From assembly GCA_934141145.1 (NCBI GenBank), contig CAKPCA010000004.1, positions 802-64,801 of the forward strand: a stretch of 64,000 nucleotides of DNA, written 5' to 3'. The notes beneath the pieces are model-generated. The model worked only from the letters and a program-made list of their open reading frames with translations, made no database searches and had not been told where the DNA came from. This stretch comes from an uncultured Bacilli bacterium (GTDB lineage Bacteria > Bacillota_I > Bacilli_A > RF39 > UBA660). A program made the position numbers and the translations under genes. Below, piece after piece: positions 1-64,000 of the stretch; within the stretch, counting starts at the first letter, position 1, and each line of letters starts with the position of its first letter.

Positions 1-1031
1 ACTATATTATCAACTTTTACACTAGAATTATCTACTGTAGGCGCTAAAAAATGAGAATTTAATGCTTCTTTAATTTTCTCAAAAACTAAATTTTTTAAAT
101 CATCAAAATTACTAAATTTAATATCCATTTTTGATGGATGAACATTAACATCTGTTAATGATGGATCAACATCAATATTTAAAACTACTACTGGATATCT
201 ATTATCAAATTTATATTTATGATATGCATCATTTATTACTTTATTAAGTTCTGAATTTCTAACTACTCTTCCATTTACTATAGTTATTATATGATTTCTA
301 TTAGACTTAGTAATTTCAGGAAGTGATACATAGCCATATACTTCATAATCATTTGTTTCGCCTTTAACTAAAAGCATTTTTTTAGAAGTTTTAACACCAT
401 ATATATCATTTATTGTTTTAAGTAAATTACCACTTCCACTAGTTTTAAGTACAACATTCCCGTCATTAATAAGTGTAAATCTAATATTTGTATGTGATAG
501 TGCTTCTCTACTTACAACCTGCGTAACATTAGCAAGTTCTGTATATAAACTATTTAAATATTTAAGTCTAGCAGGTGTATTATAAAATAAATCTTTTACT
601 TCTATAATAGTCCCTCTTCTCATTTCACCATTTTCTTTTTTTACTAAATCTCCTGCTTCAAGTGTATAAATAACGCTATCTACTCCATCACAAGAAGATA
701 TAACAACGTTTGATACACTTGCGATTGATGGAAGAGCTTCACCTCTAAATCCTAATGTATTTATATTAAACAAATCATCTTCATCTTTAATCTTACTAGT
801 TGCATGTGAACCAAAACAAAGAAGTGCATCATCTTTGTCCATTCCAATACCATTATCAGTTACTTTTATTGATTTTACACCTGATGATTTCAATTCTATT
901 TTAATCTCTGATGCTTTAGCATCAATACTATTTTCTACAAGTTCTTTAACAACTGAAGCACATTTTTCTACTACTTCACCAGCCGCAATTTTATTTGCGA
1001 GTGATTCACTCATTACTCTTATTTTTCCCAT
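1..1031 (-). CDS. mutL: DNA mismatch repair protein MutL, N-terminal ATPase part (C-terminus lies outside the window)
   Basis: My own minus-strand translation from the ATG at 1031-1029 gives MGKIRVMSESLANKIAAGEVVEKCASVVKELVENSIDAKASEIKIEL...DNGIGMDKDD. This is the GHKL ATPase signature of MutL. The ORF is missing from the supplied track because it runs off the window edge. Confidence 0.85.
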   Translation of the reverse strand, partial: MGKIRVMSESLANKIAAGEVVEKCASVVKELVENSIDAKASEIKIELKSSGVKSIKVTDNGIGMDKDDALLCFGSHATSKIKDEDDLFNINTLGFRGEALPSIASVSNVVISSCDGVDSVIYTLEAGDLVKKENGEMRRGTIIEVKDLFYNTPARLKYLNSLYTELANVTQVVSREALSHTNIRFTLINDGNVVLKTSGSGNLLKTINDIYGVKTSKKMLLVKGETNDYEVYGYVSLPEITKSNRNHIITIVNGRVVRNSELNKVINDAYHKYKFDNRYPVVVLNIDVDPSLTDVNVHPSKMDIKFSNFDDLKNLVFEKIKEALNSHFLAPTVDNSSVKVDNI

Positions 1032-1104
1032 ATACTACACCTACTTACTACTTAATTATAACATATTATTTATCATTATTTAATATAATATTACAGGTGA
1101 AAAT

Positions 1105-2049
1105 ATGAAAATAAACTATAAGAATAAAATATGTAATGATCACTTATATTTAGGAAATAAAATAACTAATAATTATTTTGAAGGTTGGTATTTTAAACAC
1201 GTAAGTAAAAATAAAAAATATTCATTATCTTTTATAATAGGTATTTCTAAATCAAATAAAGAAGAAGTTTTTATTCAAGTAATAGAAAATATAACTAATA
1301 AATCTTATTATATTAAATATGATATTAAAGATTTTGAATATAGTAATGATCCTTTTTACATAAAAATTAAAAATAATTATTTTTCTCTTAATAAAATAGT
1401 AATTGATATTAATGATAAAATTACTATAAAAGGAATAATAAATTATTCTAATTTAACTAAAATAAATAAAAATATATATTCACCTAATATTATGGGTCCA
1501 TTTGCGTACCTAACTAATATGGAATGTAATCACTCTGTTATTAGTTTAAGACATAAACTAAATGGACAAATAAATATTAATGATAATACAATTAATTTTG
1601 ATAATGGAACTGGATATATAGAAAAAGATTATGGAAATAGTTTTCCTAAAAAATATATATGGCTTCAAGATAATACAAATAAAAATAGTAGTATATTTTT
1701 TTCTATGGCACATATTCCTGTATTAAAATTTGGATTTACTGGTATAATCAGCATTCTTGAAGTAAATAAAAAACAATATAGATTTGCTAGTTACTATTTA
1801 GCTAGAGTAAATTTAAAAAAAATAAATGATAATAAATATATAATTACAGTTAAACAAGGACTAAAAAAACTTATAATAAATCTTGATTATTATAAGTCTA
1901 ATAAATTATCTTCTCCAGTTAATGGAAATATGAATGGAGTAATAAAAGAAAGTTTAAATAGCAAATGCACTATTTCATTATATAAACTAAATAAAAAAAT
2001 ATTTGAAGATAACTTTACTTCATGCGCAGCAGAAGTATTTAATTACTAA
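1105..2049 (+). CDS. Hypothetical protein, tocopherol-cyclase-like family
   Basis: 314-aa ORF preceded by the RBS AGGTGA. The N-terminal YFEGWYFKH motif resembles the tocopherol cyclase family signature. The function in a Firmicute is unknown. Confidence 0.45.
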   Translation: MKINYKNKICNDHLYLGNKITNNYFEGWYFKHVSKNKKYSLSFIIGISKSNKEEVFIQVIENITNKSYYIKYDIKDFEYSNDPFYIKIKNNYFSLNKIVIDINDKITIKGIINYSNLTKINKNIYSPNIMGPFAYLTNMECNHSVISLRHKLNGQININDNTINFDNGTGYIEKDYGNSFPKKYIWLQDNTNKNSSIFFSMAHIPVLKFGFTGIISILEVNKKQYRFASYYLARVNLKKINDNKYIITVKQGLKKLIINLDYYKSNKLSSPVNGNMNGVIKESLNSKCTISLYKLNKKIFEDNFTSCAAEVFNY

Positions 2050-2109
2050 AGAGGATAATAACTAACACTAAAAATATATAATGTGTAATCATATTAATTC
2101 TGCTATTTT

Positions 2110-2130
2110 AAAGTGCAAATATTGCACTTT
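2110..2130. terminator. Bidirectional hairpin terminator between convergent genes
   Basis: AAAGTGCAA-ATA-TTGCACTTT is a perfect 9-bp stem flanked by T- and A-runs. It lies between the stops at 2049 (+) and 2171 (-). Confidence 0.6.
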
Positions 2131-2170
2131 AAACATTCTTTTTTTGCACTTTAAAAATTTAACAATTTTA

Positions 2171-3205
2171 TTAATTTAAATTAATCTTTTCAATATTATC
2201 ATTATATTCCTTACTATTATAAGATATATATTTTTCATATGCTAATCTTGAATACATAAATGAAAAAGGTATATTATTTTTTTTACATATTTCATCTTTT
2301 TTATCTAGATTATTTATAATTTCATTCCATATTTCCTTATCAATCATTTTATTAAGTGCAAATTCATCTGCTTCTTTCTCCATATCATCTTCTATAATAA
2401 TTTTACTAATTAATTTATTATAGTTTGTTTTAATATGGCATAACTCATGATATAAAGTAAAATATAAAGATGATTTTTCTTTAAAATATGTTGTTAAATA
2501 TATAACTGGATTATTACCTTTAACCATAGAACATCCTCTTACTTTTGTACCTGTCAATGCATCAGCAATACATAAAATAATTCCATATGAATTAAGTAAA
2601 TTAATTAATCTATCTTTATTAAAAAGTTTTAAACTTTCTTTTTTTAAATCAAAAAATAAATCATCCAACCTTTTTGAAGAATATTCACATATACTTGTAT
2701 TTTCAATTAAATTATCACAATATCTAATCCATAAATATATTTTTCTTATATCCGCGTCATTTCTTTTTTTAAATAAAATCTTTTTATTCACATAATTTTT
2801 ATAAACATCAAAATTTTTTACTTTCATAAAATTTAGTAAATCAATACTATTTTGAACTACAGAAGATTTATCTTTTAAAACAAGCCATTTTCTTTTATTC
2901 ATTTCATTTATATAAAATGAATTTAAAAATTCTTTTATTTCTTTTTCAGAAGAAAATTTACTATATAAATAATTATGAACATCTTTTTTAAATTCAACCA
3001 AAAAAATAAGATTTATATCTATATCTGTAAGTAAACTTATCGCAATCATTAAATCTTCTGATAATTTAGTATTACCATTAATTATTTCATTCATATGTTT
3101 TTTAGATATACCTAATCGGTCTGCAAAATCTGTTTGAGTTATCTTATGATATTCTAAATAATCATTTAATATTGATCCAAATCCTTTCATATTATCCCTC
3201 CCCAT
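2171..3205 (-). CDS. XRE-family HTH fused to an ImmA/IrrE-type (COG2856) zinc metallopeptidase domain; putative antitoxin or regulator
   Basis: The N-terminal HTH reads ITQTDFADRLGISKKHMNEIINGNTKLSEDLMIAISLLT (HigA-like). An HExxH motif (YHELCHI) sits in the C-terminal half. The gene overlaps the upstream small gene by 14 nt. Confidence 0.75.
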   Translation of the reverse strand: MGRDNMKGFGSILNDYLEYHKITQTDFADRLGISKKHMNEIINGNTKLSEDLMIAISLLTDIDINLIFLVEFKKDVHNYLYSKFSSEKEIKEFLNSFYINEMNKRKWLVLKDKSSVVQNSIDLLNFMKVKNFDVYKNYVNKKILFKKRNDADIRKIYLWIRYCDNLIENTSICEYSSKRLDDLFFDLKKESLKLFNKDRLINLLNSYGIILCIADALTGTKVRGCSMVKGNNPVIYLTTYFKEKSSLYFTLYHELCHIKTNYNKLISKIIIEDDMEKEADEFALNKMIDKEIWNEIINNLDKKDEICKKNNIPFSFMYSRLAYEKYISYNSKEYNDNIEKINLN

Positions 3206-3518
3206 AATGAGTATTATCTATATCACAAAAAATAATTTCTTCAATTTCAATTAAGTCATATGGATAATTACTGTTAGGTTTCATTAATAACCTCATTTTA
3301 TCATTTAACCTAGCTGTATAATATTCTTTTAAATCACCACTTTTTTTACTTATACCATAAATATTCCTAAGTGAATCATTCATTACTTCTTGAAAATTAT
3401 TTTTGCTAAGAAGGAAGTTTATTATATTTTCTATTCTCTCACTTTCTTTAGTCAAGTGTTTATTAACGATATTTTTTTTATAACTTCTATTATATTTAGT
3501 TGTTTTTGTTATAATCAT
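3192..3518 (-). CDS. Putative RelE/HigB/YafQ-like mRNA interferase toxin
   Basis: 108-aa basic protein lying upstream of, and overlapping, the HTH gene (the HigBA gene order). It has a YKKNIVNKH-type N-terminus and a C-terminal ...IIFCDIDNTHY pattern typical of RelE-fold toxins. The call rests on pattern only. Confidence 0.45.
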   Translation of the reverse strand: MIITKTTKYNRSYKKNIVNKHLTKESERIENIINFLLSKNNFQEVMNDSLRNIYGISKKSGDLKEYYTARLNDKMRLLMKPNSNYPYDLIEIEEIIFCDIDNTHYGEG

Positions 3519-3541
3519 GAGCTGCCACTTCCTTTAAATAT

Positions 3542-3570
3542 ATTATAACCTATCAGGTTATAATATACAA
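3542..3570 (-). promoter_or_regulatory. Sigma-A-type promoter overlapped by a perfect palindrome (candidate operator of the toxin-antitoxin operon)
   Basis: The minus strand reads TTGTAT (3570-3565), a 17-nt spacer, then TATAAT (3547-3542). The palindrome TATAACCT-3nt-AGGTTATA (3544-3562) spans the spacer and the -10 box. Confidence 0.45.
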
Positions 3571-3601
3571 TATAATTTTTAAAAAAAGATAATTATTATA
3601 A

Positions 3602-4045
3602 TTACCTTTTTATAATTTTAATAAGTAACATACTAATTAAACTACCTACGCTATCAATTAATACATCTAATACTTGTGCAGTTCTACCATATACAAATAA
3701 TTGATGTGTTTCATCTAACAATGCATATATTATGCATATAAATATTGATAAAAGTAATTTATGTTTTATTTTAGTGCAAGAAAATATACCATACACAAAC
3801 ACTCCAAGTAAGAAATAAATACTAAAATGAGCAAGTTTCCTAATTGGATAATTTAATTTAGTAATAACTTTTTCTTCATCTACTTCTTTATTAGTAACTT
3901 TTTCATATACTCTTACTGAATACCTAATTAAGTTTTTACTAGTACTATTAGATTCCATAGTATTCTTACTTGAAAAACAAAATATAGTTATCATACATAA
4001 TAACGCTAATAAAATATATATTATTATTTTTTTCATTTTTATCAC
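3602..4045 (-). CDS. VanZ-like family membrane protein
   Basis: 147 aa with four TM segments. Motifs KLAHFSIYFLLG and DETHQLFVYGRTAQVLDVLIDSVG are typical of the VanZ family. Confidence 0.7.
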   Translation of the reverse strand: MIKMKKIIIYILLALLCMITIFCFSSKNTMESNSTSKNLIRYSVRVYEKVTNKEVDEEKVITKLNYPIRKLAHFSIYFLLGVFVYGIFSCTKIKHKLLLSIFICIIYALLDETHQLFVYGRTAQVLDVLIDSVGSLISMLLIKIIKR

Positions 4046-4196
4046 CTAACTTGCATAGACAATATATCACAATTATATATTAAGGTCAAACAATTTCTTA
4101 AGTTAATTAATAAAAGAATCAAGTTATTTTTTAGCTTGATTCTTTACCTTATTATTTTTTGTTTTTATAACTTTTTTGTTATTTTTCTTTTTAACA

Positions 4197-5588
4197 TCAT
4201 TTGTTACTATATTTTGTTTTCTTATTTTTTTTATAAAATAAGAAATAATATATTAATACAAATATTATTAATAACTCAACTATAGATATAATAATAAAGT
4301 AATTAAATGATTTTTTAATACTACTACAAAATTCATTAATTGATTTATTATCTAATTTTGATCTTGATAATATTAAATCTTCTGCTTTATTTATATTAAA
4401 TTCAATCATATTATCTTTTACAACTATATCATTTTTAATTAATATAAAACTATTACTTTCTTTATCATATTTATAAATATTAACTTTATCATTATTGTTA
4501 AATTTTCCTGAAACATTTAATTTTATTATAGAATCACTAATATCTCCATTATATCCAAATATAACTTTATACATCTCAGAATAATTATTTTTTTTACGTA
4601 AGCTTTCTAAATCTTTATCAGAAAATGATATATTAGAATCAAATTCCTTTTTAAAATTCATATTATCACTTTTAAAGTTCCAAGAATAAACAATCTTATC
4701 ATTATCATACTTATTAATAATAATATTCTTTTTACTTGAATTTATCTTATCAATTATATCTTTTGATATTTTCAAATTATCTATTATTTTTATCTTAACA
4801 GTATCTTTAGTTGTACCATCAATTACTTCATTTATTTTATCTATTGTTGTTTCAACTACCTCATCTTTTCTTTTTACATTAATTTTATATGTTTTTTTAG
4901 TACCATCTTCACTTGTAACAATAACATTTATAGTATTATCCCCTACTTTTAAATCTTTATTGCCTTCAATATTTACTTTTGATGTAGACATATTTACTTT
5001 AGCATCTATATCAAGTGAATTAATATAATTTTCTATTTCAATATTATATTCTTCTTTATTTTTATCAAATCCAATATCATAATTTTTAACATTTAAACTA
5101 CTTAAAGTTGCATCATTTTTTATAGGTTCATTTTTTTTAGTATTAGATGAATTATTATATTTACTTGAATTCGATGGTTTACTTTGATTACTATTTTGTG
5201 AATTATTATTTGAAACGTTATTTGAACTAGTATTAGAATAAACATTTACACTTACACTTCTTGTTCCAGATAATGCTTCTTCATCATATGTTGCTGCGTC
5301 AGTTATTTTAACAATAATAGTAGCATTTCCATCATTTACACCAGTAACAGTTACTGTTACTGAATTATTATCAAGCCATGATGAACTAGTGCTTACTTTA
5401 GCAACTGATGAATTGCTTGAATAAATATCAACTCTTCCTGCCGCATTATTTGCGCTTACTACAAATGAAGAAGAACTTCCTTTTGCAATAGATAAACTTC
5501 CTCTATTAACACTAATACTTCCACTAGCAAATACATTTATAGGAAAAAAGCATAATAACATAATTAAAATTACTAAAAACTTTTTCAT
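4197..5588 (-). CDS. Secreted, C-terminally membrane-anchored surface protein with a cadherin-like beta-sandwich domain
   Basis: Features in order: signal peptide, an Ig-like N-terminal domain, an N/S-rich linker, a DATLSSLNV...YNIEI...GDNTINVIVTSEDGTKKTYKINVKR domain (cadherin-like pattern), and a C-terminal TM helix followed by a basic tail. Its start overlaps the upstream stop (TAATG). Confidence 0.6.
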   Translation of the reverse strand: MKKFLVILIMLLCFFPINVFASGSISVNRGSLSIAKGSSSSFVVSANNAAGRVDIYSSNSSVAKVSTSSSWLDNNSVTVTVTGVNDGNATIIVKITDAATYDEEALSGTRSVSVNVYSNTSSNNVSNNNSQNSNQSKPSNSSKYNNSSNTKKNEPIKNDATLSSLNVKNYDIGFDKNKEEYNIEIENYINSLDIDAKVNMSTSKVNIEGNKDLKVGDNTINVIVTSEDGTKKTYKINVKRKDEVVETTIDKINEVIDGTTKDTVKIKIIDNLKISKDIIDKINSSKKNIIINKYDNDKIVYSWNFKSDNMNFKKEFDSNISFSDKDLESLRKKNNYSEMYKVIFGYNGDISDSIIKLNVSGKFNNNDKVNIYKYDKESNSFILIKNDIVVKDNMIEFNINKAEDLILSRSKLDNKSINEFCSSIKKSFNYFIIISIVELLIIFVLIYYFLFYKKNKKTKYSNK

Positions 5589-8500
5589 TATTTACCTCCA
5601 TTCATAATATAATTTTTTATTCTTACATAATCTAATGCACTTATCTTTCCATCATTATTATAATCAGCTGATAATATAAATACATCTCCAGTGATTTTTT
5701 TAGTATTCATAATATGATTTTTTATTTTTACATAATCTAATGCATTAATATTACCATCACCATTAACATCACCTAAAACAGATGTATTATATATTTGAAC
5801 ATTACCTTCATCATCTGTATATGTTATAGTCATATTTGTTCTAATTAAATCATTATCTTTTAAGATATTGTTGTTACTCTTTATTATAGGATTATAATTT
5901 AAATTATTTTTAAATGTATTTATATTAATATTATTATTTAATTTATATATTATTTTTTTAGAACTATCATATGTATATTTATAAGTTATTGGTCTATTTT
6001 CTTTTTCCTTTACAGTAATATTATAAGTAGCCGTTTTATTCATTACTTTAGCAGTTATAACAGCATTACCTATTCCTTTAGCAGTTACAACTCCGTTATT
6101 AATAGTTGCAACATTATTATTACTACTTGTCCATGTTACATTTTTATTATCAGTTGTATTACTTGGATTATAAGACACTACTAGATTTTCTGTTTCACCT
6201 ATATATTTTGTACCACTAGTTTTATTTAAGTTAATGCTTTTAAGTGGGTTTAATATTACTTTTTCAATTACTTCATAATTAAATGTATTACTAATTCCTT
6301 CATATGTTATAGTAGCACTATAACTACCCACTTTATTTGTATTAAAATTAGTTATAGTATATTCATTATTACTAAGTTCTTTTCTATTTTTAGTATAATT
6401 AGCAATTACTTTTAAACCAGTTAAATCTACATTATCACCAACTGTATAAGTTGTTTTATTTGGTGATGTAATACTTAAAGATAATAAACTATTATTTGAT
6501 TCTTTATACTTTATATGAGTTATATCGTCTTTTATATATGAAATATATAATCTATTACCTATAGAAAATACACCACTATAATCTGCATTTACACCACTTG
6601 CAATATTATTTCCTTCCATTGTAACTTTATCGGATAATGAATAAACCATTAATACATTATCATTACTATATATATCAGTTGGATCTTTAATTGTTCTTAA
6701 ATAAAGATTACCTTGTGATTTAAATAATTGTGGTAAATTATATGGAATTGTTTCAGTTTTCTTTTTAAAATTAGTTCCATCAAATTCATATAATTCAATA
6801 TCACCAGTATTTTTACCAGCAATAATTATTTTATTATTTAAATCTTTCGCATCATATGAATTAACTAATATATCATTATTAATTTCTTTAAGAATATTAT
6901 TACCATATTCATATATTTTTATCTTTTTAGTACTTGATTCTCTTACCATTAAATATATTTTAGTATTAATTGATAAAACTTTTGGATCACCAACAAATGA
7001 ACCACTATAATAATTAGTTACTTTAGTTATATTATCATCTTTATATTTTAATAATTCAGCATTATTATTGTCATACATATTAGCAATATATAATTCATTA
7101 TTTATTACTTCAGTACTCATATAACCAGTTGAATAATTATATTCTGCTCTTTTTTTCCATACATTATTTTCTAAAGAATAAACACCTATTTTATTCCAAC
7201 AACCATATATTAAATATAATTTATTATTAATTATTTTAAATTCCATTGTACTTGGAGATACATCACCAATAACAATATTAGTACCATTTGATATAGTACT
7301 CCAATTACCATTATCATAAACAGTAGTATATAATTTATTATTTGTTATTGAACCCACATATATTTTATTATTCATTTCTATAGATGTTTGAACTTTATAA
7401 CCACTATTTTTATTAATATCATCATATTTTAATTCATTCCAAACATCTAAATCATCTTTATTTGGAATACTTACATTTAATGTAATACTGTTTGAACTTG
7501 ATGAACCTATTTCACTAAGTACTATACCTGAATTAGTTCCATCACTATATAATAATGCTTTATCTTTACTATTTAAATCACTATTACCTACAGTTGTTCT
7601 ACCAAGTTCTTTAGAAAAAACTGTATTATAAACTGCTGAAGATGGAGTACTATTTAAAGCAAAAGAATTATCTCTATATACATATACACCATATGAACCA
7701 AATTTATTACTTAAACCAGTTATTGTTGTATTAATTCTATATACAATAACACCACTATTACTTATACTTCTGTCTATCTTATCAAATAAAGTTGGTTTCT
7801 TTCTATATTCTACAACAAAAAATTCATAATCATTTAATGGTGATTTAATTATATATGCTTGATTACCATCTTTATTATCTTGAGTATTTAATGTAATAGT
7901 TCCAGATTTAGTAATTTCATCAATACTAAGCCAATTTGTAAAATAACTTCTTAAATAAGCAAGTGAATATGGAGGTGGTGAAATAACATTACCCATAATA
8001 TCCCAAGTAAATACTGGATAATCATTATTACTATTATATAAATCAGGATAACCTAAAGAATGCATAAATTCATGAATAATAACAGAACTCTTAGTATTTC
8101 TAATTGAATATGTATTAAGCATATTATAAGTACCTAAAGACTTATTAGATAATGTTATATCATTACCACCAGGATAATCACTCTTATGAGATACAAGAGA
8201 TGAATTAGAACCAGCATTATCAGCTTTATTCCTTAAAATAATAGTTAAATTATCAACAATACCATCATTATCATAATCAATTGTTCCACTAACATTTGGA
8301 TATTTTTTTAAAACATCACTAATAATAATTGAATCATAATTAGAATTATTCGCATCATCTTCTGTAATACTAAGTTCAATTGGAATAAAAGTACTATCAT
8401 TTATTTGAGGAAATAAATTATATAAATGAAAATTATTATAAGATATATTCTCTAAATAATTCTTAACACTAGTTTCACTAGAACCATTATAATACTCCAT

Positions 8501-8671
8501 TATAGTTTTATAATTATCTTCCATATATTTTTTACCCTCTAAATCACCATTAAAATATGTAAAAAATACTACGTTAGCATAATTTCTTTCATTATTAACA
8601 CTTTTAGCATATATATTACTAGGAAATAATAATATAATTATCATAATTAATATACATAAAAACTTCTTCAT
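5588..8671 (-). CDS. Secreted M6 (immune inhibitor A)-like zinc metalloprotease with beta-propeller-like repeats, Ig-like domains and a C-terminal type I dockerin
   Basis: Signal peptide, then the zinc motif VIIHEFMHSLGYPDLY. Repeated NNKLY / NNELY blades suggest a kelch-like propeller. There is a Big_2-like VTWTSSNNNVATINNGVVTAKGIGNAVITAKV segment. The C-terminal duplicated segment GDVNGDGNINALDYVKIKNHIM ... DYNNDGKISALDYVRIKNYIM is a dockerin. Confidence 0.7.
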   Translation of the reverse strand: MKKFLCILIMIIILLFPSNIYAKSVNNERNYANVVFFTYFNGDLEGKKYMEDNYKTIMEYYNGSSETSVKNYLENISYNNFHLYNLFPQINDSTFIPIELSITEDDANNSNYDSIIISDVLKKYPNVSGTIDYDNDGIVDNLTIILRNKADNAGSNSSLVSHKSDYPGGNDITLSNKSLGTYNMLNTYSIRNTKSSVIIHEFMHSLGYPDLYNSNNDYPVFTWDIMGNVISPPPYSLAYLRSYFTNWLSIDEITKSGTITLNTQDNKDGNQAYIIKSPLNDYEFFVVEYRKKPTLFDKIDRSISNSGVIVYRINTTITGLSNKFGSYGVYVYRDNSFALNSTPSSAVYNTVFSKELGRTTVGNSDLNSKDKALLYSDGTNSGIVLSEIGSSSSNSITLNVSIPNKDDLDVWNELKYDDINKNSGYKVQTSIEMNNKIYVGSITNNKLYTTVYDNGNWSTISNGTNIVIGDVSPSTMEFKIINNKLYLIYGCWNKIGVYSLENNVWKKRAEYNYSTGYMSTEVINNELYIANMYDNNNAELLKYKDDNITKVTNYYSGSFVGDPKVLSINTKIYLMVRESSTKKIKIYEYGNNILKEINNDILVNSYDAKDLNNKIIIAGKNTGDIELYEFDGTNFKKKTETIPYNLPQLFKSQGNLYLRTIKDPTDIYSNDNVLMVYSLSDKVTMEGNNIASGVNADYSGVFSIGNRLYISYIKDDITHIKYKESNNSLLSLSITSPNKTTYTVGDNVDLTGLKVIANYTKNRKELSNNEYTITNFNTNKVGSYSATITYEGISNTFNYEVIEKVILNPLKSINLNKTSGTKYIGETENLVVSYNPSNTTDNKNVTWTSSNNNVATINNGVVTAKGIGNAVITAKVMNKTATYNITVKEKENRPITYKYTYDSSKKIIYKLNNNININTFKNNLNYNPIIKSNNNILKDNDLIRTNMTITYTDDEGNVQIYNTSVLGDVNGDGNINALDYVKIKNHIMNTKKITGDVFILSADYNNDGKISALDYVRIKNYIMNGGK

Positions 8672-8926
8672 AAAACACCTACTACATCTTTTAATAATTA
8701 TAACAAATATATTTTAAATTTTTAATAGTTAATATAAAAAAATCAAGTTATTTTTACTTAATTTTTGATTAAATGTAAGTATTTGGAAATATTTTAAAAT
8801 AAATATACTAAAATAAGCAGATTTTCTAACTGAATAAAATGAATATCTAATTAAATTTTTTTAATACTATTACATTTAATAATATTTTTTACATTTTAAT
8901 CACTTATAATAACTAAATTACTTCAT

Positions 8927-9097
8927 TTTTGTGATATTTAATAATTATATCATCTGTTATTTCTTTATTATAAAGTTCTCCTTCACCTGATTTTGACCAT
9001 GGACTAGATTTACTATGAACTAATCTTACTAATTCAGATGTAAATAAATTACCATATTTATCTAACGTCTTATCAATACTAATCACTTTTTCATACC
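8927..9097 (-). pseudogene. Possible C-terminal remnant of a Panacea/DUF4065 (SocA-like antitoxin) domain gene
   Basis: My own translation gives WYEKVISIDKTLDKYGNLFTSELVRLVHSKSSPWSKSGEGELYNKEITDDIIIKYHKNEVI-stop. The ...L..L.H....PW... tail resembles Panacea domain C-termini. No N-terminal part is present, and the fragment abuts the IS remnant. Confidence 0.25.
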
Positions 9098-9790
9098 ATC
9101 TTTAGAAGATATAATTCTACTTCTAACTGACATAAGTTTCAATCCATTAGAGGATAAAATTGAATTGTCTGGCGAAATACAGTCAGATGAAAAATATTTT
9201 TCTATAAATTTAAAAGGAACTAGCTCTAATTAAATGCCAAGATTTTCAAAGAAAAGAACATCAACTTCTTCATTATATAGAGGAATAAATCATCATAAAA
9301 TATGTGTTGTGTCTAGTATAGATGAAAAAGATAATTTATTATTAAAGATAACTGGACTTGGTAGATGTACTACTGAAATGTTAGAAAACATTTTAGGTAA
9401 AAAATTAAAGAATGCAAAATCTATAAATGTTGATAGTGCAAGTGCATATCAAGAATTTTGTTTAAAGCATAATTTGAAATTAAATGCAGTGCCATCTGGA
9501 TTTCATAGTAATGGACAAATTAATATTTCAGAAATAAATGGAGTCCATTCGCAGTTAGAAGTTTGATTAAGCAAATTTAGAGGTGTATCAACAAGATATT
9601 TACAAGAATATTTAAACTGGTTTACATATATATTTATCATAAAAAAAAGATTCAATTTAAATAAATTAAAAACTGAATCTTATTCTAATATAATAATTGA
9701 TAACAATTATATTAATTCAAATAAAATATTTTCTATGGAAATGCCTATTGACTTAAATATTGTATATGCTGAATATGCCAATCAGTCATA
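9095..9790 (+). pseudogene. IS1595-family (ISXO2-like DDE) transposase remnant, 5'-truncated with two in-frame stops
   Basis: One frame reads ...LSGEIQSDEKYFSINLKGTSSN-TAA-MPRFSKKRTS...HSQLEV-TGA-LSKFRGVSTRYLQEYLNWF... These are the DEtyf, RG(i)s and fRGVS.kYL..YL.WF signatures of IS1595 transposases. The zinc-ribbon N-terminus is missing, and I identified no terminal inverted repeats. Confidence 0.6.
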
Positions 9791-9876
9791 ATATTTAACA
9801 CAACCTTCTAAAAAAAATATTATTATAACATCCTGTGCAATATATAATAATATAAAACAATATATATTGCTATACT

Positions 9877-11667
9877 CTATTTTAAATTATTATCTTTTAA
9901 ATATTCTCTTAAAGATTGCACTACTTCTTCTGGAAGTACTTTTTTTAATTCTTCATCACTAGCATTTTTTATACCTGTTAAATTTTTAAATTCTTTAATT
10001 AATGCTTTTCTTCTTTTTTCACCTATTCCAGGAATATTATCTAGTACTGATGAAAGTGATCCTTTACTTCTTATTTCTTTATGATAACTAATTGCAAATC
10101 TATGAACTTCTTCACTTATTTTTTCTAAGAAATGAAATAAATTACTATCTTTTTCTATTTCTATTTCTTTTTCATCTGAAACAAGTGCACATATTCTATG
10201 TTTATCATTCTTTTGCAGACCATAAACCGGTATATCTAAGCATAAATTATCAAGTATTTCCTTACATGCATTTATTTGAATAAGTCCACCATCAACTAAT
10301 ATTAAATCCGGTTTAATTAAATTATCATTAATAACTCTTGAGTATCTTCTTTCTATTACTTCTTGCATTAAATGATAATCATCTTTTGCGTCACCCTTTA
10401 TTTTATACTTTCTATAATCTTTTTTACTTGCTCTTCCATCTACAAATACAACCATACCACTTACAGTATAAGTACCAAATAAATGTGAGTTATCAAATGA
10501 TTCAATCCTATGAATAGTAAATCCTAACTTTTTACTTAATTCTTCATTTGCTTTTACACTTCTGTCTAAATCATTTTTAATTAAATCAAATTTTTCCATT
10601 ATCTTTATTTTAGCATTTTCTTCTGCCATATCTATTAAATGCTTTTTAGGTCCCTTACTTGGAGATAATACTTTTACACCTAGTGCATCTGATAAAAGAT
10701 CTAAATCTAAAAAATCTGGAACAAGAATTTCTTTTGGTAAATCATTATTTTCATAAAACGATAATATAAAGTTATTTAAACATTCTTCTTTTTCTTCATT
10801 TTGTTCATAAATATAACTATTTCTTTCAACTAGCCTACCACTTCTAGAATGAAATACCTGCATAGATATATACCCCTTATATTCATAAGCATTAAATATA
10901 TCTCTATTTACATTATCAGTTAAATCTATTTTTTGTTTTTCAAGTACTTTATCTATATAATCTAATAATTCTTTTATTTCTCCTGCCTTTTCAAAATTTA
11001 ATTTTTCTGATGCATCATACATATCTTTTTTTAACTTAATTACTATATCATTATAATTACCATTTAAAAATGATGTTATTTCTTTTACCATTTCTTCACA
11101 TTTTTCTTTATCTACATTTTTAGTACAATATCCAAGACACTCACCTATATGATAATATAAACATGGTTTATCAGGAAATGTTTTACATTTTCTAAGAGGA
11201 TATATTCTATTTAACATATTTACAATACTTCTTGCAGCATATGAACTAGGATATGGTCCAAATAATTTAACATTTTTTTTTACTCTTTTATGTCTTGGTC
11301 TTACAATATCAAGTTTTGGATATGGAATAGTTGTAAGCGCTATATATGGATATGATTTATCATCTCTAAAAATAATATTATATTTAGGATCATATTTCTT
11401 TATTAAATTAATTTCTAAAAGAAATGCCTCTTTTTCTGATTCTGTAACTATATACTCAAATGTTGATATATTTGAAACAAGTGCTTTTGTTTTACCTGTT
11501 TTTTCTCCTCTAAAATAACTACTTACTCTATTTTTAAGTATTTTTGCTTTACCTACATAAATAACCTTGCCTGTATTATCTTTCATAAGATAACATCCTG
11601 GTTTTCTAGGTAATAATGCAAGTTTACTTTGTATATGTTTTTTTGTATTTTCATCCATATTAATCAT
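9877..11667 (-). CDS. uvrC: Excinuclease ABC subunit C
   Basis: 596 aa. It has a GIY-YIG N-terminus (GCYLMKDNTGKVIYVGKAKILKNRVSSYF), a UvrC central domain and a C-terminal HhH region. Confidence 0.95.
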   Translation of the reverse strand: MINMDENTKKHIQSKLALLPRKPGCYLMKDNTGKVIYVGKAKILKNRVSSYFRGEKTGKTKALVSNISTFEYIVTESEKEAFLLEINLIKKYDPKYNIIFRDDKSYPYIALTTIPYPKLDIVRPRHKRVKKNVKLFGPYPSSYAARSIVNMLNRIYPLRKCKTFPDKPCLYYHIGECLGYCTKNVDKEKCEEMVKEITSFLNGNYNDIVIKLKKDMYDASEKLNFEKAGEIKELLDYIDKVLEKQKIDLTDNVNRDIFNAYEYKGYISMQVFHSRSGRLVERNSYIYEQNEEKEECLNNFILSFYENNDLPKEILVPDFLDLDLLSDALGVKVLSPSKGPKKHLIDMAEENAKIKIMEKFDLIKNDLDRSVKANEELSKKLGFTIHRIESFDNSHLFGTYTVSGMVVFVDGRASKKDYRKYKIKGDAKDDYHLMQEVIERRYSRVINDNLIKPDLILVDGGLIQINACKEILDNLCLDIPVYGLQKNDKHRICALVSDEKEIEIEKDSNLFHFLEKISEEVHRFAISYHKEIRSKGSLSSVLDNIPGIGEKRRKALIKEFKNLTGIKNASDEELKKVLPEEVVQSLREYLKDNNLK

Positions 11668-11720
11668 TCCTTCTAAATTATTTTACCATATTTTTATAAA
11701 TTATAGTATAATTGTTTTAG

Positions 11721-12110
11721 GTGAAAAGAATGTATATTATAGATAAAAATGCTGAAAATGAAATAGTTATTAAAAAATCAAGATTTATTACAAAACTATA
11801 TTATATTGAAAACACAAATAAAGTTAATGATATTATTAATGAACTAAAAAAAGAATACAAAAAATGTACTCATATTTGTTACTCATATATTATAGGACCA
11901 AATGCTAAAGCAGTTGATGATGGTGAACCATCTGGTACAGCTGGTAAACCTATTTTAAATGTACTTCAAAAAAAAGATATGACTAATGTTTTATGTGTTG
12001 TTATTAGATATTTTGGTGGAATTAAACTTGGTGCTGGCGGTCTTGTTAGAGCATATACTAAAAGTGCATCTGAAGTAATTAAGTTAGTTAATTTAATAGA
12101 AAAAGATTAA
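11721..12110 (+). CDS. yigZ: IMPACT/YigZ family protein (N-terminal UPF0029 domain only)
   Basis: The motifs KKSRFI...HICYSY...DDGEPSGTAGKPILNVL...VVIRYFGGIKLGAGGLVRAY are the YigZ/IMPACT signature. Confidence 0.8.
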   Translation: MKRMYIIDKNAENEIVIKKSRFITKLYYIENTNKVNDIINELKKEYKKCTHICYSYIIGPNAKAVDDGEPSGTAGKPILNVLQKKDMTNVLCVVIRYFGGIKLGAGGLVRAYTKSASEVIKLVNLIEKD

Positions 12111-12349
12111 AAATCTTTTTCTATTTCTTTATTATAATTATAATTTGATAAACCAGTTATTGCACCTAGAAATGATGCAAATAATGATATAGTTCCTACA
12201 ATCATTGTTGGATCAAAGTTATATAGTTTACCAAGTCCAATAATCAATGTAATAGTAGGTGCTACACCTGTAAATAATATCCATTTAATCACATTATATA
12301 CTTTATCTTTAAATTTAAAAGTTTTTAATGTTTCTACTATTGATTTCAT
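12107..12349 (-). CDS. Small two-TM protein resembling Dp-1/Phage_holin_1-type holins
   Basis: 80 aa. The pattern VYNVIKWILFTGVAPTITLIIGLGKLYNF...IVGTISLFASFLGAITGLSNYNY resembles the Y..LKW...LPA......G..T....FLG...G.S..Y holin pattern. No endolysin gene is adjacent. Confidence 0.4.
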   Translation of the reverse strand: MKSIVETLKTFKFKDKVYNVIKWILFTGVAPTITLIIGLGKLYNFDPTMIVGTISLFASFLGAITGLSNYNYNKEIEKDF

Positions 12350-12470
12350 TTTTTCACTCTCCCTCTATTCTAATTTATTCTATATTTTATCTTGTTGATT
12401 AAGAAAACAACCCTTTTTTATATTAATTAACAACAATATTTTAAATAATATTTTATATACCTAAATCACA

Positions 12471-12502
12471 AAAAAATGTCAATTTTACAATTGACATTTT
12501 TT
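12471..12502 (-). terminator. Rho-independent (bidirectional) terminator
   Basis: AAAAAATGTCAATT-TTAC-AATTGACATTTTTT is a perfect stem flanked by A and T runs. It lies immediately after the stop of 12501..13016. Confidence 0.7.
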
Positions 12503-13016
12503 AATACATACCATATATTTTGTTATATGATACATAATCACTAGCAGATATCATTTGACCTTTACAAATTTTTATAAAACTATTAATATCATATTCTTCT
12601 TGTTCAGATTTTTTTTGTTTTTTAAATAAATTATAGACTACTCTCGACACTGAAAAATTAATTTCTGGATTAATTTTAATAAATTCATTATAATTTTCAC
12701 CTATAACAAAATCTTTATCATATATATTTTTTGAATAATTTGCAACTTTTATAAAGGCATTAAAAATTATTTGCATTTCTTCTGAATCTTGCTTACCCAT
12801 TTTTTTTAATTTTTTTATTTTATCAAGCAAAATCAATATTGTATAATCCTTTGCACACTCAAATCCTCTTATAAAATCTATCCCTTTATTTAATTCAAAA
12901 TGCAAATCATTACTTATCTGTTTTACTAAATTTGGTATTTCTATATCATCAACTAAACTAGAATTAAATGAACAATTAATAATTTCTTCTAGAAAATCTT
13001 CTGATTCTTTTCTCAT
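12501..13016 (-). CDS. Hypothetical protein (171 aa), probably co-transcribed with the amidoligase gene
   Basis: Clean ORF with no recognisable motif. There is no terminator in the 86-bp gap to the upstream gene, and a strong terminator follows it. Confidence 0.5.
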   Translation of the reverse strand: MRKESEDFLEEIINCSFNSSLVDDIEIPNLVKQISNDLHFELNKGIDFIRGFECAKDYTILILLDKIKKLKKMGKQDSEEMQIIFNAFIKVANYSKNIYDKDFVIGENYNEFIKINPEINFSVSRVVYNLFKKQKKSEQEEYDINSFIKICKGQMISASDYVSYNKIYGMY

Positions 13017-13102
13017 ATAATTTTTCCCCCTTTAAATATACAATCATATTAACATATTTAATTGAATAAGTCAATTTTTAAATAACTTTATGTAGATACT
13101 TT

Positions 13103-14026
13103 TTACTCTTTTATATATTGTTTCATAAAATAATCTTTATCTAAATCGTCATCAAATATAATATCTGAAAAAATAATTGCGTCATCTAAATTTATATTTC
13201 TATACATTTCTAATGATGTTCTTTTATTTTTTAAATCTTCTATTCTATAATCTAAATACTCAATATCTATATCTTTCTTTGCTGATAATAGTAATCTACA
13301 GAATAAATTTATCTCATTTTGCACTACTATAGGATCTATTGTTCCATTGCACATTCTAAATTCTATTGTATTAGTTGATCCTATACCATGTGGTATATTT
13401 TGAAAATTTATTCCTCTTTCTTTTGCTTTAATTACATTATTTATGTCATTTATTAATTCATAAAAATCATTACCATCATCATTTTTTAAAATATCAATTA
13501 ATATATTTCTAGAATCCTTTGCATAAGTTTTAAGTGCTTCTCTTTCTCTTAATCCGTTATATCCAAATTTATATATTACATGCTCAAATACTATGTATAA
13601 TTTTAAAAATTTAACCAATACGTCATAATCATTATTAAATACATCTTTTGATACATGACAATGTAATCCTACTCTGTCATCAACTGTTGCATGATACTTT
13701 CTTAATGCATTACATACCTTTTTTATTTCTTTATATGAATTTGGTGTATTAGTAAAAACAGGAGTAGTTACTTCACCACCATATATTACCCCTTTTTTTG
13801 AGTAAGAAAAATTACCATCAATATGAAAATGCCATTTTTCATAGTTTACATAATCAAGATTCTCTTCTAAACGATTAAGTATTCTTAAAATTTTATTATT
13901 TGGTGCATTACAATACTCCATTTCTACACCAAACGTTAAATCATCTTTAAAATTTAATTTTTCTCTATACTCAAATTTTAATTTTTTTAAATACTCAACA
14001 TATTGTTCTTTCTCTAGTAAATTCAT
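13103..14026 (-). CDS. Putative amidoligase (Amidoligase_2 / glutamine synthetase-like fold family)
   Basis: FGVEMEY near the N-terminus, GLHCHVS in the middle and NTIEFRMCNGT near the C-terminus match the conserved blocks of the Amidoligase_2 family described on phages and plasmids. The RBS is AAAGGGG. Confidence 0.55.
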   Translation of the reverse strand: MNLLEKEQYVEYLKKLKFEYREKLNFKDDLTFGVEMEYCNAPNNKILRILNRLEENLDYVNYEKWHFHIDGNFSYSKKGVIYGGEVTTPVFTNTPNSYKEIKKVCNALRKYHATVDDRVGLHCHVSKDVFNNDYDVLVKFLKLYIVFEHVIYKFGYNGLREREALKTYAKDSRNILIDILKNDDGNDFYELINDINNVIKAKERGINFQNIPHGIGSTNTIEFRMCNGTIDPIVVQNEINLFCRLLLSAKKDIDIEYLDYRIEDLKNKRTSLEMYRNINLDDAIIFSDIIFDDDLDKDYFMKQYIKE

Positions 14027-14083
14027 AGTAATCCCCTTTAATTAGTGCAAGTATATTACCATAAATATAAAAAATATGCAAAT

Positions 14084-14108
14084 AAAAAGGATTTTTCTAA
14101 AATCCCTT
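14084..14108 (-). terminator. Rho-independent terminator after the pilin-like gene
   Basis: The minus strand reads AAGGGATTTT-AGA-AAAATCCTTT followed by TTATTT. It lies directly after the stop at 14109. Confidence 0.6.
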
Positions 14109-16259
14109 TTATTGAATAATATAACTAAATCCGTATAAGAATGTATTCCCCGCATACACATGTGTTGCATATTCACCTGAAACATTTCCGTGATTTGATT
14201 TAGAAAATCTAATATATTGATATGTCCCTTGTGCATCTGTATATGTCGAAGGTGAATACCATTGTATATCATCCTGACCATTTGCAATTGACCATGTTGG
14301 GAAACTAGTTACATCATTTCTTCCAAATACTGTAACCTGAATATCACCATTTGGCCATTGAATTAATGTATAAACAACTCCTATTACTGGTTTTGATTGA
14401 AGTGTTTTACTATAATAATCTACTAATAAACCGGAAGCATTATTAAATATTGCATTTGATGCAGCAGTAGAAAATGTACAATTTTTTGTTATAGTATAAC
14501 TATTATTTATATTATATACATTTGCAAAACCTCCAGCATAAGTTATAGATATATTCATATTCATTAATGCGGCTTGATTTGAATTTGTTCCTGCTTTACT
14601 ATTATTAACAAAACCATATGCTGTAGACTCAATATTTCCACCAGTTGCATAGACTGTACCATTTGTATCATTATATAATGCGGTACCTGTTGATCCTGCT
14701 AATGTTTGTTTTATAGTTCCACCAGTCATAGTTATCTTTCCTGTATTTTTAACAGTCCATCCTGCTGGGGAGATAATTGTTCCTCCTTTTATATTTAATA
14801 CACCCAAATTATTTATAGCTCTTACAGAAGTGCTGGTACTAGTTGTTTGTATTGTTCCACTTTGTAGTGATAGTGTACCTTTATTATAAATTACATTATT
14901 AGATGAATTTATTATAGTACCATTTCGTATTGTTATGTTTGATGAAGAATTATTATTACTTATACTTCCAGTTAATGTTTTTTTATTTAAATTAAATACT
15001 AAATTATTAACTAGATTAGATACAGAAATATTTGCCGTTACATTAGTTAATAAAGTTATTGTTGTTGTAGAAGCATTATTAAATGCTGATTGTAAATCTG
15101 TATAATATGTTGTTACACCACCTGTTACATTTTTTGCAACATATTGTGTCCAATGGGCATATAACGTATGATTACTAAATGTAGTTACTATTGTATTAGT
15201 ACTTATAAGATTTCCACCACTAGCACTTGTATACCAACCATCAAATCTATATCCTGATTTTGTAGGTACTGGTAAAGTTCCATATTCTTCATTATATGTT
15301 ATAGTTTTATTATTTGTAGCTGTACTACCACCATTTGCATTAAATGTTACCAAAAATTTTGCTTTATTTATAATTATATCTTTACTACCATTTACTGTTT
15401 TATAGCCTTCTTTTGTTACCTCATAATATATTGTATACGTTCCTGGATTTATATATTTAGGACTTTCTGTAAGATTATATTCTCCTAAACTTGTACCATA
15501 TTTTATAGTTGCTCCACTTGATATTACTGTTATTCCGTGTTCTTTTCCATCATAAGTTCCTTCATATCCTTCTGCGGTAATGCTTAATAAACCATTAGAT
15601 GTTATTACTTCATATGCAGCTTTAGCTTCATTATATTCTTCATTTGCTTCTGATTTTATTGTTAAAGTGGTATTGCCTTCTTTTTTACCAGATACTATTT
15701 TTACTATATTATTATCTATCGAACATGTAGCAATTTTTGCATCATTTGTTGAGCAGCTTAACTTACCATTACTCTTATTTTCAATTATGTCAACGGTACC
15801 TGTTTCTGGATAGGTATATTTACCATAATAACTAGATAATTTCACTCTACCATTTTTTTTAAATTCAGATTCTGTACAATTTTTTATAGCAGTCATACTA
15901 TTTTCATCATATTTTACATGATAATCATTTATACAAAGATCCGCACTTATTACTTTTTTATTTTTTATAGTTACTTTCCCTAAAGTTGGTAAAGTTCCTT
16001 TTATCTTTATCTTAGAAGATATTTTTGAAACATTTATATCTTCTCCATCTTCTATTAAGGAATAATCAGAATTATCGACATCATTTAGTGAATTTTCATA
16101 ATTTATTGATCTAATATAACCATATGCACTATCTATTGAAGCTTGTTTCTGCGAATTTTCTATTACATTTAATATCTTGGGTACAGTTATAACAAGTATT
16201 GTAGATATTATTACTATTACTGCTAAAAGTTCTATTAATGTAAACCCTTTTTTCTTCAT
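14109..16259 (-). CDS. Very large (716 aa) modular protein with a type IV prepilin N-terminus, a Listeria-Bacteroides (Flg_new) repeat, beta-helix-like repeats and a C-terminal GBS-Bsp-like repeat
   Basis: The N-terminus MKKKG/FTLIELLAVIVIISTILVITVP carries the class III signal (G-1, E+5). TFNANGGS...GYRFDGWYTSASGG...HTLYAHW is a Flg_new repeat. Next comes an N/T/G-rich repetitive region. The C-terminal FPTWSIANGQDDIQWYSP...GEYATHVYAGN resembles the GBS Bsp-like repeat. Confidence 0.7.
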   Translation of the reverse strand: MKKKGFTLIELLAVIVIISTILVITVPKILNVIENSQKQASIDSAYGYIRSINYENSLNDVDNSDYSLIEDGEDINVSKISSKIKIKGTLPTLGKVTIKNKKVISADLCINDYHVKYDENSMTAIKNCTESEFKKNGRVKLSSYYGKYTYPETGTVDIIENKSNGKLSCSTNDAKIATCSIDNNIVKIVSGKKEGNTTLTIKSEANEEYNEAKAAYEVITSNGLLSITAEGYEGTYDGKEHGITVISSGATIKYGTSLGEYNLTESPKYINPGTYTIYYEVTKEGYKTVNGSKDIIINKAKFLVTFNANGGSTATNNKTITYNEEYGTLPVPTKSGYRFDGWYTSASGGNLISTNTIVTTFSNHTLYAHWTQYVAKNVTGGVTTYYTDLQSAFNNASTTTITLLTNVTANISVSNLVNNLVFNLNKKTLTGSISNNNSSSNITIRNGTIINSSNNVIYNKGTLSLQSGTIQTTSTSTSVRAINNLGVLNIKGGTIISPAGWTVKNTGKITMTGGTIKQTLAGSTGTALYNDTNGTVYATGGNIESTAYGFVNNSKAGTNSNQAALMNMNISITYAGGFANVYNINNSYTITKNCTFSTAASNAIFNNASGLLVDYYSKTLQSKPVIGVVYTLIQWPNGDIQVTVFGRNDVTSFPTWSIANGQDDIQWYSPSTYTDAQGTYQYIRFSKSNHGNVSGEYATHVYAGNTFLYGFSYIIQ

Positions 16260-16267
16260 ATTTTCTC

Positions 16268-19210
16268 CTATTTTAATTCTTCTAATTTAACACTTACTAG
16301 TTTTGATACACCAGACTCTTGCATAGTTATACCATAAAGTACATCGGCATATTCCATAGTCTTCTTTTTATGAGTAATTATTATAAACTGAGTATCGCCT
16401 CTAAATTCTAGTAAAAATTTACCAAAATTATCTACGTTAACTTCATCAAGTGCGGCTTCAACCTCATCTAGTATACAAAATGGTACTGGTCTTGTTTTTA
16501 ATATTGCAAATAGTAATGCAATTGCAGTTAATGTTTTTTCACCACCTGATAGTAATGAAATATGTTGTAATTTCTTTCCTGGTGGAAGCGCTACTATATC
16601 TATACCTGTTTCAAGCATATCATTTGGATTTGTTAATCTAAGTTCTGCATTACCACCACCAAATAATTTTTTAAATATTTCTGAAAATTCTATTTTTACT
16701 TTATTAAATGTTTCTTCAAATCTTTCTTTCATTACTTCATCCATTTCATTAATAATTTCAAGAAGTACATTTTCTGCGGAAATTAAATCTTCTTTTTGTT
16801 TAGACAAAAATTCATATCGTTCATTTAGTCTATCATATTCTTCTATTGATCCTAAATTTACATTACCAAGTGACTTGATTTCATTTTTTAACTTACTTAC
16901 AATTGTTCGAATAGTTTCTTCATCATCATCTAATACATAATTTTCTTTTGCTTTTTCATATGTAATTGAATAATCTTCAGATAATATATTTAATAAATTA
17001 TCAAGTTTTACATCTAATCTACTTATTTTTATTTCATGTTCTTTTAATTCAGCTTGTAATTTATTAAATTCACTATTATTATTCTTAACTAATGATTCAT
17101 TATTAACTAAATCATCTTTTTCATTTTCTAATTTTTTTCTAACTTTTTCTATATCTAATATTAAATTATCTTTTTCTTTTACTGCTTCATAGTATTCTTC
17201 TAAAATCTTATCTTCTTCTGTATTAATTACATTATTAACTACATTTTCATTATTACTTAATTCAAGTTCAAATGAAGCTTTTGTAAGATTTAATTCTTCT
17301 TTTTTATTTTTCTTTTCTTTTATAAGTTCACTTTTAGTTTGTATTTCTATTAAAATACTCTTTTTCTTATCATCAAGGTTACTATATTTTTCATCTATTT
17401 CATTAAGTACATTCTCTATTTCATTAATATCATTTTGTACTTTATCTATTTCTTTTATAACATTTTCTAATTCATATTTGTCGCTTATAATAGAACTTTT
17501 TTTAAGAGCTCCACCTGTTATAGAACCTCCAACATTAACTATTTCACCAGTAATTGTTACTACTTTACACCTATTATTAATTACTTTAGATACTTTATTT
17601 GCACTATCTATATTATCACAAACTATTATATTTCCTAGTAAATATAACATAATATCTTTATATTTAAGATCAAATTTAATTAAATTTGAAGCTATATCAA
17701 TAAATCCGTCCACACTTTTTGCTTTATTATAAGTCTCACTATCCATACTTCTAGGTTTAATTACATTGATTGGTAAAAAAGTTGCTCTTCCAAGATTATT
17801 TTCTTTTAAATATCTAATAGCGTCTTTTGCGGCTTGTTCATTATCACATACTATATGAGAAGATGCGTTTAAAAGTGCCATATCTATTGCGGTAGAATAT
17901 TTTTCTTCTGTCTCAAATAAGTTCCCAATAACATCATGAATACCAATTAAAACTGGATTATTTAATACATTTTTTACACCATATGGTAAGTTAGAATTAT
18001 TTTCTATTGAATTAATTAATACTTCTTTTTTATGTGTTAACTCTGCTTTGTTTCTTACCTTTAAATTAAGTTTCTTTAAATTATCTTCTTTTTCTATGCT
18101 AATTTTTTCTATTTTTTCATTTATATCTTGAAGCTTTTGTGAAATTACTAAACCAGTTGCATTTTCTTCATTTATTTCTTTTTCTAATACTTCAAGTTTT
18201 GTAGATACATCTAATAATTGTTCTTTTAAGTTTATTATATTGTCATGAAGCTTAACATCATCTGAGTTATATTTACTTCTTTCTTTTATTAAATCCTTTT
18301 CTCCAGATAATCTTTCTACTTTTGAAGATACTTCAATAAGTTCTTGTTGCTTTTTATATAATTCATTATTTAAATTATTAATATTATTTTTTAAACTTTC
18401 TATTAATGCTTGTTCTTTTGAGGAAGTAGATAACATTTTTGCAATAGAATCAGTAAGTATCTCAACTCTTTCTTTACTATATTTATAATCATAATTATAA
18501 TTTTCAATATCATGTGCGACTAACGCAATTTCTTTATTTTTTAGTTCTTCTTTTTTTGATAAATATATTTTAGCATCTTCACTTTGTTTCTTTAAAGGTT
18601 CTATACTAGTACTTAATTCATCAATAATATCATTAATTCTTGTCATATTATCATGTGTTTTTGATAATTTTCTAAGTGCTTCATCTTTTCTTTTTTTATA
18701 CTTTAAAACTCCAGCGGCTTCTTCAAATATTCCTCTTCTATCTTCTGGTTTACCTGATAATATATTACCAACATCACCTTGACTGATTATATTAAACGAT
18801 TCTTTGCTTGCTCCTGTATCCATAAATAAATCTAATATATCTTTAAGTCTTGATTTTTCATTATTTATTGAATATTCATTTTCGCCTGATTTATAAATAG
18901 TTCTTTTTATTGCAACTTCATCAAAGTCTATATTTAAATATCTATCAGTATTATCAAAAACAAGTGTAACAGATGCAAAATTAGCCCCTTTTCTACTCTT
19001 ACTTCCAGAAAATATAACATCACTCATAGCGCCTTCACCACGAAGTTGTTTTACTGATTGTTCTCCAAGTACCCATCTTACAGCATCTACTACATTACTT
19101 TTACCAGATCCATTAGGACCTACTATACCTGATATACCATTATTAAATTCTATATTAATTTTTTCAGCAAATGATTTAAAACCAACTGCCTTTATTTCCT
19201 TTAAATACAT
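16268..19210 (-). CDS. smc: Chromosome segregation protein SMC (compact, 980 aa)
   Basis: The Walker A head is GIVGPNGSGKSNVVDAVRWVLGEQS. It has long coiled coils and a hinge, plus the C-terminal signature LSGGEKTLTAIALLFAI and Walker B CILDEVEAALD. Confidence 0.9.
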   Translation of the reverse strand: MYLKEIKAVGFKSFAEKINIEFNNGISGIVGPNGSGKSNVVDAVRWVLGEQSVKQLRGEGAMSDVIFSGSKSRKGANFASVTLVFDNTDRYLNIDFDEVAIKRTIYKSGENEYSINNEKSRLKDILDLFMDTGASKESFNIISQGDVGNILSGKPEDRRGIFEEAAGVLKYKKRKDEALRKLSKTHDNMTRINDIIDELSTSIEPLKKQSEDAKIYLSKKEELKNKEIALVAHDIENYNYDYKYSKERVEILTDSIAKMLSTSSKEQALIESLKNNINNLNNELYKKQQELIEVSSKVERLSGEKDLIKERSKYNSDDVKLHDNIINLKEQLLDVSTKLEVLEKEINEENATGLVISQKLQDINEKIEKISIEKEDNLKKLNLKVRNKAELTHKKEVLINSIENNSNLPYGVKNVLNNPVLIGIHDVIGNLFETEEKYSTAIDMALLNASSHIVCDNEQAAKDAIRYLKENNLGRATFLPINVIKPRSMDSETYNKAKSVDGFIDIASNLIKFDLKYKDIMLYLLGNIIVCDNIDSANKVSKVINNRCKVVTITGEIVNVGGSITGGALKKSSIISDKYELENVIKEIDKVQNDINEIENVLNEIDEKYSNLDDKKKSILIEIQTKSELIKEKKNKKEELNLTKASFELELSNNENVVNNVINTEEDKILEEYYEAVKEKDNLILDIEKVRKKLENEKDDLVNNESLVKNNNSEFNKLQAELKEHEIKISRLDVKLDNLLNILSEDYSITYEKAKENYVLDDDEETIRTIVSKLKNEIKSLGNVNLGSIEEYDRLNERYEFLSKQKEDLISAENVLLEIINEMDEVMKERFEETFNKVKIEFSEIFKKLFGGGNAELRLTNPNDMLETGIDIVALPPGKKLQHISLLSGGEKTLTAIALLFAILKTRPVPFCILDEVEAALDEVNVDNFGKFLLEFRGDTQFIIITHKKKTMEYADVLYGITMQESGVSKLVSVKLEELK

Positions 19211-19305
19211 ACTATCTACTTCCTATCATCAATACTATTTATTATACAATAAACTATGGTTTTAAGCAAGGTTTTATAATGTAAATAAAAAAGTAACTAT
19301 AACAG

Positions 19306-19980
19306 TTACTTAATATCATTTGCTCTTTTACTTAACGCATCTTTTGCGGCTTCTTGCTCTGCTTCTTTTTTACTTCCAGCTACTCCAACACCTAATACAA
19401 CATCATCTAGTTTTACAACTATTTTAAATGTTCTATTATGTGCAGGTCCTGTTTCTTCTATTACCTCATAAGTTGCGCCTTCTTTATCTGTTTGAAGTAA
19501 TTCTTGAAGTATTGACTTATAGTCATGTAAAAATAAATCATCTTTACTTTCTATAGATTTTACTACTGTATCATAAACAATTTCTTTTGCTTTATCAAGA
19601 CCATATGTTAAGTAAACTGCTGCTAAAAATGCTTCAAATACATCTGCTAGTATTGCTTTTCTATCTCTTCCTCCAGTTGCTTCTTCACCTTTACCAAGTC
19701 TTAAATATTTACCAAATTCTAATCTTTTAGAATACTCATATAAAGCATTTTCACATACATAGCTTGCTCTTATTTTAGTCATTTCGCCTTCTTTTAAATG
19801 TTCTGAAACATATAAATATTCACTTATTAGAAAATCTAGTATTTTATCTCCTAAGAATTCTAATCTTTCATAGTCTTCACCTTTTTTAGTTTCATTTACA
19901 TAAGAAGAATGAGTAAATGCTCTTTTTATTAAATCATTTTTTAAATCAATATTATATTTTTCTATCATTTTTTCACCCAA
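19306..19980 (-). CDS. rnc: Ribonuclease III
   Basis: It carries the ERLEFLGD catalytic signature and a C-terminal dsRBD (GPAHNRTFKIVV...GSKKEAEQEAAKDAL). A hairpin terminator (AAGTAACT-loop-AGTTACTT) follows at about 19284-19306. Confidence 0.9.
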   Translation of the reverse strand: MGEKMIEKYNIDLKNDLIKRAFTHSSYVNETKKGEDYERLEFLGDKILDFLISEYLYVSEHLKEGEMTKIRASYVCENALYEYSKRLEFGKYLRLGKGEEATGGRDRKAILADVFEAFLAAVYLTYGLDKAKEIVYDTVVKSIESKDDLFLHDYKSILQELLQTDKEGATYEVIEETGPAHNRTFKIVVKLDDVVLGVGVAGSKKEAEQEAAKDALSKRANDIK

Positions 19981-20008
19981 ATCAATTATACTATAATTTA
20001 TATAATAA

Positions 20009-20737
20009 CTAGTTAATTTTACACATTTTTTTTACATAACTATATAATTTGCTATTTTGAGAAAAGTCGGCTTCAAAATATAAATCACAAACATTCTTTT
20101 CTCTAATAGATTTCATATCTTTATTGTCAAAATTTTTATACACAAAAATAGAAGTACCACCGTGTTCTTTAATGTATTTCATTGCATAATAATCTGTAAA
20201 TCCATCACCTATATATATAACATTAGAACAATCTTCATCCTTTATTTTATTTTTCTGTAATATTTGCTGTATTGCAGTAACCTTATTTTTATCACTCATT
20301 AAAAATTCAATACCATTTACTTCAAAATTTTGGTTATAGGTGAATATAGTAGCGTAAATTTCTTTAAAATAAGATGAAATTGAAACTTTTTCTAAAAAAA
20401 CTTTAATACCAGAACTTAATAGATAATTATCAATATCATTATCACATAACATATTTAAAAATTCTACTACACCATCATTATAACTAACATTATCATATCC
20501 TAAACAAAAATTTTCATCTGAAAGTTTTAATCCAGAATCTTTAATAATTTTAAAGTATACATTATACATAGCAGTATATAAATCAACATTTTTATCGACT
20601 GCTTCTTTTTTTGATAGTTCTAAGAACATTGGATTTAAAGCTCCATCTTTCATACCACTTTTTTGTAGGATTTCAAATTTAGGTAATGAATATGGTGTTA
20701 ATGTTCCATCGAAATCATAAATAAAAATTTTTTTCAT
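20009..20737 (-). CDS. HAD-superfamily hydrolase
   Basis: Motif I is IYDFDGTLT at the N-terminus, with a later GDGFTDYYAM motif (motif IV-like). Confidence 0.7.
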   Translation of the reverse strand: MKKIFIYDFDGTLTPYSLPKFEILQKSGMKDGALNPMFLELSKKEAVDKNVDLYTAMYNVYFKIIKDSGLKLSDENFCLGYDNVSYNDGVVEFLNMLCDNDIDNYLLSSGIKVFLEKVSISSYFKEIYATIFTYNQNFEVNGIEFLMSDKNKVTAIQQILQKNKIKDEDCSNVIYIGDGFTDYYAMKYIKEHGGTSIFVYKNFDNKDMKSIREKNVCDLYFEADFSQNSKLYSYVKKMCKIN

Positions 20738-20987
20738 CTAATCGCCTCCAATTTTTTTCGTTAAACATATTATACACTATATATATGAGTTTTACAACAA
20801 TTACTTATTTTATAAATATTAGTTTATTAAGTATTTTTATTATCAACATTATGATTGGACTTTTTTATTAACAATGTATATATTATATTTAATTTTCACA
20901 TTTTATGAAATCTATAATTTTACATTATTTTTGAATCTATATCTATTATAATTATAAAAATTATGATAAAATATTATAGGTGATAAA

Positions 20988-21209
20988 ATGAGTCGTCTAA
21001 TAATATTTTTATTAAAACTATATCAAAGCACTCCAACCCACTTACATAGTGCATGCAGGTTCACGCCAACATGTTCTAGTTATGCGATTGAATCTTATGA
21101 AAAATATGGATTTTTTAAAGGTAGTGCTTTAACTATAAAAAGATTATTTAGATGTACCCCATTTGGAAATATGGGATATGACCCTGTCCCTAATAGGAGG
21201 AGAAAATGA
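20988..21209 (+). CDS. yidD: Membrane protein insertion efficiency factor YidD
   Basis: CRFTPTCSSYAIESYEKYGFFKGSALTIKRLFRCTPF is the YidD signature. Its stop overlaps the next start (ATGA). Confidence 0.85.
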   Translation: MSRLIIFLLKLYQSTPTHLHSACRFTPTCSSYAIESYEKYGFFKGSALTIKRLFRCTPFGNMGYDPVPNRRRK

Positions 21210-22069
21210 AAAAAATTATAAAATTATTTAGTTTAATAGGAATAATATTTGTACTTACAGGATGCATAAATAAAGATTCAATGGAAGATATAACTATATA
21301 TACTAGTGTGTATCCGATTGAATATGTTACTGAAAGATTATATGGTAATCATGCTAATGTTGTTAGTTTTTACCCTAGTGAATCTAATCCATATGAATAT
21401 AAACTTACTAAAAAACAAATAAAGGATTATAGTACCAGTAACTTAATTGTATACAACGGTCTTGATAAAGAAAAAGATTATATAGTTGAAATGATTAACA
21501 ATAACAAAAATTTAAAAATAATCGACGCTACCGCAAGAATTGAATATCAAAATTCTATGGATGAAATTTGGATTAACCCATCTAGTCTACTTACAATAGC
21601 ACAAAATGTAAAAAATGGTTTTAAGGAATATGTAACTAGTAGTTATTTACAAGATGAAATAGATAATAATTATGACAAGTTAAAACTTGAAATATCAACT
21701 ATAGATGCAGAAATGAAAGAAATGGTCGCAAATGCTGAAAATAAAACAATTGTTGTAAGTAGTAATGATTTAACTTTCTTAAGTAAGTATGGTTTTAACG
21801 TTATATCTCTTGATGATAGTACTGTAACAGATAAAATAATATCTGATACAAAAAAACTTATAAATAATAAACAAATAAGCTATATATATATGAAAAATAA
21901 TGAGGAAGAAAACAGTACTATAAAAAGTATAAAACAATCTTATCCTAATGTTGGAATATTAAAATTAAATACATTAAATACTATTTCTGCACAAGACAAA
22001 GTAAATAAAAAAGACTATATTTCTATTATGTATGATAATATAGATAATTTAAAAAAGGAACTTTATTAA
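21206..22069 (+). CDS. ZnuA/TroA-fold (cluster A-I) substrate-binding lipoprotein, apparently degenerate at the metal ligands
   Basis: It has the lipobox LTGC and the family pattern IYTSVYPIEYVTERL...NPYEYKL...LIVYNGLDKE. The positions normally occupied by His in the DPHEYEP and PHAW motifs read NPYEY and DEIWINP. No ABC permease or ATPase gene is adjacent. Confidence 0.55.
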   Translation: MKKIIKLFSLIGIIFVLTGCINKDSMEDITIYTSVYPIEYVTERLYGNHANVVSFYPSESNPYEYKLTKKQIKDYSTSNLIVYNGLDKEKDYIVEMINNNKNLKIIDATARIEYQNSMDEIWINPSSLLTIAQNVKNGFKEYVTSSYLQDEIDNNYDKLKLEISTIDAEMKEMVANAENKTIVVSSNDLTFLSKYGFNVISLDDSTVTDKIISDTKKLINNKQISYIYMKNNEEENSTIKSIKQSYPNVGILKLNTLNTISAQDKVNKKDYISIMYDNIDNLKKELY

Positions 22070-22082
22070 TAAGTTCCTTTTG

Positions 22083-23069
22083 TTATATCATAAATTTTAA
22101 GAGTAACATTCCTACTACACTTAATGTGTTTTGAAGAAAATGCATATACATATTAGTACATATATTATTAGTTTTATAATAAAGTGACGCTAAATACATA
22201 CCAAGAGCACTGTAAACAAAAATATATAATAATTCTTGTACAGTTTGAAAATCATCTATTATATGCAAAGCACCAAATAATACTCCACTAAATATTATAT
22301 AAAGATATTTATTATTTATAAATTTTCTAATAACACCTCTAAATAAAGATTCTTCTACAATAGGTGCATATATAATAGAAAGTGCCGCAACTGCTATAGG
22401 TAAAGTATTAAACATTTCTTGTAGATTTTTTTGATTAGTCGCAGATGATTCATTTGTAAATATTTGTATAATTAAATTTATTATAATTACCGTTACTAAT
22501 GCCTTGCCCCATGTTTTTAAAATAAGTATATTATATTCTCTAAAGTATTCTTTAAATATTTTAAAATCATGTAATATTTGTCTTTCAAATACAATTATAG
22601 TTCCTATTAATAACACTATATAAATTATAAATCCATATTTTAAATTTATATAATTAGGTATTACAAATAACAATAACATGCTGAATATAAAAAGTATTAA
22701 CGCTGCATATTTATTTACTAATGTAGCAGGTTCTAACTTAGGTAATTCTCTTTTTTCCTTTTTTTCTTTTAAATTACTATAAAGAATAAAACTTAATATA
22801 CCAGATATTAAATTAAGTATAAAAAATATAATTCCAAATATAAGTATAAATATCCTATGCTTTTTTAAATTTACATCCTTCTTAAAATATAATATAAGAT
22901 AATATATAATTCCTACTATTGATAGTAATATTATAAGTCCATTACTTATTATATCTGTAATATTTTTTATTAATTCGTTATAACTAAGTACTATAGTAAC
23001 AATATCAAATATTAAATACACTACCATAAATATTACTGAAAAAAGTAATAATTTTTTATTTTTATCCAT
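22083..23069 (-). CDS. CPBP-family (CAAX/Abi) intramembrane glutamic endopeptidase
   Basis: Polytopic membrane protein with the motifs VEESLFRG and FGALH. Confidence 0.7.
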   Translation of the reverse strand: MDKNKKLLLFSVIFMVVYLIFDIVTIVLSYNELIKNITDIISNGLIILLSIVGIIYYLILYFKKDVNLKKHRIFILIFGIIFFILNLISGILSFILYSNLKEKKEKRELPKLEPATLVNKYAALILFIFSMLLLFVIPNYINLKYGFIIYIVLLIGTIIVFERQILHDFKIFKEYFREYNILILKTWGKALVTVIIINLIIQIFTNESSATNQKNLQEMFNTLPIAVAALSIIYAPIVEESLFRGVIRKFINNKYLYIIFSGVLFGALHIIDDFQTVQELLYIFVYSALGMYLASLYYKTNNICTNMYMHFLQNTLSVVGMLLLKFMI

Positions 23070-23101
23070 TTTATAATCCTCCTATTGTCTTAATTATATC
23101 A

Positions 23102-23335
23102 TTATTTTATTAAAGTTTCTACTAAAATAACATCCTCACCTATTTTTTTTATTTGATTAAAATATATCTCTACTTCATCTTGACTAAAAAATAGAGACGG
23201 AAATTTCTTTTTTTCTAATATTAGTGATTCTATTTTCCCACTCTCACTATTTATTTTAATATCTATAATATTTCCTATCTTCATACCGGTTGTTAAATTA
23301 ATCACATCTTTATTTTGTATCTCAGATAATCTCAT
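23102..23335 (-). CDS. ylmC: YlmC/YmxH-family sporulation protein (PRC-barrel)
   Basis: LSEIQNKDVINLTTGMKIGNIIDIKINSESGKIESLIL...IKKIGEDVILVE follows the B. subtilis YlmC pattern. Confidence 0.75.
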   Translation of the reverse strand: MRLSEIQNKDVINLTTGMKIGNIIDIKINSESGKIESLILEKKKFPSLFFSQDEVEIYFNQIKKIGEDVILVETLIK

Positions 23336-23386
23336 ATAAGCACCTCTAACATAATTATATTCAAAAAAAAATTAACAATTCTTTTG

Positions 23387-24424
23387 TTAATTTTCTATTA
23401 CTTTTTCTAGGTATAATGATTTTATCTTTGATAGATTATCATCATTTACCCTATTAATACTTGATAAACTTTTGTAATTTTTTAAAATGTTTAAAATAGT
23501 CTTATAACCTTGAATTAAAAAATCTTCTTTTATATTAACTAATTTATTATGTGAAACAACGCTTGGAATTTCATCTGGGTTTTCTAAAAAAGATTTTAAT
23601 TCTTCAAAATATATTAATAATGAAATATAACTTTCATAAACTTTATTTACTCTTTGTATCTTATACTGACATAACCTATTAATGTTATTACGTATAACTT
23701 CACTTGATTCTTCTGCTTTATCTACTTTCATATTTCTTATTTCTTTTTCATAATAACTTGGATTAGTTTTATATACCATTAACTTTTCGTAAGTGACTTC
23801 TAAATTCTGTAAAAAGAATTTTATTATTATTATAAATTCATTAATTTCATTTATATTTATCTTTTCTAATTTATAATATTTAATATAAAATTTTATGTAT
23901 TGTTCATAATCTTCAATACAACTTATATTAGTTTTAATATATTCATTTAAGCTTAAATTCGGGTTTATTTCTAAAATAGATTTTGCCTTTTCTTCATCAG
24001 CATCATCAATATATGATTTTAATGCTTTATCAATAAGTTCTGGTTTTTCTTCTGATTTTTTATATGATGGTAACATTTTATAATCATGCTTTATTAGTGT
24101 TTTGTTACTGCCCTCTCCTATAAAATGCAATTTAATATTTTTTATTTTAACAAAATCTTCTGAATATTTCTTTAATGTTTCTTCATCATTATTCAAACTT
24201 GCTAATTTGTAATTCAAAATTACTTCCATCTGATTTGCAAGTTCACTAGATAGTACTTCTCTACAAAATACTATAGTATTTCTAAATCCAGCGATATTGC
24301 TATGTCTAGTTTTAATAAATTTAAAAAATTCTTCATCACTTAAATTTCTTTTATTTATTACATCTTCAACAAAATAAATTAGTTCACATCTTCGTATAAA
24401 TTTTTCATCTAATTTAGACGCCAT
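23387..24424 (-). CDS. Hypothetical protein (345 aa, helical, K/E-rich)
   Basis: Clean ORF starting 4 nt downstream of the preceding gene. I recognised no motif. Confidence 0.5.
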   Translation of the reverse strand: MASKLDEKFIRRCELIYFVEDVINKRNLSDEEFFKFIKTRHSNIAGFRNTIVFCREVLSSELANQMEVILNYKLASLNNDEETLKKYSEDFVKIKNIKLHFIGEGSNKTLIKHDYKMLPSYKKSEEKPELIDKALKSYIDDADEEKAKSILEINPNLSLNEYIKTNISCIEDYEQYIKFYIKYYKLEKININEINEFIIIIKFFLQNLEVTYEKLMVYKTNPSYYEKEIRNMKVDKAEESSEVIRNNINRLCQYKIQRVNKVYESYISLLIYFEELKSFLENPDEIPSVVSHNKLVNIKEDFLIQGYKTILNILKNYKSLSSINRVNDDNLSKIKSLYLEKVIEN

Positions 24425-24427
24425 ATT

Positions 24428-25273
24428 CTAACCACTAATATTATATGTTTTTACTTTATTTTCTTCATCATACAAAACATAACCATCTTCTATATTTTTT
24501 TGTACGCCAATCATAAGACTTTCCCAATCACTACCATCTTGACAATATATATTATTTAAATCTTTATAAGTTGTAAGATTTTCATCAATATAATTTAATT
24601 TTAAATTTAATACTCCTTCTAATATACCTCTTTCTAAGTTATCATAAGTATTAAAGCCCTTACTTCCTACTAAAGAATACGGATTATTTTTATCTGTTGC
24701 AATCGGTTTAGTAAAATAGCCAGATTCTCCGCATGCTATAGTAAGTGCGAATGTTCTATCTACTCCAAATAAATCTGCATACTTATAAACCATTTCTCTT
24801 ACTTTTAAATCACTTTGATAGTTGTTATTACCAACTATTGAAGATGGATTATCTGTATATTTTTCTGGATTTTTAGTTATATCCTTGCATAATAATATAA
24901 TGTACATATCAATATTATCATAATTATTTTCTGTAACATATATAGTTTGATAGTTTTTAATATTGTTTATTGCCACATCAAGTACAAATTCTTCATTTAA
25001 ATTATATATTTGTGCATAATTTATTATTTTATCTCTATAATTATCTATTATATATTCTTCATAACTATATGAATGAGTTTCTGCGACTGTTCTACTTGCT
25101 ATAGGAACTCTATGTTCTTGTTCATTTACATTTATTTTTTTAAAATTTATATAAGGGGCTGATAAAATAGTAGCAGCTATAATAGCACTATTAGTAGCAA
25201 TAATTTTATATTTTTCTATATTTTTTAGTTTTACATTTTTTATTGTTTTAGTATCTTTTTCTAACTTTATCAT
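24428..25273 (-). CDS. Membrane-anchored hypothetical protein with a possible lytic-transglycosylase (SLT-like) motif
   Basis: The preferred start is the ATG at 25273, behind the RBS AAGGGAGG. It has an N-terminal TM helix. FALTIACGESGYF...NNPYSL resembles the E-S catalytic block of SLT domains, but the match is weak. Confidence 0.4.
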   Translation of the reverse strand: MIKLEKDTKTIKNVKLKNIEKYKIIATNSAIIAATILSAPYINFKKINVNEQEHRVPIASRTVAETHSYSYEEYIIDNYRDKIINYAQIYNLNEEFVLDVAINNIKNYQTIYVTENNYDNIDMYIILLCKDITKNPEKYTDNPSSIVGNNNYQSDLKVREMVYKYADLFGVDRTFALTIACGESGYFTKPIATDKNNPYSLVGSKGFNTYDNLERGILEGVLNLKLNYIDENLTTYKDLNNIYCQDGSDWESLMIGVQKNIEDGYVLYDEENKVKTYNISG

Positions 25274-25338
25274 TTTAAAACCTCCCTTTTTAACACACAC
25301 AAGTTTTGATTATACCATAAAAAGTTTATAAATGCAAA

Positions 25339-26115
25339 TCACTTGACTAACTTTTTTATGTTATTAAGGGCATTTTTTTCTATTCTAGATACCTGTGCTT
25401 GACTTATTCCAAGCTCATCACTTATTTCCATTTGTGTTTTTCCTATTATAAATCTTTGGAGTAATATAAACTTTTCTTTCAATTTTAATTTATTTATTGC
25501 CATTTCAAGTACTAGTTTATCATTCCAATTATTACTTGATTCTTTTGGATTTGCTATTTGATCAAATAAATATATGGTTTCTCCTCCGTCATTATAAATA
25601 GGATCATACATACTAACTGTACTTTTAGTTGCTTCTAAAGCACTAACTATATCTATTTCATCTATTTCTAAAATTTCTGCAATCTCAGAAAGGCTTGCTT
25701 CTCTTCCTTCACTCATCATAATACTTTCTTTTATTTTAAGTGCTTTATATGCTATATCTTTCATACTTCTAGAAACTCTTACTATACTATTATCTCTTAA
25801 ATATCTTTTTACTTCACCTAAAATCATTGGTACTGCATATGTTGAAAATTTTACATTATATTTTAAATCAAAATTATCTATTGCTTTTACAAGACCAATA
25901 CAACCAACTTGAAACAAATCATCCATATTGTCAATTTTGTTATTAAAATTTTTTAATATACTTAATACTAGTTTTAGATTTCCATTTATTAAATCTTCTC
26001 TTGCAAACTTATCTCCATTTTGCATTTTTTTAAATAGTTCTAATTGTTCATCACTAGTTAATACTTTTAAATTTGCTGTATTTATTCCCGTTATTTCTAC
26101 TTTATGCTTTGCCAT
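25339..26115 (-). CDS. sigG: Sporulation sigma factor SigG (forespore, late)
   Basis: From the ATG at 26115 (RBS GAAGGGAGAG) it reads MAKHKVEITGINTANLKVL...GNLKLVLSILKNFNN...DDLFQVGCIGLVKAIDNFDLKYNVKFSTYAVPMILGEVKRYLRDNS.VRVSRS...GKTQMEISDELGISQAQVSRIEK. This is nearly collinear with B. subtilis SigG. Confidence 0.85.
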   Translation of the reverse strand: MAKHKVEITGINTANLKVLTSDEQLELFKKMQNGDKFAREDLINGNLKLVLSILKNFNNKIDNMDDLFQVGCIGLVKAIDNFDLKYNVKFSTYAVPMILGEVKRYLRDNSIVRVSRSMKDIAYKALKIKESIMMSEGREASLSEIAEILEIDEIDIVSALEATKSTVSMYDPIYNDGGETIYLFDQIANPKESSNNWNDKLVLEMAINKLKLKEKFILLQRFIIGKTQMEISDELGISQAQVSRIEKNALNNIKKLVK

Positions 26116-26158
26116 AAAAACTCTCCCTTCAGAATTTTTATGGTTCAAAAAATATTTT

Positions 26159-28411
26159 TTATTCAATTTTAAGTGACTCGATTATTCTCTTATTACTTGC
26201 TATTTTAGATGGTATTAATCCACCTATCATAGTAATAAATATACTTATTGTTATCAAAATAATAGCATGAGTAATTTTAAGACTTGCAATTTTTTCTAAA
26301 TGTATTGTGTCTTTTGCTATAGCATTTATTGGTAATATTAATATACAAGATATAATTATTCCAAGTATGCCTGACATAAAACCTAATATAAATGTTTCTG
26401 CATTAAATACTCTTGAAATATCTTTTTTTCTTGCACCTAAGGATCTTAATATGCCTATTTCTCTAGTTCTCTCAAGAACAGATATATATACTATTATTCC
26501 TATCATTATAGAAGATACTATAAGTGATATACATGAGAAAAAAATTAAAACTATAGTTATCGCATCCATAATATTTTTCATTAGAGAAATATAAGATGAT
26601 GATTTATCACTATATAAAATTTTTTCTTTATATTTTTTATTTTTATTATAATTATCTAGATATTTTAATATTTTTTTCTTAGAATCAAAATCTTTAGGAT
26701 ATATTTGAATTTCTAAAGATGAATTATCAAACCCTAAAGATGATAATACTCTATTTTTATCAAAATTCTTTTCTAAAGTAAGTACATTATAACTAGAATT
26801 TTTCTGTGATTTTACTATATCTGATTTAGAGTTTTCTTTTATAACATAGTCTATTAATGATTTATTATATAAAATTCCAGTACCATACATGTCAGAAAAA
26901 GTATTATCTTTTTTGCCTCTAATTACTGAAGTTATTTTAAGTTTTAATACACTTTTATTATATATATCACCATAGTCATTTACTTCATAATTAATGCCAT
27001 TGTAATTATAATAATCATTATTTAATGCGACCTTAAATTCTTTATTAAGAATTTTATCAAAAGTAATATCATCTTTACTATTATATCCAAGCACTTTAAG
27101 TACATTTGCATCTACTCTGTTTTTAGAATCTACTACTAAAGTTAAGTCTTCTTTTTTTAAAGAATAACTACCATATATTACATCATAATTATCTTTTATA
27201 ATTTTAGAATTTTTACCATTTAAACCTATAGGTTTTTGACTCATAATACTTTTATAATCAATTAATTTTATATCATTATTTATCTTTGTTAAAAGTTTTA
27301 TATTAGAAATATTTTTATATGTTATACCATATACTAAATCATTATCCATATTTTCTATATAAGTAATATATTTACTTGATAAATTATTTTTATGTATTTT
27401 ATCTTTTTCTAAAGTGAGTGAATATATTTTTTTACTATTACTATACTCTTTTAATTTTTCATTTTTATTTTCACTTTTTTCATCTAATACATCTTCATTA
27501 ATAGTTATTGGCATAATCATAGATGTATCTTTTTCAAAATCATAAATTTGATTTTTAAAACCGTTTGAAATTGATAATATTAATGCTATTCCAATTATTC
27601 CAATACTACTTGCAAATGTTGTTATAATCGTTCTTCCTTTTTTAGTTAATATATTATTAAATGATAGTTTTAACGCTGTAAAAAAGCTCATTGATATCTT
27701 ATTTAATTTATATCTATTTAATTTTTGCATCTTACTTTTGTTTCCTGTATCAGATAATACTTTACCATCCTTTAACTCAATGATTCTAGTTGAATATAAT
27801 TTTGCTAATTCTTTGTTATGCGTTACCATTATTACTAATTTATCTTTTGATATTTCTTTTATTAATTTCATTATTTGTTTACTTGTTTTAGAATCAAGTG
27901 CGCCAGTTGGCTCATCTGCTAAAATTATATCTGGATTATTTACTATTGCTCTTGCTATTGCTACTCTTTGCATTTGACCACCAGATAATTGATAAACTTT
28001 TTTATAAATATGATTTTTTAATCCAACCTTTTCAAGAGTAATGATTGCTTTTTTTCTTCTCTCTTTTTTAGATACACCACTTAGTAACATACTAAGTTCA
28101 ACATTATCTAATACTTTCATATGATTTATTAAATTATAATGCTGAAAAATAAAACCAATACTTTTATTTCTATATGAATCGAAGTCTTTATCTTTAAATC
28201 TTTTAGTAGATTTACCATTTATTATTAAATCACCACTATCATATTTATCTAAACCACCTATTATATTTAAAAGTGTTGATTTACCCGCTCCTGATGATCC
28301 TAAAATAGATACAAATTCATCATCTAAAAAAGATAAATTAATATTATCTAATACTTTAATATTATAATTATTTGTACTATAACTTTTACATATATTTACT
28401 AAGTCTAACAT
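26159..28411 (-). CDS. Fused ABC transporter ATP-binding/permease protein (MacB/FtsX type)
   Basis: It has Walker A GSSGAGKST, the signature LSGGQMQRVAIARA, Walker B ILADEPTGALD, a large extracytoplasmic domain and a C-terminal FtsX-type 4-TM bundle. Confidence 0.8.
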   Translation of the reverse strand: MLDLVNICKSYSTNNYNIKVLDNINLSFLDDEFVSILGSSGAGKSTLLNIIGGLDKYDSGDLIINGKSTKRFKDKDFDSYRNKSIGFIFQHYNLINHMKVLDNVELSMLLSGVSKKERRKKAIITLEKVGLKNHIYKKVYQLSGGQMQRVAIARAIVNNPDIILADEPTGALDSKTSKQIMKLIKEISKDKLVIMVTHNKELAKLYSTRIIELKDGKVLSDTGNKSKMQKLNRYKLNKISMSFFTALKLSFNNILTKKGRTIITTFASSIGIIGIALILSISNGFKNQIYDFEKDTSMIMPITINEDVLDEKSENKNEKLKEYSNSKKIYSLTLEKDKIHKNNLSSKYITYIENMDNDLVYGITYKNISNIKLLTKINNDIKLIDYKSIMSQKPIGLNGKNSKIIKDNYDVIYGSYSLKKEDLTLVVDSKNRVDANVLKVLGYNSKDDITFDKILNKEFKVALNNDYYNYNGINYEVNDYGDIYNKSVLKLKITSVIRGKKDNTFSDMYGTGILYNKSLIDYVIKENSKSDIVKSQKNSSYNVLTLEKNFDKNRVLSSLGFDNSSLEIQIYPKDFDSKKKILKYLDNYNKNKKYKEKILYSDKSSSYISLMKNIMDAITIVLIFFSCISLIVSSIMIGIIVYISVLERTREIGILRSLGARKKDISRVFNAETFILGFMSGILGIIISCILILPINAIAKDTIHLEKIASLKITHAIILITISIFITMIGGLIPSKIASNKRIIESLKIE

Positions 28412-28493
28412 TTGTGTTCCTCCATAGTATATATAAGCTAAAAGTATTTAAAAATCCCTTAAAAAATAAAAAAATTAGAATAAAATTCTAATT

Positions 28494-29594
28494 TTAATAT
28501 TCATACCAAAGTCCACTAGACTTAAGTTCATTTATTATTTTATTATGTTCTGCATCAGTTTTAGTAAAATATACTTTCATATTTTTATCTGCAACAAAGT
28601 ATAAATAATCATTACTACTATATTCTATAGTTGCAAGTATAGATGTTGAGCTTGGATTACATATTGGACCTACTGGAAGTTTTCCTGCATTTGCGCTACT
28701 TCTTGTGTTATATGGGTTTGGATTATTTATTTCTGATTTATATAAATCTCTTTCTCCAAGTTCTATTTTAAATGCATAGTATGTAGTTACATCACTACCT
28801 AAACTCATTTTTTTATTTAATCTATTTATAAATACACCTGCTATATTTTTTCTATCTTCTAAAGTTATTCCTTCACCCTCTACCATGGATGCAAGAGTAA
28901 GTATTTGATGAACTGACATATTACTTTTTTCTATTTCACTTTTATATTTTGTTAATATAACATTAGTTTGATCTAATAGTTTTTTAAATATATCTTGTAC
29001 ACTAGCATTTACTTTAAATTCATATGTGTCTGGGGCTAAATAACCTTCAAGTGGATAATAAATATTCTTATCTAATATAACATTATCTAAAAACCAATAT
29101 TCATTTATTAAACTATTAATATATTCTTTATCTTCTAACACTTTAAATACATCATCATAACTATTAGAAGTATTTTTATCTATTATTTTAGCAATACCTC
29201 TCATAGTTTTTCCTTCATTAAATGTAATTGTTACTGTTTGATCTTTTACATTACTACCACTTTGTAATATCTTAAATATTTCTTTTAAACTAGAATTTCT
29301 ATCTAGCATATAATTACCTGCTTGAAGACCTTCTATTTTATTTAATTTAATATATAAATCTGCAAAATACTTATTTTTAATAATTTTTTTCTTTTTAAGT
29401 GTTGCAGTAATTTGTCTAATTGTACTACCCTTTTCAATTTCAACCATAACTTTATCTGACTTATTTGATACGGGATTTACATTTTTACAACAAAATACTA
29501 TTCCAATAATCATTATAATAACTATAACTATTGGTAATATGTAAATTACTTTGAACTTTTTGCATTTTGTATTCTTTTTATTCTTCTTTTTCAT
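28494..29594 (-). CDS. mltG: Endolytic murein transglycosylase MltG (YceG-like)
   Basis: It has an N-terminal TM helix, a LysM-like domain and the NPYNTR...GKLPVGPICNPS catalytic block. Confidence 0.85.
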   Translation of the reverse strand: MKKKNKKNTKCKKFKVIYILPIVIVIIMIIGIVFCCKNVNPVSNKSDKVMVEIEKGSTIRQITATLKKKKIIKNKYFADLYIKLNKIEGLQAGNYMLDRNSSLKEIFKILQSGSNVKDQTVTITFNEGKTMRGIAKIIDKNTSNSYDDVFKVLEDKEYINSLINEYWFLDNVILDKNIYYPLEGYLAPDTYEFKVNASVQDIFKKLLDQTNVILTKYKSEIEKSNMSVHQILTLASMVEGEGITLEDRKNIAGVFINRLNKKMSLGSDVTTYYAFKIELGERDLYKSEINNPNPYNTRSSANAGKLPVGPICNPSSTSILATIEYSSNDYLYFVADKNMKVYFTKTDAEHNKIINELKSSGLWYEY

Positions 29595-31349
29595 CTACTT
29601 CTCCTCTAATATAGCCTTAATTCTTCTAACACCAGCAGAACTTGCTTCTTCTTTTTTTATCTTAAAGTGACCAAGTTCACTTGTATTATTAACATGTGGT
29701 CCTCCACATAATTCCTTTGAAACATCTCCAATACTATAAACTGTTACAATGTCAGGATATTTCTCAATAAACATACATTCAGCACCTGATTTAATTGCTT
29801 CTTCTTTACTCATTTCTTTTTTAGTTACAGGTAGACCCTCATCTATCCATTTATTAACTAAATCTTCTGCATTCTTCTTTTCTTCATCTGTTAATTTATG
29901 ATCACAAGAAAAATCAAAACGCATTCTTTCATCAGTTATATTAGATCCTTTTTGATGTACATCTTTATTAATAACTACTTTTAATGCTGCATTAAGAAGA
30001 TGAGTTGCTGTATGATATTTAGTTTCTATTTCACTGTTACCAGCAAGTCCACCTTTAAACTTACCAGCAGATGCTGTTCTAGATAATTCTTGATGTGCTT
30101 TAAATTTTTCATAGAAACCTTTTTCATCTACAGTAAGTCCTCTTTCTTTTGCAAGTTCTAAAGTAAGTTCAATTGGAAAACCATAAGTATCATATAATTT
30201 AAATGCTAAATCTTTGTTTATTTCATTTTCATTTAAATTTTTAACAATTTTTTCAAATTCTCTAAGTCCTTTTTCAAGTGTACGACTAAATTTAATTTTT
30301 TCATTTTTAAGTACTTCCATAACTACATTTTCATTTGTACTTAACTCACTATAATATTTTTTATATTCATCTATTATATTTTTAGCAATTTCACTTTCCC
30401 AGTTACTATTAATATCTATATCTATCATTTTTGCATATCTAATTGCTCTTCTAATTAATCTTCTAAGTATATAACCTTGGTCTGTATTACTTGGTTTAAT
30501 ACCTGCTGGATCACTTGAAATAAATACTGCTGCTTTAATATGATCAGCAATTATTCTAAATGCTTTTTCATTACCATAATAACTTTTACCTGATATTTCT
30601 TCTATCTTCTTTATAGTACCTTTCCATATACTTGATTCATAGTTATCATTAACTCCTTCAAGTACTGCTGTTATTCTTTCGAGTCCCATACCTGTATCAA
30701 CATTTTTCTTAGGAAGTACTACTAAAGTTCCATCTTCTTTTCTTTCATATTGCATAAATACATTATTCCATATTTCAACCCATCTATCATCATCTGGATC
30801 AAATGTTTCTGGAATTTCATCATCACTTCTAAAATAGAATATTTCAGTATCTGTTCCACATGGTCCAACTTCTCCTGCACTCCAGAAATTATCTTCACTA
30901 GTTTTTGCTATTCTTTCTTGTTTTATTCCATGACTTAACCAATAATTTTCACTTTCAATATCTTCTTCTAATACATCATTACCTTTAAATACAGTAACTG
31001 CAAGTCTTTCAATTGGAATATTAAGTACTTTAGTCAAAAATTCAAAACTATATTCTATACTTTCTTTTTTAAAATAATCACCTAAAGACCAGTTACCAAG
31101 CATTTCAAAGAATGTATGATGAGTTACATCTCCAACTTCATCTAAGTCATTTGTTCTAATACATTTTTGATAATCACAAAGTCTTGTTCCATATGGATGA
31201 ACTTCCCCCATTAAATATGGTACAAGTGGCTGCATACCTGCAGTATTAAATAATACTGATGGATCATTTTCTGGTACAACTGGCGCACTAGGTATTTGTT
31301 TATGTCCTTTACTTACAAAAAATTCTATATATTTATCTCTTATATTCAT
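29595..31349 (-). CDS. alaS: Alanine--tRNA ligase, short form (584 aa)
   Basis: The class IIc core is FFVSKGHKQIPSAPVV...DPSVLFNTAGMQP...KCIRTNDLDEVGD..HHTFFEMLGNWSLGDYFK. The editing domain has HTATHLLNAALK and CGGPHV. The protein ends right after the editing domain. Confidence 0.85.
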   Translation of the reverse strand: MNIRDKYIEFFVSKGHKQIPSAPVVPENDPSVLFNTAGMQPLVPYLMGEVHPYGTRLCDYQKCIRTNDLDEVGDVTHHTFFEMLGNWSLGDYFKKESIEYSFEFLTKVLNIPIERLAVTVFKGNDVLEEDIESENYWLSHGIKQERIAKTSEDNFWSAGEVGPCGTDTEIFYFRSDDEIPETFDPDDDRWVEIWNNVFMQYERKEDGTLVVLPKKNVDTGMGLERITAVLEGVNDNYESSIWKGTIKKIEEISGKSYYGNEKAFRIIADHIKAAVFISSDPAGIKPSNTDQGYILRRLIRRAIRYAKMIDIDINSNWESEIAKNIIDEYKKYYSELSTNENVVMEVLKNEKIKFSRTLEKGLREFEKIVKNLNENEINKDLAFKLYDTYGFPIELTLELAKERGLTVDEKGFYEKFKAHQELSRTASAGKFKGGLAGNSEIETKYHTATHLLNAALKVVINKDVHQKGSNITDERMRFDFSCDHKLTDEEKKNAEDLVNKWIDEGLPVTKKEMSKEEAIKSGAECMFIEKYPDIVTVYSIGDVSKELCGGPHVNNTSELGHFKIKKEEASSAGVRRIKAILEEK

Positions 31350-31366
31350 TTTAATTACCTTCTTTC

Positions 31367-32689
31367 TTATAAATTCATTTTTCTTTCTTCTTTATATTTA
31401 TTATAATCATATTTTTCTAGTAATTCTTGTTTTTTTATTCCATATGATTTTTCAAATTGTTTTTGTACAATAAATAATTTTCTATAATTATTCATATCTA
31501 TATCAATTCCTTTATCTTTATAAAATGAATATCTTGCATAACTTAAATTTATACTTTGCATTAATTTTTTTGAATCAATAACTGCAAGTTCATGCATATC
31601 AATAAAATCATAAAATTCTATTTTTTGTTTAATATTTTCTATTGATAAACCATAAATCGCAGGGAAAGCTTTTGTCATCTTGATTACTTCTTCTTTGGTG
31701 TAACCTAATACAATTATATCAGATATTTTTTGCTTCATATTTTCTATTGATAAACTATAAATTGCAGGTGAAGTTTTTGTCATCTTGATTACTTCTTCTT
31801 TGGTATAACCTAAAGCAATCATATCTTCTATTTTTTGTTTAACATTTTCTATTGAATAACCATAAATTGCAGGTAAACTTTTTGTCATCTTGATTACTTC
31901 TTCTTTGGTATAACCTAATGCAATTATATCTTCTATTTTTTGTTTAATATTCTCTATTGAATAACTATAAATTGCAGGTAAAGTTTTTGTCATTTTGATT
32001 ACTTCTTTTTTGGTATAACCTAAAGCAATCATATCTTCTATTTTTTGTTTAATATTTTCTATTGAATAACTATAAATTGCAGGTAAAGTTTTTGTCATCT
32101 TGATTACTTCTTCTTTGGTGTAACCTAATACAATTATATCATCTATTTTTTGCTTCATATTTTCTATTGAATGACTATAAATTGCAGGTGAAGTTTTTGT
32201 CATTTTGATTACTTCTTCTTTACTGTAACCTAATGCAATTATATCATCTATTTTTTGCTTCATATTTTCTATTGAATGACTATAAATTGCAGGTGAAGTT
32301 TTTGTCATCCTGATTACTTCTTCTTTGGTGTATCCTAGGTCAATCATATCTTCTATTTTTTGTTTAATATTTTCTATTGAATAATTATAAATTGAAGGTA
32401 AACTTTTTGTCATTTTAATTACTTCTTTTTTGGTATAACCTAAAGCAATCATATCTTCTATTTTTTGCTTCATATTTTCTATTGATAAACCATAAATTGC
32501 AGGTAAAGTTTTTGTCATTTTTATTACTTCTTCTTTTGTATAACCCATTTTAAGAAGATAATCAAAATTATCTTTTAACTTTTTTATTAAGGTTTCATCC
32601 TTTATACCAATTATTACATGATTATTTCTTATTATTTCATATTCCTCTTCGGTATATCCTAATTTTATAAATTCTTCCTTTAATGTCAT
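31367..32689 (-). CDS. Helical-repeat protein with nine tandem 35-aa mTERF-like motifs
   Basis: The preferred start is the ATG at 32689 behind the RBS AGGTGG. There are nine near-identical units of the form GYTKEEVIKMTKTLPAIYSYSIENIKQKIEDMIAL. The pattern LG.s.EEv..m....P.I...S.EN.k.K.e..i.LG resembles the mTERF motif. Its stop is 17 nt upstream of the alaS start. Confidence 0.55.
   Translation of the reverse strand: MTLKEEFIKLGYTEEEYEIIRNNHVIIGIKDETLIKKLKDNFDYLLKMGYTKEEVIKMTKTLPAIYGLSIENMKQKIEDMIALGYTKKEVIKMTKSLPSIYNYSIENIKQKIEDMIDLGYTKEEVIRMTKTSPAIYSHSIENMKQKIDDIIALGYSKEEVIKMTKTSPAIYSHSIENMKQKIDDIIVLGYTKEEVIKMTKTLPAIYSYSIENIKQKIEDMIALGYTKKEVIKMTKTLPAIYSYSIENIKQKIEDIIALGYTKEEVIKMTKSLPAIYGYSIENVKQKIEDMIALGYTKEEVIKMTKTSPAIYSLSIENMKQKISDIIVLGYTKEEVIKMTKAFPAIYGLSIENIKQKIEFYDFIDMHELAVIDSKKLMQSINLSYARYSFYKDKGIDIDMNNYRKLFIVQKQFEKSYGIKKQELLEKYDYNKYKEERKMNL
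31601..32545 (-). repeat. Nine in-frame tandem copies of a 105-bp coding repeat
   Basis: Direct reading shows a 105-nt periodicity, for example the recurring ttgtcat(c/t)ttgattacttcttctttggt(g/a)taacctaa. Confidence 0.85.
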
Positions 32690-32705
32690 TTTATCCACCT
32701 ACTTT

Positions 32706-33101
32706 TTATATTTCATTAAATATTATCGAGTTTGAGTCTAAATCATCTATTATATCTTCTAATTCTTCGCCACTATCTAATCTACTATTTATATACTTTT
32801 CTATTTCAAATACTTCTAAATTTAATATATATGGATTTGAATCAAACAATATATTTAACATATCAAACCCATATGATTTTAATTTATTTATTAATCTTAA
32901 TATACCATCATTTGTTCTATCCAAATACATTGGATTACTGCTGATAATATTTATTACTTGATTTTCATCACAATTAACTTTTTCTAATATTATTTCTTTT
33001 TCTTTTATTTCCTTTTCACTCATTTCTGATATAGAAGGAACTAATTCTAACATATTTTTTATTGTATTTTCACTTATACCTATTCTATATAATTCTTCCA
33101 T
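32706..33101 (-). CDS. Small divergent mTERF-like repeat protein (about 131 aa)
   Basis: The likely start is MEELYRIGISENTIKNMLELVPSI... at 33101. About three degenerate motifs follow (G.SENTIKNML.L.P.I, NQVINIISSNPMYL, GFDMLNILFDSNPYIL). Confidence 0.4.
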   Translation of the reverse strand: MEELYRIGISENTIKNMLELVPSISEMSEKEIKEKEIILEKVNCDENQVINIISSNPMYLDRTNDGILRLINKLKSYGFDMLNILFDSNPYILNLEVFEIEKYINSRLDSGEELEDIIDDLDSNSIIFNEI

Positions 33102-34545
33102 TTTCTTTTTTCCTTTCTTCTTTATATTTATTATAATCATATTTTTCTAGTAATTCTTGTTTTTTTATTCTATATGATTTTTCAAATTGTTTTTGATTGA
33201 TAAATAATTTTCTATAATTATTCATATCTATATCAATTTCTTTATCTTTATAAAATGAATATCTTGCATAACTTAAATTTACACTTTGCATCAAAATTTT
33301 TGAATCAATAACTGCAAGCTTATGCATATTGATTGAATCATAAAATTCTATCTTTTGTTTAATATTTTCTATTGATAAACTATAAATTGAAGGAAAAGCT
33401 TTGGTCATCTTGATTACTTCTTCTCTAGTGTATCCTAATGCAATTATATCTTCTATCTTTTGTTTAATATTTTCTATTGATAAACTATAAATTGTAGGTA
33501 AGCTTTTTGTCATCTTGATTACTTCTTCTTTGGTGTATCCTAATGCAATCATATCTTCTATCTTTTGTTTAATATTTTCTATTGATAAACTATAAATTGA
33601 AGGTAAAGTTTTTGTCATCTTAATTACTTCTTCTTTGGTGTATCCTAATGCAATCATATCTTCTATCTTTTGTTTAATATTTTCTATTGATAAACGATAA
33701 ATTGCAGATAAAGTTTTTGTCATTTTTATTACTTCTTCTTTTGTATAACCCATTTTAAGAAGATAATCAAAATTATCTTTTAACTTTTTTATTAAGGTTT
33801 CATCCTTTATACCAATTATTACATGATTATTTCTTATTATTTCATATTCTTCTTCAGTATATCCTAATTTTATAAATTCTTCCTTTAATGTCATTTTAGT
33901 TTTTTTCTTCACAATATCTATTATTTTATTTACTACTTCATCAATAGTCATATTACTAGTATCGATATATATTTGATCATCTGTTTTCTTTAGTGCTCCA
34001 ACTTTTTTATGCATATCATTATAATCTCTTTTAGCAATATTATCTCTTATTTCACTTTCATTCATATCAATGCCTTTTTCTTTATTTTGTTGAAGTCTTC
34101 TTTTTACTCTTTCATCTAAAGATGCATCAAGGTAAAATTTAAAGTCAGCATTTGGAAATACTACTGTTGTAATATCTCTACCTTCCATTATTACATTTTT
34201 ACCTTTAGCCATATTTCTTTGAAGAGCTACTAAGTTTTCTCTTACTTTTTCTATGCTTGATACCTCAGATACTATTTTAGTAACATCTTTTTCTCTAATT
34301 CTATCAGTTACTTCTTCTTTATTTAAAAATACTCTAGAGTCTTCTGTTAAATTTATATCAACATTTTTTGATATTTCTATAATTTTATCAGTTTCTTCTA
34401 AGTTTACTCCTTCTTTTAACATTTCAAGTGCAACACATCTATAAGTTGCTCCTGTATCAATATTAACTAAATTTAATTTTTTTGAAACTAAACTTGCGAT
34501 AGTTCCTTTCCCACTTCCAGCAGGTCCATCAATTGCGATTATCAT
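33085..34545 (-). CDS. cmk: Cytidylate kinase fused in frame to four mTERF-like 35-aa repeats and the shared C-terminal domain
   Basis: From the ATG at 34545 (RBS GGAGGTG) it reads MIIAIDGPAGSGKGTIASLVSKKLNLVNIDTGATYRCVAL..., which is Cmk. No stop codon occurs before KKKTK-MTLKEEFIKLGYTEEEYE..., which is nearly nucleotide-identical to the start of 31367..32689. The internal ATG at 33894 has no obvious RBS. Confidence 0.75.
   Translation of the reverse strand: MIIAIDGPAGSGKGTIASLVSKKLNLVNIDTGATYRCVALEMLKEGVNLEETDKIIEISKNVDINLTEDSRVFLNKEEVTDRIREKDVTKIVSEVSSIEKVRENLVALQRNMAKGKNVIMEGRDITTVVFPNADFKFYLDASLDERVKRRLQQNKEKGIDMNESEIRDNIAKRDYNDMHKKVGALKKTDDQIYIDTSNMTIDEVVNKIIDIVKKKTKMTLKEEFIKLGYTEEEYEIIRNNHVIIGIKDETLIKKLKDNFDYLLKMGYTKEEVIKMTKTLSAIYRLSIENIKQKIEDMIALGYTKEEVIKMTKTLPSIYSLSIENIKQKIEDMIALGYTKEEVIKMTKSLPTIYSLSIENIKQKIEDIIALGYTREEVIKMTKAFPSIYSLSIENIKQKIEFYDSINMHKLAVIDSKILMQSVNLSYARYSFYKDKEIDIDMNNYRKLFINQKQFEKSYRIKKQELLEKYDYNKYKEERKKENGRII
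33331..33750 (-). repeat. Four in-frame tandem copies of the same 105-bp coding repeat
   Basis: Same unit as 31601-32545. The flanks 33721-33898 and 32515-32692 differ at only about 2 positions over roughly 175 nt by direct comparison. Confidence 0.85.
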
Positions 34546-34561
34546 AAAACACCTCCATATA

Positions 34562-34780
34562 TAAAAAGGATAGTACATTACCCATTTAAGGAGTGCATAT
34601 GCACGGTACCATCCTTTTATTTACTTAATTATTTTAACGACTATTTAAGCCGGCATAAAGCATCTCCAGTAGTAGCGCTTTCATTAATAATTAATATTAG
34701 TTTTTCACCAATCACTAACTCTCTATAAATAATTATTAATTACTTTCTACTTTCATAGAATTTAAAACTATAAAAAATAC
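34562..34780 (-). promoter_or_regulatory. T-box leader (tRNA-sensing riboswitch) with probable alanine specifier, plus its promoter
   Basis: On the minus strand there is an extended -10 TGTTATAAT (34795-34787). The stem I elements are AGAGAGTTAGTGATTGGTGAAAAAC. A specifier-loop candidate TGAAA-GCG-C has GCG at 34678-34676, and GCU overlaps it at 34676-34674. The T-box sequence is AAAGGATGGTACCGTGC (34600-34620). The terminator pairs AAAGGATGGTAC with GTACTATCCTTT (34617-34565) and is followed by TTTTATAT. The cmk RBS and ATG come next. Confidence 0.7.
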
Positions 34781-34827
34781 AAATATATTATAACAAAAAT
34801 TAAATAATATATCTACATAAAAAGATA

Positions 34828-37194
34828 TTATTTTTTAATAATATCCTTATTTTTACTTTCTTTCATAGAAATATATGTTATTAAACTAACACCTATAAAT
34901 AATATACTAAATACAAGTACTAAACTATTTTGAACTTCAAAGAATAAGAATATAGTTGTGATTAATAATGTAACACATCCAAATGTAACAAATGGACTGT
35001 CTTTTTTAGTCAAACCAATTATTACATACACAACAGATAATATTAAACTGTATATGTAAAGTACTGTATCATCATGAATGTTAGTTATTATTGTAATATA
35101 AAGCATTGATAGCAATACTAATTCAAATACATATTTTAGGGCACTATCTTTAAATTTAATAACTTTTTCACCAAATATTAATATATAAACAATTAATGGT
35201 GTAATAGCAAATTCTAAGTTATAATTTGCAATTGCATCTATATTTCCTACTAATGAATAATATGGAATAAGTATTACTGGTGTATAGCAAATTAATTTTC
35301 TATCTGTTTCTACTCTCATTAAGAACATTATTGTTAATATTATTACAAATGTTACAAGCGATAATATTGATGAAATAACAGTTATATCTATGAAGCATCT
35401 AAATAAATTATATATTATAAAGAATCCTAATAATGTATATAAGTATCTAAATATAAATGCTAAATCTTTATTTCTAAATGTATTATAATATATAAATGCA
35501 TAACCTAATACATTAAAGCAAACTCCCATTATTTTGTAATCTTTGAAATTTTCCATTGATGCTAAAACAATAGAAACTATTCCAAGTATTTCAAATACTT
35601 TACTATTTAATTTTTTTACATTTTTAGTAACTAAGCTTATAAATGTAAATAGTACAGCAAATGATACAAATATATAATATGATTGTACATCCATTTTTAT
35701 AAATAATATAAATAAATTAACTATAGTACCGATAAGTAAGAAGTTTCTAACACCTGGTTTATCATCAAAATATAATTTTAATATAAAGTAATAAATCCAT
35801 ATTACTTCGTGTACTATATTTACAAGCATATTATTACCAGATAAGAATAATGATGATATTATTATAAATATATATGATAATATTTCATATGCTATACACA
35901 TTTTACTTTTTCTTGTCTTTAAAACTACATAGATTAATGAATACATAACACTTGCGACTAAACAAATATATTCATTACTAGTTATAGATAACATCTTGAC
36001 TAAAGATAATACTACAAAGAAGATATCAAACATTATATAACTATTTAATATAGCTTTATAAGTCTTACTTATTTCTATTTTATATGTAAATATATTAGAT
36101 GCAAGAACTACACCAAAACATATAAGTGACAATACATAACCGTAATTAAGTGATACACTAAGTATAATTAATAATGTAATTGTACTAAATATATATGTAA
36201 CTATTTTAAATAATTTGTTATTTAATAAATAACTAATAAAGAATTGTAATAATACTACTGATATAGACATAAATATTGAGATATTATTATAATCTTCTAA
36301 TACATAATTAGTAAGTAATAATAAAACTAATATAATAAATGGTGGCATTATCATATTAAATGCACTATTCTTTGATTTAAATAAAATAATATATGATGAT
36401 AGAATATAAACTATACAATCGATAATTATAAATATATTTAAATCAGAATCCTCAAAGAATAAGAAAACTATAATAGGAATAACCATAATAACTAATAACA
36501 CTCTAATATATTTTCTAAATGTACTTGAGATATTATTTTCTTTAAATAATGTTATTACTTGTAATATTAAGTTAAATATAATAATTGATGTAAATGGTAT
36601 CGCATAACTTAATACATCATCATACCAAACATTATTGTTAATTAATTTGTATGCATATAAAGATATTTCTAAAGCAAAAGCATTTAAAAATATGTACGAA
36701 AAATATAGATATGCTTTTGTTTTAGTAAATTTATAACTAATAATATAAATAATACTACATACTAAAAACGAAATAGCAAGATATATAAATATATTTGCGC
36801 CTTCTAAGAAACTTCCTAATAATTCGTTGCTAGTTAAAAGACAAAGTATAATTGGAACTAAAAGTACTCCTATCATATAAAGAGCTTTATAACCATAATC
36901 TGTTTTCTTCTTTAATATTATGGATGTATAAATAAATACAATTGATTCAACGCTTAAAAATATAACCTTAAATAACATGGATATATTATTAAATGAGAAT
37001 AAAGAAAATATTAAACTTGCTATTATTATAAGAGCAAGACCAGTATTTAATAAAATCTTTTGGTTTTTAACTTCCCTTTTCTTAATATTTTTTTCTTTTA
37101 TTTTTTCAATACCTAACCTAGTAGGTTTACCACATTTTGGACAAAAGTTACTATTTTCATTTAACTTGCATCCACAATTACCACAATAATTCAC
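34828..37194 (-). CDS. Zinc-ribbon domain-containing polytopic membrane protein (788 aa)
   Basis: It has a GTG start behind AAGAAGGTGA. The N-terminus reads NYCGNCGCKLNENSNFCPKCGKP (CxxC...CxxC), followed by about 20 predicted TM helices. I recognised no other motif. Confidence 0.5.
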   Translation of the reverse strand: MNYCGNCGCKLNENSNFCPKCGKPTRLGIEKIKEKNIKKREVKNQKILLNTGLALIIIASLIFSLFSFNNISMLFKVIFLSVESIVFIYTSIILKKKTDYGYKALYMIGVLLVPIILCLLTSNELLGSFLEGANIFIYLAISFLVCSIIYIISYKFTKTKAYLYFSYIFLNAFALEISLYAYKLINNNVWYDDVLSYAIPFTSIIIFNLILQVITLFKENNISSTFRKYIRVLLVIMVIPIIVFLFFEDSDLNIFIIIDCIVYILSSYIILFKSKNSAFNMIMPPFIILVLLLLTNYVLEDYNNISIFMSISVVLLQFFISYLLNNKLFKIVTYIFSTITLLIILSVSLNYGYVLSLICFGVVLASNIFTYKIEISKTYKAILNSYIMFDIFFVVLSLVKMLSITSNEYICLVASVMYSLIYVVLKTRKSKMCIAYEILSYIFIIISSLFLSGNNMLVNIVHEVIWIYYFILKLYFDDKPGVRNFLLIGTIVNLFILFIKMDVQSYYIFVSFAVLFTFISLVTKNVKKLNSKVFEILGIVSIVLASMENFKDYKIMGVCFNVLGYAFIYYNTFRNKDLAFIFRYLYTLLGFFIIYNLFRCFIDITVISSILSLVTFVIILTIMFLMRVETDRKLICYTPVILIPYYSLVGNIDAIANYNLEFAITPLIVYILIFGEKVIKFKDSALKYVFELVLLSMLYITIITNIHDDTVLYIYSLILSVVYVIIGLTKKDSPFVTFGCVTLLITTIFLFFEVQNSLVLVFSILFIGVSLITYISMKESKNKDIIKK

Positions 37195-37263
37195 AAAATC
37201 ACCTTCTTATTAATATATATTTATTATATAACAAATATATCAAAATGAAAAGAAATATTAAAA

Positions 37264-37284
37264 AAAGATACCAATAGTATCTTT
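37264..37284 (-). terminator. Rho-independent terminator after the second pilin-like gene
   Basis: The minus strand reads AAAGATAC-TATTG-GTATCTTT followed by TTTTAATATTT. Confidence 0.6.
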
Positions 37285-37298
37285 AATTTAATATTTAA

Positions 37299-39200
37299 TT
37301 AATTAGTTTTTGGATAAATTTCATAAATATATGAATTTGTATTAGTATAATATTTTGAAAATCTTATTCTAGTAGCATTACTTGGAATTGTAAATTCTTT
37401 TTCTCCGTCAAATTGGTGTTCTGCATATTCATGACTTAATAATTCATCTGCATCATCATAATAATATACAAATAAATTACCTGTACTTGCTTCTGATTTT
37501 CCTCTTACAATAAATTTTTGTCCTTGCATTGATTTATCTACTAATAAATATGATTCACTAACTGCATCTGCATAATCATTATATCTATTCATAGTAATAT
37601 AAGTATTTAAATCATTATCATATACAGAATCTGATATTGCATTTGGAAAATCTGGTGTTACGCTTGTAATATATTCTTTTTCTACGTTAGATACTTTACT
37701 TTTCGCATAAATTGTACTTCCGGCAGCTATATTCTTTATTTCACCATTATATTTTTCCCATTCACCATTATCTATTTTATATTGCTTTAATTTTGCCTCT
37801 GTCGCATAAGAAATTGTTGCATCAAAACTTTTTTTAGTTATTCCATTTTTAGTTAATGTAGGATAATTTTTTACTATTTTTATACTTGAATTATAACTTG
37901 GATAAATTTCATATATATATGCTTCTGTCCAAGTATAGTATTTTGAAAATCTTATTTTTGTAGTATTAATTGGTATAGTACAATCTTTTTCACCATCAAA
38001 TTGTTTTTCTATATCTTCATGGCTTAACAAATTATCATTATTATCATAATAATATACAATTATGTTTCCTGTATTTGACGCAGTTTTGCCTCTTATAGTA
38101 AATTTTTGTCCTTGCATTGATTTATCTACTAATAAATATGGTTCACTAACTGCATCTGCATAATCATTATGTCTATTCATAGTAATATAAGTATTTAAAT
38201 CGTTATCAAAAATTTCATTACCTATAGCATCTTTTGCAACTTCTACACCACTCATATCTTTTTCTGCTATACTTGACTCTCTACCATTAGGTTTTACTGT
38301 CTTTGCATATATTTTACTTCCTGTTATGTTTATTTCTCCTGTATATTCTTTAAATTCTCCATTATCTACTCTATACATTATTTTTGATGCTTTATTTGTT
38401 TCATTACTTAATTTTAAACTTACTGAAACCTCTATACCTTTAGCAGTTAATTTAGGAAATGCACCTGTTAGTGTTATTGTTGGCTCTACTAACTCTTCTT
38501 TATCTATTTTCTTTTCTTCATATGTACTTATTCCTGCTTTTTTACTATTCTTTTCAAGCCATGCACTTACTTTTGAATTTTTTTCTAATCTTAATGTTAT
38601 TTCATTTTTTGTTACTTCTCGAGCATTATCCAAAGTTACCTCTTTATCGCCATCAAACACACTTCCGCTTTCTACTTTAAAATATTTTTTATATCCTTGT
38701 TTCTCTGGATATGTTATTACTAATGTTTTTTCTGTTGCCCATTCATCTGTATTTATTTTAAAATCTACAAATAAATCCATATCTCCACAATCATCCGCAA
38801 GTATACTAGTACTTCCCTCTTGATAACTTATTACATAATTATTTATACATACTTTAGCTGTACCTATTTTCCCTGTACTTGTTACATTTATTGTCCCTGC
38901 ACTTGGTTTATTACCTTTCATTGTTAATAAATCATTTATTTTCTTATATGTTTTACCATTTAATGTTGTTTCTTTGGAAACTTCATATGTTCCTTCTGGA
39001 ATCTTATCTGTATTATTTAAGTCTGCGTTTGCTTGATATAATCTAAATGCATCTACATATAATTTTACACTTTGTTCTGATGCACTTCTTCTTGATTTTT
39101 CTATTACATCTAATATTTTTGGTACCGCTATTAATGTTATTATTGCGAGCAAGACTATTACTGCTAAAAGCTCTATTAATGTAAATCCTTTTTTCTTCAT
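37299..39200 (-). CDS. Large (633 aa) modular protein with a type IV prepilin N-terminus and duplicated C-terminal beta-sandwich (discoidin-like) modules
   Basis: The N-terminus MKKKG/FTLIELLAVIVLLAIITLIAVPKILDVIEKS is nearly identical to that of 14109..16259. Two copies of ...DNDLNTYITMNR.NDYADAVSE.YLLVDKSMQGQKF..RGK...TGN..VYYYD....LLSHE....QFDGEK..TIP.N.T.IRFSKYYT....YIYEIYP are separated by a YKIDNGEWEKYNGEI Ig-like module. Confidence 0.7.
   Translation of the reverse strand: MKKKGFTLIELLAVIVLLAIITLIAVPKILDVIEKSRRSASEQSVKLYVDAFRLYQANADLNNTDKIPEGTYEVSKETTLNGKTYKKINDLLTMKGNKPSAGTINVTSTGKIGTAKVCINNYVISYQEGSTSILADDCGDMDLFVDFKINTDEWATEKTLVITYPEKQGYKKYFKVESGSVFDGDKEVTLDNAREVTKNEITLRLEKNSKVSAWLEKNSKKAGISTYEEKKIDKEELVEPTITLTGAFPKLTAKGIEVSVSLKLSNETNKASKIMYRVDNGEFKEYTGEINITGSKIYAKTVKPNGRESSIAEKDMSGVEVAKDAIGNEIFDNDLNTYITMNRHNDYADAVSEPYLLVDKSMQGQKFTIRGKTASNTGNIIVYYYDNNDNLLSHEDIEKQFDGEKDCTIPINTTKIRFSKYYTWTEAYIYEIYPSYNSSIKIVKNYPTLTKNGITKKSFDATISYATEAKLKQYKIDNGEWEKYNGEIKNIAAGSTIYAKSKVSNVEKEYITSVTPDFPNAISDSVYDNDLNTYITMNRYNDYADAVSESYLLVDKSMQGQKFIVRGKSEASTGNLFVYYYDDADELLSHEYAEHQFDGEKEFTIPSNATRIRFSKYYTNTNSYIYEIYPKTN
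37308..38228 (-). repeat. Internal duplication of a roughly 330-bp coding module (copies at about 37308-37640 and 37896-38228)
   Basis: Direct comparison of the DNA and protein shows the two modules are about 80% identical, with a 588-bp offset. Confidence 0.75.
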
Positions 39201-39298
39201 ATTTTCCTACTCTCCTACTATCTACATTAGTAGTATACATTTATTTTCTTTTTTATTCAAGCATATTATCTTAGCTTTACATAAAAAAGAAGCATTTT

Positions 39299-39775
39299 TT
39301 ATTTTGCTTCTTTTTGGTCTTTTTCATCAGTTATTTTTTCTTCTTTTTCGTTCTTTTCAGTAACCACTTTAGTTTCTTTTGATTTATCTTTCATAAATGC
39401 AATCATTGGATATCCAACTGCTGGTATTATTGCTGTAACTATTGCAATAGTTTGTGTTTTACCCATCTTTATTGCTAATTTATAATTTGCAATTATATAG
39501 AATACTGTATTTGCAAATGGTATAAAGATTAACCAACCTTTTAAATCTACAAATTCAAATAATACCCATTGTGAATAGAATGGAATTAAAGAAATCCAAC
39601 CTTGTTTTCCATTTTTTTCAAATATTTTCCACATTGATATTATCATTATTGCTGAAATGGCTAATGATATAATCATTGAAAATACAAAGAATATTATTAG
39701 ACCAACACCAAGTGCTCCTGCTCCTGCTGAAGAAGCAGATGTATATGCTGAACTATAATCTGTACCTATTGACAT
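39299..39775 (-). CDS. Small membrane protein, DUF5684-like
   Basis: WKIFEKNGKQGWISLIPFYSQWVLFEFVDLKGW matches the conserved core of that family. The C-terminal tail is acidic and basic. Confidence 0.45.
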   Translation of the reverse strand: MSIGTDYSSAYTSASSAGAGALGVGLIIFFVFSMIISLAISAIMIISMWKIFEKNGKQGWISLIPFYSQWVLFEFVDLKGWLIFIPFANTVFYIIANYKLAIKMGKTQTIAIVTAIIPAVGYPMIAFMKDKSKETKVVTEKNEKEEKITDEKDQKEAK

Positions 39776-39785
39776 ATTTTACCTC

Positions 39786-40907
39786 CTAATAATTTGATAG
39801 TACATACTTACCATCTGTAATTACATACTTACCATTACTTATTTTTTTAAGAACTAACATTGCATTATAATCACTATCATAATCTTTTACTGTCTCAGAA
39901 TATGTATATGTATATTTATAATTAAATGTATAACTTAATGCAACTACAACAGTATCATTAAAATCATAAACTTTAAGTACTTTAACGTCTGTTGCAGAAT
40001 AATCAGAATAATTACTATCTAATCTACTTACTAATTTTTCATAAGAATTTTTATATGTTTCTAAATTTTTAGAACTTTCATCAAAATTAGATTTTACTTC
40101 ATCCCATGATTTTTTACTATTAGCACTTGCATATATTCCTTTATAGTAGTCGGTAACAAATTTATTTACATTTTCACTATCACTAGAGAAATTAAATAAA
40201 TAATCAATTACATATTTACCATCTTTATAATCTGAAGTATATGTATAGTTGTTCTTACTTGAGGCTTTTGATTTAGAATAAGAACCGATTTCATCTTTTA
40301 TAGTAGTTTTAGCATTTTTTACTTCTATGTTATATGTACTTTTTAATACATTTTTTATTGTATATGTATTCATAGTTACATCTTCTACAGTAACTGAAGA
40401 ATATGAATTTGGATGTTTAATTTTAACATCTGTTTTTTCTTCTTTAGATTCTGATAACTTTTTACCATCTAATGTAACTGTTGTTCCTTTTGGTACACTT
40501 ATTTTAATGTCACCATTATAGAAACTATCGTCATATACATACCATTTATTTTTTATTTTAACAGTATCTATATAATAAATTTTATTATTATCTATAGCTA
40601 CTTTTACTTTTACAGTAGGATTACCATTTTCATCTGTTATTTCAGTACCAGATTCTTTTACTTTTACTTTTTTATTTCCTTCTATTGTTAAATTTTTATC
40701 TACCAATAGTTTTTTAAAGGCTTCATCTGAAAAATATGAATCTTCATGATAGAAAATACTACTCATATTTTTATAATCACCTTTACTTAGTTTTTCAACC
40801 ATTTTAGTTGCAACTTTTTCTGGGCCACTACTAGCACCACAACCAGTTAAAGTAATGGTAAATAAACCAAATACTAGAACTAGTAAAATTCTTTTTAATT
40901 TTTTCAT
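39786..40907 (-). CDS. Lipoprotein of unknown function
   Basis: It has a signal peptide with the lipobox LTGCG. The mature part is beta-rich. Confidence 0.6.
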   Translation of the reverse strand: MKKLKRILLVLVFGLFTITLTGCGASSGPEKVATKMVEKLSKGDYKNMSSIFYHEDSYFSDEAFKKLLVDKNLTIEGNKKVKVKESGTEITDENGNPTVKVKVAIDNNKIYYIDTVKIKNKWYVYDDSFYNGDIKISVPKGTTVTLDGKKLSESKEEKTDVKIKHPNSYSSVTVEDVTMNTYTIKNVLKSTYNIEVKNAKTTIKDEIGSYSKSKASSKNNYTYTSDYKDGKYVIDYLFNFSSDSENVNKFVTDYYKGIYASANSKKSWDEVKSNFDESSKNLETYKNSYEKLVSRLDSNYSDYSATDVKVLKVYDFNDTVVVALSYTFNYKYTYTYSETVKDYDSDYNAMLVLKKISNGKYVITDGKYVLSNY

Positions 40908-41062
40908 TTTTTACTTCCTTTCATTTTTTAAAATTAAATGCTTTTCTACTAAACTCACCTCTAATTCAATTATATGTGTAATTTTTATTTTTTTCAATTG
41001 TTTATTTAAAGTTTTACATTATTTAATAAAAAAAGTACATAATTTTCTTAAATTATATACTT

Positions 41063-42229
41063 TTACTTTTCCATTTCTTTATCATCAAAATCTAAAACAG
41101 ACATAACTATTGAAGTTAACAAATCAAGATCTAAATTATCATAATCTGCTATTTTTAATTCTTCTACTTTTGTTTCAAATTTATCTACCCATTTTTTTGA
41201 TACACCAAGTGCATATGCATATGGTAATATATCATAAAAATAATTTGGATTTTCTAAAACTAATGCATCTAATTTATCTTTTTCTACTTTTTCTAAATAA
41301 CTCTTAAAACCTTTTATTTTTAATATGATTTCATCGCCAAAATAAGTATTCTTTTTCATAAGTAATGTTAACAAGAAAATTAATGCAATAAATACATAAC
41401 TAAAGTAAAAAATTATATTATATTTTGGATTTAAATTAACTGCTAAAAAATAATTAAAAACTCCAAGTGTAAAACTTATACCATATAATGCTACAGATAC
41501 TATTTGCACTGTAATTGATTTTTTTGAAACAATATATTCTTTAAATTTATTATTAAGTTCATCATATACTTGTCTACATATATAAGTCATAAGCATAGTA
41601 TTACTAAAATCATTAATATTTTTATCATAAAATAAGCCATTATAAACTATTTTTTCTGTTACTGATAACTCTTTTAATTCGTTTATGTTACTAAATTTTA
41701 AATCTGATAAATCTTTTCCAATAACTTTTTGATATTTATCTCTTTCATCCTCTACATTTAAAACACATAAATTAACTAAATACTGTTTCCCATTATTTTC
41801 TATTATTTTTATATATTTTTTAGATACTAAGTTTAATATTAAAGAAATTATTAATTTTTTATCATTTACCCTAGAAATTACATAACCCATTTGTGCAGGA
41901 TCTAAATCTGCTGGAGGATAATATTCTACTGTTTTAAGTTTTTCCTTGTTATTTTTTCCAAATAATATCCATAAAATGAATGTTATTATTAAAATTATAA
42001 ATATTATTAATGAACATATTAAACTTTTATTATCATAATCGATAAATGAAGTATTTTTCATTTCCATTATTAAAGATATTATAATTAATGCTAATATTAC
42101 AATTATTGGTGCTAAAGAAGATAATATCTTTTTAAAAGGTTGCTTTGCTTCTGGAACATGTTTTTTTATCAATATCACAGAAAAAACAAAAAGTATAATT
42201 TCAATAATTAAAAATATAATAGTATTCAT
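41063..42229 (-). CDS. DUF2207-like membrane protein
   Basis: YYPPADLDPAQMGYVISRVNDKKLIISLILNLVSKKYIKI resembles the DUF2207 cytoplasmic-loop signature. There are multiple TM helices. Confidence 0.45.
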   Translation of the reverse strand: MNTIIFLIIEIILFVFSVILIKKHVPEAKQPFKKILSSLAPIIVILALIIISLIMEMKNTSFIDYDNKSLICSLIIFIILIITFILWILFGKNNKEKLKTVEYYPPADLDPAQMGYVISRVNDKKLIISLILNLVSKKYIKIIENNGKQYLVNLCVLNVEDERDKYQKVIGKDLSDLKFSNINELKELSVTEKIVYNGLFYDKNINDFSNTMLMTYICRQVYDELNNKFKEYIVSKKSITVQIVSVALYGISFTLGVFNYFLAVNLNPKYNIIFYFSYVFIALIFLLTLLMKKNTYFGDEIILKIKGFKSYLEKVEKDKLDALVLENPNYFYDILPYAYALGVSKKWVDKFETKVEELKIADYDNLDLDLLTSIVMSVLDFDDKEMEK

Positions 42230-42311
42230 AGTTTTTCTCCTTTTAAAAATTATAACATAAAAAAGACTCAGAATAAATCTTATTCTAAGTTTTTTTCATA
42301 TTTTAGTTAAC

Positions 42312-42665
42312 TTAACTATTCGCTATTTTATATTTTTTTATATTTACATTATTTTTATATGATTCAAGTGAATTTGCATCAATAAAATGATCTCCAACAT
42401 TTCCTGGACATGTTGACATCATAACTCCTTCACGCCATCCATTTTTATGAATATCTTTATCAATTTTTATTCTATTAATTAATGAATTTAATTTATCAAA
42501 TTCAACATATCCTCCATTTTCTATTTTTGCTAAAAGTACATTTTCTTTATACATTTCATAATTATATCTAAAAAATCCGTAAGATTCATCTATATCATCT
42601 TTTAACGTATCATTGATATATGTGCACTTTAGTATTGTACCAGTATATAAACCTTCTATTTTCAT
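42312..42665 (-). CDS. Hypothetical protein (117 aa)
   Basis: Clean ORF between valS and a hairpin terminator. No motif recognised. Confidence 0.4.
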   Translation of the reverse strand: MKIEGLYTGTILKCTYINDTLKDDIDESYGFFRYNYEMYKENVLLAKIENGGYVEFDKLNSLINRIKIDKDIHKNGWREGVMMSTCPGNVGDHFIDANSLESYKNNVNIKKYKIANS

Positions 42666-42677
42666 TTTAAACCTCCA

Positions 42678-45224
42678 TTATTTTAATTTTTCAAGTATAA
42701 TTGCAAGTTCTTTCTTTTCGTTTTCTAATTTTATTTTTTCTTCTTCAACTAAATTCTTTGGAGCATTATTAACATATCCTGGATTAGATAGTAATTTTTC
42801 TCTTCTTGCAATATTACTTTCTAAAGTCATTTTTTCTTTTTCTAAAGCATCTTTTTGTTTTTTATTTTCTTCTTCAGATACTTCATAATAATAAGTTAAT
42901 TTAACATTTAATTCATTTGTATTTGACTCTATTGTTACTTTACTATATTCACTATCTTGTACTTCATTATTTAATTTAAGCATATTTTTAATAATTTTTT
43001 CAGCACTTAAATTATTACATTCTAAACTATATTTAAATTCTTTTGGAATATTATTTTCTTTCTTTGTAATTCTTGATTTTGTAATAAAGTTTCTTATTTC
43101 TTCCATTAATTTTATAGTATCATCAAAGTTTAATTCTTCATTTACTTTTGGATAAGAACTAATCATAATACCTTCTGTTTCTTTTACTGGAAGCATACTA
43201 TATATTTCTTCAGTTACAAAAGGCATAAATGGATGAAGTAATTTTAAGATATTTGTTAATACATATAAAAGTGTACTTTTTGTTGATGAATTGTCCATAT
43301 TAAATTTAGAAAATTCTATATATCCATCACAGAAATCATCCCAAATAAAGTTGTATAGTTCTGTTCCTACATTTTGGAATTCATATTTATCCATATTTTT
43401 TCTAACTTCACTTATTGTTTTATTAAGTTTTGTTAATATCCATTTATCACTAAATGTAAGTGTAGAAAAATCATATCCTTTTACATTTTCTATATTCATT
43501 AATGTAAATCTTGATGCATTCCATATTTTATTTATAAAGTTCCAAGTAGATTTCATTTTTTCTTCATCAAATCTTAAATCTTGACCTGGCGCTGAATTAG
43601 TTGTTAAGAAATATCTAAGTGCATCGCATCCATATTCTTCTATCATATCCATAGGATCTATACCATTACCTAAACTTTTACTCATTTTTCTTCCATCTTT
43701 ATCACGAATAAGTCCATGTATTATGCAATCTTTAAATGGAACTTCTTTAGTAAATTCTAGTGATTGGAACATCATTCTAGATACCCAGAAGAATATAATA
43801 TCATAACCTGTTACAAGTGCATTTGTTGGATAATATCTATTAAATAAATCAGTATTATCTGGCCAGCCTAATGTACTAAATGGCCATAATGCGCTACTAA
43901 ACCAAGTATCAAGTACATCTTCATCTTGAATCCATCCTTCACCTGGTGATTCAACTTGTACTTTAACTTCATTATCTTTATACCATGCTGGTACTCTAAT
44001 ACCCCACCATAATTGTCTTGATATACACCAGTCATGACAATCATTCATCCAGTTTTCAAGTACTTTTTCGCATCTTGCTGGATAAAAGTTAACTTTATTA
44101 TCTGTTTTTTGATTTTCTAATAAATTATGTGCTAAATCACTCATCTTAACAAACCATTGTTCTGATAAATAAGGTTCTACCATTACACCTGTTCTTTCAG
44201 AATGTCCAACACTATGAGTTATTTTTTCAATATTAATAAGTAAATCTTTTTCTTTTAATTCTTCTATTAATTTTTCTCTTGCTTCAAATCTATCAAGCCC
44301 TTTATAATTTAATGCATTTTCATTCATATGAGCAGTTTCATCCATAACAACTATTCTCTCTAGGTTATGTCTATTACCTACTTCAAAGTCATTTGGATCA
44401 TGTGCAGGAGTAATTTTAACAACACCTGTACCTTTTTCCATATCAGCGTGTTCATCACCTATGATAGGTATTAATTTACCAACTATAGGTAAAATAACAT
44501 TTTTACCTATTAATTTATTATATCTTTCATCTTTAGGATTAACTGCAACTGCTGTATCACCAAATAATGTTTCTGGTCTTGTAGTTGCTACATCAAGATA
44601 ATCATTTGTTCCTTCAATATAATATTTTAAATGATAGAATGCTCCTTCTACATCTTTATATATAACTTCTTCATTAGAAAGAGCTGTTCTTGCTTCTGGA
44701 TCCCAGTTAATTATTTTTTTACCTCTATAAATAAGTCCATCGTTATACATTTTTATAAATGCATAATTTACTGCTTTTTGTGATACTTCATCTAAGGTAA
44801 ATCTTTCTTTTGAATAATCTAAACTAATACCCATTTTAGACCATTGTTTTCTTATATTATCAGCATATTCATCTTTCCATTTCCATGCTTCTTTTAAGAA
44901 GTTTTCTCTACCTAATTCATATTTATTTATTCCTTCTTTTTTTAATTTAGCAACTACTTTTGCTTCTGTTGCAATTGCGGCATGGTCCATACCTGGAAGC
45001 CATAATACATCATATCCATCCATTCTTTTATACCTACATATTATATCTTGAATTGATACATCTTGTGCATGCCCAATATGTAACTTACCTGTTATATTAG
45101 GTGGTGGAAGTACCATTGAAAATGGTGTTTTTGTTTTATCACCTGACATAAAGTAATTATTATTAAGCCAGATCTCATATTTTCCTTCTTCTACTTTTTT
45201 ATGATCATATTTAATTTCTAACAT
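42678..45224 (-). CDS. valS: Valine--tRNA ligase
   Basis: It has the HIGH motif ([14 protein letters not shown]), the KMSKS motif, a CP1 editing domain and a C-terminal coiled coil. Confidence 0.95.
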
Positions 45225-45936
45225 ATTTATCTATCCTCTCATCCATATATTTATTTACTATATCAATTACTTCATCAAATTTTTCTTTATGATCTAAAAT
45301 ATTATAAAATATATTTAAATTTGTTTTAAATTCTTCTAAGCACTCATCATAATTTATATCAAAGGCCCAAGCAAAAGCTGTAACGATTTCATCATTTTTT
45401 GTTTTTTCATTAGTTCTTAAAATTTCTGAATGATTTCTTACTGAATTTATAATTGACTCACTTATTTCACTAATATCACTTCTTAATTTATTACTTATTC
45501 CATAAATATGCATTATATCTATTTTATCAATATCTCTAATAAGTTTTGCATGTTCCATAATTCTTTCATCTGTTATATCTTCAATTTTAAATTTATTATG
45601 ATTTTTTATTGCTAATTTTATTAATTCATAGTCATCCTTATTATCCCAAAATTTTTCGATCAATCCATCATCAAAAAGTATTTTTACTCCCAAATTTGCA
45701 TGATCAATAGTTTTTTTATCTTCAAAACTATCATATTGTTTTACTTGTTCAAATCTACCAATATCATGAAGTAATCCTATTAGGCTGGCAAGCTTTATAT
45801 CATAATCACTGAAACCTAGTTTTTTTGAATATTTTTGACTTAACTCCATAACTCTAATAGAATGATCATATTTTGATTTAATTTTAATATTATTTAAATC
45901 ATAATTACTTACATATTTTCTAAATTCTTCTATCAT
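45211..45936 (-). CDS. HD-domain phosphohydrolase family protein, first gene of the T-box/valS operon
   Basis: The preferred start is the ATG at 45936 behind GGAGGT. It carries the [12 protein letters not shown] motif. Its 3' end overlaps the valS start by 14 nt. Confidence 0.7.
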
Positions 45937-45939
45937 TTT

Positions 45940-46178
45940 TACCTCCAAAAAAGAAAAATATCCATGAATGTAAGGACGATTTTTTCGCGGTACCACCTTA
46001 CTTCATAGATATTTCTATGCTCTTTAAATATTTAACGCATATCATACGTAACATTTTAATTATATTTCAAATGTTAGGTTCATAAGCTACCTTCAAATAT
46101 TATATTTATTAGTTTTCACCAAGCACTAACTCTCTTTTAAAATATTAATATTTTACTCCTCTTAATCAAAACCTTTAT
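45940..46178 (-). promoter_or_regulatory. T-box leader with valine (GUA) specifier
   Basis: On the minus strand the stem I elements are AGAGAGTTAGTGCTTGGTGAAAAC. The specifier-loop candidate TGAAG-GTA-G has GUA at 46090-46088. The T-box sequence is AAGGTGGTACCGCG (46000-45986). A terminator-like hairpin AAAAAATCGTCC...GGATATTTTT is followed by CTTTTTT, then the RBS. Confidence 0.7.
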
Positions 46179-46184
46179 AGATAA

Positions 46185-46250
46185 ATTATATATTTTACTA
46201 GTAATTTTGTCAATATTTACTTGACAAAACATATTATAATGTGATATTAT
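46185..46250. promoter_or_regulatory. Back-to-back divergent sigma-A promoters whose -35 boxes form an inverted repeat
   Basis: Minus strand: TTGACA (46213-46208), 17 nt, TATAAT (46190-46185), leading into the Val T-box leader. Plus strand: TTGACA (46221-46226), 18 nt, TGaTATTAT (46242-46250), leading to the ORF at 46282. The inverted repeat is TTTTGTCAA-N7-TTGACAAAA. Confidence 0.5.
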
Positions 46251-46281
46251 TTCAACCGTGCCTAAAAAAGGAGGTTAAAAA

Positions 46282-46506
46282 ATGATTAATAAAAAAATTC
46301 AAAAATTACAAGATGAAATAAATATGTTAGATAATACAATTAAATATTTTTATGATAAAAAGCTTTCCAGGGGATTAAGCAGTGAAGATTATGAAAGATA
46401 TGATGTTGCAAAAAAAGCAAAAAAGAGAAAGCAAAAAGAATTAGAAGATATAATTAAAATATTTAATAATAACAATTCTATCATGTCATATACATATACT
46501 ATTTAA
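46282..46506 (+). CDS. Small hypothetical coiled-coil protein (74 aa)
   Basis: It has a strong RBS (AAAGGAGG) and a promoter upstream. No motif recognised. Confidence 0.4.
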   Translation: MINKKIQKLQDEINMLDNTIKYFYDKKLSRGLSSEDYERYDVAKKAKKRKQKELEDIIKIFNNNNSIMSYTYTI

Positions 46507-46516
46507 GTATATGTTT

Positions 46517-46891
46517 TTATTTTGTATACTGATTATTCCTTATAAATTCCCTTAAGAGCTTAGTAATTGCTCTTTTTTCTATTCTTGATACATAACTTCT
46601 AGATATATTAAGTTCTTTTGCAATTTCTTTTTGTGTTAATTCATCATAACCATTAAACCCATATCTTTTATATATAATTAGTTTTTCTCTATCTGATAAT
46701 ACATTTAAGTATTTACCTAATAATTCAATATTATTTTTTAAATGTATATCTTCTGCAAAATCTGGTTTTGGAGTCTTTAATATATCCATAAATGTTATTT
46801 CATTACCATCTTTATCATAACCTACAGATTCATCAATACTAATATTTTTACTATTTTTTTTATCACTTCTAAAGTGCATCAATATTTCATT
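46517..46891 (-). CDS. sigK: 3' segment of the split sigK gene (spoIIIC-equivalent; sigma regions 3-4)
   Basis: From codon N27 of ORF 46517..46969 it reads NEILMHFRSDKKNSKNISIDESVGYDKDGNEITFMDILK...LSDREKLIIYKRYGF....LTQKEIAKELNISRSYVSRIEKRAITKL. The 26 codons upstream (MMMIATYK...) lie inside the element and are not sigma-like. Confidence 0.85.
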   Translation of the reverse strand, partial: NEILMHFRSDKKNSKNISIDESVGYDKDGNEITFMDILKTPKPDFAEDIHLKNNIELLGKYLNVLSDREKLIIYKRYGFNGYDELTQKEIAKELNISRSYVSRIEKRAITKLLREFIRNNQYTK

Positions 46892-48647
46892 CGCCACTAT
46901 CACTTGAAAGAACGATTTTGCCGTTATGCGTTGCTGATAATCCGTCTTGTACGTTGCTATCATCATCAAATAGTTGTGGTTTAGTAGTTATTGTGTGATT
47001 TCTACTACCGATTAAATCCATATATATTTTTTTGCCATCGGTTTCCATATTACCTACAAATAATTTGATTAGATTACGTTTGCTTATTATATCTAATTCA
47101 TCAAACCTACAAATATATTTAGTTAGTATTTCAAAAACAACTTTGGCTGTTTCTTGGTCGTTAATGATTTGATTTGGTTGTTCTTGCTTTAATTTTTGTA
47201 TATTGGTTGCTATTTCATTGTTTTTACGTTTTAATTCTTTCATTTGTGCTTGTACTACATCAAATATTTCATCATCAACAAGTGCTAAACGATTAGCAAG
47301 ATTTTTTATTTCATTTTCATTTTTACTATAATTACGTTCTAATACTTGTAATTCATCATTTTTATTTTTGCTATCATAATCGTTGTCGGTTGCGATTTCT
47401 TCTATTGCTTTGTAAAATTCGCTTGTTGGATTTGCTAATTCTTTCATACCACGCATAACTAACTCATCGGCTTCATTTCCGTTTATGTTTTTACAAGAAC
47501 ATTTTTCGCCTTTACTTTTCATTTTTAAATCGCATATATAATCAAACCTTAAATCGCCGTTAGCCGTTTTATTTTGTTTTAGTTTTGCTCTCATAAGTGA
47601 ATGACAATGACTACAACGAAGAACACCAACTAATATTGCGTTATTCTTAATTGGTTTACGATAGTTTTTATCTTCATTTGCTTTTAATATTTCTTGTACT
47701 TGTACCCAATCTTTACCACTTATAATGCCGTTGTGTTGTCCAATAGCAACAATCCAATCTTGTAAATCTTTATATTTTACACGTCCCGTTTTAGTTTTTT
47801 CGGTTTTACAATAGCCAATTATTCCGTGTTTTCCGTTAAATTCTTCTTTATCGTTATATACTTCAACGTCATTTTCTAAAAAGTAATTAAGAACGTCTTT
47901 GTCAGCAACGGCATATACGGGATTTCTTAAAATGTTTTTAACACCCCAACGGGAAAAATCACAATTTCTTTTTGTCTTAAAATTATTTTGTATTAAAAAA
48001 CTTTCAACTTGTGTTTGTGATTTATATTCCAAAAATTTTTGAAATATTGTTTTAATAATTGCTATTTCATCATCAATAGGTACAAGTTTATATAAATTGA
48101 CTTTCTTTCCGTTTATGTTTTCTTTTTCCATCTTTTCACTCATAAATCCAAGTGGAACATTACCACCAAGCCAACGTCCCGTTTTTGCTAATTTATACAT
48201 ATTATCTCTTACACGTTCGGCGATTGTATCACGTTCAAGTTGTGCGAATGTAATTGCAATAAATAACATCGCTTTACCCATAGGGGTAGTCGTATCAAAC
48301 CTTTCACTTACTGAAATAAAGTTTACATCGTGTTCTTGCCAATCTTCATATAAATTAGCAAAGTCTAATACATTACGGGAAACACGGTCAAGACGATAAC
48401 AAATAATAGTATCAAACTCATCATTTTTAATTGCTTTCATCATTTCTTGGAATTGTGGTCTATCGGTATTTGCCCCCGTATAACCCTCATCGTTATATAC
48501 AATTATATCATCATCGGTTAAAGTTGTATCAATATACGTTTTTAAATAATGCTTACAAGTATCAATTTGGTTTTCTATACTTTCGCCTTTACCCGTAAAC
48601 TTTGATTTACGCGAATATATCGCTTTTTTTCTTTTTCTTTCTTCCAT
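46887..48647 (-). CDS. spoIVCA: Large serine recombinase (SpoIVCA/TnpX-like)
   Basis: The N-terminal resolvase domain reads KAIYSRKSKFTGKGESIENQ...CYRLDRVSRNVLDF (catalytic Ser in YSRKS). It also has a recombinase domain, a zinc-ribbon (CSHC...C..K...KC.C) and a coiled-coil. Its TGA stop (46889-46887) overlaps the CATT crossover core. Confidence 0.85.
   Translation of the reverse strand: MEERKRKKAIYSRKSKFTGKGESIENQIDTCKHYLKTYIDTTLTDDDIIVYNDEGYTGANTDRPQFQEMMKAIKNDEFDTIICYRLDRVSRNVLDFANLYEDWQEHDVNFISVSERFDTTTPMGKAMLFIAITFAQLERDTIAERVRDNMYKLAKTGRWLGGNVPLGFMSEKMEKENINGKKVNLYKLVPIDDEIAIIKTIFQKFLEYKSQTQVESFLIQNNFKTKRNCDFSRWGVKNILRNPVYAVADKDVLNYFLENDVEVYNDKEEFNGKHGIIGYCKTEKTKTGRVKYKDLQDWIVAIGQHNGIISGKDWVQVQEILKANEDKNYRKPIKNNAILVGVLRCSHCHSLMRAKLKQNKTANGDLRFDYICDLKMKSKGEKCSCKNINGNEADELVMRGMKELANPTSEFYKAIEEIATDNDYDSKNKNDELQVLERNYSKNENEIKNLANRLALVDDEIFDVVQAQMKELKRKNNEIATNIQKLKQEQPNQIINDQETAKVVFEILTKYICRFDELDIISKRNLIKLFVGNMETDGKKIYMDLIGSRNHTITTKPQLFDDDSNVQDGLSATHNGKIVLSSDSGE
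46888..46913. repeat. Left junction of the sigK-intervening element (shared core CATT plus the element-side inverted-repeat arm)
   Basis: The core CATT lies at 46888-46891. The arm CGCCACTATCACTTGAAAGAAC (46892-46913) is the imperfect inverted repeat of 54662-54681. Confidence 0.7.
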
Positions 48648-48765
48648 AAAAAGTCGTCCTTTCTTTTATGTGATATATAATATATTATATCATAAATTAT
48701 ACAATAAATATAGTATTTTCTATGATTTTGTGCTAAAATATTATATCAATGAAAGGACGTGTATT

Positions 48766-49713
48766 ATGCAAAATTGTTTAAAGAAAAACTTTTCACATCA
48801 TATTTTATTTGATAATAAGTATGCTGAACAATCATATATTGCGTATCTTTCAAAAGGAAAAAGAAAATACATAATGAATTCAAGCGATTATGTAGAAAGA
48901 TTTATTGTTTTTACTATTGATTTTATTTTTAGAATTAACAATGCAATTTGTAGACGTGGTTTAGTAGAAAATAACAAAGAAGATATAAGAAAATTGTATG
49001 ATACACCAAAAGATGTTGAAAAATATTCTTATTATACTAAAATGACGGTCAATGACGTTTATAACGATATAAAAAGATATAAACTTACAAATGAATATGA
49101 ACAAGAAATATTTGATATGTTAGAAAAGGTTGTAAACTTAAAAGATAAACTATTTACGAATTATGATGATTTTAAAAGTGGTATATATGAATTAGTAAAA
49201 ACGATTGATGACAAACATTATACTTGGATTGTTGGGGAAAATATTATATATAATAGGTCTATTCGCGATAACGAAAGTAAAAAATATTATTGTGCCGTTA
49301 TAGGTCAAAAAGGTTATAAAAGATTTAAAACGATTTATTATAATAATGTCTATTTAGAAACGCGTATAAAAAAGATTACGTTTGAACAAGTATGCGATTT
49401 ACTTATTGTTATTGCTGATACATACAACGAATTAATTATAAAAGAATATGACAATGCAAGTGATATCATTAACGATTATATAAAAAATAATGCCGATATG
49501 TTTAATTGTAAAGATATATATTATGCTAAAATATTTATGGATTTAAAGAAAATATCTTTATTATTACAAACTGATAAACAAAAAGATGTTGTAAAACTGA
49601 TGAAAGATATTATACAAAGTGAAAATAAAAAATATAAAAATGATTTTCTTTTATATGAAAATATACCGATTGATGAAAATGCTATTGAGCAAGGTCAATA
49701 TATTGAATTATAA
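48766..49713 (+). CDS. Hypothetical protein (315 aa), element cargo, divergent from the recombinase gene
   Basis: The preferred start is the ATG at 48766 behind GAAAGGA. No motif recognised. Confidence 0.45.
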   Translation: MQNCLKKNFSHHILFDNKYAEQSYIAYLSKGKRKYIMNSSDYVERFIVFTIDFIFRINNAICRRGLVENNKEDIRKLYDTPKDVEKYSYYTKMTVNDVYNDIKRYKLTNEYEQEIFDMLEKVVNLKDKLFTNYDDFKSGIYELVKTIDDKHYTWIVGENIIYNRSIRDNESKKYYCAVIGQKGYKRFKTIYYNNVYLETRIKKITFEQVCDLLIVIADTYNELIIKEYDNASDIINDYIKNNADMFNCKDIYYAKIFMDLKKISLLLQTDKQKDVVKLMKDIIQSENKKYKNDFLLYENIPIDENAIEQGQYIEL

Positions 49714-49863
49714 GGAAATAATATTAAAAAGTGCATTTTTTACAATAACCTACCAATTAGGTTAAATGCATTTTTTTTATTGTTTTCTTTTTTTCTTTTG
49801 CTAATATAGTTCTTGCAAAGAAAAAACGCGTTTCATATTTGCAAGATGGGGGGTGGTCAATAA

Positions 49864-50064
49864 TTGGAATTAATTATCAATTTGCCAACTGATGAAAAAG
49901 GAATAAAAGAATTCAATACGGCTTTTGCAAAAGTACAAGCAACGTTAGTGAAAAAATGTATTGATGATTTGAATATTGATAAACAATCTAAACAAAAGGT
50001 AGTTAATGAATTGTTGACTACTCTAAAAAAACAAGTTGACGAAAGGAAAATGAAGAATGAATAA
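49864..50064 (+). CDS. Small conserved element protein, paralog A1 (66 aa)
   Basis: It has a TTG start behind GGGGGGTGG. LIINLPTDEKGIKEFNTAFAKVQ... is about 55-60% identical to 53976..54179. Confidence 0.5.
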   Translation: MELIINLPTDEKGIKEFNTAFAKVQATLVKKCIDDLNIDKQSKQKVVNELLTTLKKQVDERKMKNE

Positions 50065-50419
50065 TGAAGAAAATATAAAAGAAAAAACGAAAGAAAAAAT
50101 AAAAGAAAAAAAAGTCTATTTATCCGATAATAAAAATGATAGCAAACAACGTGAAGCAGTAGACAATTTAAAAAAAGCAATCGTAAAAGAAGCAATCAAA
50201 AATTATACTGATGAAACGCCAAGTGGCTTATGGTTTGACTTATTTATGATATATTTAGAAAGTAGAACAAAACCTAATAAATCAAAAAATGATTTTAATT
50301 ATCGCATAGAACGTATTTATAACAATGTTATAAGTATGTATAGCGATTTTAAAGAATTTACCGAACCCGTTTTAAACAAAAGTAGAAAAGCAACAATAGT
50401 TGATAATAATAACAACTAA
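50057..50419 (+). CDS. Hypothetical protein (120 aa)
   Basis: This ORF overlaps the previous stop. A hairpin follows at about 50508-50540. Confidence 0.4.
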   Translation: MNNEENIKEKTKEKIKEKKVYLSDNKNDSKQREAVDNLKKAIVKEAIKNYTDETPSGLWFDLFMIYLESRTKPNKSKNDFNYRIERIYNNVISMYSDFKEFTEPVLNKSRKATIVDNNNN

Positions 50420-51070
50420 ACTAAAATTAAAGTATTCCTATACTACAAATAAACTAAAAGAAAGGATTTGATAAACTTAATTTAAACTATATTTAAAGAT
50501 ATAACAAAGGAGTGGACTTACATTAAGTCTATTCCTTTTATTATTATTTAAAATATTGATATTAATATATGTAAGAGTAAATACTATTTTTATAATAAAT
50601 AGATTAGTTAAATACTATATAAGTAAATTAAGTTAAATTTAATATAATTATATATAAATAAATTAATAAAATAATATAATACAAGTTAAATGTATTAAAA
50701 GTATTATTATCTTTTCATAAGGAATAATATTATTTTTTTACCATAAGACTATTATTATATATTTATAATTTAATATAGTTTATAACCTTTTGTAAAGTAT
50801 AGATTTAAAGAAAATTAATTAACCCCCTAATAAAAATTATTATTCACTTCGTTCATAATAATTTTATTCCCCCTTCTTGATAAAAGAAAATTCCACCTTT
50901 TAGAAAATAAGCAAATTAAGGTTGTTTTAAACGGCAATTAGGTATTTGACTTATAATTTATCTATTTAATGATTTTCATAACAGAGAACAACCTAATTTT
51001 GCTAAATAAAAGGTGTTTATATAAATTGAAAGAGTGTATATACAATGACGTATAAACACTCTTTATTTTT

Positions 51071-51310
51071 TTAGTCTATGTCTTTAAAGAATTCACACAT
51101 AGATACATTCAATTTTTTAGATATTACATATAAGAACTCTAAACTAAATGTTTGATAACTACTATTTTCAATATTAGCAATAGTACCCTCATTATATTGT
51201 ATTAAATCGGCTAATTGAACTTGTGTAAGTCCTTTTTCTTTTCTAATTCTTTTTATGTTTTTACCAACTATCACATAAATATACTTGTTATCATCTTTCT
51301 TTATTTCCAC
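51071..51310 (-). CDS. XRE-family HTH transcriptional regulator
   Basis: NIKRIRKEKGLTQVQLADLIQYNEGTIANIEN is the Cro/CI-type HTH pattern. Confidence 0.7.
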   Translation of the reverse strand: MEIKKDDNKYIYVIVGKNIKRIRKEKGLTQVQLADLIQYNEGTIANIENSSYQTFSLEFLYVISKKLNVSMCEFFKDID

Positions 51311-51388
51311 GAAATCATCACCATAATAATTATCTTATGAACATTTATCAAATGTACTACATTTAATATATGTAGTTATGGCGATTAT

Positions 51389-51634
51389 ATGTTAAAATTA
51401 TATTGGAGGTGGAATATGTTAAAAAAAATATTTGTGATACTTGCTATCGTTGGTATGATTTTAATTGGTGTGTTAGCATTTACTATACCAAGTAATCCAA
51501 ACGAAATTATACCAACAATGACAATAACGGGATTTGATAAGCCGTTATGGTTTTACATTATATTTGGTTTTGGATTTATTTATCTAATGATATTATGGTC
51601 AATCTATGATAAATTAAAAGAAAAAATAGCATAA
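51389..51634 (+). CDS. Small two-TM membrane protein
   Basis: It has two hydrophobic helices. The start is uncertain (an alternative ATG lies at 51416). It is divergent from an XRE gene. Confidence 0.4.
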   Translation: MLKLYWRWNMLKKIFVILAIVGMILIGVLAFTIPSNPNEIIPTMTITGFDKPLWFYIIFGFGFIYLMILWSIYDKLKEKIA

Positions 51635-51645
51635 CGGGAATTATA

Positions 51646-51903
51646 CTATTTTGTGTCGCTGACGTCATCAAATAATTGCCTTATATCAATATTTAATGCG
51701 TCGGCAATTCTTCCTATGACTACCAAAGTAAAATATTTATTAGGATTTGCACTTTCAATTTGCGATATGTAGTGCATACTAACATCTATTCTATCGGCTA
51801 ATTCTTGTTGTGTTATATTAGCCAATGTTCTATACTTTTTAATGTTTTTCCTAACAATATTGTAATAATAGTAGTCATCGTGGAAATCGAACTTTTTGTC
51901 CAT
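51646..51903 (-). CDS. XRE-family HTH transcriptional regulator
   Basis: The preferred start is the ATG at 51903 behind GGTGG. The HTH reads NIKKYRTLANITQQELADRIDVSMHYISQIES. Confidence 0.7.
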   Translation of the reverse strand: MDKKFDFHDDYYYYNIVRKNIKKYRTLANITQQELADRIDVSMHYISQIESANPNKYFTLVVIGRIADALNIDIRQLFDDVSDTK

Positions 51904-52004
51904 AATTACCACCTATTAATATTATTTCAAACTATTGGTTAGAATTATATGCACTGATGGTTAGAATTATGGTATAATAGTATTATAGAAAAGGAGTATG
52001 TTGT

Positions 52005-52763
52005 ATGAAAAAGAAAATTAGTTTATTTATATTATGTGGTGTTATTTTATTAGGTTTATGTGGTTGTGGTAATAAAGAAACTACTTTTCAATTAAGTTAT
52101 GAAAAGATATCTGATGATTTGATAATCACAAGTGGTTCAACGGGTTATAAAATAATTCTACCAACAAACACAAAGTTTTTTGAAAAGCCCGATGTATTAA
52201 AAGGAATTTTTAAATTTTATGATTATTCTAATGGAGAAAGAATTGAAGATATTTCTTATAGTACAAATATTGATGTATCTAAAGCTGGAATATATACGAT
52301 TGATATAGAGGGTAAATATAATGAGAAAATTGGTACGACACAATTAGAAGTGGAACTTGTAGAAAGTTGTAGTGGTACTTGTACCATAAACACAACTAAT
52401 TGGAATATTGAATTAGATGGTACTTTTACTTATGGTGATTATAGTCCTAATTATATTTTAAAAGTTAAATCAACTTTTTCACCAAATGCAAGTGCTTTTG
52501 AGTTTAATACTAAAACCGAGCAATATGAACCTATAAATGATGGTTTTATAAATCTATATTATAAAAATTATGCTTTTTACAATACGGAACAAGCAAGCAC
52601 ATATAATTATGGCGACAATGCAATAAGTCAAAACTATCAATTAAATGAAAAGAAAGAAAATATGTATGTTCAATTTACATCTATTCCTAAACTTGAAGGA
52701 GAAGCATTTATAGATTTTTATGACAAAGTAGCAAAAAAACATAATTTTTACATAGTAAATTAA
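52005..52763 (+). CDS. Lipoprotein of unknown function
   Basis: Signal peptide with the lipobox LCGCG. Confidence 0.6.
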   Translation: MKKKISLFILCGVILLGLCGCGNKETTFQLSYEKISDDLIITSGSTGYKIILPTNTKFFEKPDVLKGIFKFYDYSNGERIEDISYSTNIDVSKAGIYTIDIEGKYNEKIGTTQLEVELVESCSGTCTINTTNWNIELDGTFTYGDYSPNYILKVKSTFSPNASAFEFNTKTEQYEPINDGFINLYYKNYAFYNTEQASTYNYGDNAISQNYQLNEKKENMYVQFTSIPKLEGEAFIDFYDKVAKKHNFYIVN

Positions 52764-52782
52764 GAAAGGAGAAAAGATTTGT

Positions 52783-53112
52783 ATGAAAAAAATTTTTATA
52801 ATAATAATGCTATTATCAATAGTAGTATTAAGTGGTTGCTCAAATAAAAGCGAAAATAACCTAAATGGTAAATATGTTTCAATAAAAGATAACAATGAAT
52901 ATTTAGAAATATATGATGATGGAAAATGCTATTATCATAATAATAGTATGGATATTCACGATTGTACATATTATAATTCAAATAATAGTATTAGGATTGA
53001 ATATGGTGAATATAATGTAATAACAGAAAAAGAAGAACATCACTCCCAAGTTTTTGAAATAGTTGATAATAACCTTAAAAAAAGTGATGGAACAATGTTT
53101 TACATTAAATAA
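52783..53112 (+). CDS. Small lipoprotein of unknown function
   Basis: Signal peptide with the lipobox LSGCS. A terminator-like hairpin follows at about 53111-53146. Confidence 0.6.
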   Translation: MKKIFIIIMLLSIVVLSGCSNKSENNLNGKYVSIKDNNEYLEIYDDGKCYYHNNSMDIHDCTYYNSNNSIRIEYGEYNVITEKEEHHSQVFEIVDNNLKKSDGTMFYIK

Positions 53113-53463
53113 GTATATAGGCAAATGCTTATATACTTTTTCTTTTGGCTAAATCTAATTACGGGCAAACTTGCTCTTTTAGAATATGAATACCTTTTTT
53201 TACTCAACCTGACCCCCTATACCTAATAAAACTTATTTTAAAGGTTATTCCTGTTCGTTTTTATCTTTTATGATGAATTACACTAACTTTATATAAATGT
53301 GTCTAAAAACGGGCTAAAAATGGCAAATAAAGGTATATTACAAGAACATTTGTTCTATATAATTTTATTGTCTTAACTATCTATATGTTATATATGTATT
53401 ATTGATAACAATTTATAGTTTTGCTTTCTCATTTCTACTACTAAATAAGGAGATGATGAAAGT

Positions 53464-53652
53464 ATGAATAATACAACATACTATAATTTAAAAGATATTA
53501 GTATCTTAATTAAAACACCTATACCATATTTAAGAAAAATGATAAAAGAACATAAACTAATAGCAAGTTTTATTGGTAGACAATATGTCGTTAGTGATAA
53601 TGATTTAAAAATATATATTAATAATTGTAAAGGTGCTAAAAATGAAAAATAA
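53464..53652 (+). CDS. Excisionase-family (MerR-like) HTH protein; candidate recombination directionality factor
   Basis: 62 aa. YYNLKDISILIKTPIPYLRKMIKEHKLIASFIGRQYVVSDNDLKIYI follows the excisionase-family DNA-binding domain pattern. The RBS is AAGGAG. Confidence 0.55.
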   Translation: MNNTTYYNLKDISILIKTPIPYLRKMIKEHKLIASFIGRQYVVSDNDLKIYINNCKGAKNEK

Positions 53653-53935
53653 TAAAGTTAGTATTGATTTAGATTTAGAAGATTTATTTGGATTAAAAGA
53701 AAACACCAATACACTTGAATATGATTTGAATTTCATTATTGATAATGGTATAGATAAATATTTAGAAAAACAACAAGAAGAAAAAACAAAAGATAAAGAA
53801 TTTATGGAATTATTTAAAAGGAATTATAACAATATAGTTAAGTTTATAGAAATGGACGGACGTATTGCCGTTAATTGTTATACGTGCATTAAAGGTATGG
53901 ATTTATCAAAAAAATATGGTAAACCTAAAAAATAA
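53642..53935 (+). CDS. Hypothetical protein (about 97 aa)
   Basis: This ORF overlaps the Xis-like gene. The ATG at 53642 lies behind AAAGGTG. Confidence 0.4.
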   Translation: MKNNKVSIDLDLEDLFGLKENTNTLEYDLNFIIDNGIDKYLEKQQEEKTKDKEFMELFKRNYNNIVKFIEMDGRIAVNCYTCIKGMDLSKKYGKPKK

Positions 53936-53975
53936 TATTTTTTCTTTTTTGTCATACCTTTAATTAGGTGGTTAA

Positions 53976-54179
53976 ATGCAACTAATAATAAATTGTCCTA
54001 CTGATGAAAAAGGAATAAAAGAGTTTAACACGGCTTTTGCCCAAGTACAAAAGGAATTAGTTTTATATAGTATAAGAAAATTAAATCTTGATATTCAATC
54101 AAAAGAAAAAATATTAAATCATTTAGTAATTGAGTTAAAAAAGCAAGTAGACAAAAAAGAGAGATTAAAGGAATTATAA
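53976..54179 (+). CDS. Small conserved element protein, paralog A2 (67 aa)
   Basis: MQLIINCPTDEKGIKEFNTAFAQVQ... is paralogous to 49864..50064. The RBS is AGGTGG. Confidence 0.5.
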   Translation: MQLIINCPTDEKGIKEFNTAFAQVQKELVLYSIRKLNLDIQSKEKILNHLVIELKKQVDKKERLKEL

Positions 54180-54548
54180 ATATTCTTTTAATCTCTCATA
54201 TTTTTTTCGGCTTATGTGGGTGTTTCCAAGTTCCCAACGTCTAACTGATGTATCACTAACACCTAATAAGTCGGCGAATGCTTGTCTTGATACTTTAAGT
54301 TTTTTTCTTGCTTTTAAAATCTTATCACACGGATTGTCTAACAAGAATGATATGTATTCATCATTTATAATAAGTTTATCTTCAATATTCAACTCTTTAA
54401 TGATACCTTTTATAAGTTCAACGTTAACAAGTTTAATATCTTTATTTTCTAAATGATTTAAGGTACTACGATGAAAGTTTAATTTTGTTCCTAAATCGGT
54501 TTGCTTAATATCATCAATAGAACGATAATATTTGATTTGTTCCCCCAA
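54174..54548 (-). CDS. Regulator with two XRE-type HTH domains
   Basis: The N-terminal HTH is IKYYRSIDDIKQTDLGTKLNFHRSTLNHLEN. The second HTH is ILKARKKLKVSRQAFADLLGVSDTSVRRWELG. Confidence 0.6.
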   Translation of the reverse strand: MGEQIKYYRSIDDIKQTDLGTKLNFHRSTLNHLENKDIKLVNVELIKGIIKELNIEDKLIINDEYISFLLDNPCDKILKARKKLKVSRQAFADLLGVSDTSVRRWELGNTHISRKKYERLKEYL

Positions 54549-54661
54549 CGTACTTTGCGACGTGATATTCTTAACTTGTCTACAAGTATGGGTTGTTAAT
54601 GTAAAAGAAAGTTCACAAAACGTACTAATTTTTGAAAATAGGTCATTTATTGCAACATATA

Positions 54662-54685
54662 GTTCTTTTAGGTGATAGTCGCATT
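54662..54685. repeat. Right junction of the sigK-intervening element
   Basis: The element-side arm GTTCTTTTAGGTGATAGTCG (54662-54681) is followed by the core CATT (54682-54685). Confidence 0.7.
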
Positions 54686-55048
54686 ATCTATACATCTTGC
54701 ACAATATGTAGTGAGTTTAGTACCATGTTTATATGAATATGTATCTATTCCTTTAATTAAACCTATTATTCCTATACTTATTAAGTCATCTACATCTGTT
54801 CTATTAGTTTCGTATTTTTTTACTATATGTACAACTAATCTTAAATTATGTTCTATAAGTTTATTTCTAGCTTCTTTATCTCCATTTAAGTACTTTTTTA
54901 TACATTCTTCCTCTTCTTCTTTACTTAGTGGATCAGGAAATACATTATTAGAATAACTTCCTGTAAAACAAAACATACTTTTTATTAAAGTAGTTAAAAC
55001 TGTTAAAAACAAAATATCACTTCCTAATAAAATATATGCAAAACACAT
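54668..55048 (-). CDS. sigK: 5' segment of the split sigK gene (spoIVCB-equivalent; pro-sequence plus sigma region 2)
   Basis: It reads ...FTGSYSNNVFPDPLSKEEEEECIKKYLNGDKEARNKLIEHNLRLVVHIVKKYE....DDLISIGIIGLIKGIDTY....GTKLTTYCARCIDN, then four element-encoded codons (ATIT) and a stop. The start is uncertain. The ATG at 55048 lies inside the spoIVB terminator hairpin. A TTG at 55012 behind AGGAAGTG would give a pro-sequence of about 20 aa. Confidence 0.85.
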   Translation of the reverse strand: MCFAYILLGSDILFLTVLTTLIKSMFCFTGSYSNNVFPDPLSKEEEEECIKKYLNGDKEARNKLIEHNLRLVVHIVKKYETNRTDVDDLISIGIIGLIKGIDTYSYKHGTKLTTYCARCIDNATIT

Positions 55049-55073
55049 AGATTTAATCTATGTGTTTTTATTT

Positions 55074-56054
55074 TTAGTTTTCCGCTTCCTCAAGCATATT
55101 AGTTATAAATATTCCGTATCCTTTTTTACAATCATTAACAATTACGTGTGTTACTGCGCCTATTACTTTATTATTTTGAATTATTGGAGAACCACTCATA
55201 CCTTGAATTATACCACCTGTTTTATTTAAAAGTGCAGTATCTGTTATTGTAAAAACAATATTCTTTGTTGAATCCTTAGTATTTATATCATCAATATTTA
55301 TAGTATAAGATTTAACTTCTTCACCATCTAATACTGTTAATATACTGGCTTCTCCTTTTTCTATTTCTTCTTTTTTACCTACTTCATATAAATTACTATT
55401 ATTTATAGTGCTTGTATATGTCCCAAAAATTCCCTTTATTGTATTCTCATCAATAACACCATAAGTTTTATCTTGGTCTACAGTAGCTTCTTTTTCACCG
55501 GGAGTTCCATTTACTGACTTTTTAGTGCCTGTTATATACGAATAATATATAGAACCATCATTTATATTTAAGATACTTTCAGTATTTTTATCTAATATTT
55601 CATGACCCAATGCTCCAAACTTTTTAGTATTTGGATCTATAAATGTTAGTGTTCCTATACCATTTATAGTATCTTTTACATATATACCTGTTTTAAGTTC
55701 ACCTTCATGATTTACTATTTTTAATGATCCATTATAGCTTTTACCTTTTCTATTATACTCAATATCTATATCTGTCCTACTTTTATCATTATTTATTTCA
55801 TTAGTAAAATCACTTATATTATTAATAACACGATTATTTACTTTAGTTATGTAGTCTCCGGGTTTTAAGCCAGAAGATTCTGCAATAAGTTCATTATTTA
55901 TTTTATATAAACCTATAACCAATATTCCTTTTGTTTTAACTTCTATACCTATATTTTGCCCACCAACTATTATTTTATTTGAATAAGCAAATACATTTGT
56001 TGGTATAATAATTAATGAAATTAGAAGCATTAAAAAAATTTTTTTAAATTTCAT
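55074..56054 (-). CDS. spoIVB: SpoIVB peptidase (S55), sporulation signalling protease
   Basis: It has a signal anchor, a PDZ-like region (GLKPGDYITKVN), GTLTFIDPNTKKFGALGH and the catalytic GMSGSPII block. Confidence 0.85.
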   Translation of the reverse strand: MKFKKIFLMLLISLIIIPTNVFAYSNKIIVGGQNIGIEVKTKGILVIGLYKINNELIAESSGLKPGDYITKVNNRVINNISDFTNEINNDKSRTDIDIEYNRKGKSYNGSLKIVNHEGELKTGIYVKDTINGIGTLTFIDPNTKKFGALGHEILDKNTESILNINDGSIYYSYITGTKKSVNGTPGEKEATVDQDKTYGVIDENTIKGIFGTYTSTINNSNLYEVGKKEEIEKGEASILTVLDGEEVKSYTINIDDINTKDSTKNIVFTITDTALLNKTGGIIQGMSGSPIIQNNKVIGAVTHVIVNDCKKGYGIFITNMLEEAEN

Positions 56055-56154
56055 AATGCACTTCCTTTGTAATTCGAATTACATTATTATTATGAGATTA
56101 AATAAAAAAATTATAGTAATAAAAAAATGGAAGTAAAGTTATTTTTTTCCATTT

Positions 56155-57387
56155 TTATTGCGCAACTGGCATACTAATATATGGTGCAGAAGAATAATGT
56201 AATAATTTTATATCTTCATTACCTGTTGCATTTTCTTTTAAGTATTCTTTATCACTATTTACTTTATTACTAAATGCATAAAAATCATCTTTAGATGCAA
56301 GTTCTAATTTTGGTTTTTGTTTTGTAAGCATAAGTTCAAAAATTTGAAGATCCTTTTTTGCATCATTAAATTCTGCTTGTGCTTCTTCATTATCTGGATT
56401 ATTATTTAAATATTCTTCCCTTTCATCTTTAGTAGATTTAAGTGCATTATAAAATTCTTCTAAGTTATTATCGCTATTTTCGTTAATAATTTTTTCAAAT
56501 TTAAGCATTTTTTCATAATTTGTAAGTTGTTTTTTAATTCCATCTATTTGATTAACATAAATATGTGCATCAGCAATATTATAATATAATTTACCAACTT
56601 TTAAGCCAGACACTTTAGCAAGAAGTGACATTAAAATTGCATACTGACTTATATTAAATGGAAGACCTAGCGGAACATCTGCACTTCTTTGATCAACAAA
56701 ACAATTTAACCTTCCTTTATAAACCTTATATTCATTACTCCATACACAAGATGGAAGTACTGCTGTTCTTAGATCAGCATCTTGCCATAAACTTATAAGC
56801 ATTCTTCTATCATGAGGATTATTTTTAAGTGCATTAAGTACATAATCAAGTCTTTTATATTTATTAATTATATAACCATATGCTGTACCAATTGTACCAG
56901 CGTATTCTTTTCCATAAAATTTTGCTTCTTTAATATTTTTACCTTCGATATTTGATTTAGCTTTCATTCCTATAATTATATTACCATCTAAATCATATAC
57001 ATTTACTTCTTTATCTTTATCATAATTTTCAGTAGTAGATTCATATATTCTATATATTCCATCAGAATCTACTTTCCACTTATCCCAAATTTTGTTGCCT
57101 CTTTCTTTTAACCAAGATACATCATTAGTTTGTGCTTGATAAATCCAAAGTAGTTCACTAAGAGCATTTTTTAACACTATTTTTTTAGATTCAAGAATAG
57201 GAAATTCATTTCCTACATCAAATACATATCCACCACCAGGAATACTTAAAGTATCTACACTAGTTCTATTTTCAAAAAGTTCCCCTTCACTAAGTATCTT
57301 TTTTAATAGCTCACAATATTGTTTATCAAAATCTCTAACAATAGCATTTTCTCTATTTATTTTTACTTCTTTACCATTTATAACCAT
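56155..57387 (-). CDS. thyA: Thymidylate synthase ThyA with two large insertions (410 aa)
   Basis: It has NRTSVDTLS, FPILESKK, LSELLWIY, PHDRRMLISLW, the catalytic LPSC, DQRSADVPLGLPFNI, and a C-terminal ...PYISMPVAQ equivalent to the canonical ...APVAI tail. Confidence 0.85.
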   Translation of the reverse strand: MVINGKEVKINRENAIVRDFDKQYCELLKKILSEGELFENRTSVDTLSIPGGGYVFDVGNEFPILESKKIVLKNALSELLWIYQAQTNDVSWLKERGNKIWDKWKVDSDGIYRIYESTTENYDKDKEVNVYDLDGNIIIGMKAKSNIEGKNIKEAKFYGKEYAGTIGTAYGYIINKYKRLDYVLNALKNNPHDRRMLISLWQDADLRTAVLPSCVWSNEYKVYKGRLNCFVDQRSADVPLGLPFNISQYAILMSLLAKVSGLKVGKLYYNIADAHIYVNQIDGIKKQLTNYEKMLKFEKIINENSDNNLEEFYNALKSTKDEREEYLNNNPDNEEAQAEFNDAKKDLQIFELMLTKQKPKLELASKDDFYAFSNKVNSDKEYLKENATGNEDIKLLHYSSAPYISMPVAQ

Positions 57388-57405
57388 AAAAATCTCCTAT
57401 TTTTT

Positions 57406-57630
57406 TTATTCTTCTGCTTTAAATTCTCCTAAAGAGCCATCTTCTTTTAATATTTCATTAACTGCTTTTTCTGCTTCATCTAATTTTTTAGAACATTCTT
57501 TAGCTAATTTCATTGCTTCAGTATATTTATTTATAGCATCGTCAAGATCTACATTACCATTTTCAAGTTCTTTTACTATACTTTCTAATTCACTTAATTT
57601 TTCTTCAAATTTCTTTTCTTCTTTTGCCAT
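57406..57630 (-). CDS. xseB: Exodeoxyribonuclease VII small subunit
   Basis: 74 aa. FEEKLSELESIVKELENGNVDLDDAINKYTEAMKLAKEC is the XseB pattern. Confidence 0.85.
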   Translation of the reverse strand: MAKEEKKFEEKLSELESIVKELENGNVDLDDAINKYTEAMKLAKECSKKLDEAEKAVNEILKEDGSLGEFKAEE

Positions 57631-57631
57631 T

Positions 57632-58900
57632 TTAGTTCTCCTTTATATTTATTACTTCTGATGAAATAATACCATCTTTAAAAGTAATTTCTAATTTATC
57701 TTTTACTTTTATATTTTTTGCAGTATTTACTACTTTATTATCTATTTTTGTTATTGTATAACCTCTTTTTAAAGTATTAAGTGGATTTAATATTTCAAGC
57801 TTATTTACTATATTTTCATAGTCATTATTTTTCTTTTCTAATATTTTTTTAGGATTTGTAAATATATAACTTTGTTTGATATTACAAAATCTTATTTTTA
57901 CTGTATCCATCTTATTTATAATAACATTTTTAAGTCTTTCTATATAATTAGATAATTTTTCTTCTTTTACTTCATAAATACTCATTGGACTTTTTAATAT
58001 ATAACTAGTTTTTAATTTATTTAATTTTTCTTTATTTATTTCTATTTTATTTTTAATATCTTTATTTACTCGAAGTTCATACTGCTTTATTAATTTTTTT
58101 AATTCTTCTTTATCTGGTACTGCAAGTTCTGCTGCTCCTGTTGGAGTTACTGCTCTTACATCTGAGACAAAATCACTAATAGTAAAATCTATTTCATGAC
58201 CTACAGCACTTATTACTGGAGTCTTACACTCATATATTGCTCTTGCAACTACTTCTTCATTAAATGCCCATAAATCTTCAAGTGATCCTCCACCTCTACC
58301 TACTATTAGAGTATCAAGATTATAAGTATCTGCTATTTTTATATTTCTTACAATATCATCTTTTGCTTCTCTTCCTTGTACTAAAGATGGAAAAAGAATA
58401 ACTTCACAAAGAGGATACCTTCTATTAATAGTTGAAATTATATCTTTAATAGCTGCTCCTGTAGGTGCTGTTACTACACCTATTCTATTTGGTATTTTTG
58501 GTATTTGTTTTTTATGTGCTTTATCAAATAATCCTTCTTTTTCTAAATCTTTTTTTAATTTTTCAAACAAAGCATATAAATTACCAATACCATCTTCCAT
58601 CATATCAGTAACATATATTTGATAATTACCAGTTTGTTCAAATACACTAATTCTACCCTTTACAAGTACTTTCATTCCGTCTATAGGTTCAAAATTTATA
58701 TTTTTCGTACTACTTGCAAACATAATAGCATTAATTCTTGATTCTTCATCTTTAATAGTAAAATAGAAATGACCTCTTGAATGATGTTTAAAGTTAGATA
58801 TTTCACCTTTAATATAAACTTCATTCAAATTAGCATCATTATCTATCTTATATTTAATATAACGAGTTAAAGCCGCTACTGTTATATAATTATTGTTCAT
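57632..58900 (-). CDS. xseA: Exodeoxyribonuclease VII large subunit
   Basis: The preferred start is the ATG at 58900. It has an OB-fold N-terminus (VYIKGEISNFKHHSRGHFYFTIKD) and the catalytic core GVVTAPTGAAIKDI...RGGGSLEDLWAFNEE. Confidence 0.9.
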   Translation of the reverse strand: MNNNYITVAALTRYIKYKIDNDANLNEVYIKGEISNFKHHSRGHFYFTIKDEESRINAIMFASSTKNINFEPIDGMKVLVKGRISVFEQTGNYQIYVTDMMEDGIGNLYALFEKLKKDLEKEGLFDKAHKKQIPKIPNRIGVVTAPTGAAIKDIISTINRRYPLCEVILFPSLVQGREAKDDIVRNIKIADTYNLDTLIVGRGGGSLEDLWAFNEEVVARAIYECKTPVISAVGHEIDFTISDFVSDVRAVTPTGAAELAVPDKEELKKLIKQYELRVNKDIKNKIEINKEKLNKLKTSYILKSPMSIYEVKEEKLSNYIERLKNVIINKMDTVKIRFCNIKQSYIFTNPKKILEKKNNDYENIVNKLEILNPLNTLKRGYTITKIDNKVVNTAKNIKVKDKLEITFKDGIISSEVINIKEN

Positions 58901-59294
58901 CTTTTTCACCATGATAAATACTATCAAGTACTGCATTTATCATATTTTTTACTTTTTCATCTGAATATTCTTTAGCAAGTGCGACTGCTTCATTTATTGC
59001 GACTATTTCTGGTGTATCAGTATAAACTAGTTCATATATTCCCATTCTAAGAATTGCTTGATCTGTTTTACCAAGTCTATCGATAGTCCAATCTTTTAAA
59101 TGTTTATTTGCAATTTTATCAATATCATTTTTATATTCTAGTACTCCATTTACTATTTGATTTACAAATTCATTTTCAACAGGTACTGATTCTTTTATAA
59201 CATCATTTACAGTATAATCTATATCATTTGAATCATATAAAAATATTTGATATAAAATTGTCATTATCTTTTTTCTAAGTTCTGTTCTATTCAT
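58890..59294 (-). CDS. nusB: Transcription antitermination factor NusB
   Basis: The start is the ATG at 59294 behind GGGTGA. The sequence MNRTELRKKIMTILYQ...DRLGKTDQAILRMGIYEL...P..VAINEAVALAKEY is the NusB pattern. Confidence 0.85.
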   Translation of the reverse strand: MNRTELRKKIMTILYQIFLYDSNDIDYTVNDVIKESVPVENEFVNQIVNGVLEYKNDIDKIANKHLKDWTIDRLGKTDQAILRMGIYELVYTDTPEIVAINEAVALAKEYSDEKVKNMINAVLDSIYHGEKDEQ

Positions 59295-59369
59295 AAATAT
59301 CACCCAATACAATTTTATCACATAAAAAACAAAAAAACTATTATAAAATAGCTCTATTTGTCAAAATAA

Positions 59370-59963
59370 TTACATTTCTCTTACTAATTTTTTAAAACAT
59401 CTAGTTTTTTCTGGTTTAAGATAAAAATATATATCAATTGGCATTGTTAAACCGCATAATAACAATAGTATAATAGTTAGATAAAATTTAAAACTAATTA
59501 CTTTTTTATCAGTCATATAATTTATATTAGAATAATATTTATTACTAAAATATTTATTATTAGTGTTATACTCTAATTTTTCTTTTATATCTTTCATATT
59601 TGAATCAAAATCTAATTGTCTTAATGTTACTTTATTAGTTAATGCAGTATTTTCTGTTAATGCGACTAAAATATCTTCACCTTCTATATTCAAAGAATAT
59701 ATATTTATTTTATCATCTTCATTACTTATAATTTGATACTTCATTAACTTTGCATTAGTCAAATCAAGTGTTACAAATCTTTCATTAGAATTTGATAATA
59801 CTAATAAACTATTTCTATCATTAATAATATTAGTTCCTTTAAATATAGACATATATAATTTAGAATTTAATATAGTAGTAAGTAAGCAAAATAATATTAT
59901 TACAAACTTTAATACTATATTTTCCATTTTTCCTCTTCTTGATATTTCGATATATTCTTTCAT
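59370..59963 (-). CDS. Hypothetical membrane protein
   Basis: It has one N-terminal and one C-terminal TM helix. No motif recognised, and the start is uncertain. Confidence 0.4.
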   Translation of the reverse strand: MKEYIEISRRGKMENIVLKFVIILFCLLTTILNSKLYMSIFKGTNIINDRNSLLVLSNSNERFVTLDLTNAKLMKYQIISNEDDKINIYSLNIEGEDILVALTENTALTNKVTLRQLDFDSNMKDIKEKLEYNTNNKYFSNKYYSNINYMTDKKVISFKFYLTIILLLLCGLTMPIDIYFYLKPEKTRCFKKLVREM

Positions 59964-60018
59964 AAATTTCTCCTACTATAAGAATTATATCACTAAATAT
60001 ATATTTTTAACAAGATAA

Positions 60019-61413
60019 TTATTTTCTAAAAAAGTTAAGATAAGTTTTATATGCAGAATATATATCATATTTGCTTGTTACTTCATATGGTGCATGCATT
60101 GATAAAACTCCTATACCGCAGTCTACTACTTCTATACCTTTATCTGCTAATATATATGCAATAGTGCCTCCACCACCTATATCTACTTTACCAAGTTCTG
60201 ATACTTGATACTTTATATTATTTTCTTCTAGTATATTTCTTACGTATGCCATAAACTCTGCATTTGCGTCACTAGCACCACTTTTGCCTCTTGAACCTGT
60301 ATACTTATTAAGTACTACGCCATATCCAATTTTAGATGCATTATTTATTTCTGATACATTCTTATAAATTGGGTCAAATCCAGCATCTACATCCGCAGAA
60401 AGCATTTTAGAATTCATAAATACTTTATCAATCATATTAGGCATATTTTCACCCTTTTTATCTAGTAATAAAGATATAAAATAATTAAATGCATTAGATG
60501 CCATACCTGTATTTCCAACACTACCTATTTCTTCTTTATCAGATAAAATACATACACAAGTTTTAGAATTTTCTCTTATATCTAATATTGATTTTAAAGA
60601 TGCAAAAGAACAAACTTTATCATCTTGACCATATGCAGCGACCATTGATTCATCAAAGCCTAAACTTCTTGCTTTAAATGCTGGGACTAATTCTATTTCT
60701 GAACTTAAGAAATCTTTTTCTGTTATACCATATTTTTGATTTAATATGTTTAATATATTTATTTTAGATCCAGAATCTACACTATATGGAATACTTCCAA
60801 TTAATAAATTTAAATCTTCTCCTTCTATTGCATTACTTAGTTTTTTATTCATTTGATCAGTTGCTAAATGGGGTAATAAATCAGTAATAGTAAATATAGG
60901 ATCACTATCTTTTTCACCAATTTCTATATCAATTTTTTCACCATTTGTTTTAACAACAGTACCATGTATTGCTAAAGGTATTGTAGTCCATTGATATTTT
61001 TTTATACCTCCATAATAATGAGTCTTAAAATATGTAAGTCCATTATCTTCATATATAGGATTTGGTTTTAAATCAAGTCTTGGTGAATCTATATGCGCAC
61101 CTACTAAATTAAGACCATTTTCAAGTACTTCTTTACCTATTACTGCAATAAATACACTTTTATTTCTATTTATATAGTATACTCTATCGCCATATTTTAA
61201 ACTGTCCATATCATTTATATCTTTAAAGCCATTTTCTTTTAACATACTAAGTACAGTCTTAGTAGCTTCTCTTTCTGTTTTACTTTTATTCATAAATGAC
61301 ATGTATTCTTCTGCAAAAGAAAATATCTTATTTCTTTCTAGTGCATCTACTTCATTCCAACCACATTTTTTATCATTGCATAATTTTTCTTTTATTATTT
61401 TATCATTTTCCAT
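60019..61413 (-). CDS. M18-family aminopeptidase
   Basis: GAHIDSPRLDLKPNP, DKEEIGS and the C-terminal MHAPYE blocks are typical of M18 aspartyl/leucyl aminopeptidases. Confidence 0.8.
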   Translation of the reverse strand: MENDKIIKEKLCNDKKCGWNEVDALERNKIFSFAEEYMSFMNKSKTEREATKTVLSMLKENGFKDINDMDSLKYGDRVYYINRNKSVFIAVIGKEVLENGLNLVGAHIDSPRLDLKPNPIYEDNGLTYFKTHYYGGIKKYQWTTIPLAIHGTVVKTNGEKIDIEIGEKDSDPIFTITDLLPHLATDQMNKKLSNAIEGEDLNLLIGSIPYSVDSGSKINILNILNQKYGITEKDFLSSEIELVPAFKARSLGFDESMVAAYGQDDKVCSFASLKSILDIRENSKTCVCILSDKEEIGSVGNTGMASNAFNYFISLLLDKKGENMPNMIDKVFMNSKMLSADVDAGFDPIYKNVSEINNASKIGYGVVLNKYTGSRGKSGASDANAEFMAYVRNILEENNIKYQVSELGKVDIGGGGTIAYILADKGIEVVDCGIGVLSMHAPYEVTSKYDIYSAYKTYLNFFRK

Positions 61414-61470
61414 ATTTATCCTCCTAGTATTATTATACCATGATTTTATTTAAATATTAAAAAAAGAAGC

Positions 61471-62004
61471 TTATTTTAAAGCTTCTAATAATTCTGCCTT
61501 TTTCATAGTAGATGCTCCTGCTATATTTTTTTCTTTAGCAAGTGCTTTTAATTCTGCTACTGTCATTTTACTTAAATCAGTAGTTTCTTTTTTAGCATCT
61601 TCTTTTACAGTTTTAGTAGTTTTTACTTCTTCTTTCTTTACTGTTTTTCCATTTAGAGCATCTTTAGCTTCTTTTACTAATGAAGCAAATGCTTCTTTAT
61701 CTGAAATTGCAAGTTCTGATAACATTTTTCTATTGATTACTATTCCTGCTTTGTTAAGACCATCTATGAATTTAGAATAACTAATATCGTTATTTCTGCA
61801 TTCTGCATTAATACGAGTTATCCATAATTTTCTGAAATTTCTCTTATTTTGTCTTCTATCTCTATATGCATATTTACCTGAATGCATTAATTGTTCTTTA
61901 GCAGTTTTAAATAATCTATGTTTACTACCAAAGTAACCTCTTGCTCTTTTTAATATCTTTTTGTGTCTTGCTTTTGTTGTAACACCTGTTTTTACTCTTG
62001 CCAT
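61471..62004 (-). CDS. rplT: 50S ribosomal protein L20 with a roughly 57-aa C-terminal extension ending in a Rho_N/HeH (SAP-like) motif
   Basis: [38 protein letters not shown]...[18 protein letters not shown] is canonical L20 (about 119 aa). A K/E-rich linker and [35 protein letters not shown] follow. Confidence 0.9.
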
Positions 62005-62022
62005 TTTACTTTTCCCCCTTTA

Positions 62023-62229
62023 CTATTGCATTCTGTCTATAAGTCTTTTTAATCTCTTTGAATCAGCACTTGATAGACTAGAACCCTTTCTTAAATTTCT
62101 CATTCTTGCAGCACTATAACCTACTGTTTTATGGTTAGCTCCTGGTTTTTTGAATTTAGCTGAACCGCTATTTCTAAGCATAATAGATTTTTTAGTACCT
62201 TTATGTGTTTTTTGTTTAATTTTTCCCAT
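62023..62229 (-). CDS. rpmI: 50S ribosomal protein L35
   Basis: The start is the ATG at 62229 behind AAGGAAGG. MGKIKQKTHKGTKKS... is a basic 68-aa protein between infC and rplT. Confidence 0.85.
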   Translation of the reverse strand: MGKIKQKTHKGTKKSIMLRNSGSAKFKKPGANHKTVGYSAARMRNLRKGSSLSSADSKRLKRLIDRMQ

Positions 62230-62230
62230 A

Positions 62231-62764
62231 CTATTTACCTTCCTTCTTGATTGGTGCAATCATCATATACATACTTTTCATTTCCATTGTTGGTTCTTTT
62301 TCAACTACACCGTAGTCCTTTATTGCATCAGCAAATCTAAGCATAACATCTTTACCTAATTCAGTATGTGCAAGTTCTCTTCCTTTAAATCTGATTGTTA
62401 CCTTTATTTTATGACCTTTTTCTAGATATTTATTTACTTGTTTTACTCTTGTATTAAAGTCATGAATATCAATATTAACTGATAATCTAAATTCTTTTAA
62501 TTCAGTATTATTTTCTCTTTGTTTCTTATAAGCCTCTTTTTGCTTCTTCTGTTTTTCATATTTGAATTTATTATAATCCATTATTTTACAAACAGTTTTA
62601 TCTGCATTTTGACTTATTAAAACAAGATCAAAACCTGCGACTGATGCAAGTGTTAATGCATCTTCTCTTGTTTTTAAACCTAATTGTTCTCCTTTAGGTC
62701 CTATTACTAAAACTTCCTTTGCCCTTATTTGCTCATTTATAGGCATTTCTCTTTCCTTTGCTAT
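62231..62764 (-). CDS. infC: Translation initiation factor IF-3 (start codon ambiguous: ATA at 62764 or ATG at 62746)
   Basis: INEQIRAKEVLVIGPKGEQLGLKTREDALTLA...DLVLISQNADKTVCKIMDYNKFKYEKQKKQKE is the IF-3 pattern. The strongest RBS (GGAGGTG, 62778-62772) sits 7 nt upstream of the ATA. Confidence 0.85.
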   Translation of the reverse strand: MAKEREMPINEQIRAKEVLVIGPKGEQLGLKTREDALTLASVAGFDLVLISQNADKTVCKIMDYNKFKYEKQKKQKEAYKKQRENNTELKEFRLSVNIDIHDFNTRVKQVNKYLEKGHKIKVTIRFKGRELAHTELGKDVMLRFADAIKDYGVVEKEPTMEMKSMYMMIAPIKKEGK

Positions 62765-62952
62765 TTCAAAGCACCTCCAATAAAAAAATGAATACAATGT
62801 ATTCACCTATAATCAAAAGACATATAAACTTATATATAAATATGGCCTTTGACCTATTACTTATACGTAATCAGGTGAGATATACATCTACTTTCCTTCG
62901 TTTTTCTTCAAAACTACGAACTAATTATATATTATTTTATATGTTTTGTAAA
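62765..62952 (-). promoter_or_regulatory. infC-rpmI-rplT promoter and leader with an attenuator hairpin (candidate L20-leader-type autoregulatory element)
   Basis: On the minus strand the promoter is TTTACA (62952-62947), 17 nt, TATAAT (62929-62924). A leader of about 150 nt follows. The hairpin TGAATAC-ATT-GTATTCA (62805-62789) plus TTTTTTT lies immediately upstream of the infC RBS. Confidence 0.5.
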
Positions 62953-62963
62953 GTATTTTTTAC

Positions 62964-63590
62964 TTATTTTCTTAGTTTTTGTATATTTTCTTCATAATCA
63001 TTAGAATTTGTTATATAACTACCAGATACTACAATATCTGCATAATTACTAATATATTTAATTGTTTCGTCATTTACTCCACCATCTACTTCTATAACAA
63101 AGTTATAAGATGGTTCAATCTCTTTTAATTCTTGCATTTTACATATAGTATCAGTCATAAATTTTTGACCACCTTTTCCAGGTATTACACTCATTACAAG
63201 AATTAAGTCTACAATTTCTAAATATGGATATATTTCTTCTAAATCAGTATCTGGATTAATAGCAAGCCCTACTTTAATACCTTTTTCTTTTACTTTATTT
63301 ATATATTCTAAAGTATCTTTTACTTCTACATGAAATGTAATAAATTCTGGGTTTAAAGTACTAAATTCTTCTATTTTTTTATCTAAATTAGTACTCATTA
63401 TATGAATATCTAATTTTTTATTTGTTATATCTTTTATATTTTTAAAATCATCTAAAGTAAATGATGAATTTGTTGTAAAAGATGAATCCATTATATCTAA
63501 GTGTATATAATCTGCACTTGTTTTATCTATTTTTTTTATTGCACTAATATAATTATCTTTTTCACTTAATATTGATACTGATACTTTCAT
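62964..63590 (-). CDS. rpe: Ribulose-phosphate 3-epimerase
   Basis: It has SILS...DYIHLDIMD, GLAINPDT, VMSVIPGKGGQKF and IEVDGGVN blocks. The MDGHFVPN motif is divergent (MDSSFTTN). Confidence 0.8.
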   Translation of the reverse strand: MKVSVSILSEKDNYISAIKKIDKTSADYIHLDIMDSSFTTNSSFTLDDFKNIKDITNKKLDIHIMSTNLDKKIEEFSTLNPEFITFHVEVKDTLEYINKVKEKGIKVGLAINPDTDLEEIYPYLEIVDLILVMSVIPGKGGQKFMTDTICKMQELKEIEPSYNFVIEVDGGVNDETIKYISNYADIVVSGSYITNSNDYEENIQKLRK

Positions 63591-63592
63591 AA

Positions 63593-64000
63593 TTATCTTT
63601 CCCTTTCTTTTTCAGAAATAAATTTTAAATAATTTTCATATCTACTTTTTAGAATAGTATTATCATTTACTTTTTTCTTTATTTCGCATTCATCTTCATT
63701 AATATGCATACAATCTCTATATTTGCATTTATCTTTATATTCATTAAATTCAATAAAGTTATCTCTAATATCTTCTTTTGTCATACTAAAAAAGTCTAAT
63801 TTAGAAAATCCTGGAGTATCACATGCAAGTCCATAATATATATTGTATAATGATGCACATCTCGTTGTATGTTTTCCTCTACCTAATGCTTTAGATATTT
63901 CTCCTGTTTGAAGTTCTAAAGTATTATCAAGTTTATTCATAAGAGATGATTTACCAACACCTGATTGACCAGTTAATATTACTACACTATTTTTAAATAT
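63593..64000 (-). CDS. rsgA: Ribosome small-subunit-dependent GTPase A (C-terminal part; N-terminus outside the window)
   Basis: The minus strand at the window edge reads ...LTGQSGVGKSSLMNKL.....LQTGEIS.ALGRGKHTTR...L......DTPGF, with a C-terminal zinc cluster C.YRDCMH..E..C. Confidence 0.8.
   Translation of the reverse strand: MFKNSVVILTGQSGVGKSSLMNKLDNTLELQTGEISKALGRGKHTTRCASLYNIYYGLACDTPGFSKLDFFSMTKEDIRDNFIEFNEYKDKCKYRDCMHINEDECEIKKKVNDNTILKSRYENYLKFISEKERER

What the first reader, a model, noticed from the sequence alone, without database searches (positions are those of the whole stretch)
31367..34545. Cluster of three bacterial mTERF-like helical-repeat genes, one fused to cytidylate kinase
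Two paralogous genes carry nine and four nearly perfect 35-aa units of the form GYTKEEVIKMTKTLPAIYSYSIENIKQKIEDMIAL.

The spacing and residue pattern (LG.s.EEv..i....P.I...S.EN.k.K.e....LG) match the mTERF motif of eukaryotic organellar nucleic-acid-binding proteins. They fit this better than TPR, PPR or Sel1 repeats. A third, divergent small gene between them has about three degenerate copies.

The four-repeat copy has no stop codon between a complete Cmk domain and the repeat protein (KKKTK-MTLKEEF...), and there is no RBS at the internal ATG. This predicts a Cmk-mTERF-like fusion protein.

As far as I know, mTERF-family proteins are essentially eukaryotic. A tandem bacterial expansion fused to a nucleotide kinase and embedded in an aminoacyl-tRNA synthetase operon is not a described system.
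Basis: partly seen in the sequence, partly recalled or inferred. Interest (0 to 1): 0.8.

Follow-up and report, generated by a model that had tools for sequence, protein, structure and literature searches.

The report
Bacterial mTERF-like repeat gene module
Three neighbouring genes in a low-GC gut bacterium really do encode mTERF-type helical-repeat proteins, but this bacterial family ("pTERF") was described in 2024; what looks new is its layout: a fusion to cytidylate kinase that depends on one base, a conserved small acidic partner protein, and a position inside a tRNA-sensing alanyl-tRNA synthetase operon.

Summary
On the minus strand lie cmk fused in frame to a 4-unit repeat protein (33085-34545), a 131-aa gene (32706-33101) and a 9-unit repeat protein (31367-32689).

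All three match Pfam mTERF PF02536 (E 3e-24, 4.8e-9, 1.9e-64). AlphaFold models (pLDDT about 92) have human MTERF1, MTERF3 and MTERF4 as their best PDB matches.

"Not described" is out of date. A 2024 paper (PMC11417379) defined pTERF: 35-aa tandem-repeat mTERF-like proteins from Bacillota MAGs, two of which bind specific dsDNA at nanomolar Kd.

I found these points, which that paper does not discuss:
- An acidic ~131-aa mTERF-fold partner adjoins a large pTERF gene in 48 of 50 cases.
- Hypervariable unit positions 13, 14, 16, 19 and 20 flank a conserved Pro15.
- An Ala-specific T-box leader drives cmk-pTERF-small-pTERF-alaS. Phe and Asp T-box leaders precede pTERF clusters in other MAGs.
- The module is missing from one relative, where Cmk is fused to AlaRS instead.

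The Cmk fusion rests on one missing G. All 10 unfused junctions recovered keep the G and a TAA stop. A sister lineage has a separate in-frame fusion.

Verdict: a new variant of a known kind. In vivo function is unknown.

The parts
34787..34815 (-). Promoter-like site (TAGATA-17-TATAAT with a TG before the -10) just upstream of the leader
   Evidence: Consensus scan. Such sites are no commoner in this region than in shuffles (67 against 62), so this is only a candidate.
34586..34765 (-). T-box leader with probable specifier GCU (Ala), the T-box sequence GGAUGGUACCGUG, and a terminator hairpin plus U-run before cmk
   Evidence: Rfam RF00230 at 74.2 bits, E 2.1e-16, below the gathering score of 93. 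Orthologous leaders occur in L068, L025 and L060. I read the specifier by eye; it is consistently GCU followed by a purine in four loci.
33895..34545 (-). Cytidylate kinase domain (residues 1-217 of the 486-aa fusion)
   Evidence: Pfam PF02224 E 1.8e-71, full-length match. NCBIfam TIGR00017 cmk equivalog at 232.6 bits against a cut-off of 135.55.
33892..33915 (-). Fusion junction GTGAAGAAAAAAACTAAAATG. It has one G fewer than the relatives' AAGGAAAAAAACTAAAATG, so the TAA is out of frame.
33085..33894 (-). pTERF moiety of the fusion: 48-aa N-cap, four 35-aa units, about 80-aa conserved C-terminal domain
   Evidence: Pfam mTERF E 3e-24. TRF 105 bp x 3.8 at 33346-33741. Unit parsing.
32706..33101 (-). 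Small acidic mTERF-fold protein (131 aa, pI 4.2). Its start overlaps the end of the fusion ORF by 17 nt.
   Evidence: Pfam mTERF E 4.8e-9. AF2 pLDDT 92.5. Foldseek: MTERF3 TMq 0.74, MTERF1 TMq 0.80. 517 homologues, nearly all 131 aa. pI.
31367..32689 (-). Large pTERF (440 aa): N-cap, nine 35-aa units (repeat DNA 31616-32545), C-terminal domain
   Evidence: Pfam mTERF E 1.9e-64. TRF 105 bp x 8.9. AF2 pLDDT 92.8. Foldseek top hit MTERF1-DNA complexes, E about 1e-8, TMt 0.65-0.69.
29595..31349 (-). alaS (short form, 584 aa), 17 nt downstream of the large pTERF. This is the gene the T-box presumably evolved to control.
   Evidence: Pfam tRNA-synt_2c E 2.5e-143 plus tRNA_SAD; no C-terminal DHHA1/C-Ala domain. 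Intergenic sequence.
28494..29594 (-). mltG/yceG, abutting alaS (last gene of the conserved block)
   Evidence: Pfam YceG E 1.8e-71. The same order is seen in L002, L025 and L069.

Best explanation
This is a three-gene pTERF module, that is, prokaryotic mTERF-like tandem-repeat proteins. It sits between cmk and alaS in an operon led by an alanine-specific T-box riboswitch.

Shown here:
- The two large proteins are alpha-solenoids of 35-aa three-helix units, with the fold and sequence signature of mitochondrial MTERF1, MTERF3 and MTERF4.
- They are mildly basic.
- Their units are nearly identical except at a patch of positions (13, 14, 16, 19, 20) around a conserved proline.
- The small protein is a conserved, strongly acidic, three-unit mTERF-fold protein that almost always sits next to a large one.

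Inferred:
- The large proteins bind nucleic acid sequence-specifically, most likely dsDNA as shown in vitro for pTERF1 and pTERF2, and read it through the hypervariable patch.
- The small protein is a shared partner or modulator of the large ones. The 17-nt overlap of its start with the fusion ORF is compatible with translational coupling.
- All three genes are transcribed with alaS when tRNA-Ala is uncharged.
- The Cmk fusion arose from a one-base deletion at a tight cmk/pTERF gene junction. It is most likely driven by gene adjacency, not by a catalytic coupling.
- The module evolves fast, through repeat-number changes, gene conversion and gene gain or loss. It is dispensable at this locus.
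For: Fold and family:
- Pfam PF02536: E 1.9e-64, 4.8e-9 and 3e-24.
- PDB phmmer: MTERF1 at E 2e-9.
- AF2 pLDDT 92.8 and 92.5, with three helices per 35 aa.
- Foldseek: MTERF1-DNA at E about 1e-8 and TMt up to 0.69, then MTERF3 and MTERF4. The small protein gives TMq 0.74-0.80.

Known family: PMC11417379 describes pTERF, with a 35-aa period, 3-11 units, and Bacillota MAG origin. pTERF1 binds ACTNNNAGTC with Kd 1.87 nM, and pTERF2 binds a different motif.

Hypervariable patch: 470 units from 156 proteins show the highest entropy at position 13 (3.54 bits), with 16, 14, 19 and 20 also high. These five are also the most variable positions within single proteins. G1, Y2, P15, K28 and L35 are conserved at 93-96%.

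Partner:
- 48 of 50 small genes adjoin a large one.
- Median pI is 4.3 for small proteins and 8.7 for large ones.
- The small family is narrow and of fixed length.

Operon:
- T-box at E 2e-16 upstream, with no terminator-like site on the operon strand.
- A 17-nt gap separates the large pTERF from alaS.
- The same layout occurs in L025, L068+L002 and L060.

Fusion origin.

Fast evolution:
- One 90%-identity cluster has lengths 240, 275, 310, 345 and 380 aa.
- The window's two paralogues share 142/144 nt in the N-cap, against 125-126/144 to the closest CAG:433 N-cap (the cmk-adjacent gene).
- The module is absent in L069 and L070, which are 89-91% identical in the flanking DNA.
- Arrays reach 10 paralogues (L049).
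Against: - Nothing here tests nucleic-acid binding, the ligand type (DNA or RNA), or any large-small interaction.
- I could not compare sequences directly with pTERF1 (MBQ3414883.1), because Table S11 of the paper is not held.
- The pTERF1 motif is not enriched in the window: 3 matches against 3.7 expected.
- The T-box scores below Rfam's gathering threshold.
- Genomic contexts elsewhere are heterogeneous (between gyrB and gyrA, next to polA, uvrB, thrS, or SpoU methylase/rimM/trmD), so no single cellular role follows from context.
Confidence: 0.7

Rival explanations
1. The Cmk-pTERF fusion is a selected bifunctional protein. The NMP-kinase domain would be functionally coupled to the repeat domain, for example by sensing nucleotides or acting at the bound nucleic acid.
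For: - Two lineages have in-frame fusions with different junctions: KKKTK-MTLKEEF here and EDVSI-VTLKEEF in L001 and L025.
- A distant relative (L060) has two P-loop NMP-kinase-like genes (DNMK, AAA_17/18) directly upstream of its pTERF pair in an Ala T-box operon.
Against: - All 10 unfused junctions recovered keep a TAA stop.
- Only one fused cluster appears among the best 120 hits listed.
- In L069 and L070 the same Cmk is fused to AlaRS instead, with no pTERF module.
- NCBIfam lists Cmk fusions with PanC, AroA and Der, so Cmk fuses readily with whatever gene is next to it.
Confidence: 0.12
2. The fusion in this window is a sequencing or assembly error: one base lost next to an A7 homopolymer. 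In reality cmk and the pTERF gene are separate, as in CAG:433.
For: - The fused and unfused states differ by a single G beside an A7 run.
- The window's junction was found in none of 9 related metagenome contigs nor in CAG:433.
- The missing G also removes the AGGA ribosome-binding-like site that relatives have before the ATG.
Against: - The lost base is the G, not one of the A's.
- The window is a different species-level lineage, about 91% nt identity across the T-box leader and cmk, so absence of its junction elsewhere is weak evidence.
- An independent fusion in L001 and L025, seen in two separate assemblies, shows that the fused state is viable.
Confidence: 0.18
3. The pTERF proteins are RNA-binding factors of the translation apparatus (tRNA, rRNA or T-box leader RNA) and not DNA binders.
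For: - pTERF clusters sit directly behind T-box leaders of three specificities: Ala (window, L068, L025, L060), Phe (L006, L045, L046, L048, L052, L054) and Asp (L055, L059, L064).
- They also sit next to SpoU rRNA methylase, rimM and trmD.
- MTERF4 was among the structural matches, in mitoribosome assembly complexes.
Against: - pTERF1 and pTERF2 bind dsDNA sequence-specifically at nanomolar Kd.
- The best structural matches are MTERF1-DNA complexes.
- Other contexts concern DNA metabolism (gyrB/gyrA, polA, uvrB).
- In this organism the Val T-box operon also carries an unrelated extra gene (an HD-domain protein) before valS, so extra cargo in T-box operons is not specific to pTERF.
Confidence: 0.2
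4. The module is a conflict or selfish element, such as a defence system or mobile cassette. This would explain its rapid diversification and presence/absence between close relatives.
For: - Repeat-number polymorphism, paralogue arrays, gene conversion and loss in L069/L070.
- Insertion into varied essential operons.
Against: - There are no credible PADLOC or PHROG matches, only repeat-inflated scores with no significant stretch.
- tblastn finds no match in 50,697 phage records.
- No integrase or transposase lies next to the module in the window or the loci examined.
Confidence: 0.08

Closest known systems
pTERF family (prokaryotic mTERF-like tandem-repeat DNA-binding proteins; NAR 2024, PMC11417379)
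   Same: - 35-aa tandem units, nearly identical within a protein. The window's proteins have 4 and 9 units, inside the reported range of 3-11.
- Pfam/SMART mTERF motifs are annotated in the repeats.
- Three helices per unit in AlphaFold models.
- Origin in gut or rumen Bacillota MAGs. A homologue found here, L003 = MBQ3475117.1, comes from the same RGIG MAG set and accession block as pTERF1, MBQ3414883.1.
   Different: - The paper does not mention genomic context, a Cmk fusion, the ~131-aa acidic partner, T-box or aaRS operons, or hypervariable positions.
- Direct sequence identity to pTERF1 or pTERF2 could not be checked.
- DNA binding of the window's proteins is untested.
Eukaryotic mTERF family (human MTERF1-4, plant mTERFs; Pfam PF02536)
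   Same: - Significant profile and pairwise similarity.
- The same superhelical three-helix-repeat fold, with TM up to 0.69 against DNA-bound MTERF1.
- The C-terminal domain also aligns with the C-terminal part of MTERF1.
   Different: - These are bacterial, operon-encoded proteins with no targeting peptide.
- Their units are strictly tandem and near-identical, not degenerate and interspersed.
- They have repeat-number polymorphism and a separate small partner gene.
- Their function (termination, roadblock or RNA binding) has not been demonstrated.
TALE-type programmable repeat DNA binders (TALE, and the STAR proteins of PMC11417379)
   Same: - Near-identical tandem units of about 33-35 aa, with variation concentrated at a few adjacent positions.
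- Rapid repeat shuffling.
- TALE structures appear as weaker Foldseek matches (4hpz E 3e-4, TM about 0.3).
   Different: - The unit fold differs (three helices against two) and the TM-scores are low.
- There is no evidence for a one-unit-one-base code.
- The proteins are not secreted effectors. They are encoded in housekeeping operons.
Cytidylate kinase fusion proteins (PanC-Cmk, AroA-Cmk, Cmk-Der; NCBIfam NF010004, NF008816, NF007071)
   Same: A complete Cmk domain is joined to the product of the neighbouring gene.
   Different: - The partner here is an mTERF-like repeat protein. Among the listed hits this pairing occurs in only one other protein cluster.
- In a close relative the partner is AlaRS.
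T-box-regulated aminoacyl-tRNA synthetase operons of Firmicutes (Rfam RF00230)
   Same: The leader has stem I motifs, a specifier loop, the T-box sequence and a terminator, and it lies upstream of an operon ending in the cognate aaRS.
   Different: Three or four unrelated genes (cmk and the pTERF module) lie between the leader and alaS. The score is below Rfam's gathering threshold because the middle of the model, the stem II region, is largely missing.

Membership tests
mTERF (Pfam PF02536) | Profile match above the curated gathering score | tested here: met
   218, 36 and 86 bits against a cut-off of 23.1 for the 9-unit, small and fusion proteins.
mTERF (Pfam PF02536) | Superhelical solenoid of about 30-35-aa units, each made of two alpha-helices plus a short helix | tested here: met
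   AF2 pLDDT 92.8 and 92.5 with three helices per 35 aa. Foldseek top hits are MTERF1, MTERF3 and MTERF4, probability 1.00, TMt 0.57-0.69. Handedness was not measured directly; it is implied by the superposition and by the match to the designed left-handed toroid 4yxx.
mTERF (Pfam PF02536) | Nuclear-encoded eukaryotic protein acting in mitochondria or chloroplasts | tested here: not met
   The genes lie in a bacterial operon with a T-box leader, ribosome-binding sites, cmk, alaS and mltG. Homologues come from gut Bacilli/Clostridia MAGs.
mTERF (Pfam PF02536) | Binds nucleic acid (dsDNA or RNA) | not testable with these tools
   Needs EMSA, SELEX or ChIP.
pTERF (PMC11417379) | Prokaryotic (Bacillota) protein with tandem, near-identical 35-aa units, 3-11 per protein | tested here: met
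   TRF period 105 bp, 8.9 and 3.8 copies at 89-93%. Units listed. pTERF1 is in the paper's period-35 class, TR_35_C32_2.
pTERF (PMC11417379) | mTERF motifs annotated in the repeat region and a three-helix unit in the AlphaFold model | tested here: met
pTERF (PMC11417379) | Sequence homology to pTERF1 (MBQ3414883.1) or pTERF2 | not tested
   The sequences and Table S11 are not held. The only link is indirect: a homologue, MBQ3475117.1, comes from the same MAG dataset.
pTERF (PMC11417379) | Sequence-specific dsDNA binding at nanomolar affinity | not testable with these tools
   The pTERF1 motif ACTNNNAGTC is not enriched in the window (3 against 3.7 expected). This says nothing about these paralogues.
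Cytidylate kinase (TIGR00017 / PF02224) | Full-length match above the equivalog cut-off, with an intact P-loop | tested here: met
   TIGR00017 at 232.6 bits against 135.55. PF02224 covers profile positions 1-210 of 211. GPAGSGKGT is present.
T-box leader (RF00230) | Covariance-model match at the gathering score | tested here: inconclusive
   74.2 bits against a gathering score of 93, but E 2.1e-16 over the full model span with the stem II region deleted. Orthologous leaders score 75.6-90.8 bits (L025, L060); the Asp leader of L055 scores 93.
T-box leader (RF00230) | Specifier codon matching the downstream aaRS, the T-box sequence, and a terminator | tested here: met
   GCU followed by a purine in the specifier loop of the window, L025, L060 and L068. 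GGAUGGUACCGUG followed by a hairpin and a U-run. alaS lies downstream. I read the specifier by eye.

The most novel reading that the evidence does not exclude
Small-genome, AT-rich gut Bacilli may use a two-part, programmable mTERF system. Variable basic pTERF readers would work with one conserved acidic mTERF-fold subunit, as sequence-specific roadblocks or regulators of transcription or replication. Their expression would be wired to tRNA charging through T-box leaders. This would be a bacterial counterpart, and possibly the evolutionary source, of the organellar mTERF machinery.
Probability: 0.15. Interest if true: 0.85.

Novelty: new variant of a known kind. Interest (0 to 1): 0.55.

Why it matters
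mTERF proteins are central to gene expression in mitochondria and chloroplasts. Their origin is unknown, and bacterial relatives were first reported only in 2024, with no biological context.

This locus and its relatives supply that context:
- a conserved large/small gene pair;
- a candidate specificity patch in the repeat unit;
- co-transcription with aminoacyl-tRNA synthetases under T-box control;
- natural fused, unfused and absent states among close relatives.

These give concrete experiments for finding what bacterial mTERFs do. They also offer sequence-diverse natural variants for engineering programmable DNA binders.

The Cmk fusion itself is probably a by-product of gene adjacency and is of minor importance.

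Tried and rejected
- Rfam at gathering threshold missed the leader upstream of cmk. The E-value mode found it.
- PADLOC and PHROGs gave only repeat-inflated whole-protein scores with no significant stretch, for example a 'Csx1' hit at 32 bits. I judged these spurious.
- tblastn against 50,697 phage records found no match.
- A direct link to pTERF1 failed. Table S11 of the paper is truncated in the held copy. Exact look-ups of seven of the eight ORFs I submitted from rumen-MAG loci were not in the collection, probably because start codons differ.
- The pTERF1 motif ACTNNNAGTC is not enriched in the window.
- The window has no tRNA genes that could be candidate targets.
- Searches for Cmk-like or L060-type kinases next to other pTERF clusters found none beyond the window's own clade and L060.
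- The NCBI taxonomy look-up for CAG:433 failed on the name format.
- My first junction script used an ATG offset wrong by one base, so its translations are invalid. Only the DNA strings are used.
- One search used a wrong coordinate for the internal ATG. One search corrects it.
- I considered eukaryotic contamination and rejected it, because the genes are flanked by bacterial signals and are syntenic in dozens of MAGs.

Full report
1. WHAT IS IN THE SEQUENCE

The window has about 23% GC. The minus strand of 28.5-34.8 kb carries a tightly packed gene row:
- a candidate promoter at 34815-34787;
- a T-box leader at 34765-34586;
- cmk fused in frame to a repeat protein, 34545-33085, 486 aa;
- a 131-aa gene, 33101-32706, whose start overlaps the fusion's end by 17 nt;
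- a 440-aa repeat protein, 32689-31367;
- alaS, 17 nt further on, 31349-29595;
- mltG/yceG, 29594-28494.

Tandem Repeats Finder reports a 105-bp period x 8.9 copies (89% matches) and x 3.8 copies (93%). Parsed at protein level, these are nine and four 35-aa units of the type GYTKEEVIKMTKTLPAIYSYSIENIKQKIEDMIAL. They lie between a 48-aa N-terminal cap and an ~80-aa conserved C-terminal domain.

2. WHAT THE PROTEINS ARE

All three proteins match Pfam mTERF PF02536 above the gathering score: E 1.9e-64, 4.8e-9 and 3e-24. The many other Pfam "hits" (UBA, RuvA_C and so on) have no significant individual stretch. They are repeat-inflated noise.

phmmer against PDB sequences finds human MTERF1 at E 2e-9 over about 300 residues, and MTERF3 at 1e-6.

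AlphaFold models are confident: pLDDT 92.8 for the 440-aa protein and 92.5 for the small one. Both show three helices per unit.

Foldseek against the PDB ranks DNA-bound MTERF1 first (E about 1e-8, TMt 0.65-0.69), then MTERF3 and MTERF4. The small protein superposes on MTERF3 and MTERF1 with TMq 0.74-0.80 and rmsd 2.2-3.3 Å.

The N-terminal 217 residues of the fusion are a complete cytidylate kinase (PF02224 E 1.8e-71; TIGR00017 at 232.6 bits against a cut-off of 135.55).

3. IT IS NOT UNDESCRIBED

A full-text search found "Systematic discovery of DNA-binding tandem repeat proteins" (NAR 2024, PMC11417379). That paper names pTERF, for "prokaryotic mTERF-like protein". According to it:
- pTERF proteins have 35-aa tandem repeats and 3-11 units, and come from Bacillota MAGs of gut and rumen;
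- pTERF1 (MBQ3414883.1) binds ACTNNNAGTC with Kd 1.87 nM;
- pTERF2 binds another motif.

The window's proteins fit every descriptive criterion. I could not compare sequences directly, because Table S11 is not held. One homologue I recovered (L003, MBQ3475117.1) comes from the same MAG collection. The paper does not mention operons, cytidylate kinase, T-boxes, synthetases or genomic context.

4. DISTRIBUTION AND ANATOMY OF THE FAMILY

The 440-aa protein has 235 relatives at E<=1e-5, almost all from metagenomes. A scan of one genome per GTDB species gave 67 loci, all from gut, rumen or caecum MAGs labelled Bacilli, Clostridia, Erysipelotrichaceae or "Mycoplasma". The closest is Clostridium sp. 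CAG:433.

My ORF and BLAST map of these loci shows a recurrent module: one or more large pTERF genes plus one ~131-aa gene. Of 50 small genes, 48 directly adjoin a large one. Arrays reach 10 consecutive large paralogues (L049).

The small family is narrow:
- 517 hits, nearly all of exactly 131 aa;
- 274 clusters at 50% identity among 1.84 billion representatives;
- uniformly acidic, with median pI 4.3, whereas large pTERFs are mildly basic, with median pI 8.7.

Across 470 units from 156 proteins, G1, Y2, P15, K28 and L35 are conserved at 93-96%. Entropy is highest at position 13, and positions 16, 14, 19 and 20 are also high. These five positions are also the most variable within single proteins. 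This patch at the end of helix 1 and in the short helix 2 is the obvious candidate for ligand specificity. That is an inference.

5. OPERON CONTEXT

Rfam in E-value mode finds a T-box leader immediately upstream of cmk (74.2 bits, E 2e-16, below the gathering score because the stem II region is missing). I read the specifier as GCU (Ala). It is consistent across the orthologous leaders of L025, L060 and L068. No terminator-like site lies on the operon strand. cmk, the pTERF genes and alaS are therefore probably co-transcribed in response to uncharged tRNA-Ala. This is inferred.

T-box leaders also sit directly in front of pTERF clusters in two other settings:
- clusters that precede pheS/pheT (L006, L045, L046, L048, L052, L054; specifier UUC);
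- a third group (L055, L059, L064; specifier GAC, Asp).

At least 13 of 68 places have this arrangement, representing three or four independent contexts.

The link is not universal. Other modules lie between gyrB and gyrA (L026), or next to polA, uvrB, thrS, or SpoU methylase/rimM/trmD. In this window the Val T-box (45969-46178) also carries an unrelated HD-domain gene before valS. The T-box link is therefore suggestive and not proven.

6. THE FUSION

In CAG:433 the junction reads AAGGAAAAAAACTAAAATG. There cmk stops at TAA, and the pTERF ATG follows one base later. The window reads AAGAAAAAAACTAAAATG. The loss of one G puts cmk in frame with the pTERF ATG, and also removes the AGGA that could serve as a ribosome-binding site.

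A metagenome scan for the junction returned 9 independent related contigs. All are of the unfused type.

A sister lineage (L001, L025; Cmk 85% identical) has its own in-frame fusion, with junction EDVSI-VTLKEEF and the ancestral GTG retained. Among the best 120 hits listed, this is the only cluster that combines PF02224 and PF02536.

In another relative (L069, L070; 89-91% nt identity in the flanks) the whole 2.5-kb pTERF module is absent, and Cmk is fused directly to AlaRS as an 801-aa protein.

In this clade Cmk thus fuses readily to whatever lies downstream of it. NCBIfam also lists Cmk fusions with PanC, AroA and Der. I therefore read the fusion as driven by gene adjacency. A single-base sequencing error cannot be excluded.

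7. DYNAMICS

- One 90%-identity protein cluster contains lengths of 240, 275, 310, 345 and 380 aa, that is, steps of one unit.
- The window's two large paralogues are 142/144 nt identical over the N-cap. They share only 125-126/144 with the closest CAG:433 N-cap (the cmk-adjacent gene), and CAG:433's own paralogues share 117/144. This indicates gene conversion or a very recent duplication.
- Gene content at this locus differs among four congeneric lineages: fusion + small + large (window); cmk | large + small + large (CAG:433); fusion + small (L025); nothing (L069).

8. MECHANISM (BEST ESTIMATE)

Shown here:
- the mTERF fold and the tandem architecture;
- the hypervariable patch;
- the basic large / acidic small pairing;
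- the T-box operon position;
- the one-base origin of the fusion.

Inferred from PMC11417379 and from MTERF1 structures: the large proteins wrap nucleic acid, most likely dsDNA, and read the sequence through the variable patch.

Speculative: the small acidic protein is a shared partner, cap or antagonist, and the system acts as a roadblock or regulator.

No defence or phage signal was found.

9. VERDICT

The mTERF call is correct. The claim of novelty is only partly correct. The proteins belong to the recently described pTERF kind. The Cmk fusion, the conserved small partner and the embedding in T-box/aaRS operons are undescribed variations. The fusion itself is fragile evidence. Interest is moderate.

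Noticed in passing
window 29595-31349 (-): AlaRS has only 584 aa: tRNA-synt_2c matches profile positions 1-436 of 552, tRNA_SAD is present, and there is no C-terminal DHHA1/C-Ala domain. Orthologues in L002, L025 and L060 are 586-591 aa, so the short form is a trait of the lineage.
   Followed up: partly
L069 6001-8406 and L070 5676-8081: An 801-aa Cmk-AlaRS fusion protein (junction IVKE-GVN-MNIRDKY) occurs in a close relative that lacks the pTERF module. It was seen in two metagenome scaffolds.
   Followed up: partly
window 45969-46178 (-), with ORFs 45211-45936 and 42678-45224: A second T-box leader that passes Rfam's gathering score (135 bits) precedes an HD-domain protein and then valS. 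T-box operons in this organism carry extra cargo genes.
   Followed up: partly
L026 3098-10519: A pTERF-small-pTERF module is inserted between gyrB and gyrA.
   Followed up: no
L049 145-11367 and L051 4252-8441 (same MAG, RGIG8542): There are ten consecutive large pTERF paralogues on one contig, and a small gene plus three more large genes on another. That makes at least 14 mTERF-like genes in one MAG.
   Followed up: no
L060 5050-10429: An Ala T-box is followed by an AAA_15/21 ATPase, a DNMK-type dNMP kinase, an AAA_17/18 kinase, a small pTERF, a large pTERF and alaS. This is a second, distant case of P-loop kinases next to a pTERF pair.
   Followed up: partly
L014 652-1197 and 12 other loci (L007, L008, L018-L020, L022, L023, L028, L031, L033, L040, L044): A lysine-rich protein of about 150-180 aa with no Pfam match recurs next to pTERF modules in 13 loci.
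   Followed up: no
L067 6784-9045 (CP091739.1, a 1.53-Mb MAG chromosome): Only short mTERF-like ORF fragments (61-96 aa) are present. This may be a decayed pTERF array.
   Followed up: no
window 37299-39200 (-): A 633-aa protein has a type IV pilin-like N-methylation motif and two long internal repeats (…DNDLNTYITMNR.NDYADAVSE.YLLVDKSMQGQKF…).
   Followed up: no
window 46887-48647 (-) and about 48000-54000: A large serine recombinase (Resolvase + Recombinase + Zn ribbon) lies next to a small HTH/sigma-like ORF. Beyond it, GC skew changes sign for about 6 kb. This may be an integrated element.
   Followed up: no
one search hits P0265-P0279 and P0272/P0274/P0281: Related Bacilli encode other Cmk fusions: Cmk plus a second P-loop kinase domain (about 407 aa), and Cmk plus a PF01553 acyltransferase (431 aa).
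   Followed up: no

Follow-up and report, generated by a model that had tools for sequence, protein, structure and literature searches.

Elements that interrupt sigK, the gene for a late sporulation sigma factor, are termed 'skin' (sigK-intervening) elements. In 15 genomes they span 2.6-48 kb; spoIVCA stands at their edge and in most cases directly precedes spoIIIC (Galperin et al. 2022, bioRxiv 10.1101/2022.02.25.481979). The known directionality factors of such elements are small proteins of 58-72 aa, and in the excised circle the int and rdf genes flank attP (PMC6957869; PMC5025042). In the skinCd element of C. difficile, the recombinase has a constitutive sigma-A promoter with inverted repeats, and excision depends on a small unannotated protein whose gene has a short leader (PMC5025042). 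Here, we describe an uncultured gut bacterium in which a mobile element of 7.8 kb, carrying its own serine recombinase, interrupts sigK. The element lies in a stretch of 64,000 nucleotides, which is referred to below as 'the window'. Within it, sigK is present as two fragments:

54686..55048, minus strand: sigK 5' fragment, comprising the pro-sequence and region 2 (residues 1-121 and part of codon 122; positions 5-114 of model NF004471)
46517..46887, minus strand: sigK 3' fragment, comprising regions 3 and 4 from codon 123, stop included

The open reading frame that holds the 5' fragment (54668..55048, minus strand) runs beyond it to 54668; its product ends in TTYCARCIDN, then ATIT, then a stop. 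The frame that holds the 3' fragment (46517..46969, minus strand) contains VIVANEILMHFRS. Fused at the AATG that both share (CATT on the plus strand), the halves read TGT ATA GAT AAT GAA ATA TTG ATG CAC, in frame, and encode a protein of 245 aa. This protein scores 309.7 bits against the NCBIfam model NF004471 (cutoff 252) and covers positions 5-232 of its 235; each half by itself scores about 150 bits and matches the corresponding half of the model. Against the stricter TIGR02846 it scores 295.1, below the cutoff of 298.65, and its scores against SigE models are much lower than those against SigK models. An intact SigK that is 100% identical to the rejoined protein over 100% of its length is encoded in 85 public contigs, and the product of the 5' fragment is identical to the corresponding part of that intact protein (P0001). 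The eight of these 85 contigs that were inspected have the gene order thyA-spoIVB-sigK-74aa-HD-valS, as in the window, to which they align at 92-98% nucleotide identity, up to 54682 and from 46891. Because these alignments overlap by 4 bp, the insert amounts to 7,794 bp, one core counted. The window holds no second sigK—its sole other sigma-factor gene, at 25339-26166, is SigG/F-like—and an Rfam scan of the window returned a T-box leader only, unrelated to the element.

The coding sequence is thus interrupted, exact removal of the insert restores the frame, and a recombinase gene lies at the edge, as in a skin-type element. The original prediction, that sigK is split here and that its halves join in frame at the shared CATT, was borne out in all of its sequence-level statements. 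The rejoined frame and the empty-site alignments place the junction exactly where it had been predicted, the joined protein is a natural intact allele, and the comparison with SigK profiles and the search for empty sites in relatives that it proposed gave, respectively, the end-to-end NF004471 match and the 85 contigs just described.

The attachment sites were defined from the junctions and from a survey of related recombinases (582 genome matches, the best 80 inspected and 32 complete elements compared):

54682..54685, minus strand: attL core AATG, with AA the predicted crossover dinucleotide
46888..46891, minus strand: attR core AATG, from the junction and the empty-site alignment
54662..54681, minus strand: arm of attL on the element side, CGACTATCACCTAAAAGAAC, which pairs with the attR arm as an imperfect inverted repeat
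46892..46913, minus strand: element-side arm of attR, GTTCTTTCAAGTGATAGTGGCG, within the recombinase coding sequence

Insertion is at the AA of the AATG core, where sigK encodes Asp-Asn-Glu-Ile. The arms are conserved, and co-vary with one another, across the 32 complete elements. The reconstructed attP is 46 bp long, near-palindromic and centred on the AA, and it fits the att architecture of large serine recombinases, whose sites are ~40-50 bp long, with arms that mirror each other about a central dinucleotide in attP. In sequence terms, then, the insertion is exact and reversible. The attP junction, GTGATARTRGCRAATGCRACTATCAC, had no match in JGI metagenome contigs or IMG/VR. This absence counts little against excision, since even the attL pattern turns up just three times in the JGI contigs.

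The same 126-aa N-terminal fragment, ATIT tail included, is found in 12 other contigs from other samples. A chimeric assembly, for which nothing speaks beyond the general risk of metagenome assembly, would have to account for identical junctions in these independent assemblies, for a break that is exact to a 4-bp overlap with the empty sites, and for the same att structure in dozens of genomes. On these grounds we rule out an artefact, its probability being very small.

Nearly all of the best 80 of the 582 matches have a sigK 3' fragment, beginning at residues ~119-122, directly after the recombinase. To judge from these loci, one large recombinase lineage, spread over Bacilli and Clostridia, is specialised on a single codon position in sigK. 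Its elements in sigK include some of ~3.0, 4.6 and 5.7-6 kb in our own survey; with the published range of 2.6-48 kb, this overturns the original description of the window element as far smaller than those known, and near-minimal. Within the species, occupied and empty alleles coexist (12 contigs with the split allele, 85 with the intact protein). Most conspecific assemblies have an intact sigK, which makes the element optional and mobile rather than a fixed regulatory device. Between species, one element (L097) is 95.7% identical to ours in nucleotide sequence over 7.76 kb, yet the flanking sigK is 66-67% identical, and such a near-identical element beside a diverged sigK indicates horizontal transfer. 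Another (L015) has a recombinase that is 98% identical, in a host whose SigK is only ~62% identical.

An optional element might also be a spent one: excision lost, sigK a pseudogene and the strain unable to sporulate. We have observed no excision, and the majority of conspecific assemblies are without the element. Against this, the protein sequence of either half of sigK agrees at 100% with that of the intact allele; the small gene described below, the recombinase and the two att arms are all complete and conform to the family consensus; 12 contigs from several samples have the occupied allele; and spoIVB and the SigG/F-like gene, both within the window, are intact. We regard a dead-end insertion as highly improbable.

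The recombinase gene and its surroundings are as follows:

46887..48647, minus strand: large serine recombinase, 586 aa when integrated, adjoining the sigK 3' fragment
48669..48692, minus strand: conserved extended -10, TGnTATAAT, in the palindrome TGATATAATAT/ATTATATATCACA, upstream of the recombinase
54174..54683, minus strand: open frame of 169 codons, lacking both a stop and an ATG, that is predicted to form the C-terminal part of the recombinase once the element is a circle; a 45-codon linker precedes a 124-aa double-HTH 'XRE' frame (TTG at 54548)

Three domains of the recombinase score above their cutoffs: PF00239 Resolvase (2.1e-35), PF07508 Recombinase (2e-18) and PF13408 Zn_ribbon_recom (1.3e-07). 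Its catalytic Y-x-R-x-S motif is YSRKS, in which R13 and S15 are invariant in an alignment of 10 relatives. TP901-1 integrase and SPbeta SprA are its closest solved relatives, and identity to integrases of Clostridia phages is 36-40% at most. The original label, 'SpoIVCA-type', is acceptable for function only. It is not taken here as a family assignment: the best NCBIfam matches (CcrB, CcrC and XisF) are all far under cutoff, the orientation is opposite to that in B. subtilis, and SpoIVCA has no family model that would tell it from phage integrases, with which SpoIVCA-like proteins are intermixed (Galperin et al. 2022, bioRxiv 10.1101/2022.02.25.481979). From the extended -10, the recombinase appears to be expressed from a housekeeping-type (sigma-A) promoter; a similar extended -10 with inverted repeats has been reported upstream of CD1231 (PMC5025042). 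A sigma-70 promoter scan of the region gave 80 sites against 81 expected and is useless, because the DNA is 25% GC.

Integration appears to cut more than sigK. The TGA stop of the recombinase consists of the final two bases of the core and the first base of sigK. In attP this stop is lost, and the 169-codon frame continues into the XRE reading frame. On this reading attP lies within the recombinase gene, and integration would therefore truncate the protein to 586 aa; excision, we infer, rebuilds an in-frame protein of 755 aa—recombinase, linker and double HTH. The split arrangement occurs in 16 of the 32 elements and spans deep divergence; since half of the elements are without it, the HTH extension is not needed for recombination. 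Contiguous fused genes exist in nature, encoding proteins of 753, 716 and 736 aa. The contig of the first has a 141-bp repeat at its ends, which implies a circle of 7,373 bp, and the 753-aa protein aligns end to end with the 755-aa protein assembled in silico, at 47% identity; this circular 7.4-kb contig is that of a relative (~47% protein identity) and distinct from the window element. No fused, attP-form recombinase occurs at the 80 genome loci (best 80 of 582 matches). Codon-position bias in the linker is weak (102/81/118 differences; 43 synonymous versus 133 non-synonymous codon changes). A 586-aa form made when integrated, and a 755-aa form made in the circle only, could serve as a readout of integration state. 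We are evenly divided on this reading, in which both genes are split and the readout, with a universal small partner protein, defines a widespread, compact and horizontally mobile sigK-targeting family in gut Firmicutes. If true, the readout could set directionality, self-repression or re-integration.

The small partner is encoded near attL, and a second copy lies further inside the element:

53976..54179, plus strand: 67-aa helical-hairpin protein of an unannotated family, candidate recombination directionality factor
49864..50064, plus strand: second copy of the family, 66 aa, ~62-66% identical in amino acids to the 67-aa copy (repeat D1)

Members of this family (55-67 aa) are present in 31 of the 32 complete elements, those of 3.0 kb included. 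In the excised circle, the gene would sit directly across attP from that of the recombinase. Foldseek against the PDB and profile searches against PDB sequences, SPbeta SprB included, returned no match, and in these searches the protein resembles none of the known directionality factors. A CATAnnnT motif lies 5' of the 67-aa gene, within 53933-53960, and such motifs precede 49% of non-redundant copies of the small gene, compared with 12% for control ORFs and 8.7% for shuffled sequences. Counting against our reading, this sigma-E/K-like motif stands just 23 nt before the start codon, for a leader of ~9 nt, and shows no conservation at -35. The 55-67-aa protein is our best candidate for the recombination directionality factor.

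The remaining cargo comprises:

53633..53935, plus strand: protein of 100 aa that bears a CxxC motif and is conserved in some of the elements
53464..53652, plus strand: 62-aa excisionase-like protein with a weak match to HTH_17 (E 0.0024, under the Pfam cutoff), opening a three-gene run that ends with the 67-aa gene
52005..52763, plus strand: lipobox protein of 252 aa, variable cargo
52783..53112, plus strand: lipobox protein of 109 aa, variable cargo
51071..51310 and 51646..51912, minus strand: XRE repressor-like genes, either side of the 81-aa membrane protein
51389..51634, plus strand: 81-aa membrane protein, between the two XRE genes
49864..50419, plus strand: region in which an unannotated 120-aa protein follows the 66-aa gene
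48766..49713, plus strand: 315-aa protein, with a likely start at ATG 48766 and an AAAGGA ribosome-binding site (the ORF is listed from GTG 48670)

The 315-aa gene is divergent from that of the recombinase and is found in the closest relatives only; the lipobox pair is replaced by other genes in L015. XRE-type genes number three, one of them the double HTH. Searches of Pfam, NCBIfam, PHROGs and PADLOC, homologues from related loci included, gave nothing credible for the 315-, 120-, 100-, 81- and 252-aa proteins (E up to 1). The gene content first proposed—a recombinase, HTH and XRE genes, two lipoproteins and no phage structural genes—is upheld by domain and PHROG searches, with no structural gene detected among the cargo by PHROG, Pfam or NCBIfam. 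A prophage or defective prophage, which should carry structural, packaging or lysis genes, was considered and rejected, as those searches gave no phage structural match for any cargo gene.

Overall, the locus is probably best explained as a 7.8-kb non-phage element of the skin class, inserted in sigK by its own large serine recombinase, excisable with a partner factor, and with its recombinase split by attP. The recombinase, supplied from a sigma-A-type promoter, would insert the element at the AA of the sigK core. Excision would require a directionality factor, for which the 55-67-aa protein from the gene near attL is the likeliest candidate; were this expressed in the mother cell, sigK would be restored there and the spore would retain the element. 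Excision would then be timed to sporulation, and a role as a developmental excision cassette is plausible. The element could also be an ordinary mobile element that uses sigK as a safe harbour, with excision stochastic or triggered by stress or XRE proteins, and repair of sigK in the mother cell a side effect of the basal rate. A sigma-A-like recombinase promoter, three XRE-type genes reminiscent of phage lysogeny switches, optional presence within the species and mobility between species would all suit this, as would relatives that exist as a circular contig bearing a DnaB_C-like gene, and as phage-like contigs of ~19 kb. Yet the whole lineage is confined to one codon position of one mother-cell-specific gene, which fits selection for mother-cell excision; the sigma-E/K-like -10 motif is enriched 5' of the partner gene; and all experimentally studied sigK elements excise in sporulation (PMC5025042, PMC10745906, PMC6957869). 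We consider the safe-harbour alternative unlikely, though well ahead of a dead-end insertion.

By itself, a split sigK is a known phenomenon, and the window element extends the list of skin elements by one, from a gut lineage that is uncultured and of low GC; the single instance adds little beyond how common such elements are. The points that are new are the sigK-specific lineage, its presence in some conspecific assemblies and absence from others, the small partner family, the att site inside the recombinase gene and the transfer across species. The lineage moves between species without recognisable transfer genes. Its small partner, putatively a new family, can now be tested as a directionality factor, and its elements represent compact, naturally orthogonal sets of integrase, att sites and candidate factor. 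In half of them, excision would rebuild the recombinase gene in a longer form fused to the HTH, and they offer a setting in which the sensing of integration state by a mobile element could be tested.

Skin of B. subtilis resembles the window element in several respects: it interrupts sigK, the gene of its large serine recombinase stands at the edge and shares sequence with the att site, the host SigK has a pro-sequence, and it is dispensable. To judge from its core, its site is presumably the same sigK codon as here. The core is reported as AATGA (PMC10745906), which matches the AATG(A) of the window element. Skin differs in being prophage-derived and, at 48 kb, six times larger. Its spoIVCA lies against the sigK 5' fragment and points the other way (PMC10745906), whereas the window recombinase abuts the 3' fragment; unlike here, spoIVCA is under sigma-E/SpoIIID, and skr, encoding the 64-aa factor Skr, overlaps it. 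SkinCd (14.6 kb; CD1231 and the 72-aa CD1234) has the same regulatory logic as we propose (PMC5025042), but at a different position in sigK, near the PhiS63 site at nt 427 (PMC3442830), and the C. difficile SigK lacks the pro-sequence that the window SigK has. The small skin elements of Galperin et al. (2022) are of the same class, with the recombinase immediately 5' of spoIIIC and sizes that bracket ours; in that collection the recombinase is reported to be the only gene common to all, whereas the small protein here is in 31 of 32 elements of the lineage. The gin element in gerE of B. cereus (GirC and GirX) is likewise a non-prophage insertion in a mother-cell gene, and a serine recombinase together with a directionality factor excises it (PMC5595907). 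It targets gerE rather than sigK, and has three recombinase genes. In the intP/intX system of myxophage Mx8, attP lies within int and integration changes the 3' end of int, whose product is a tyrosine recombinase; in Tn4451, the circle junction creates the tnpX promoter. In both, as predicted here, integration state alters the recombinase gene itself; unlike either, integration of the window element would detach an entire double-HTH domain and split a host gene at the same time.

The sigK gene of this strongly AT-rich window (GC content 24% throughout, 25% inside the element) is present as two separated pieces. The features on which the argument rests are these:

54668-55048, minus strand: sigK 5' fragment (pro-sigma N-terminus and region 2), ending ...TTYCARCIDN, then ATIT and a stop
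46517-46969, minus strand: sigK 3' fragment (regions 3 and 4), sigma-like from NEILMHFRS onward
46887-48647, minus strand: large serine recombinase, 586 aa
53976-54179, plus strand: small protein, 67 aa
49864-50064: second copy of the small protein, 66 aa

Joined at AATG, the core common to both loci (54682-54685 and 46888-46891), the pieces encode an in-frame protein of 245 aa. The rejoined SigK matches NCBIfam model NF004471 from end to end with 309.7 bits (cutoff 252), against roughly 150 for each half alone; SigE models give far lower scores, and the stricter TIGR02846 gives 295.1, slightly below its cutoff of 298.65. Intact proteins 100% identical to it across the whole length are encoded on 85 public contigs. 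Eight of these intact-sigK contigs were read, and all have the gene order thyA, spoIVB, sigK, a 74-aa gene, an HD-domain gene and valS, with 92-98% nucleotide identity to the window on both sides of the insert. Their alignments stop precisely at 54682 and 46891, overlapping by 4 bp, and so the insert is 7,794 bp long, one core being counted. The original prediction of a split gene, with its junction at the shared CATT (AATG in the sigK sense), is thus borne out by natural intact alleles and empty sites. Other samples yielded 12 more contigs with the same truncated N-fragment; the split is therefore real and the element polymorphic within the species, carried by some members and missing from most. 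The occupied allele occurs, for example, in the Hadza sample of ERZ4560197.

The host retains the SigK pro-sequence and spoIVB. It also has a SigG/SigF-like sporulation sigma factor (25339-26166, minus strand), which scores 364.7 bits with the SigG model (the cutoff being 372) and supports a sporulating host, in which excision would presumably be timed to sporulation. The HD-domain gene and valS are preceded by a T-box leader (45969-46178, minus strand; 135 bits).

[quoted passage not shown] Its Resolvase, Recombinase and zinc-ribbon domains all exceed the Pfam cutoffs, and relatives share R13 and S15 of the YSRKS motif without exception. Among solved structures it comes closest to TP901-1 integrase and SPbeta SprA, and among phage proteins to integrases from Clostridia phages (36-40% identity). 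The remaining genes encode three XRE-type proteins, one with a double helix–turn–helix (HTH), a weak HTH_17 protein, two lipobox proteins and a small membrane protein, and several further proteins have no match in Pfam, NCBIfam, PHROGs or PADLOC. Domain searches agree with the earlier claim of a large serine recombinase in an element that has no phage structural genes; genes for transfer or packaging were not found in it either.

In the sigK sense, attL (the sigK 5' side) reads GATAATG followed by CGACTATCACCTAAAAGAAC, and attR (the 3' side) reads GTTCTTTCAAGTGATAGTGGCG followed by AATGAAATA. The predicted junction in the excised circle, attP, is GTGATAGTGGCGAATGCGACTATCAC; as reconstructed, it is a 46-bp imperfect palindrome with its midpoint at the AA of the core, a layout to be expected of a serine integrase. 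The arms are conserved across the family, left and right co-varying between sub-lineages. A second core look-alike, GGTAATGAAATA, occurs in sigK at 46796-46807, in codons for Gly-Asn-Glu-Ile. It matches GTAATGAAAT, the reported 10-nt core of phage PhiS63 (in sigK of C. perfringens, at nt 427), and so both classes of sigK insertion site have AATGAAAT in common; skinCd and skinCt are sited similarly to the PhiS63 insertion (PMC3442830). The palindrome at the recombinase promoter (48669-48692; GTGATAT...ATATCAC) resembles the att arms at 46892-46913 and 54662-54681 (GTGATAGT and ACTATCAC), a likeness suggesting that the recombinase, or its HTH domain, may bind its own promoter.

Integration appears to split the recombinase gene as well. 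Its stop, TGA, consists of the final two bases of the core and the first base of sigK. In the rebuilt circle this stop is lost, and 169 stop-free codons follow without any ATG, crossing the attL arm and a linker of 45 codons to enter the double-HTH 'XRE' reading frame of 124 aa, the only start of which is TTG, with no obvious ribosome-binding site. When integrated, this frame is closed at the core by a TAA formed from sigK GAT AAT. Half of the elements (16 of 32) have such an in-frame, stop-free connection, including distant lineages of higher GC content with unrelated linkers; linker sequence is under weak constraint, and the other half lack the HTH extension. Searched against 1.84 billion representative proteins, the open frame has natural counterparts in single proteins 753, 716 and 736 aa long, with recombinase domains, a linker and two HTH domains, in that order. 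The in-silico 755-aa fusion aligns with the first of these over residues 9 to 755 at 47% identity, uninterrupted across the junction. The contig that carries the 753-aa gene is 7,514 bp long with a 141-bp terminal direct repeat, and implies a 7,373-bp circle, in which a family-type attP follows and then a member of the small-protein family. The 716-aa gene is found on phage-like contigs of at most roughly 19 kb, with genes for a holin, an M23 peptidase, an FtsK-like protein and Rep. Any role of the recombinase split is putative.

A linker stretch conserved at the DNA level contains an inverted repeat, ACTTGT-AG-ACAAGT (54574-54587), possibly an operator within the open frame. In hosts of the protein P0361 and similar proteins of 165-174 aa, sigK reads AGA TGT ATA GAA AAT G. 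Its +1 frame gives an ATG four codons ahead of the core, and so the linker–HTH frame obtains a start codon from sigK when integrated; in the window, by contrast, GAT yields TAA and no such start.

When one genome per species was scanned with an alignment built from recombinase relatives, 582 relatives came to light. Among the best 80, which are 41-98% identical, the recombinase is in nearly all cases followed directly by the 3' part of sigK, from residues ~119-122 onward; their hosts include uncultured Bacilli, Oscillospiraceae, Ruminococcus and Lacrimispora. Where both sigK halves were in reach, the smallest elements measured ~3.0 kb (loci L021 and L040); others were 4.6 kb or 5.7-6 kb long, and the largest exceeded 10 kb. 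One element (L097) is collinear with that of the window, 95.7% identical in nucleotides across 7.76 kb, between sigK halves that are merely 66-67% identical. In another (L015), whose host has a SigK only ~62% identical, the recombinase is 98% identical, the element ends are the same and the middle cargo is different. Elements this similar in hosts with such divergent sigK imply movement between species.

Several individual loci deserve mention. The ~15.6-kb element of L081, a Paenibacillaceae-labelled MAG, contains two identical small genes ~7.8 kb apart and an additional recombinase stop 7.8 kb upstream, and looks like two tandem elements at sigK. Four MAGs labelled 'Tenericutes' or 'Mycoplasma sp.' (L030, L032, L035 and L039) carry this recombinase lineage, beside a sigK fragment in all except L032, where the sequence stops just past the recombinase; the labels are probably misleading, and the hosts spore-former-like Bacilli. 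A related 6.1-kb sigK element, L009, harbors an IS21-type insertion (7627-9577; Mu-transposase C-terminal domain and IstB), without which it would measure ~4 kb. The sole cargo of the 3.0-kb L040 element, besides recombinase and small gene, is a 223-aa sigma-70-like protein.

The small protein belongs to a family of 55-67 aa present in 31 of 32 complete elements, both 3.0-kb elements included. Its database relatives are all unnamed and without Pfam domains; the protein is confidently predicted to fold as a two-helix hairpin (pLDDT 90) and matches nothing in the PDB by fold or sequence. The two copies in the window element are 71% identical over 184 nt, and L012, L015, L016 and L018 likewise have two. 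Within 70 nt upstream of the gene, CATAnnnT, a -10 motif of the kind that mother-cell sigma factors use, occurs in 49% of non-redundant copies, compared with 12% of control ORFs and 8.7% of shuffles (highest single shuffle, 26%). The window has TAATATT-N13-CATACCTT, 23 nt upstream of the ATG; the resulting leader would be ~9 nt long, and conservation is lacking at -35. The motif is no more than suggestive of mother-cell control.

In size and position the small protein fits known recombination directionality factors (Skr, 64 aa; CD1234, 72 aa), the genes for which, with int, flank attP in the circle (PMC6957869, PMC5025042), and we regard it as a candidate for this function. Upstream of the recombinase, a conserved extended -10, TGnTATAAT, lies within the palindrome, an arrangement that resembles the constitutive promoter of C. 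difficile CD1231 (PMC5025042). [quoted passage not shown] Contrary to the original prediction, the window element at 7.8 kb is thus not near-minimal, and smaller ones are on record; the split and the mechanism class are confirmed, the novelty claimed from size is not, and the element, from an uncultured gut lineage, joins the skin class already known as a further member.
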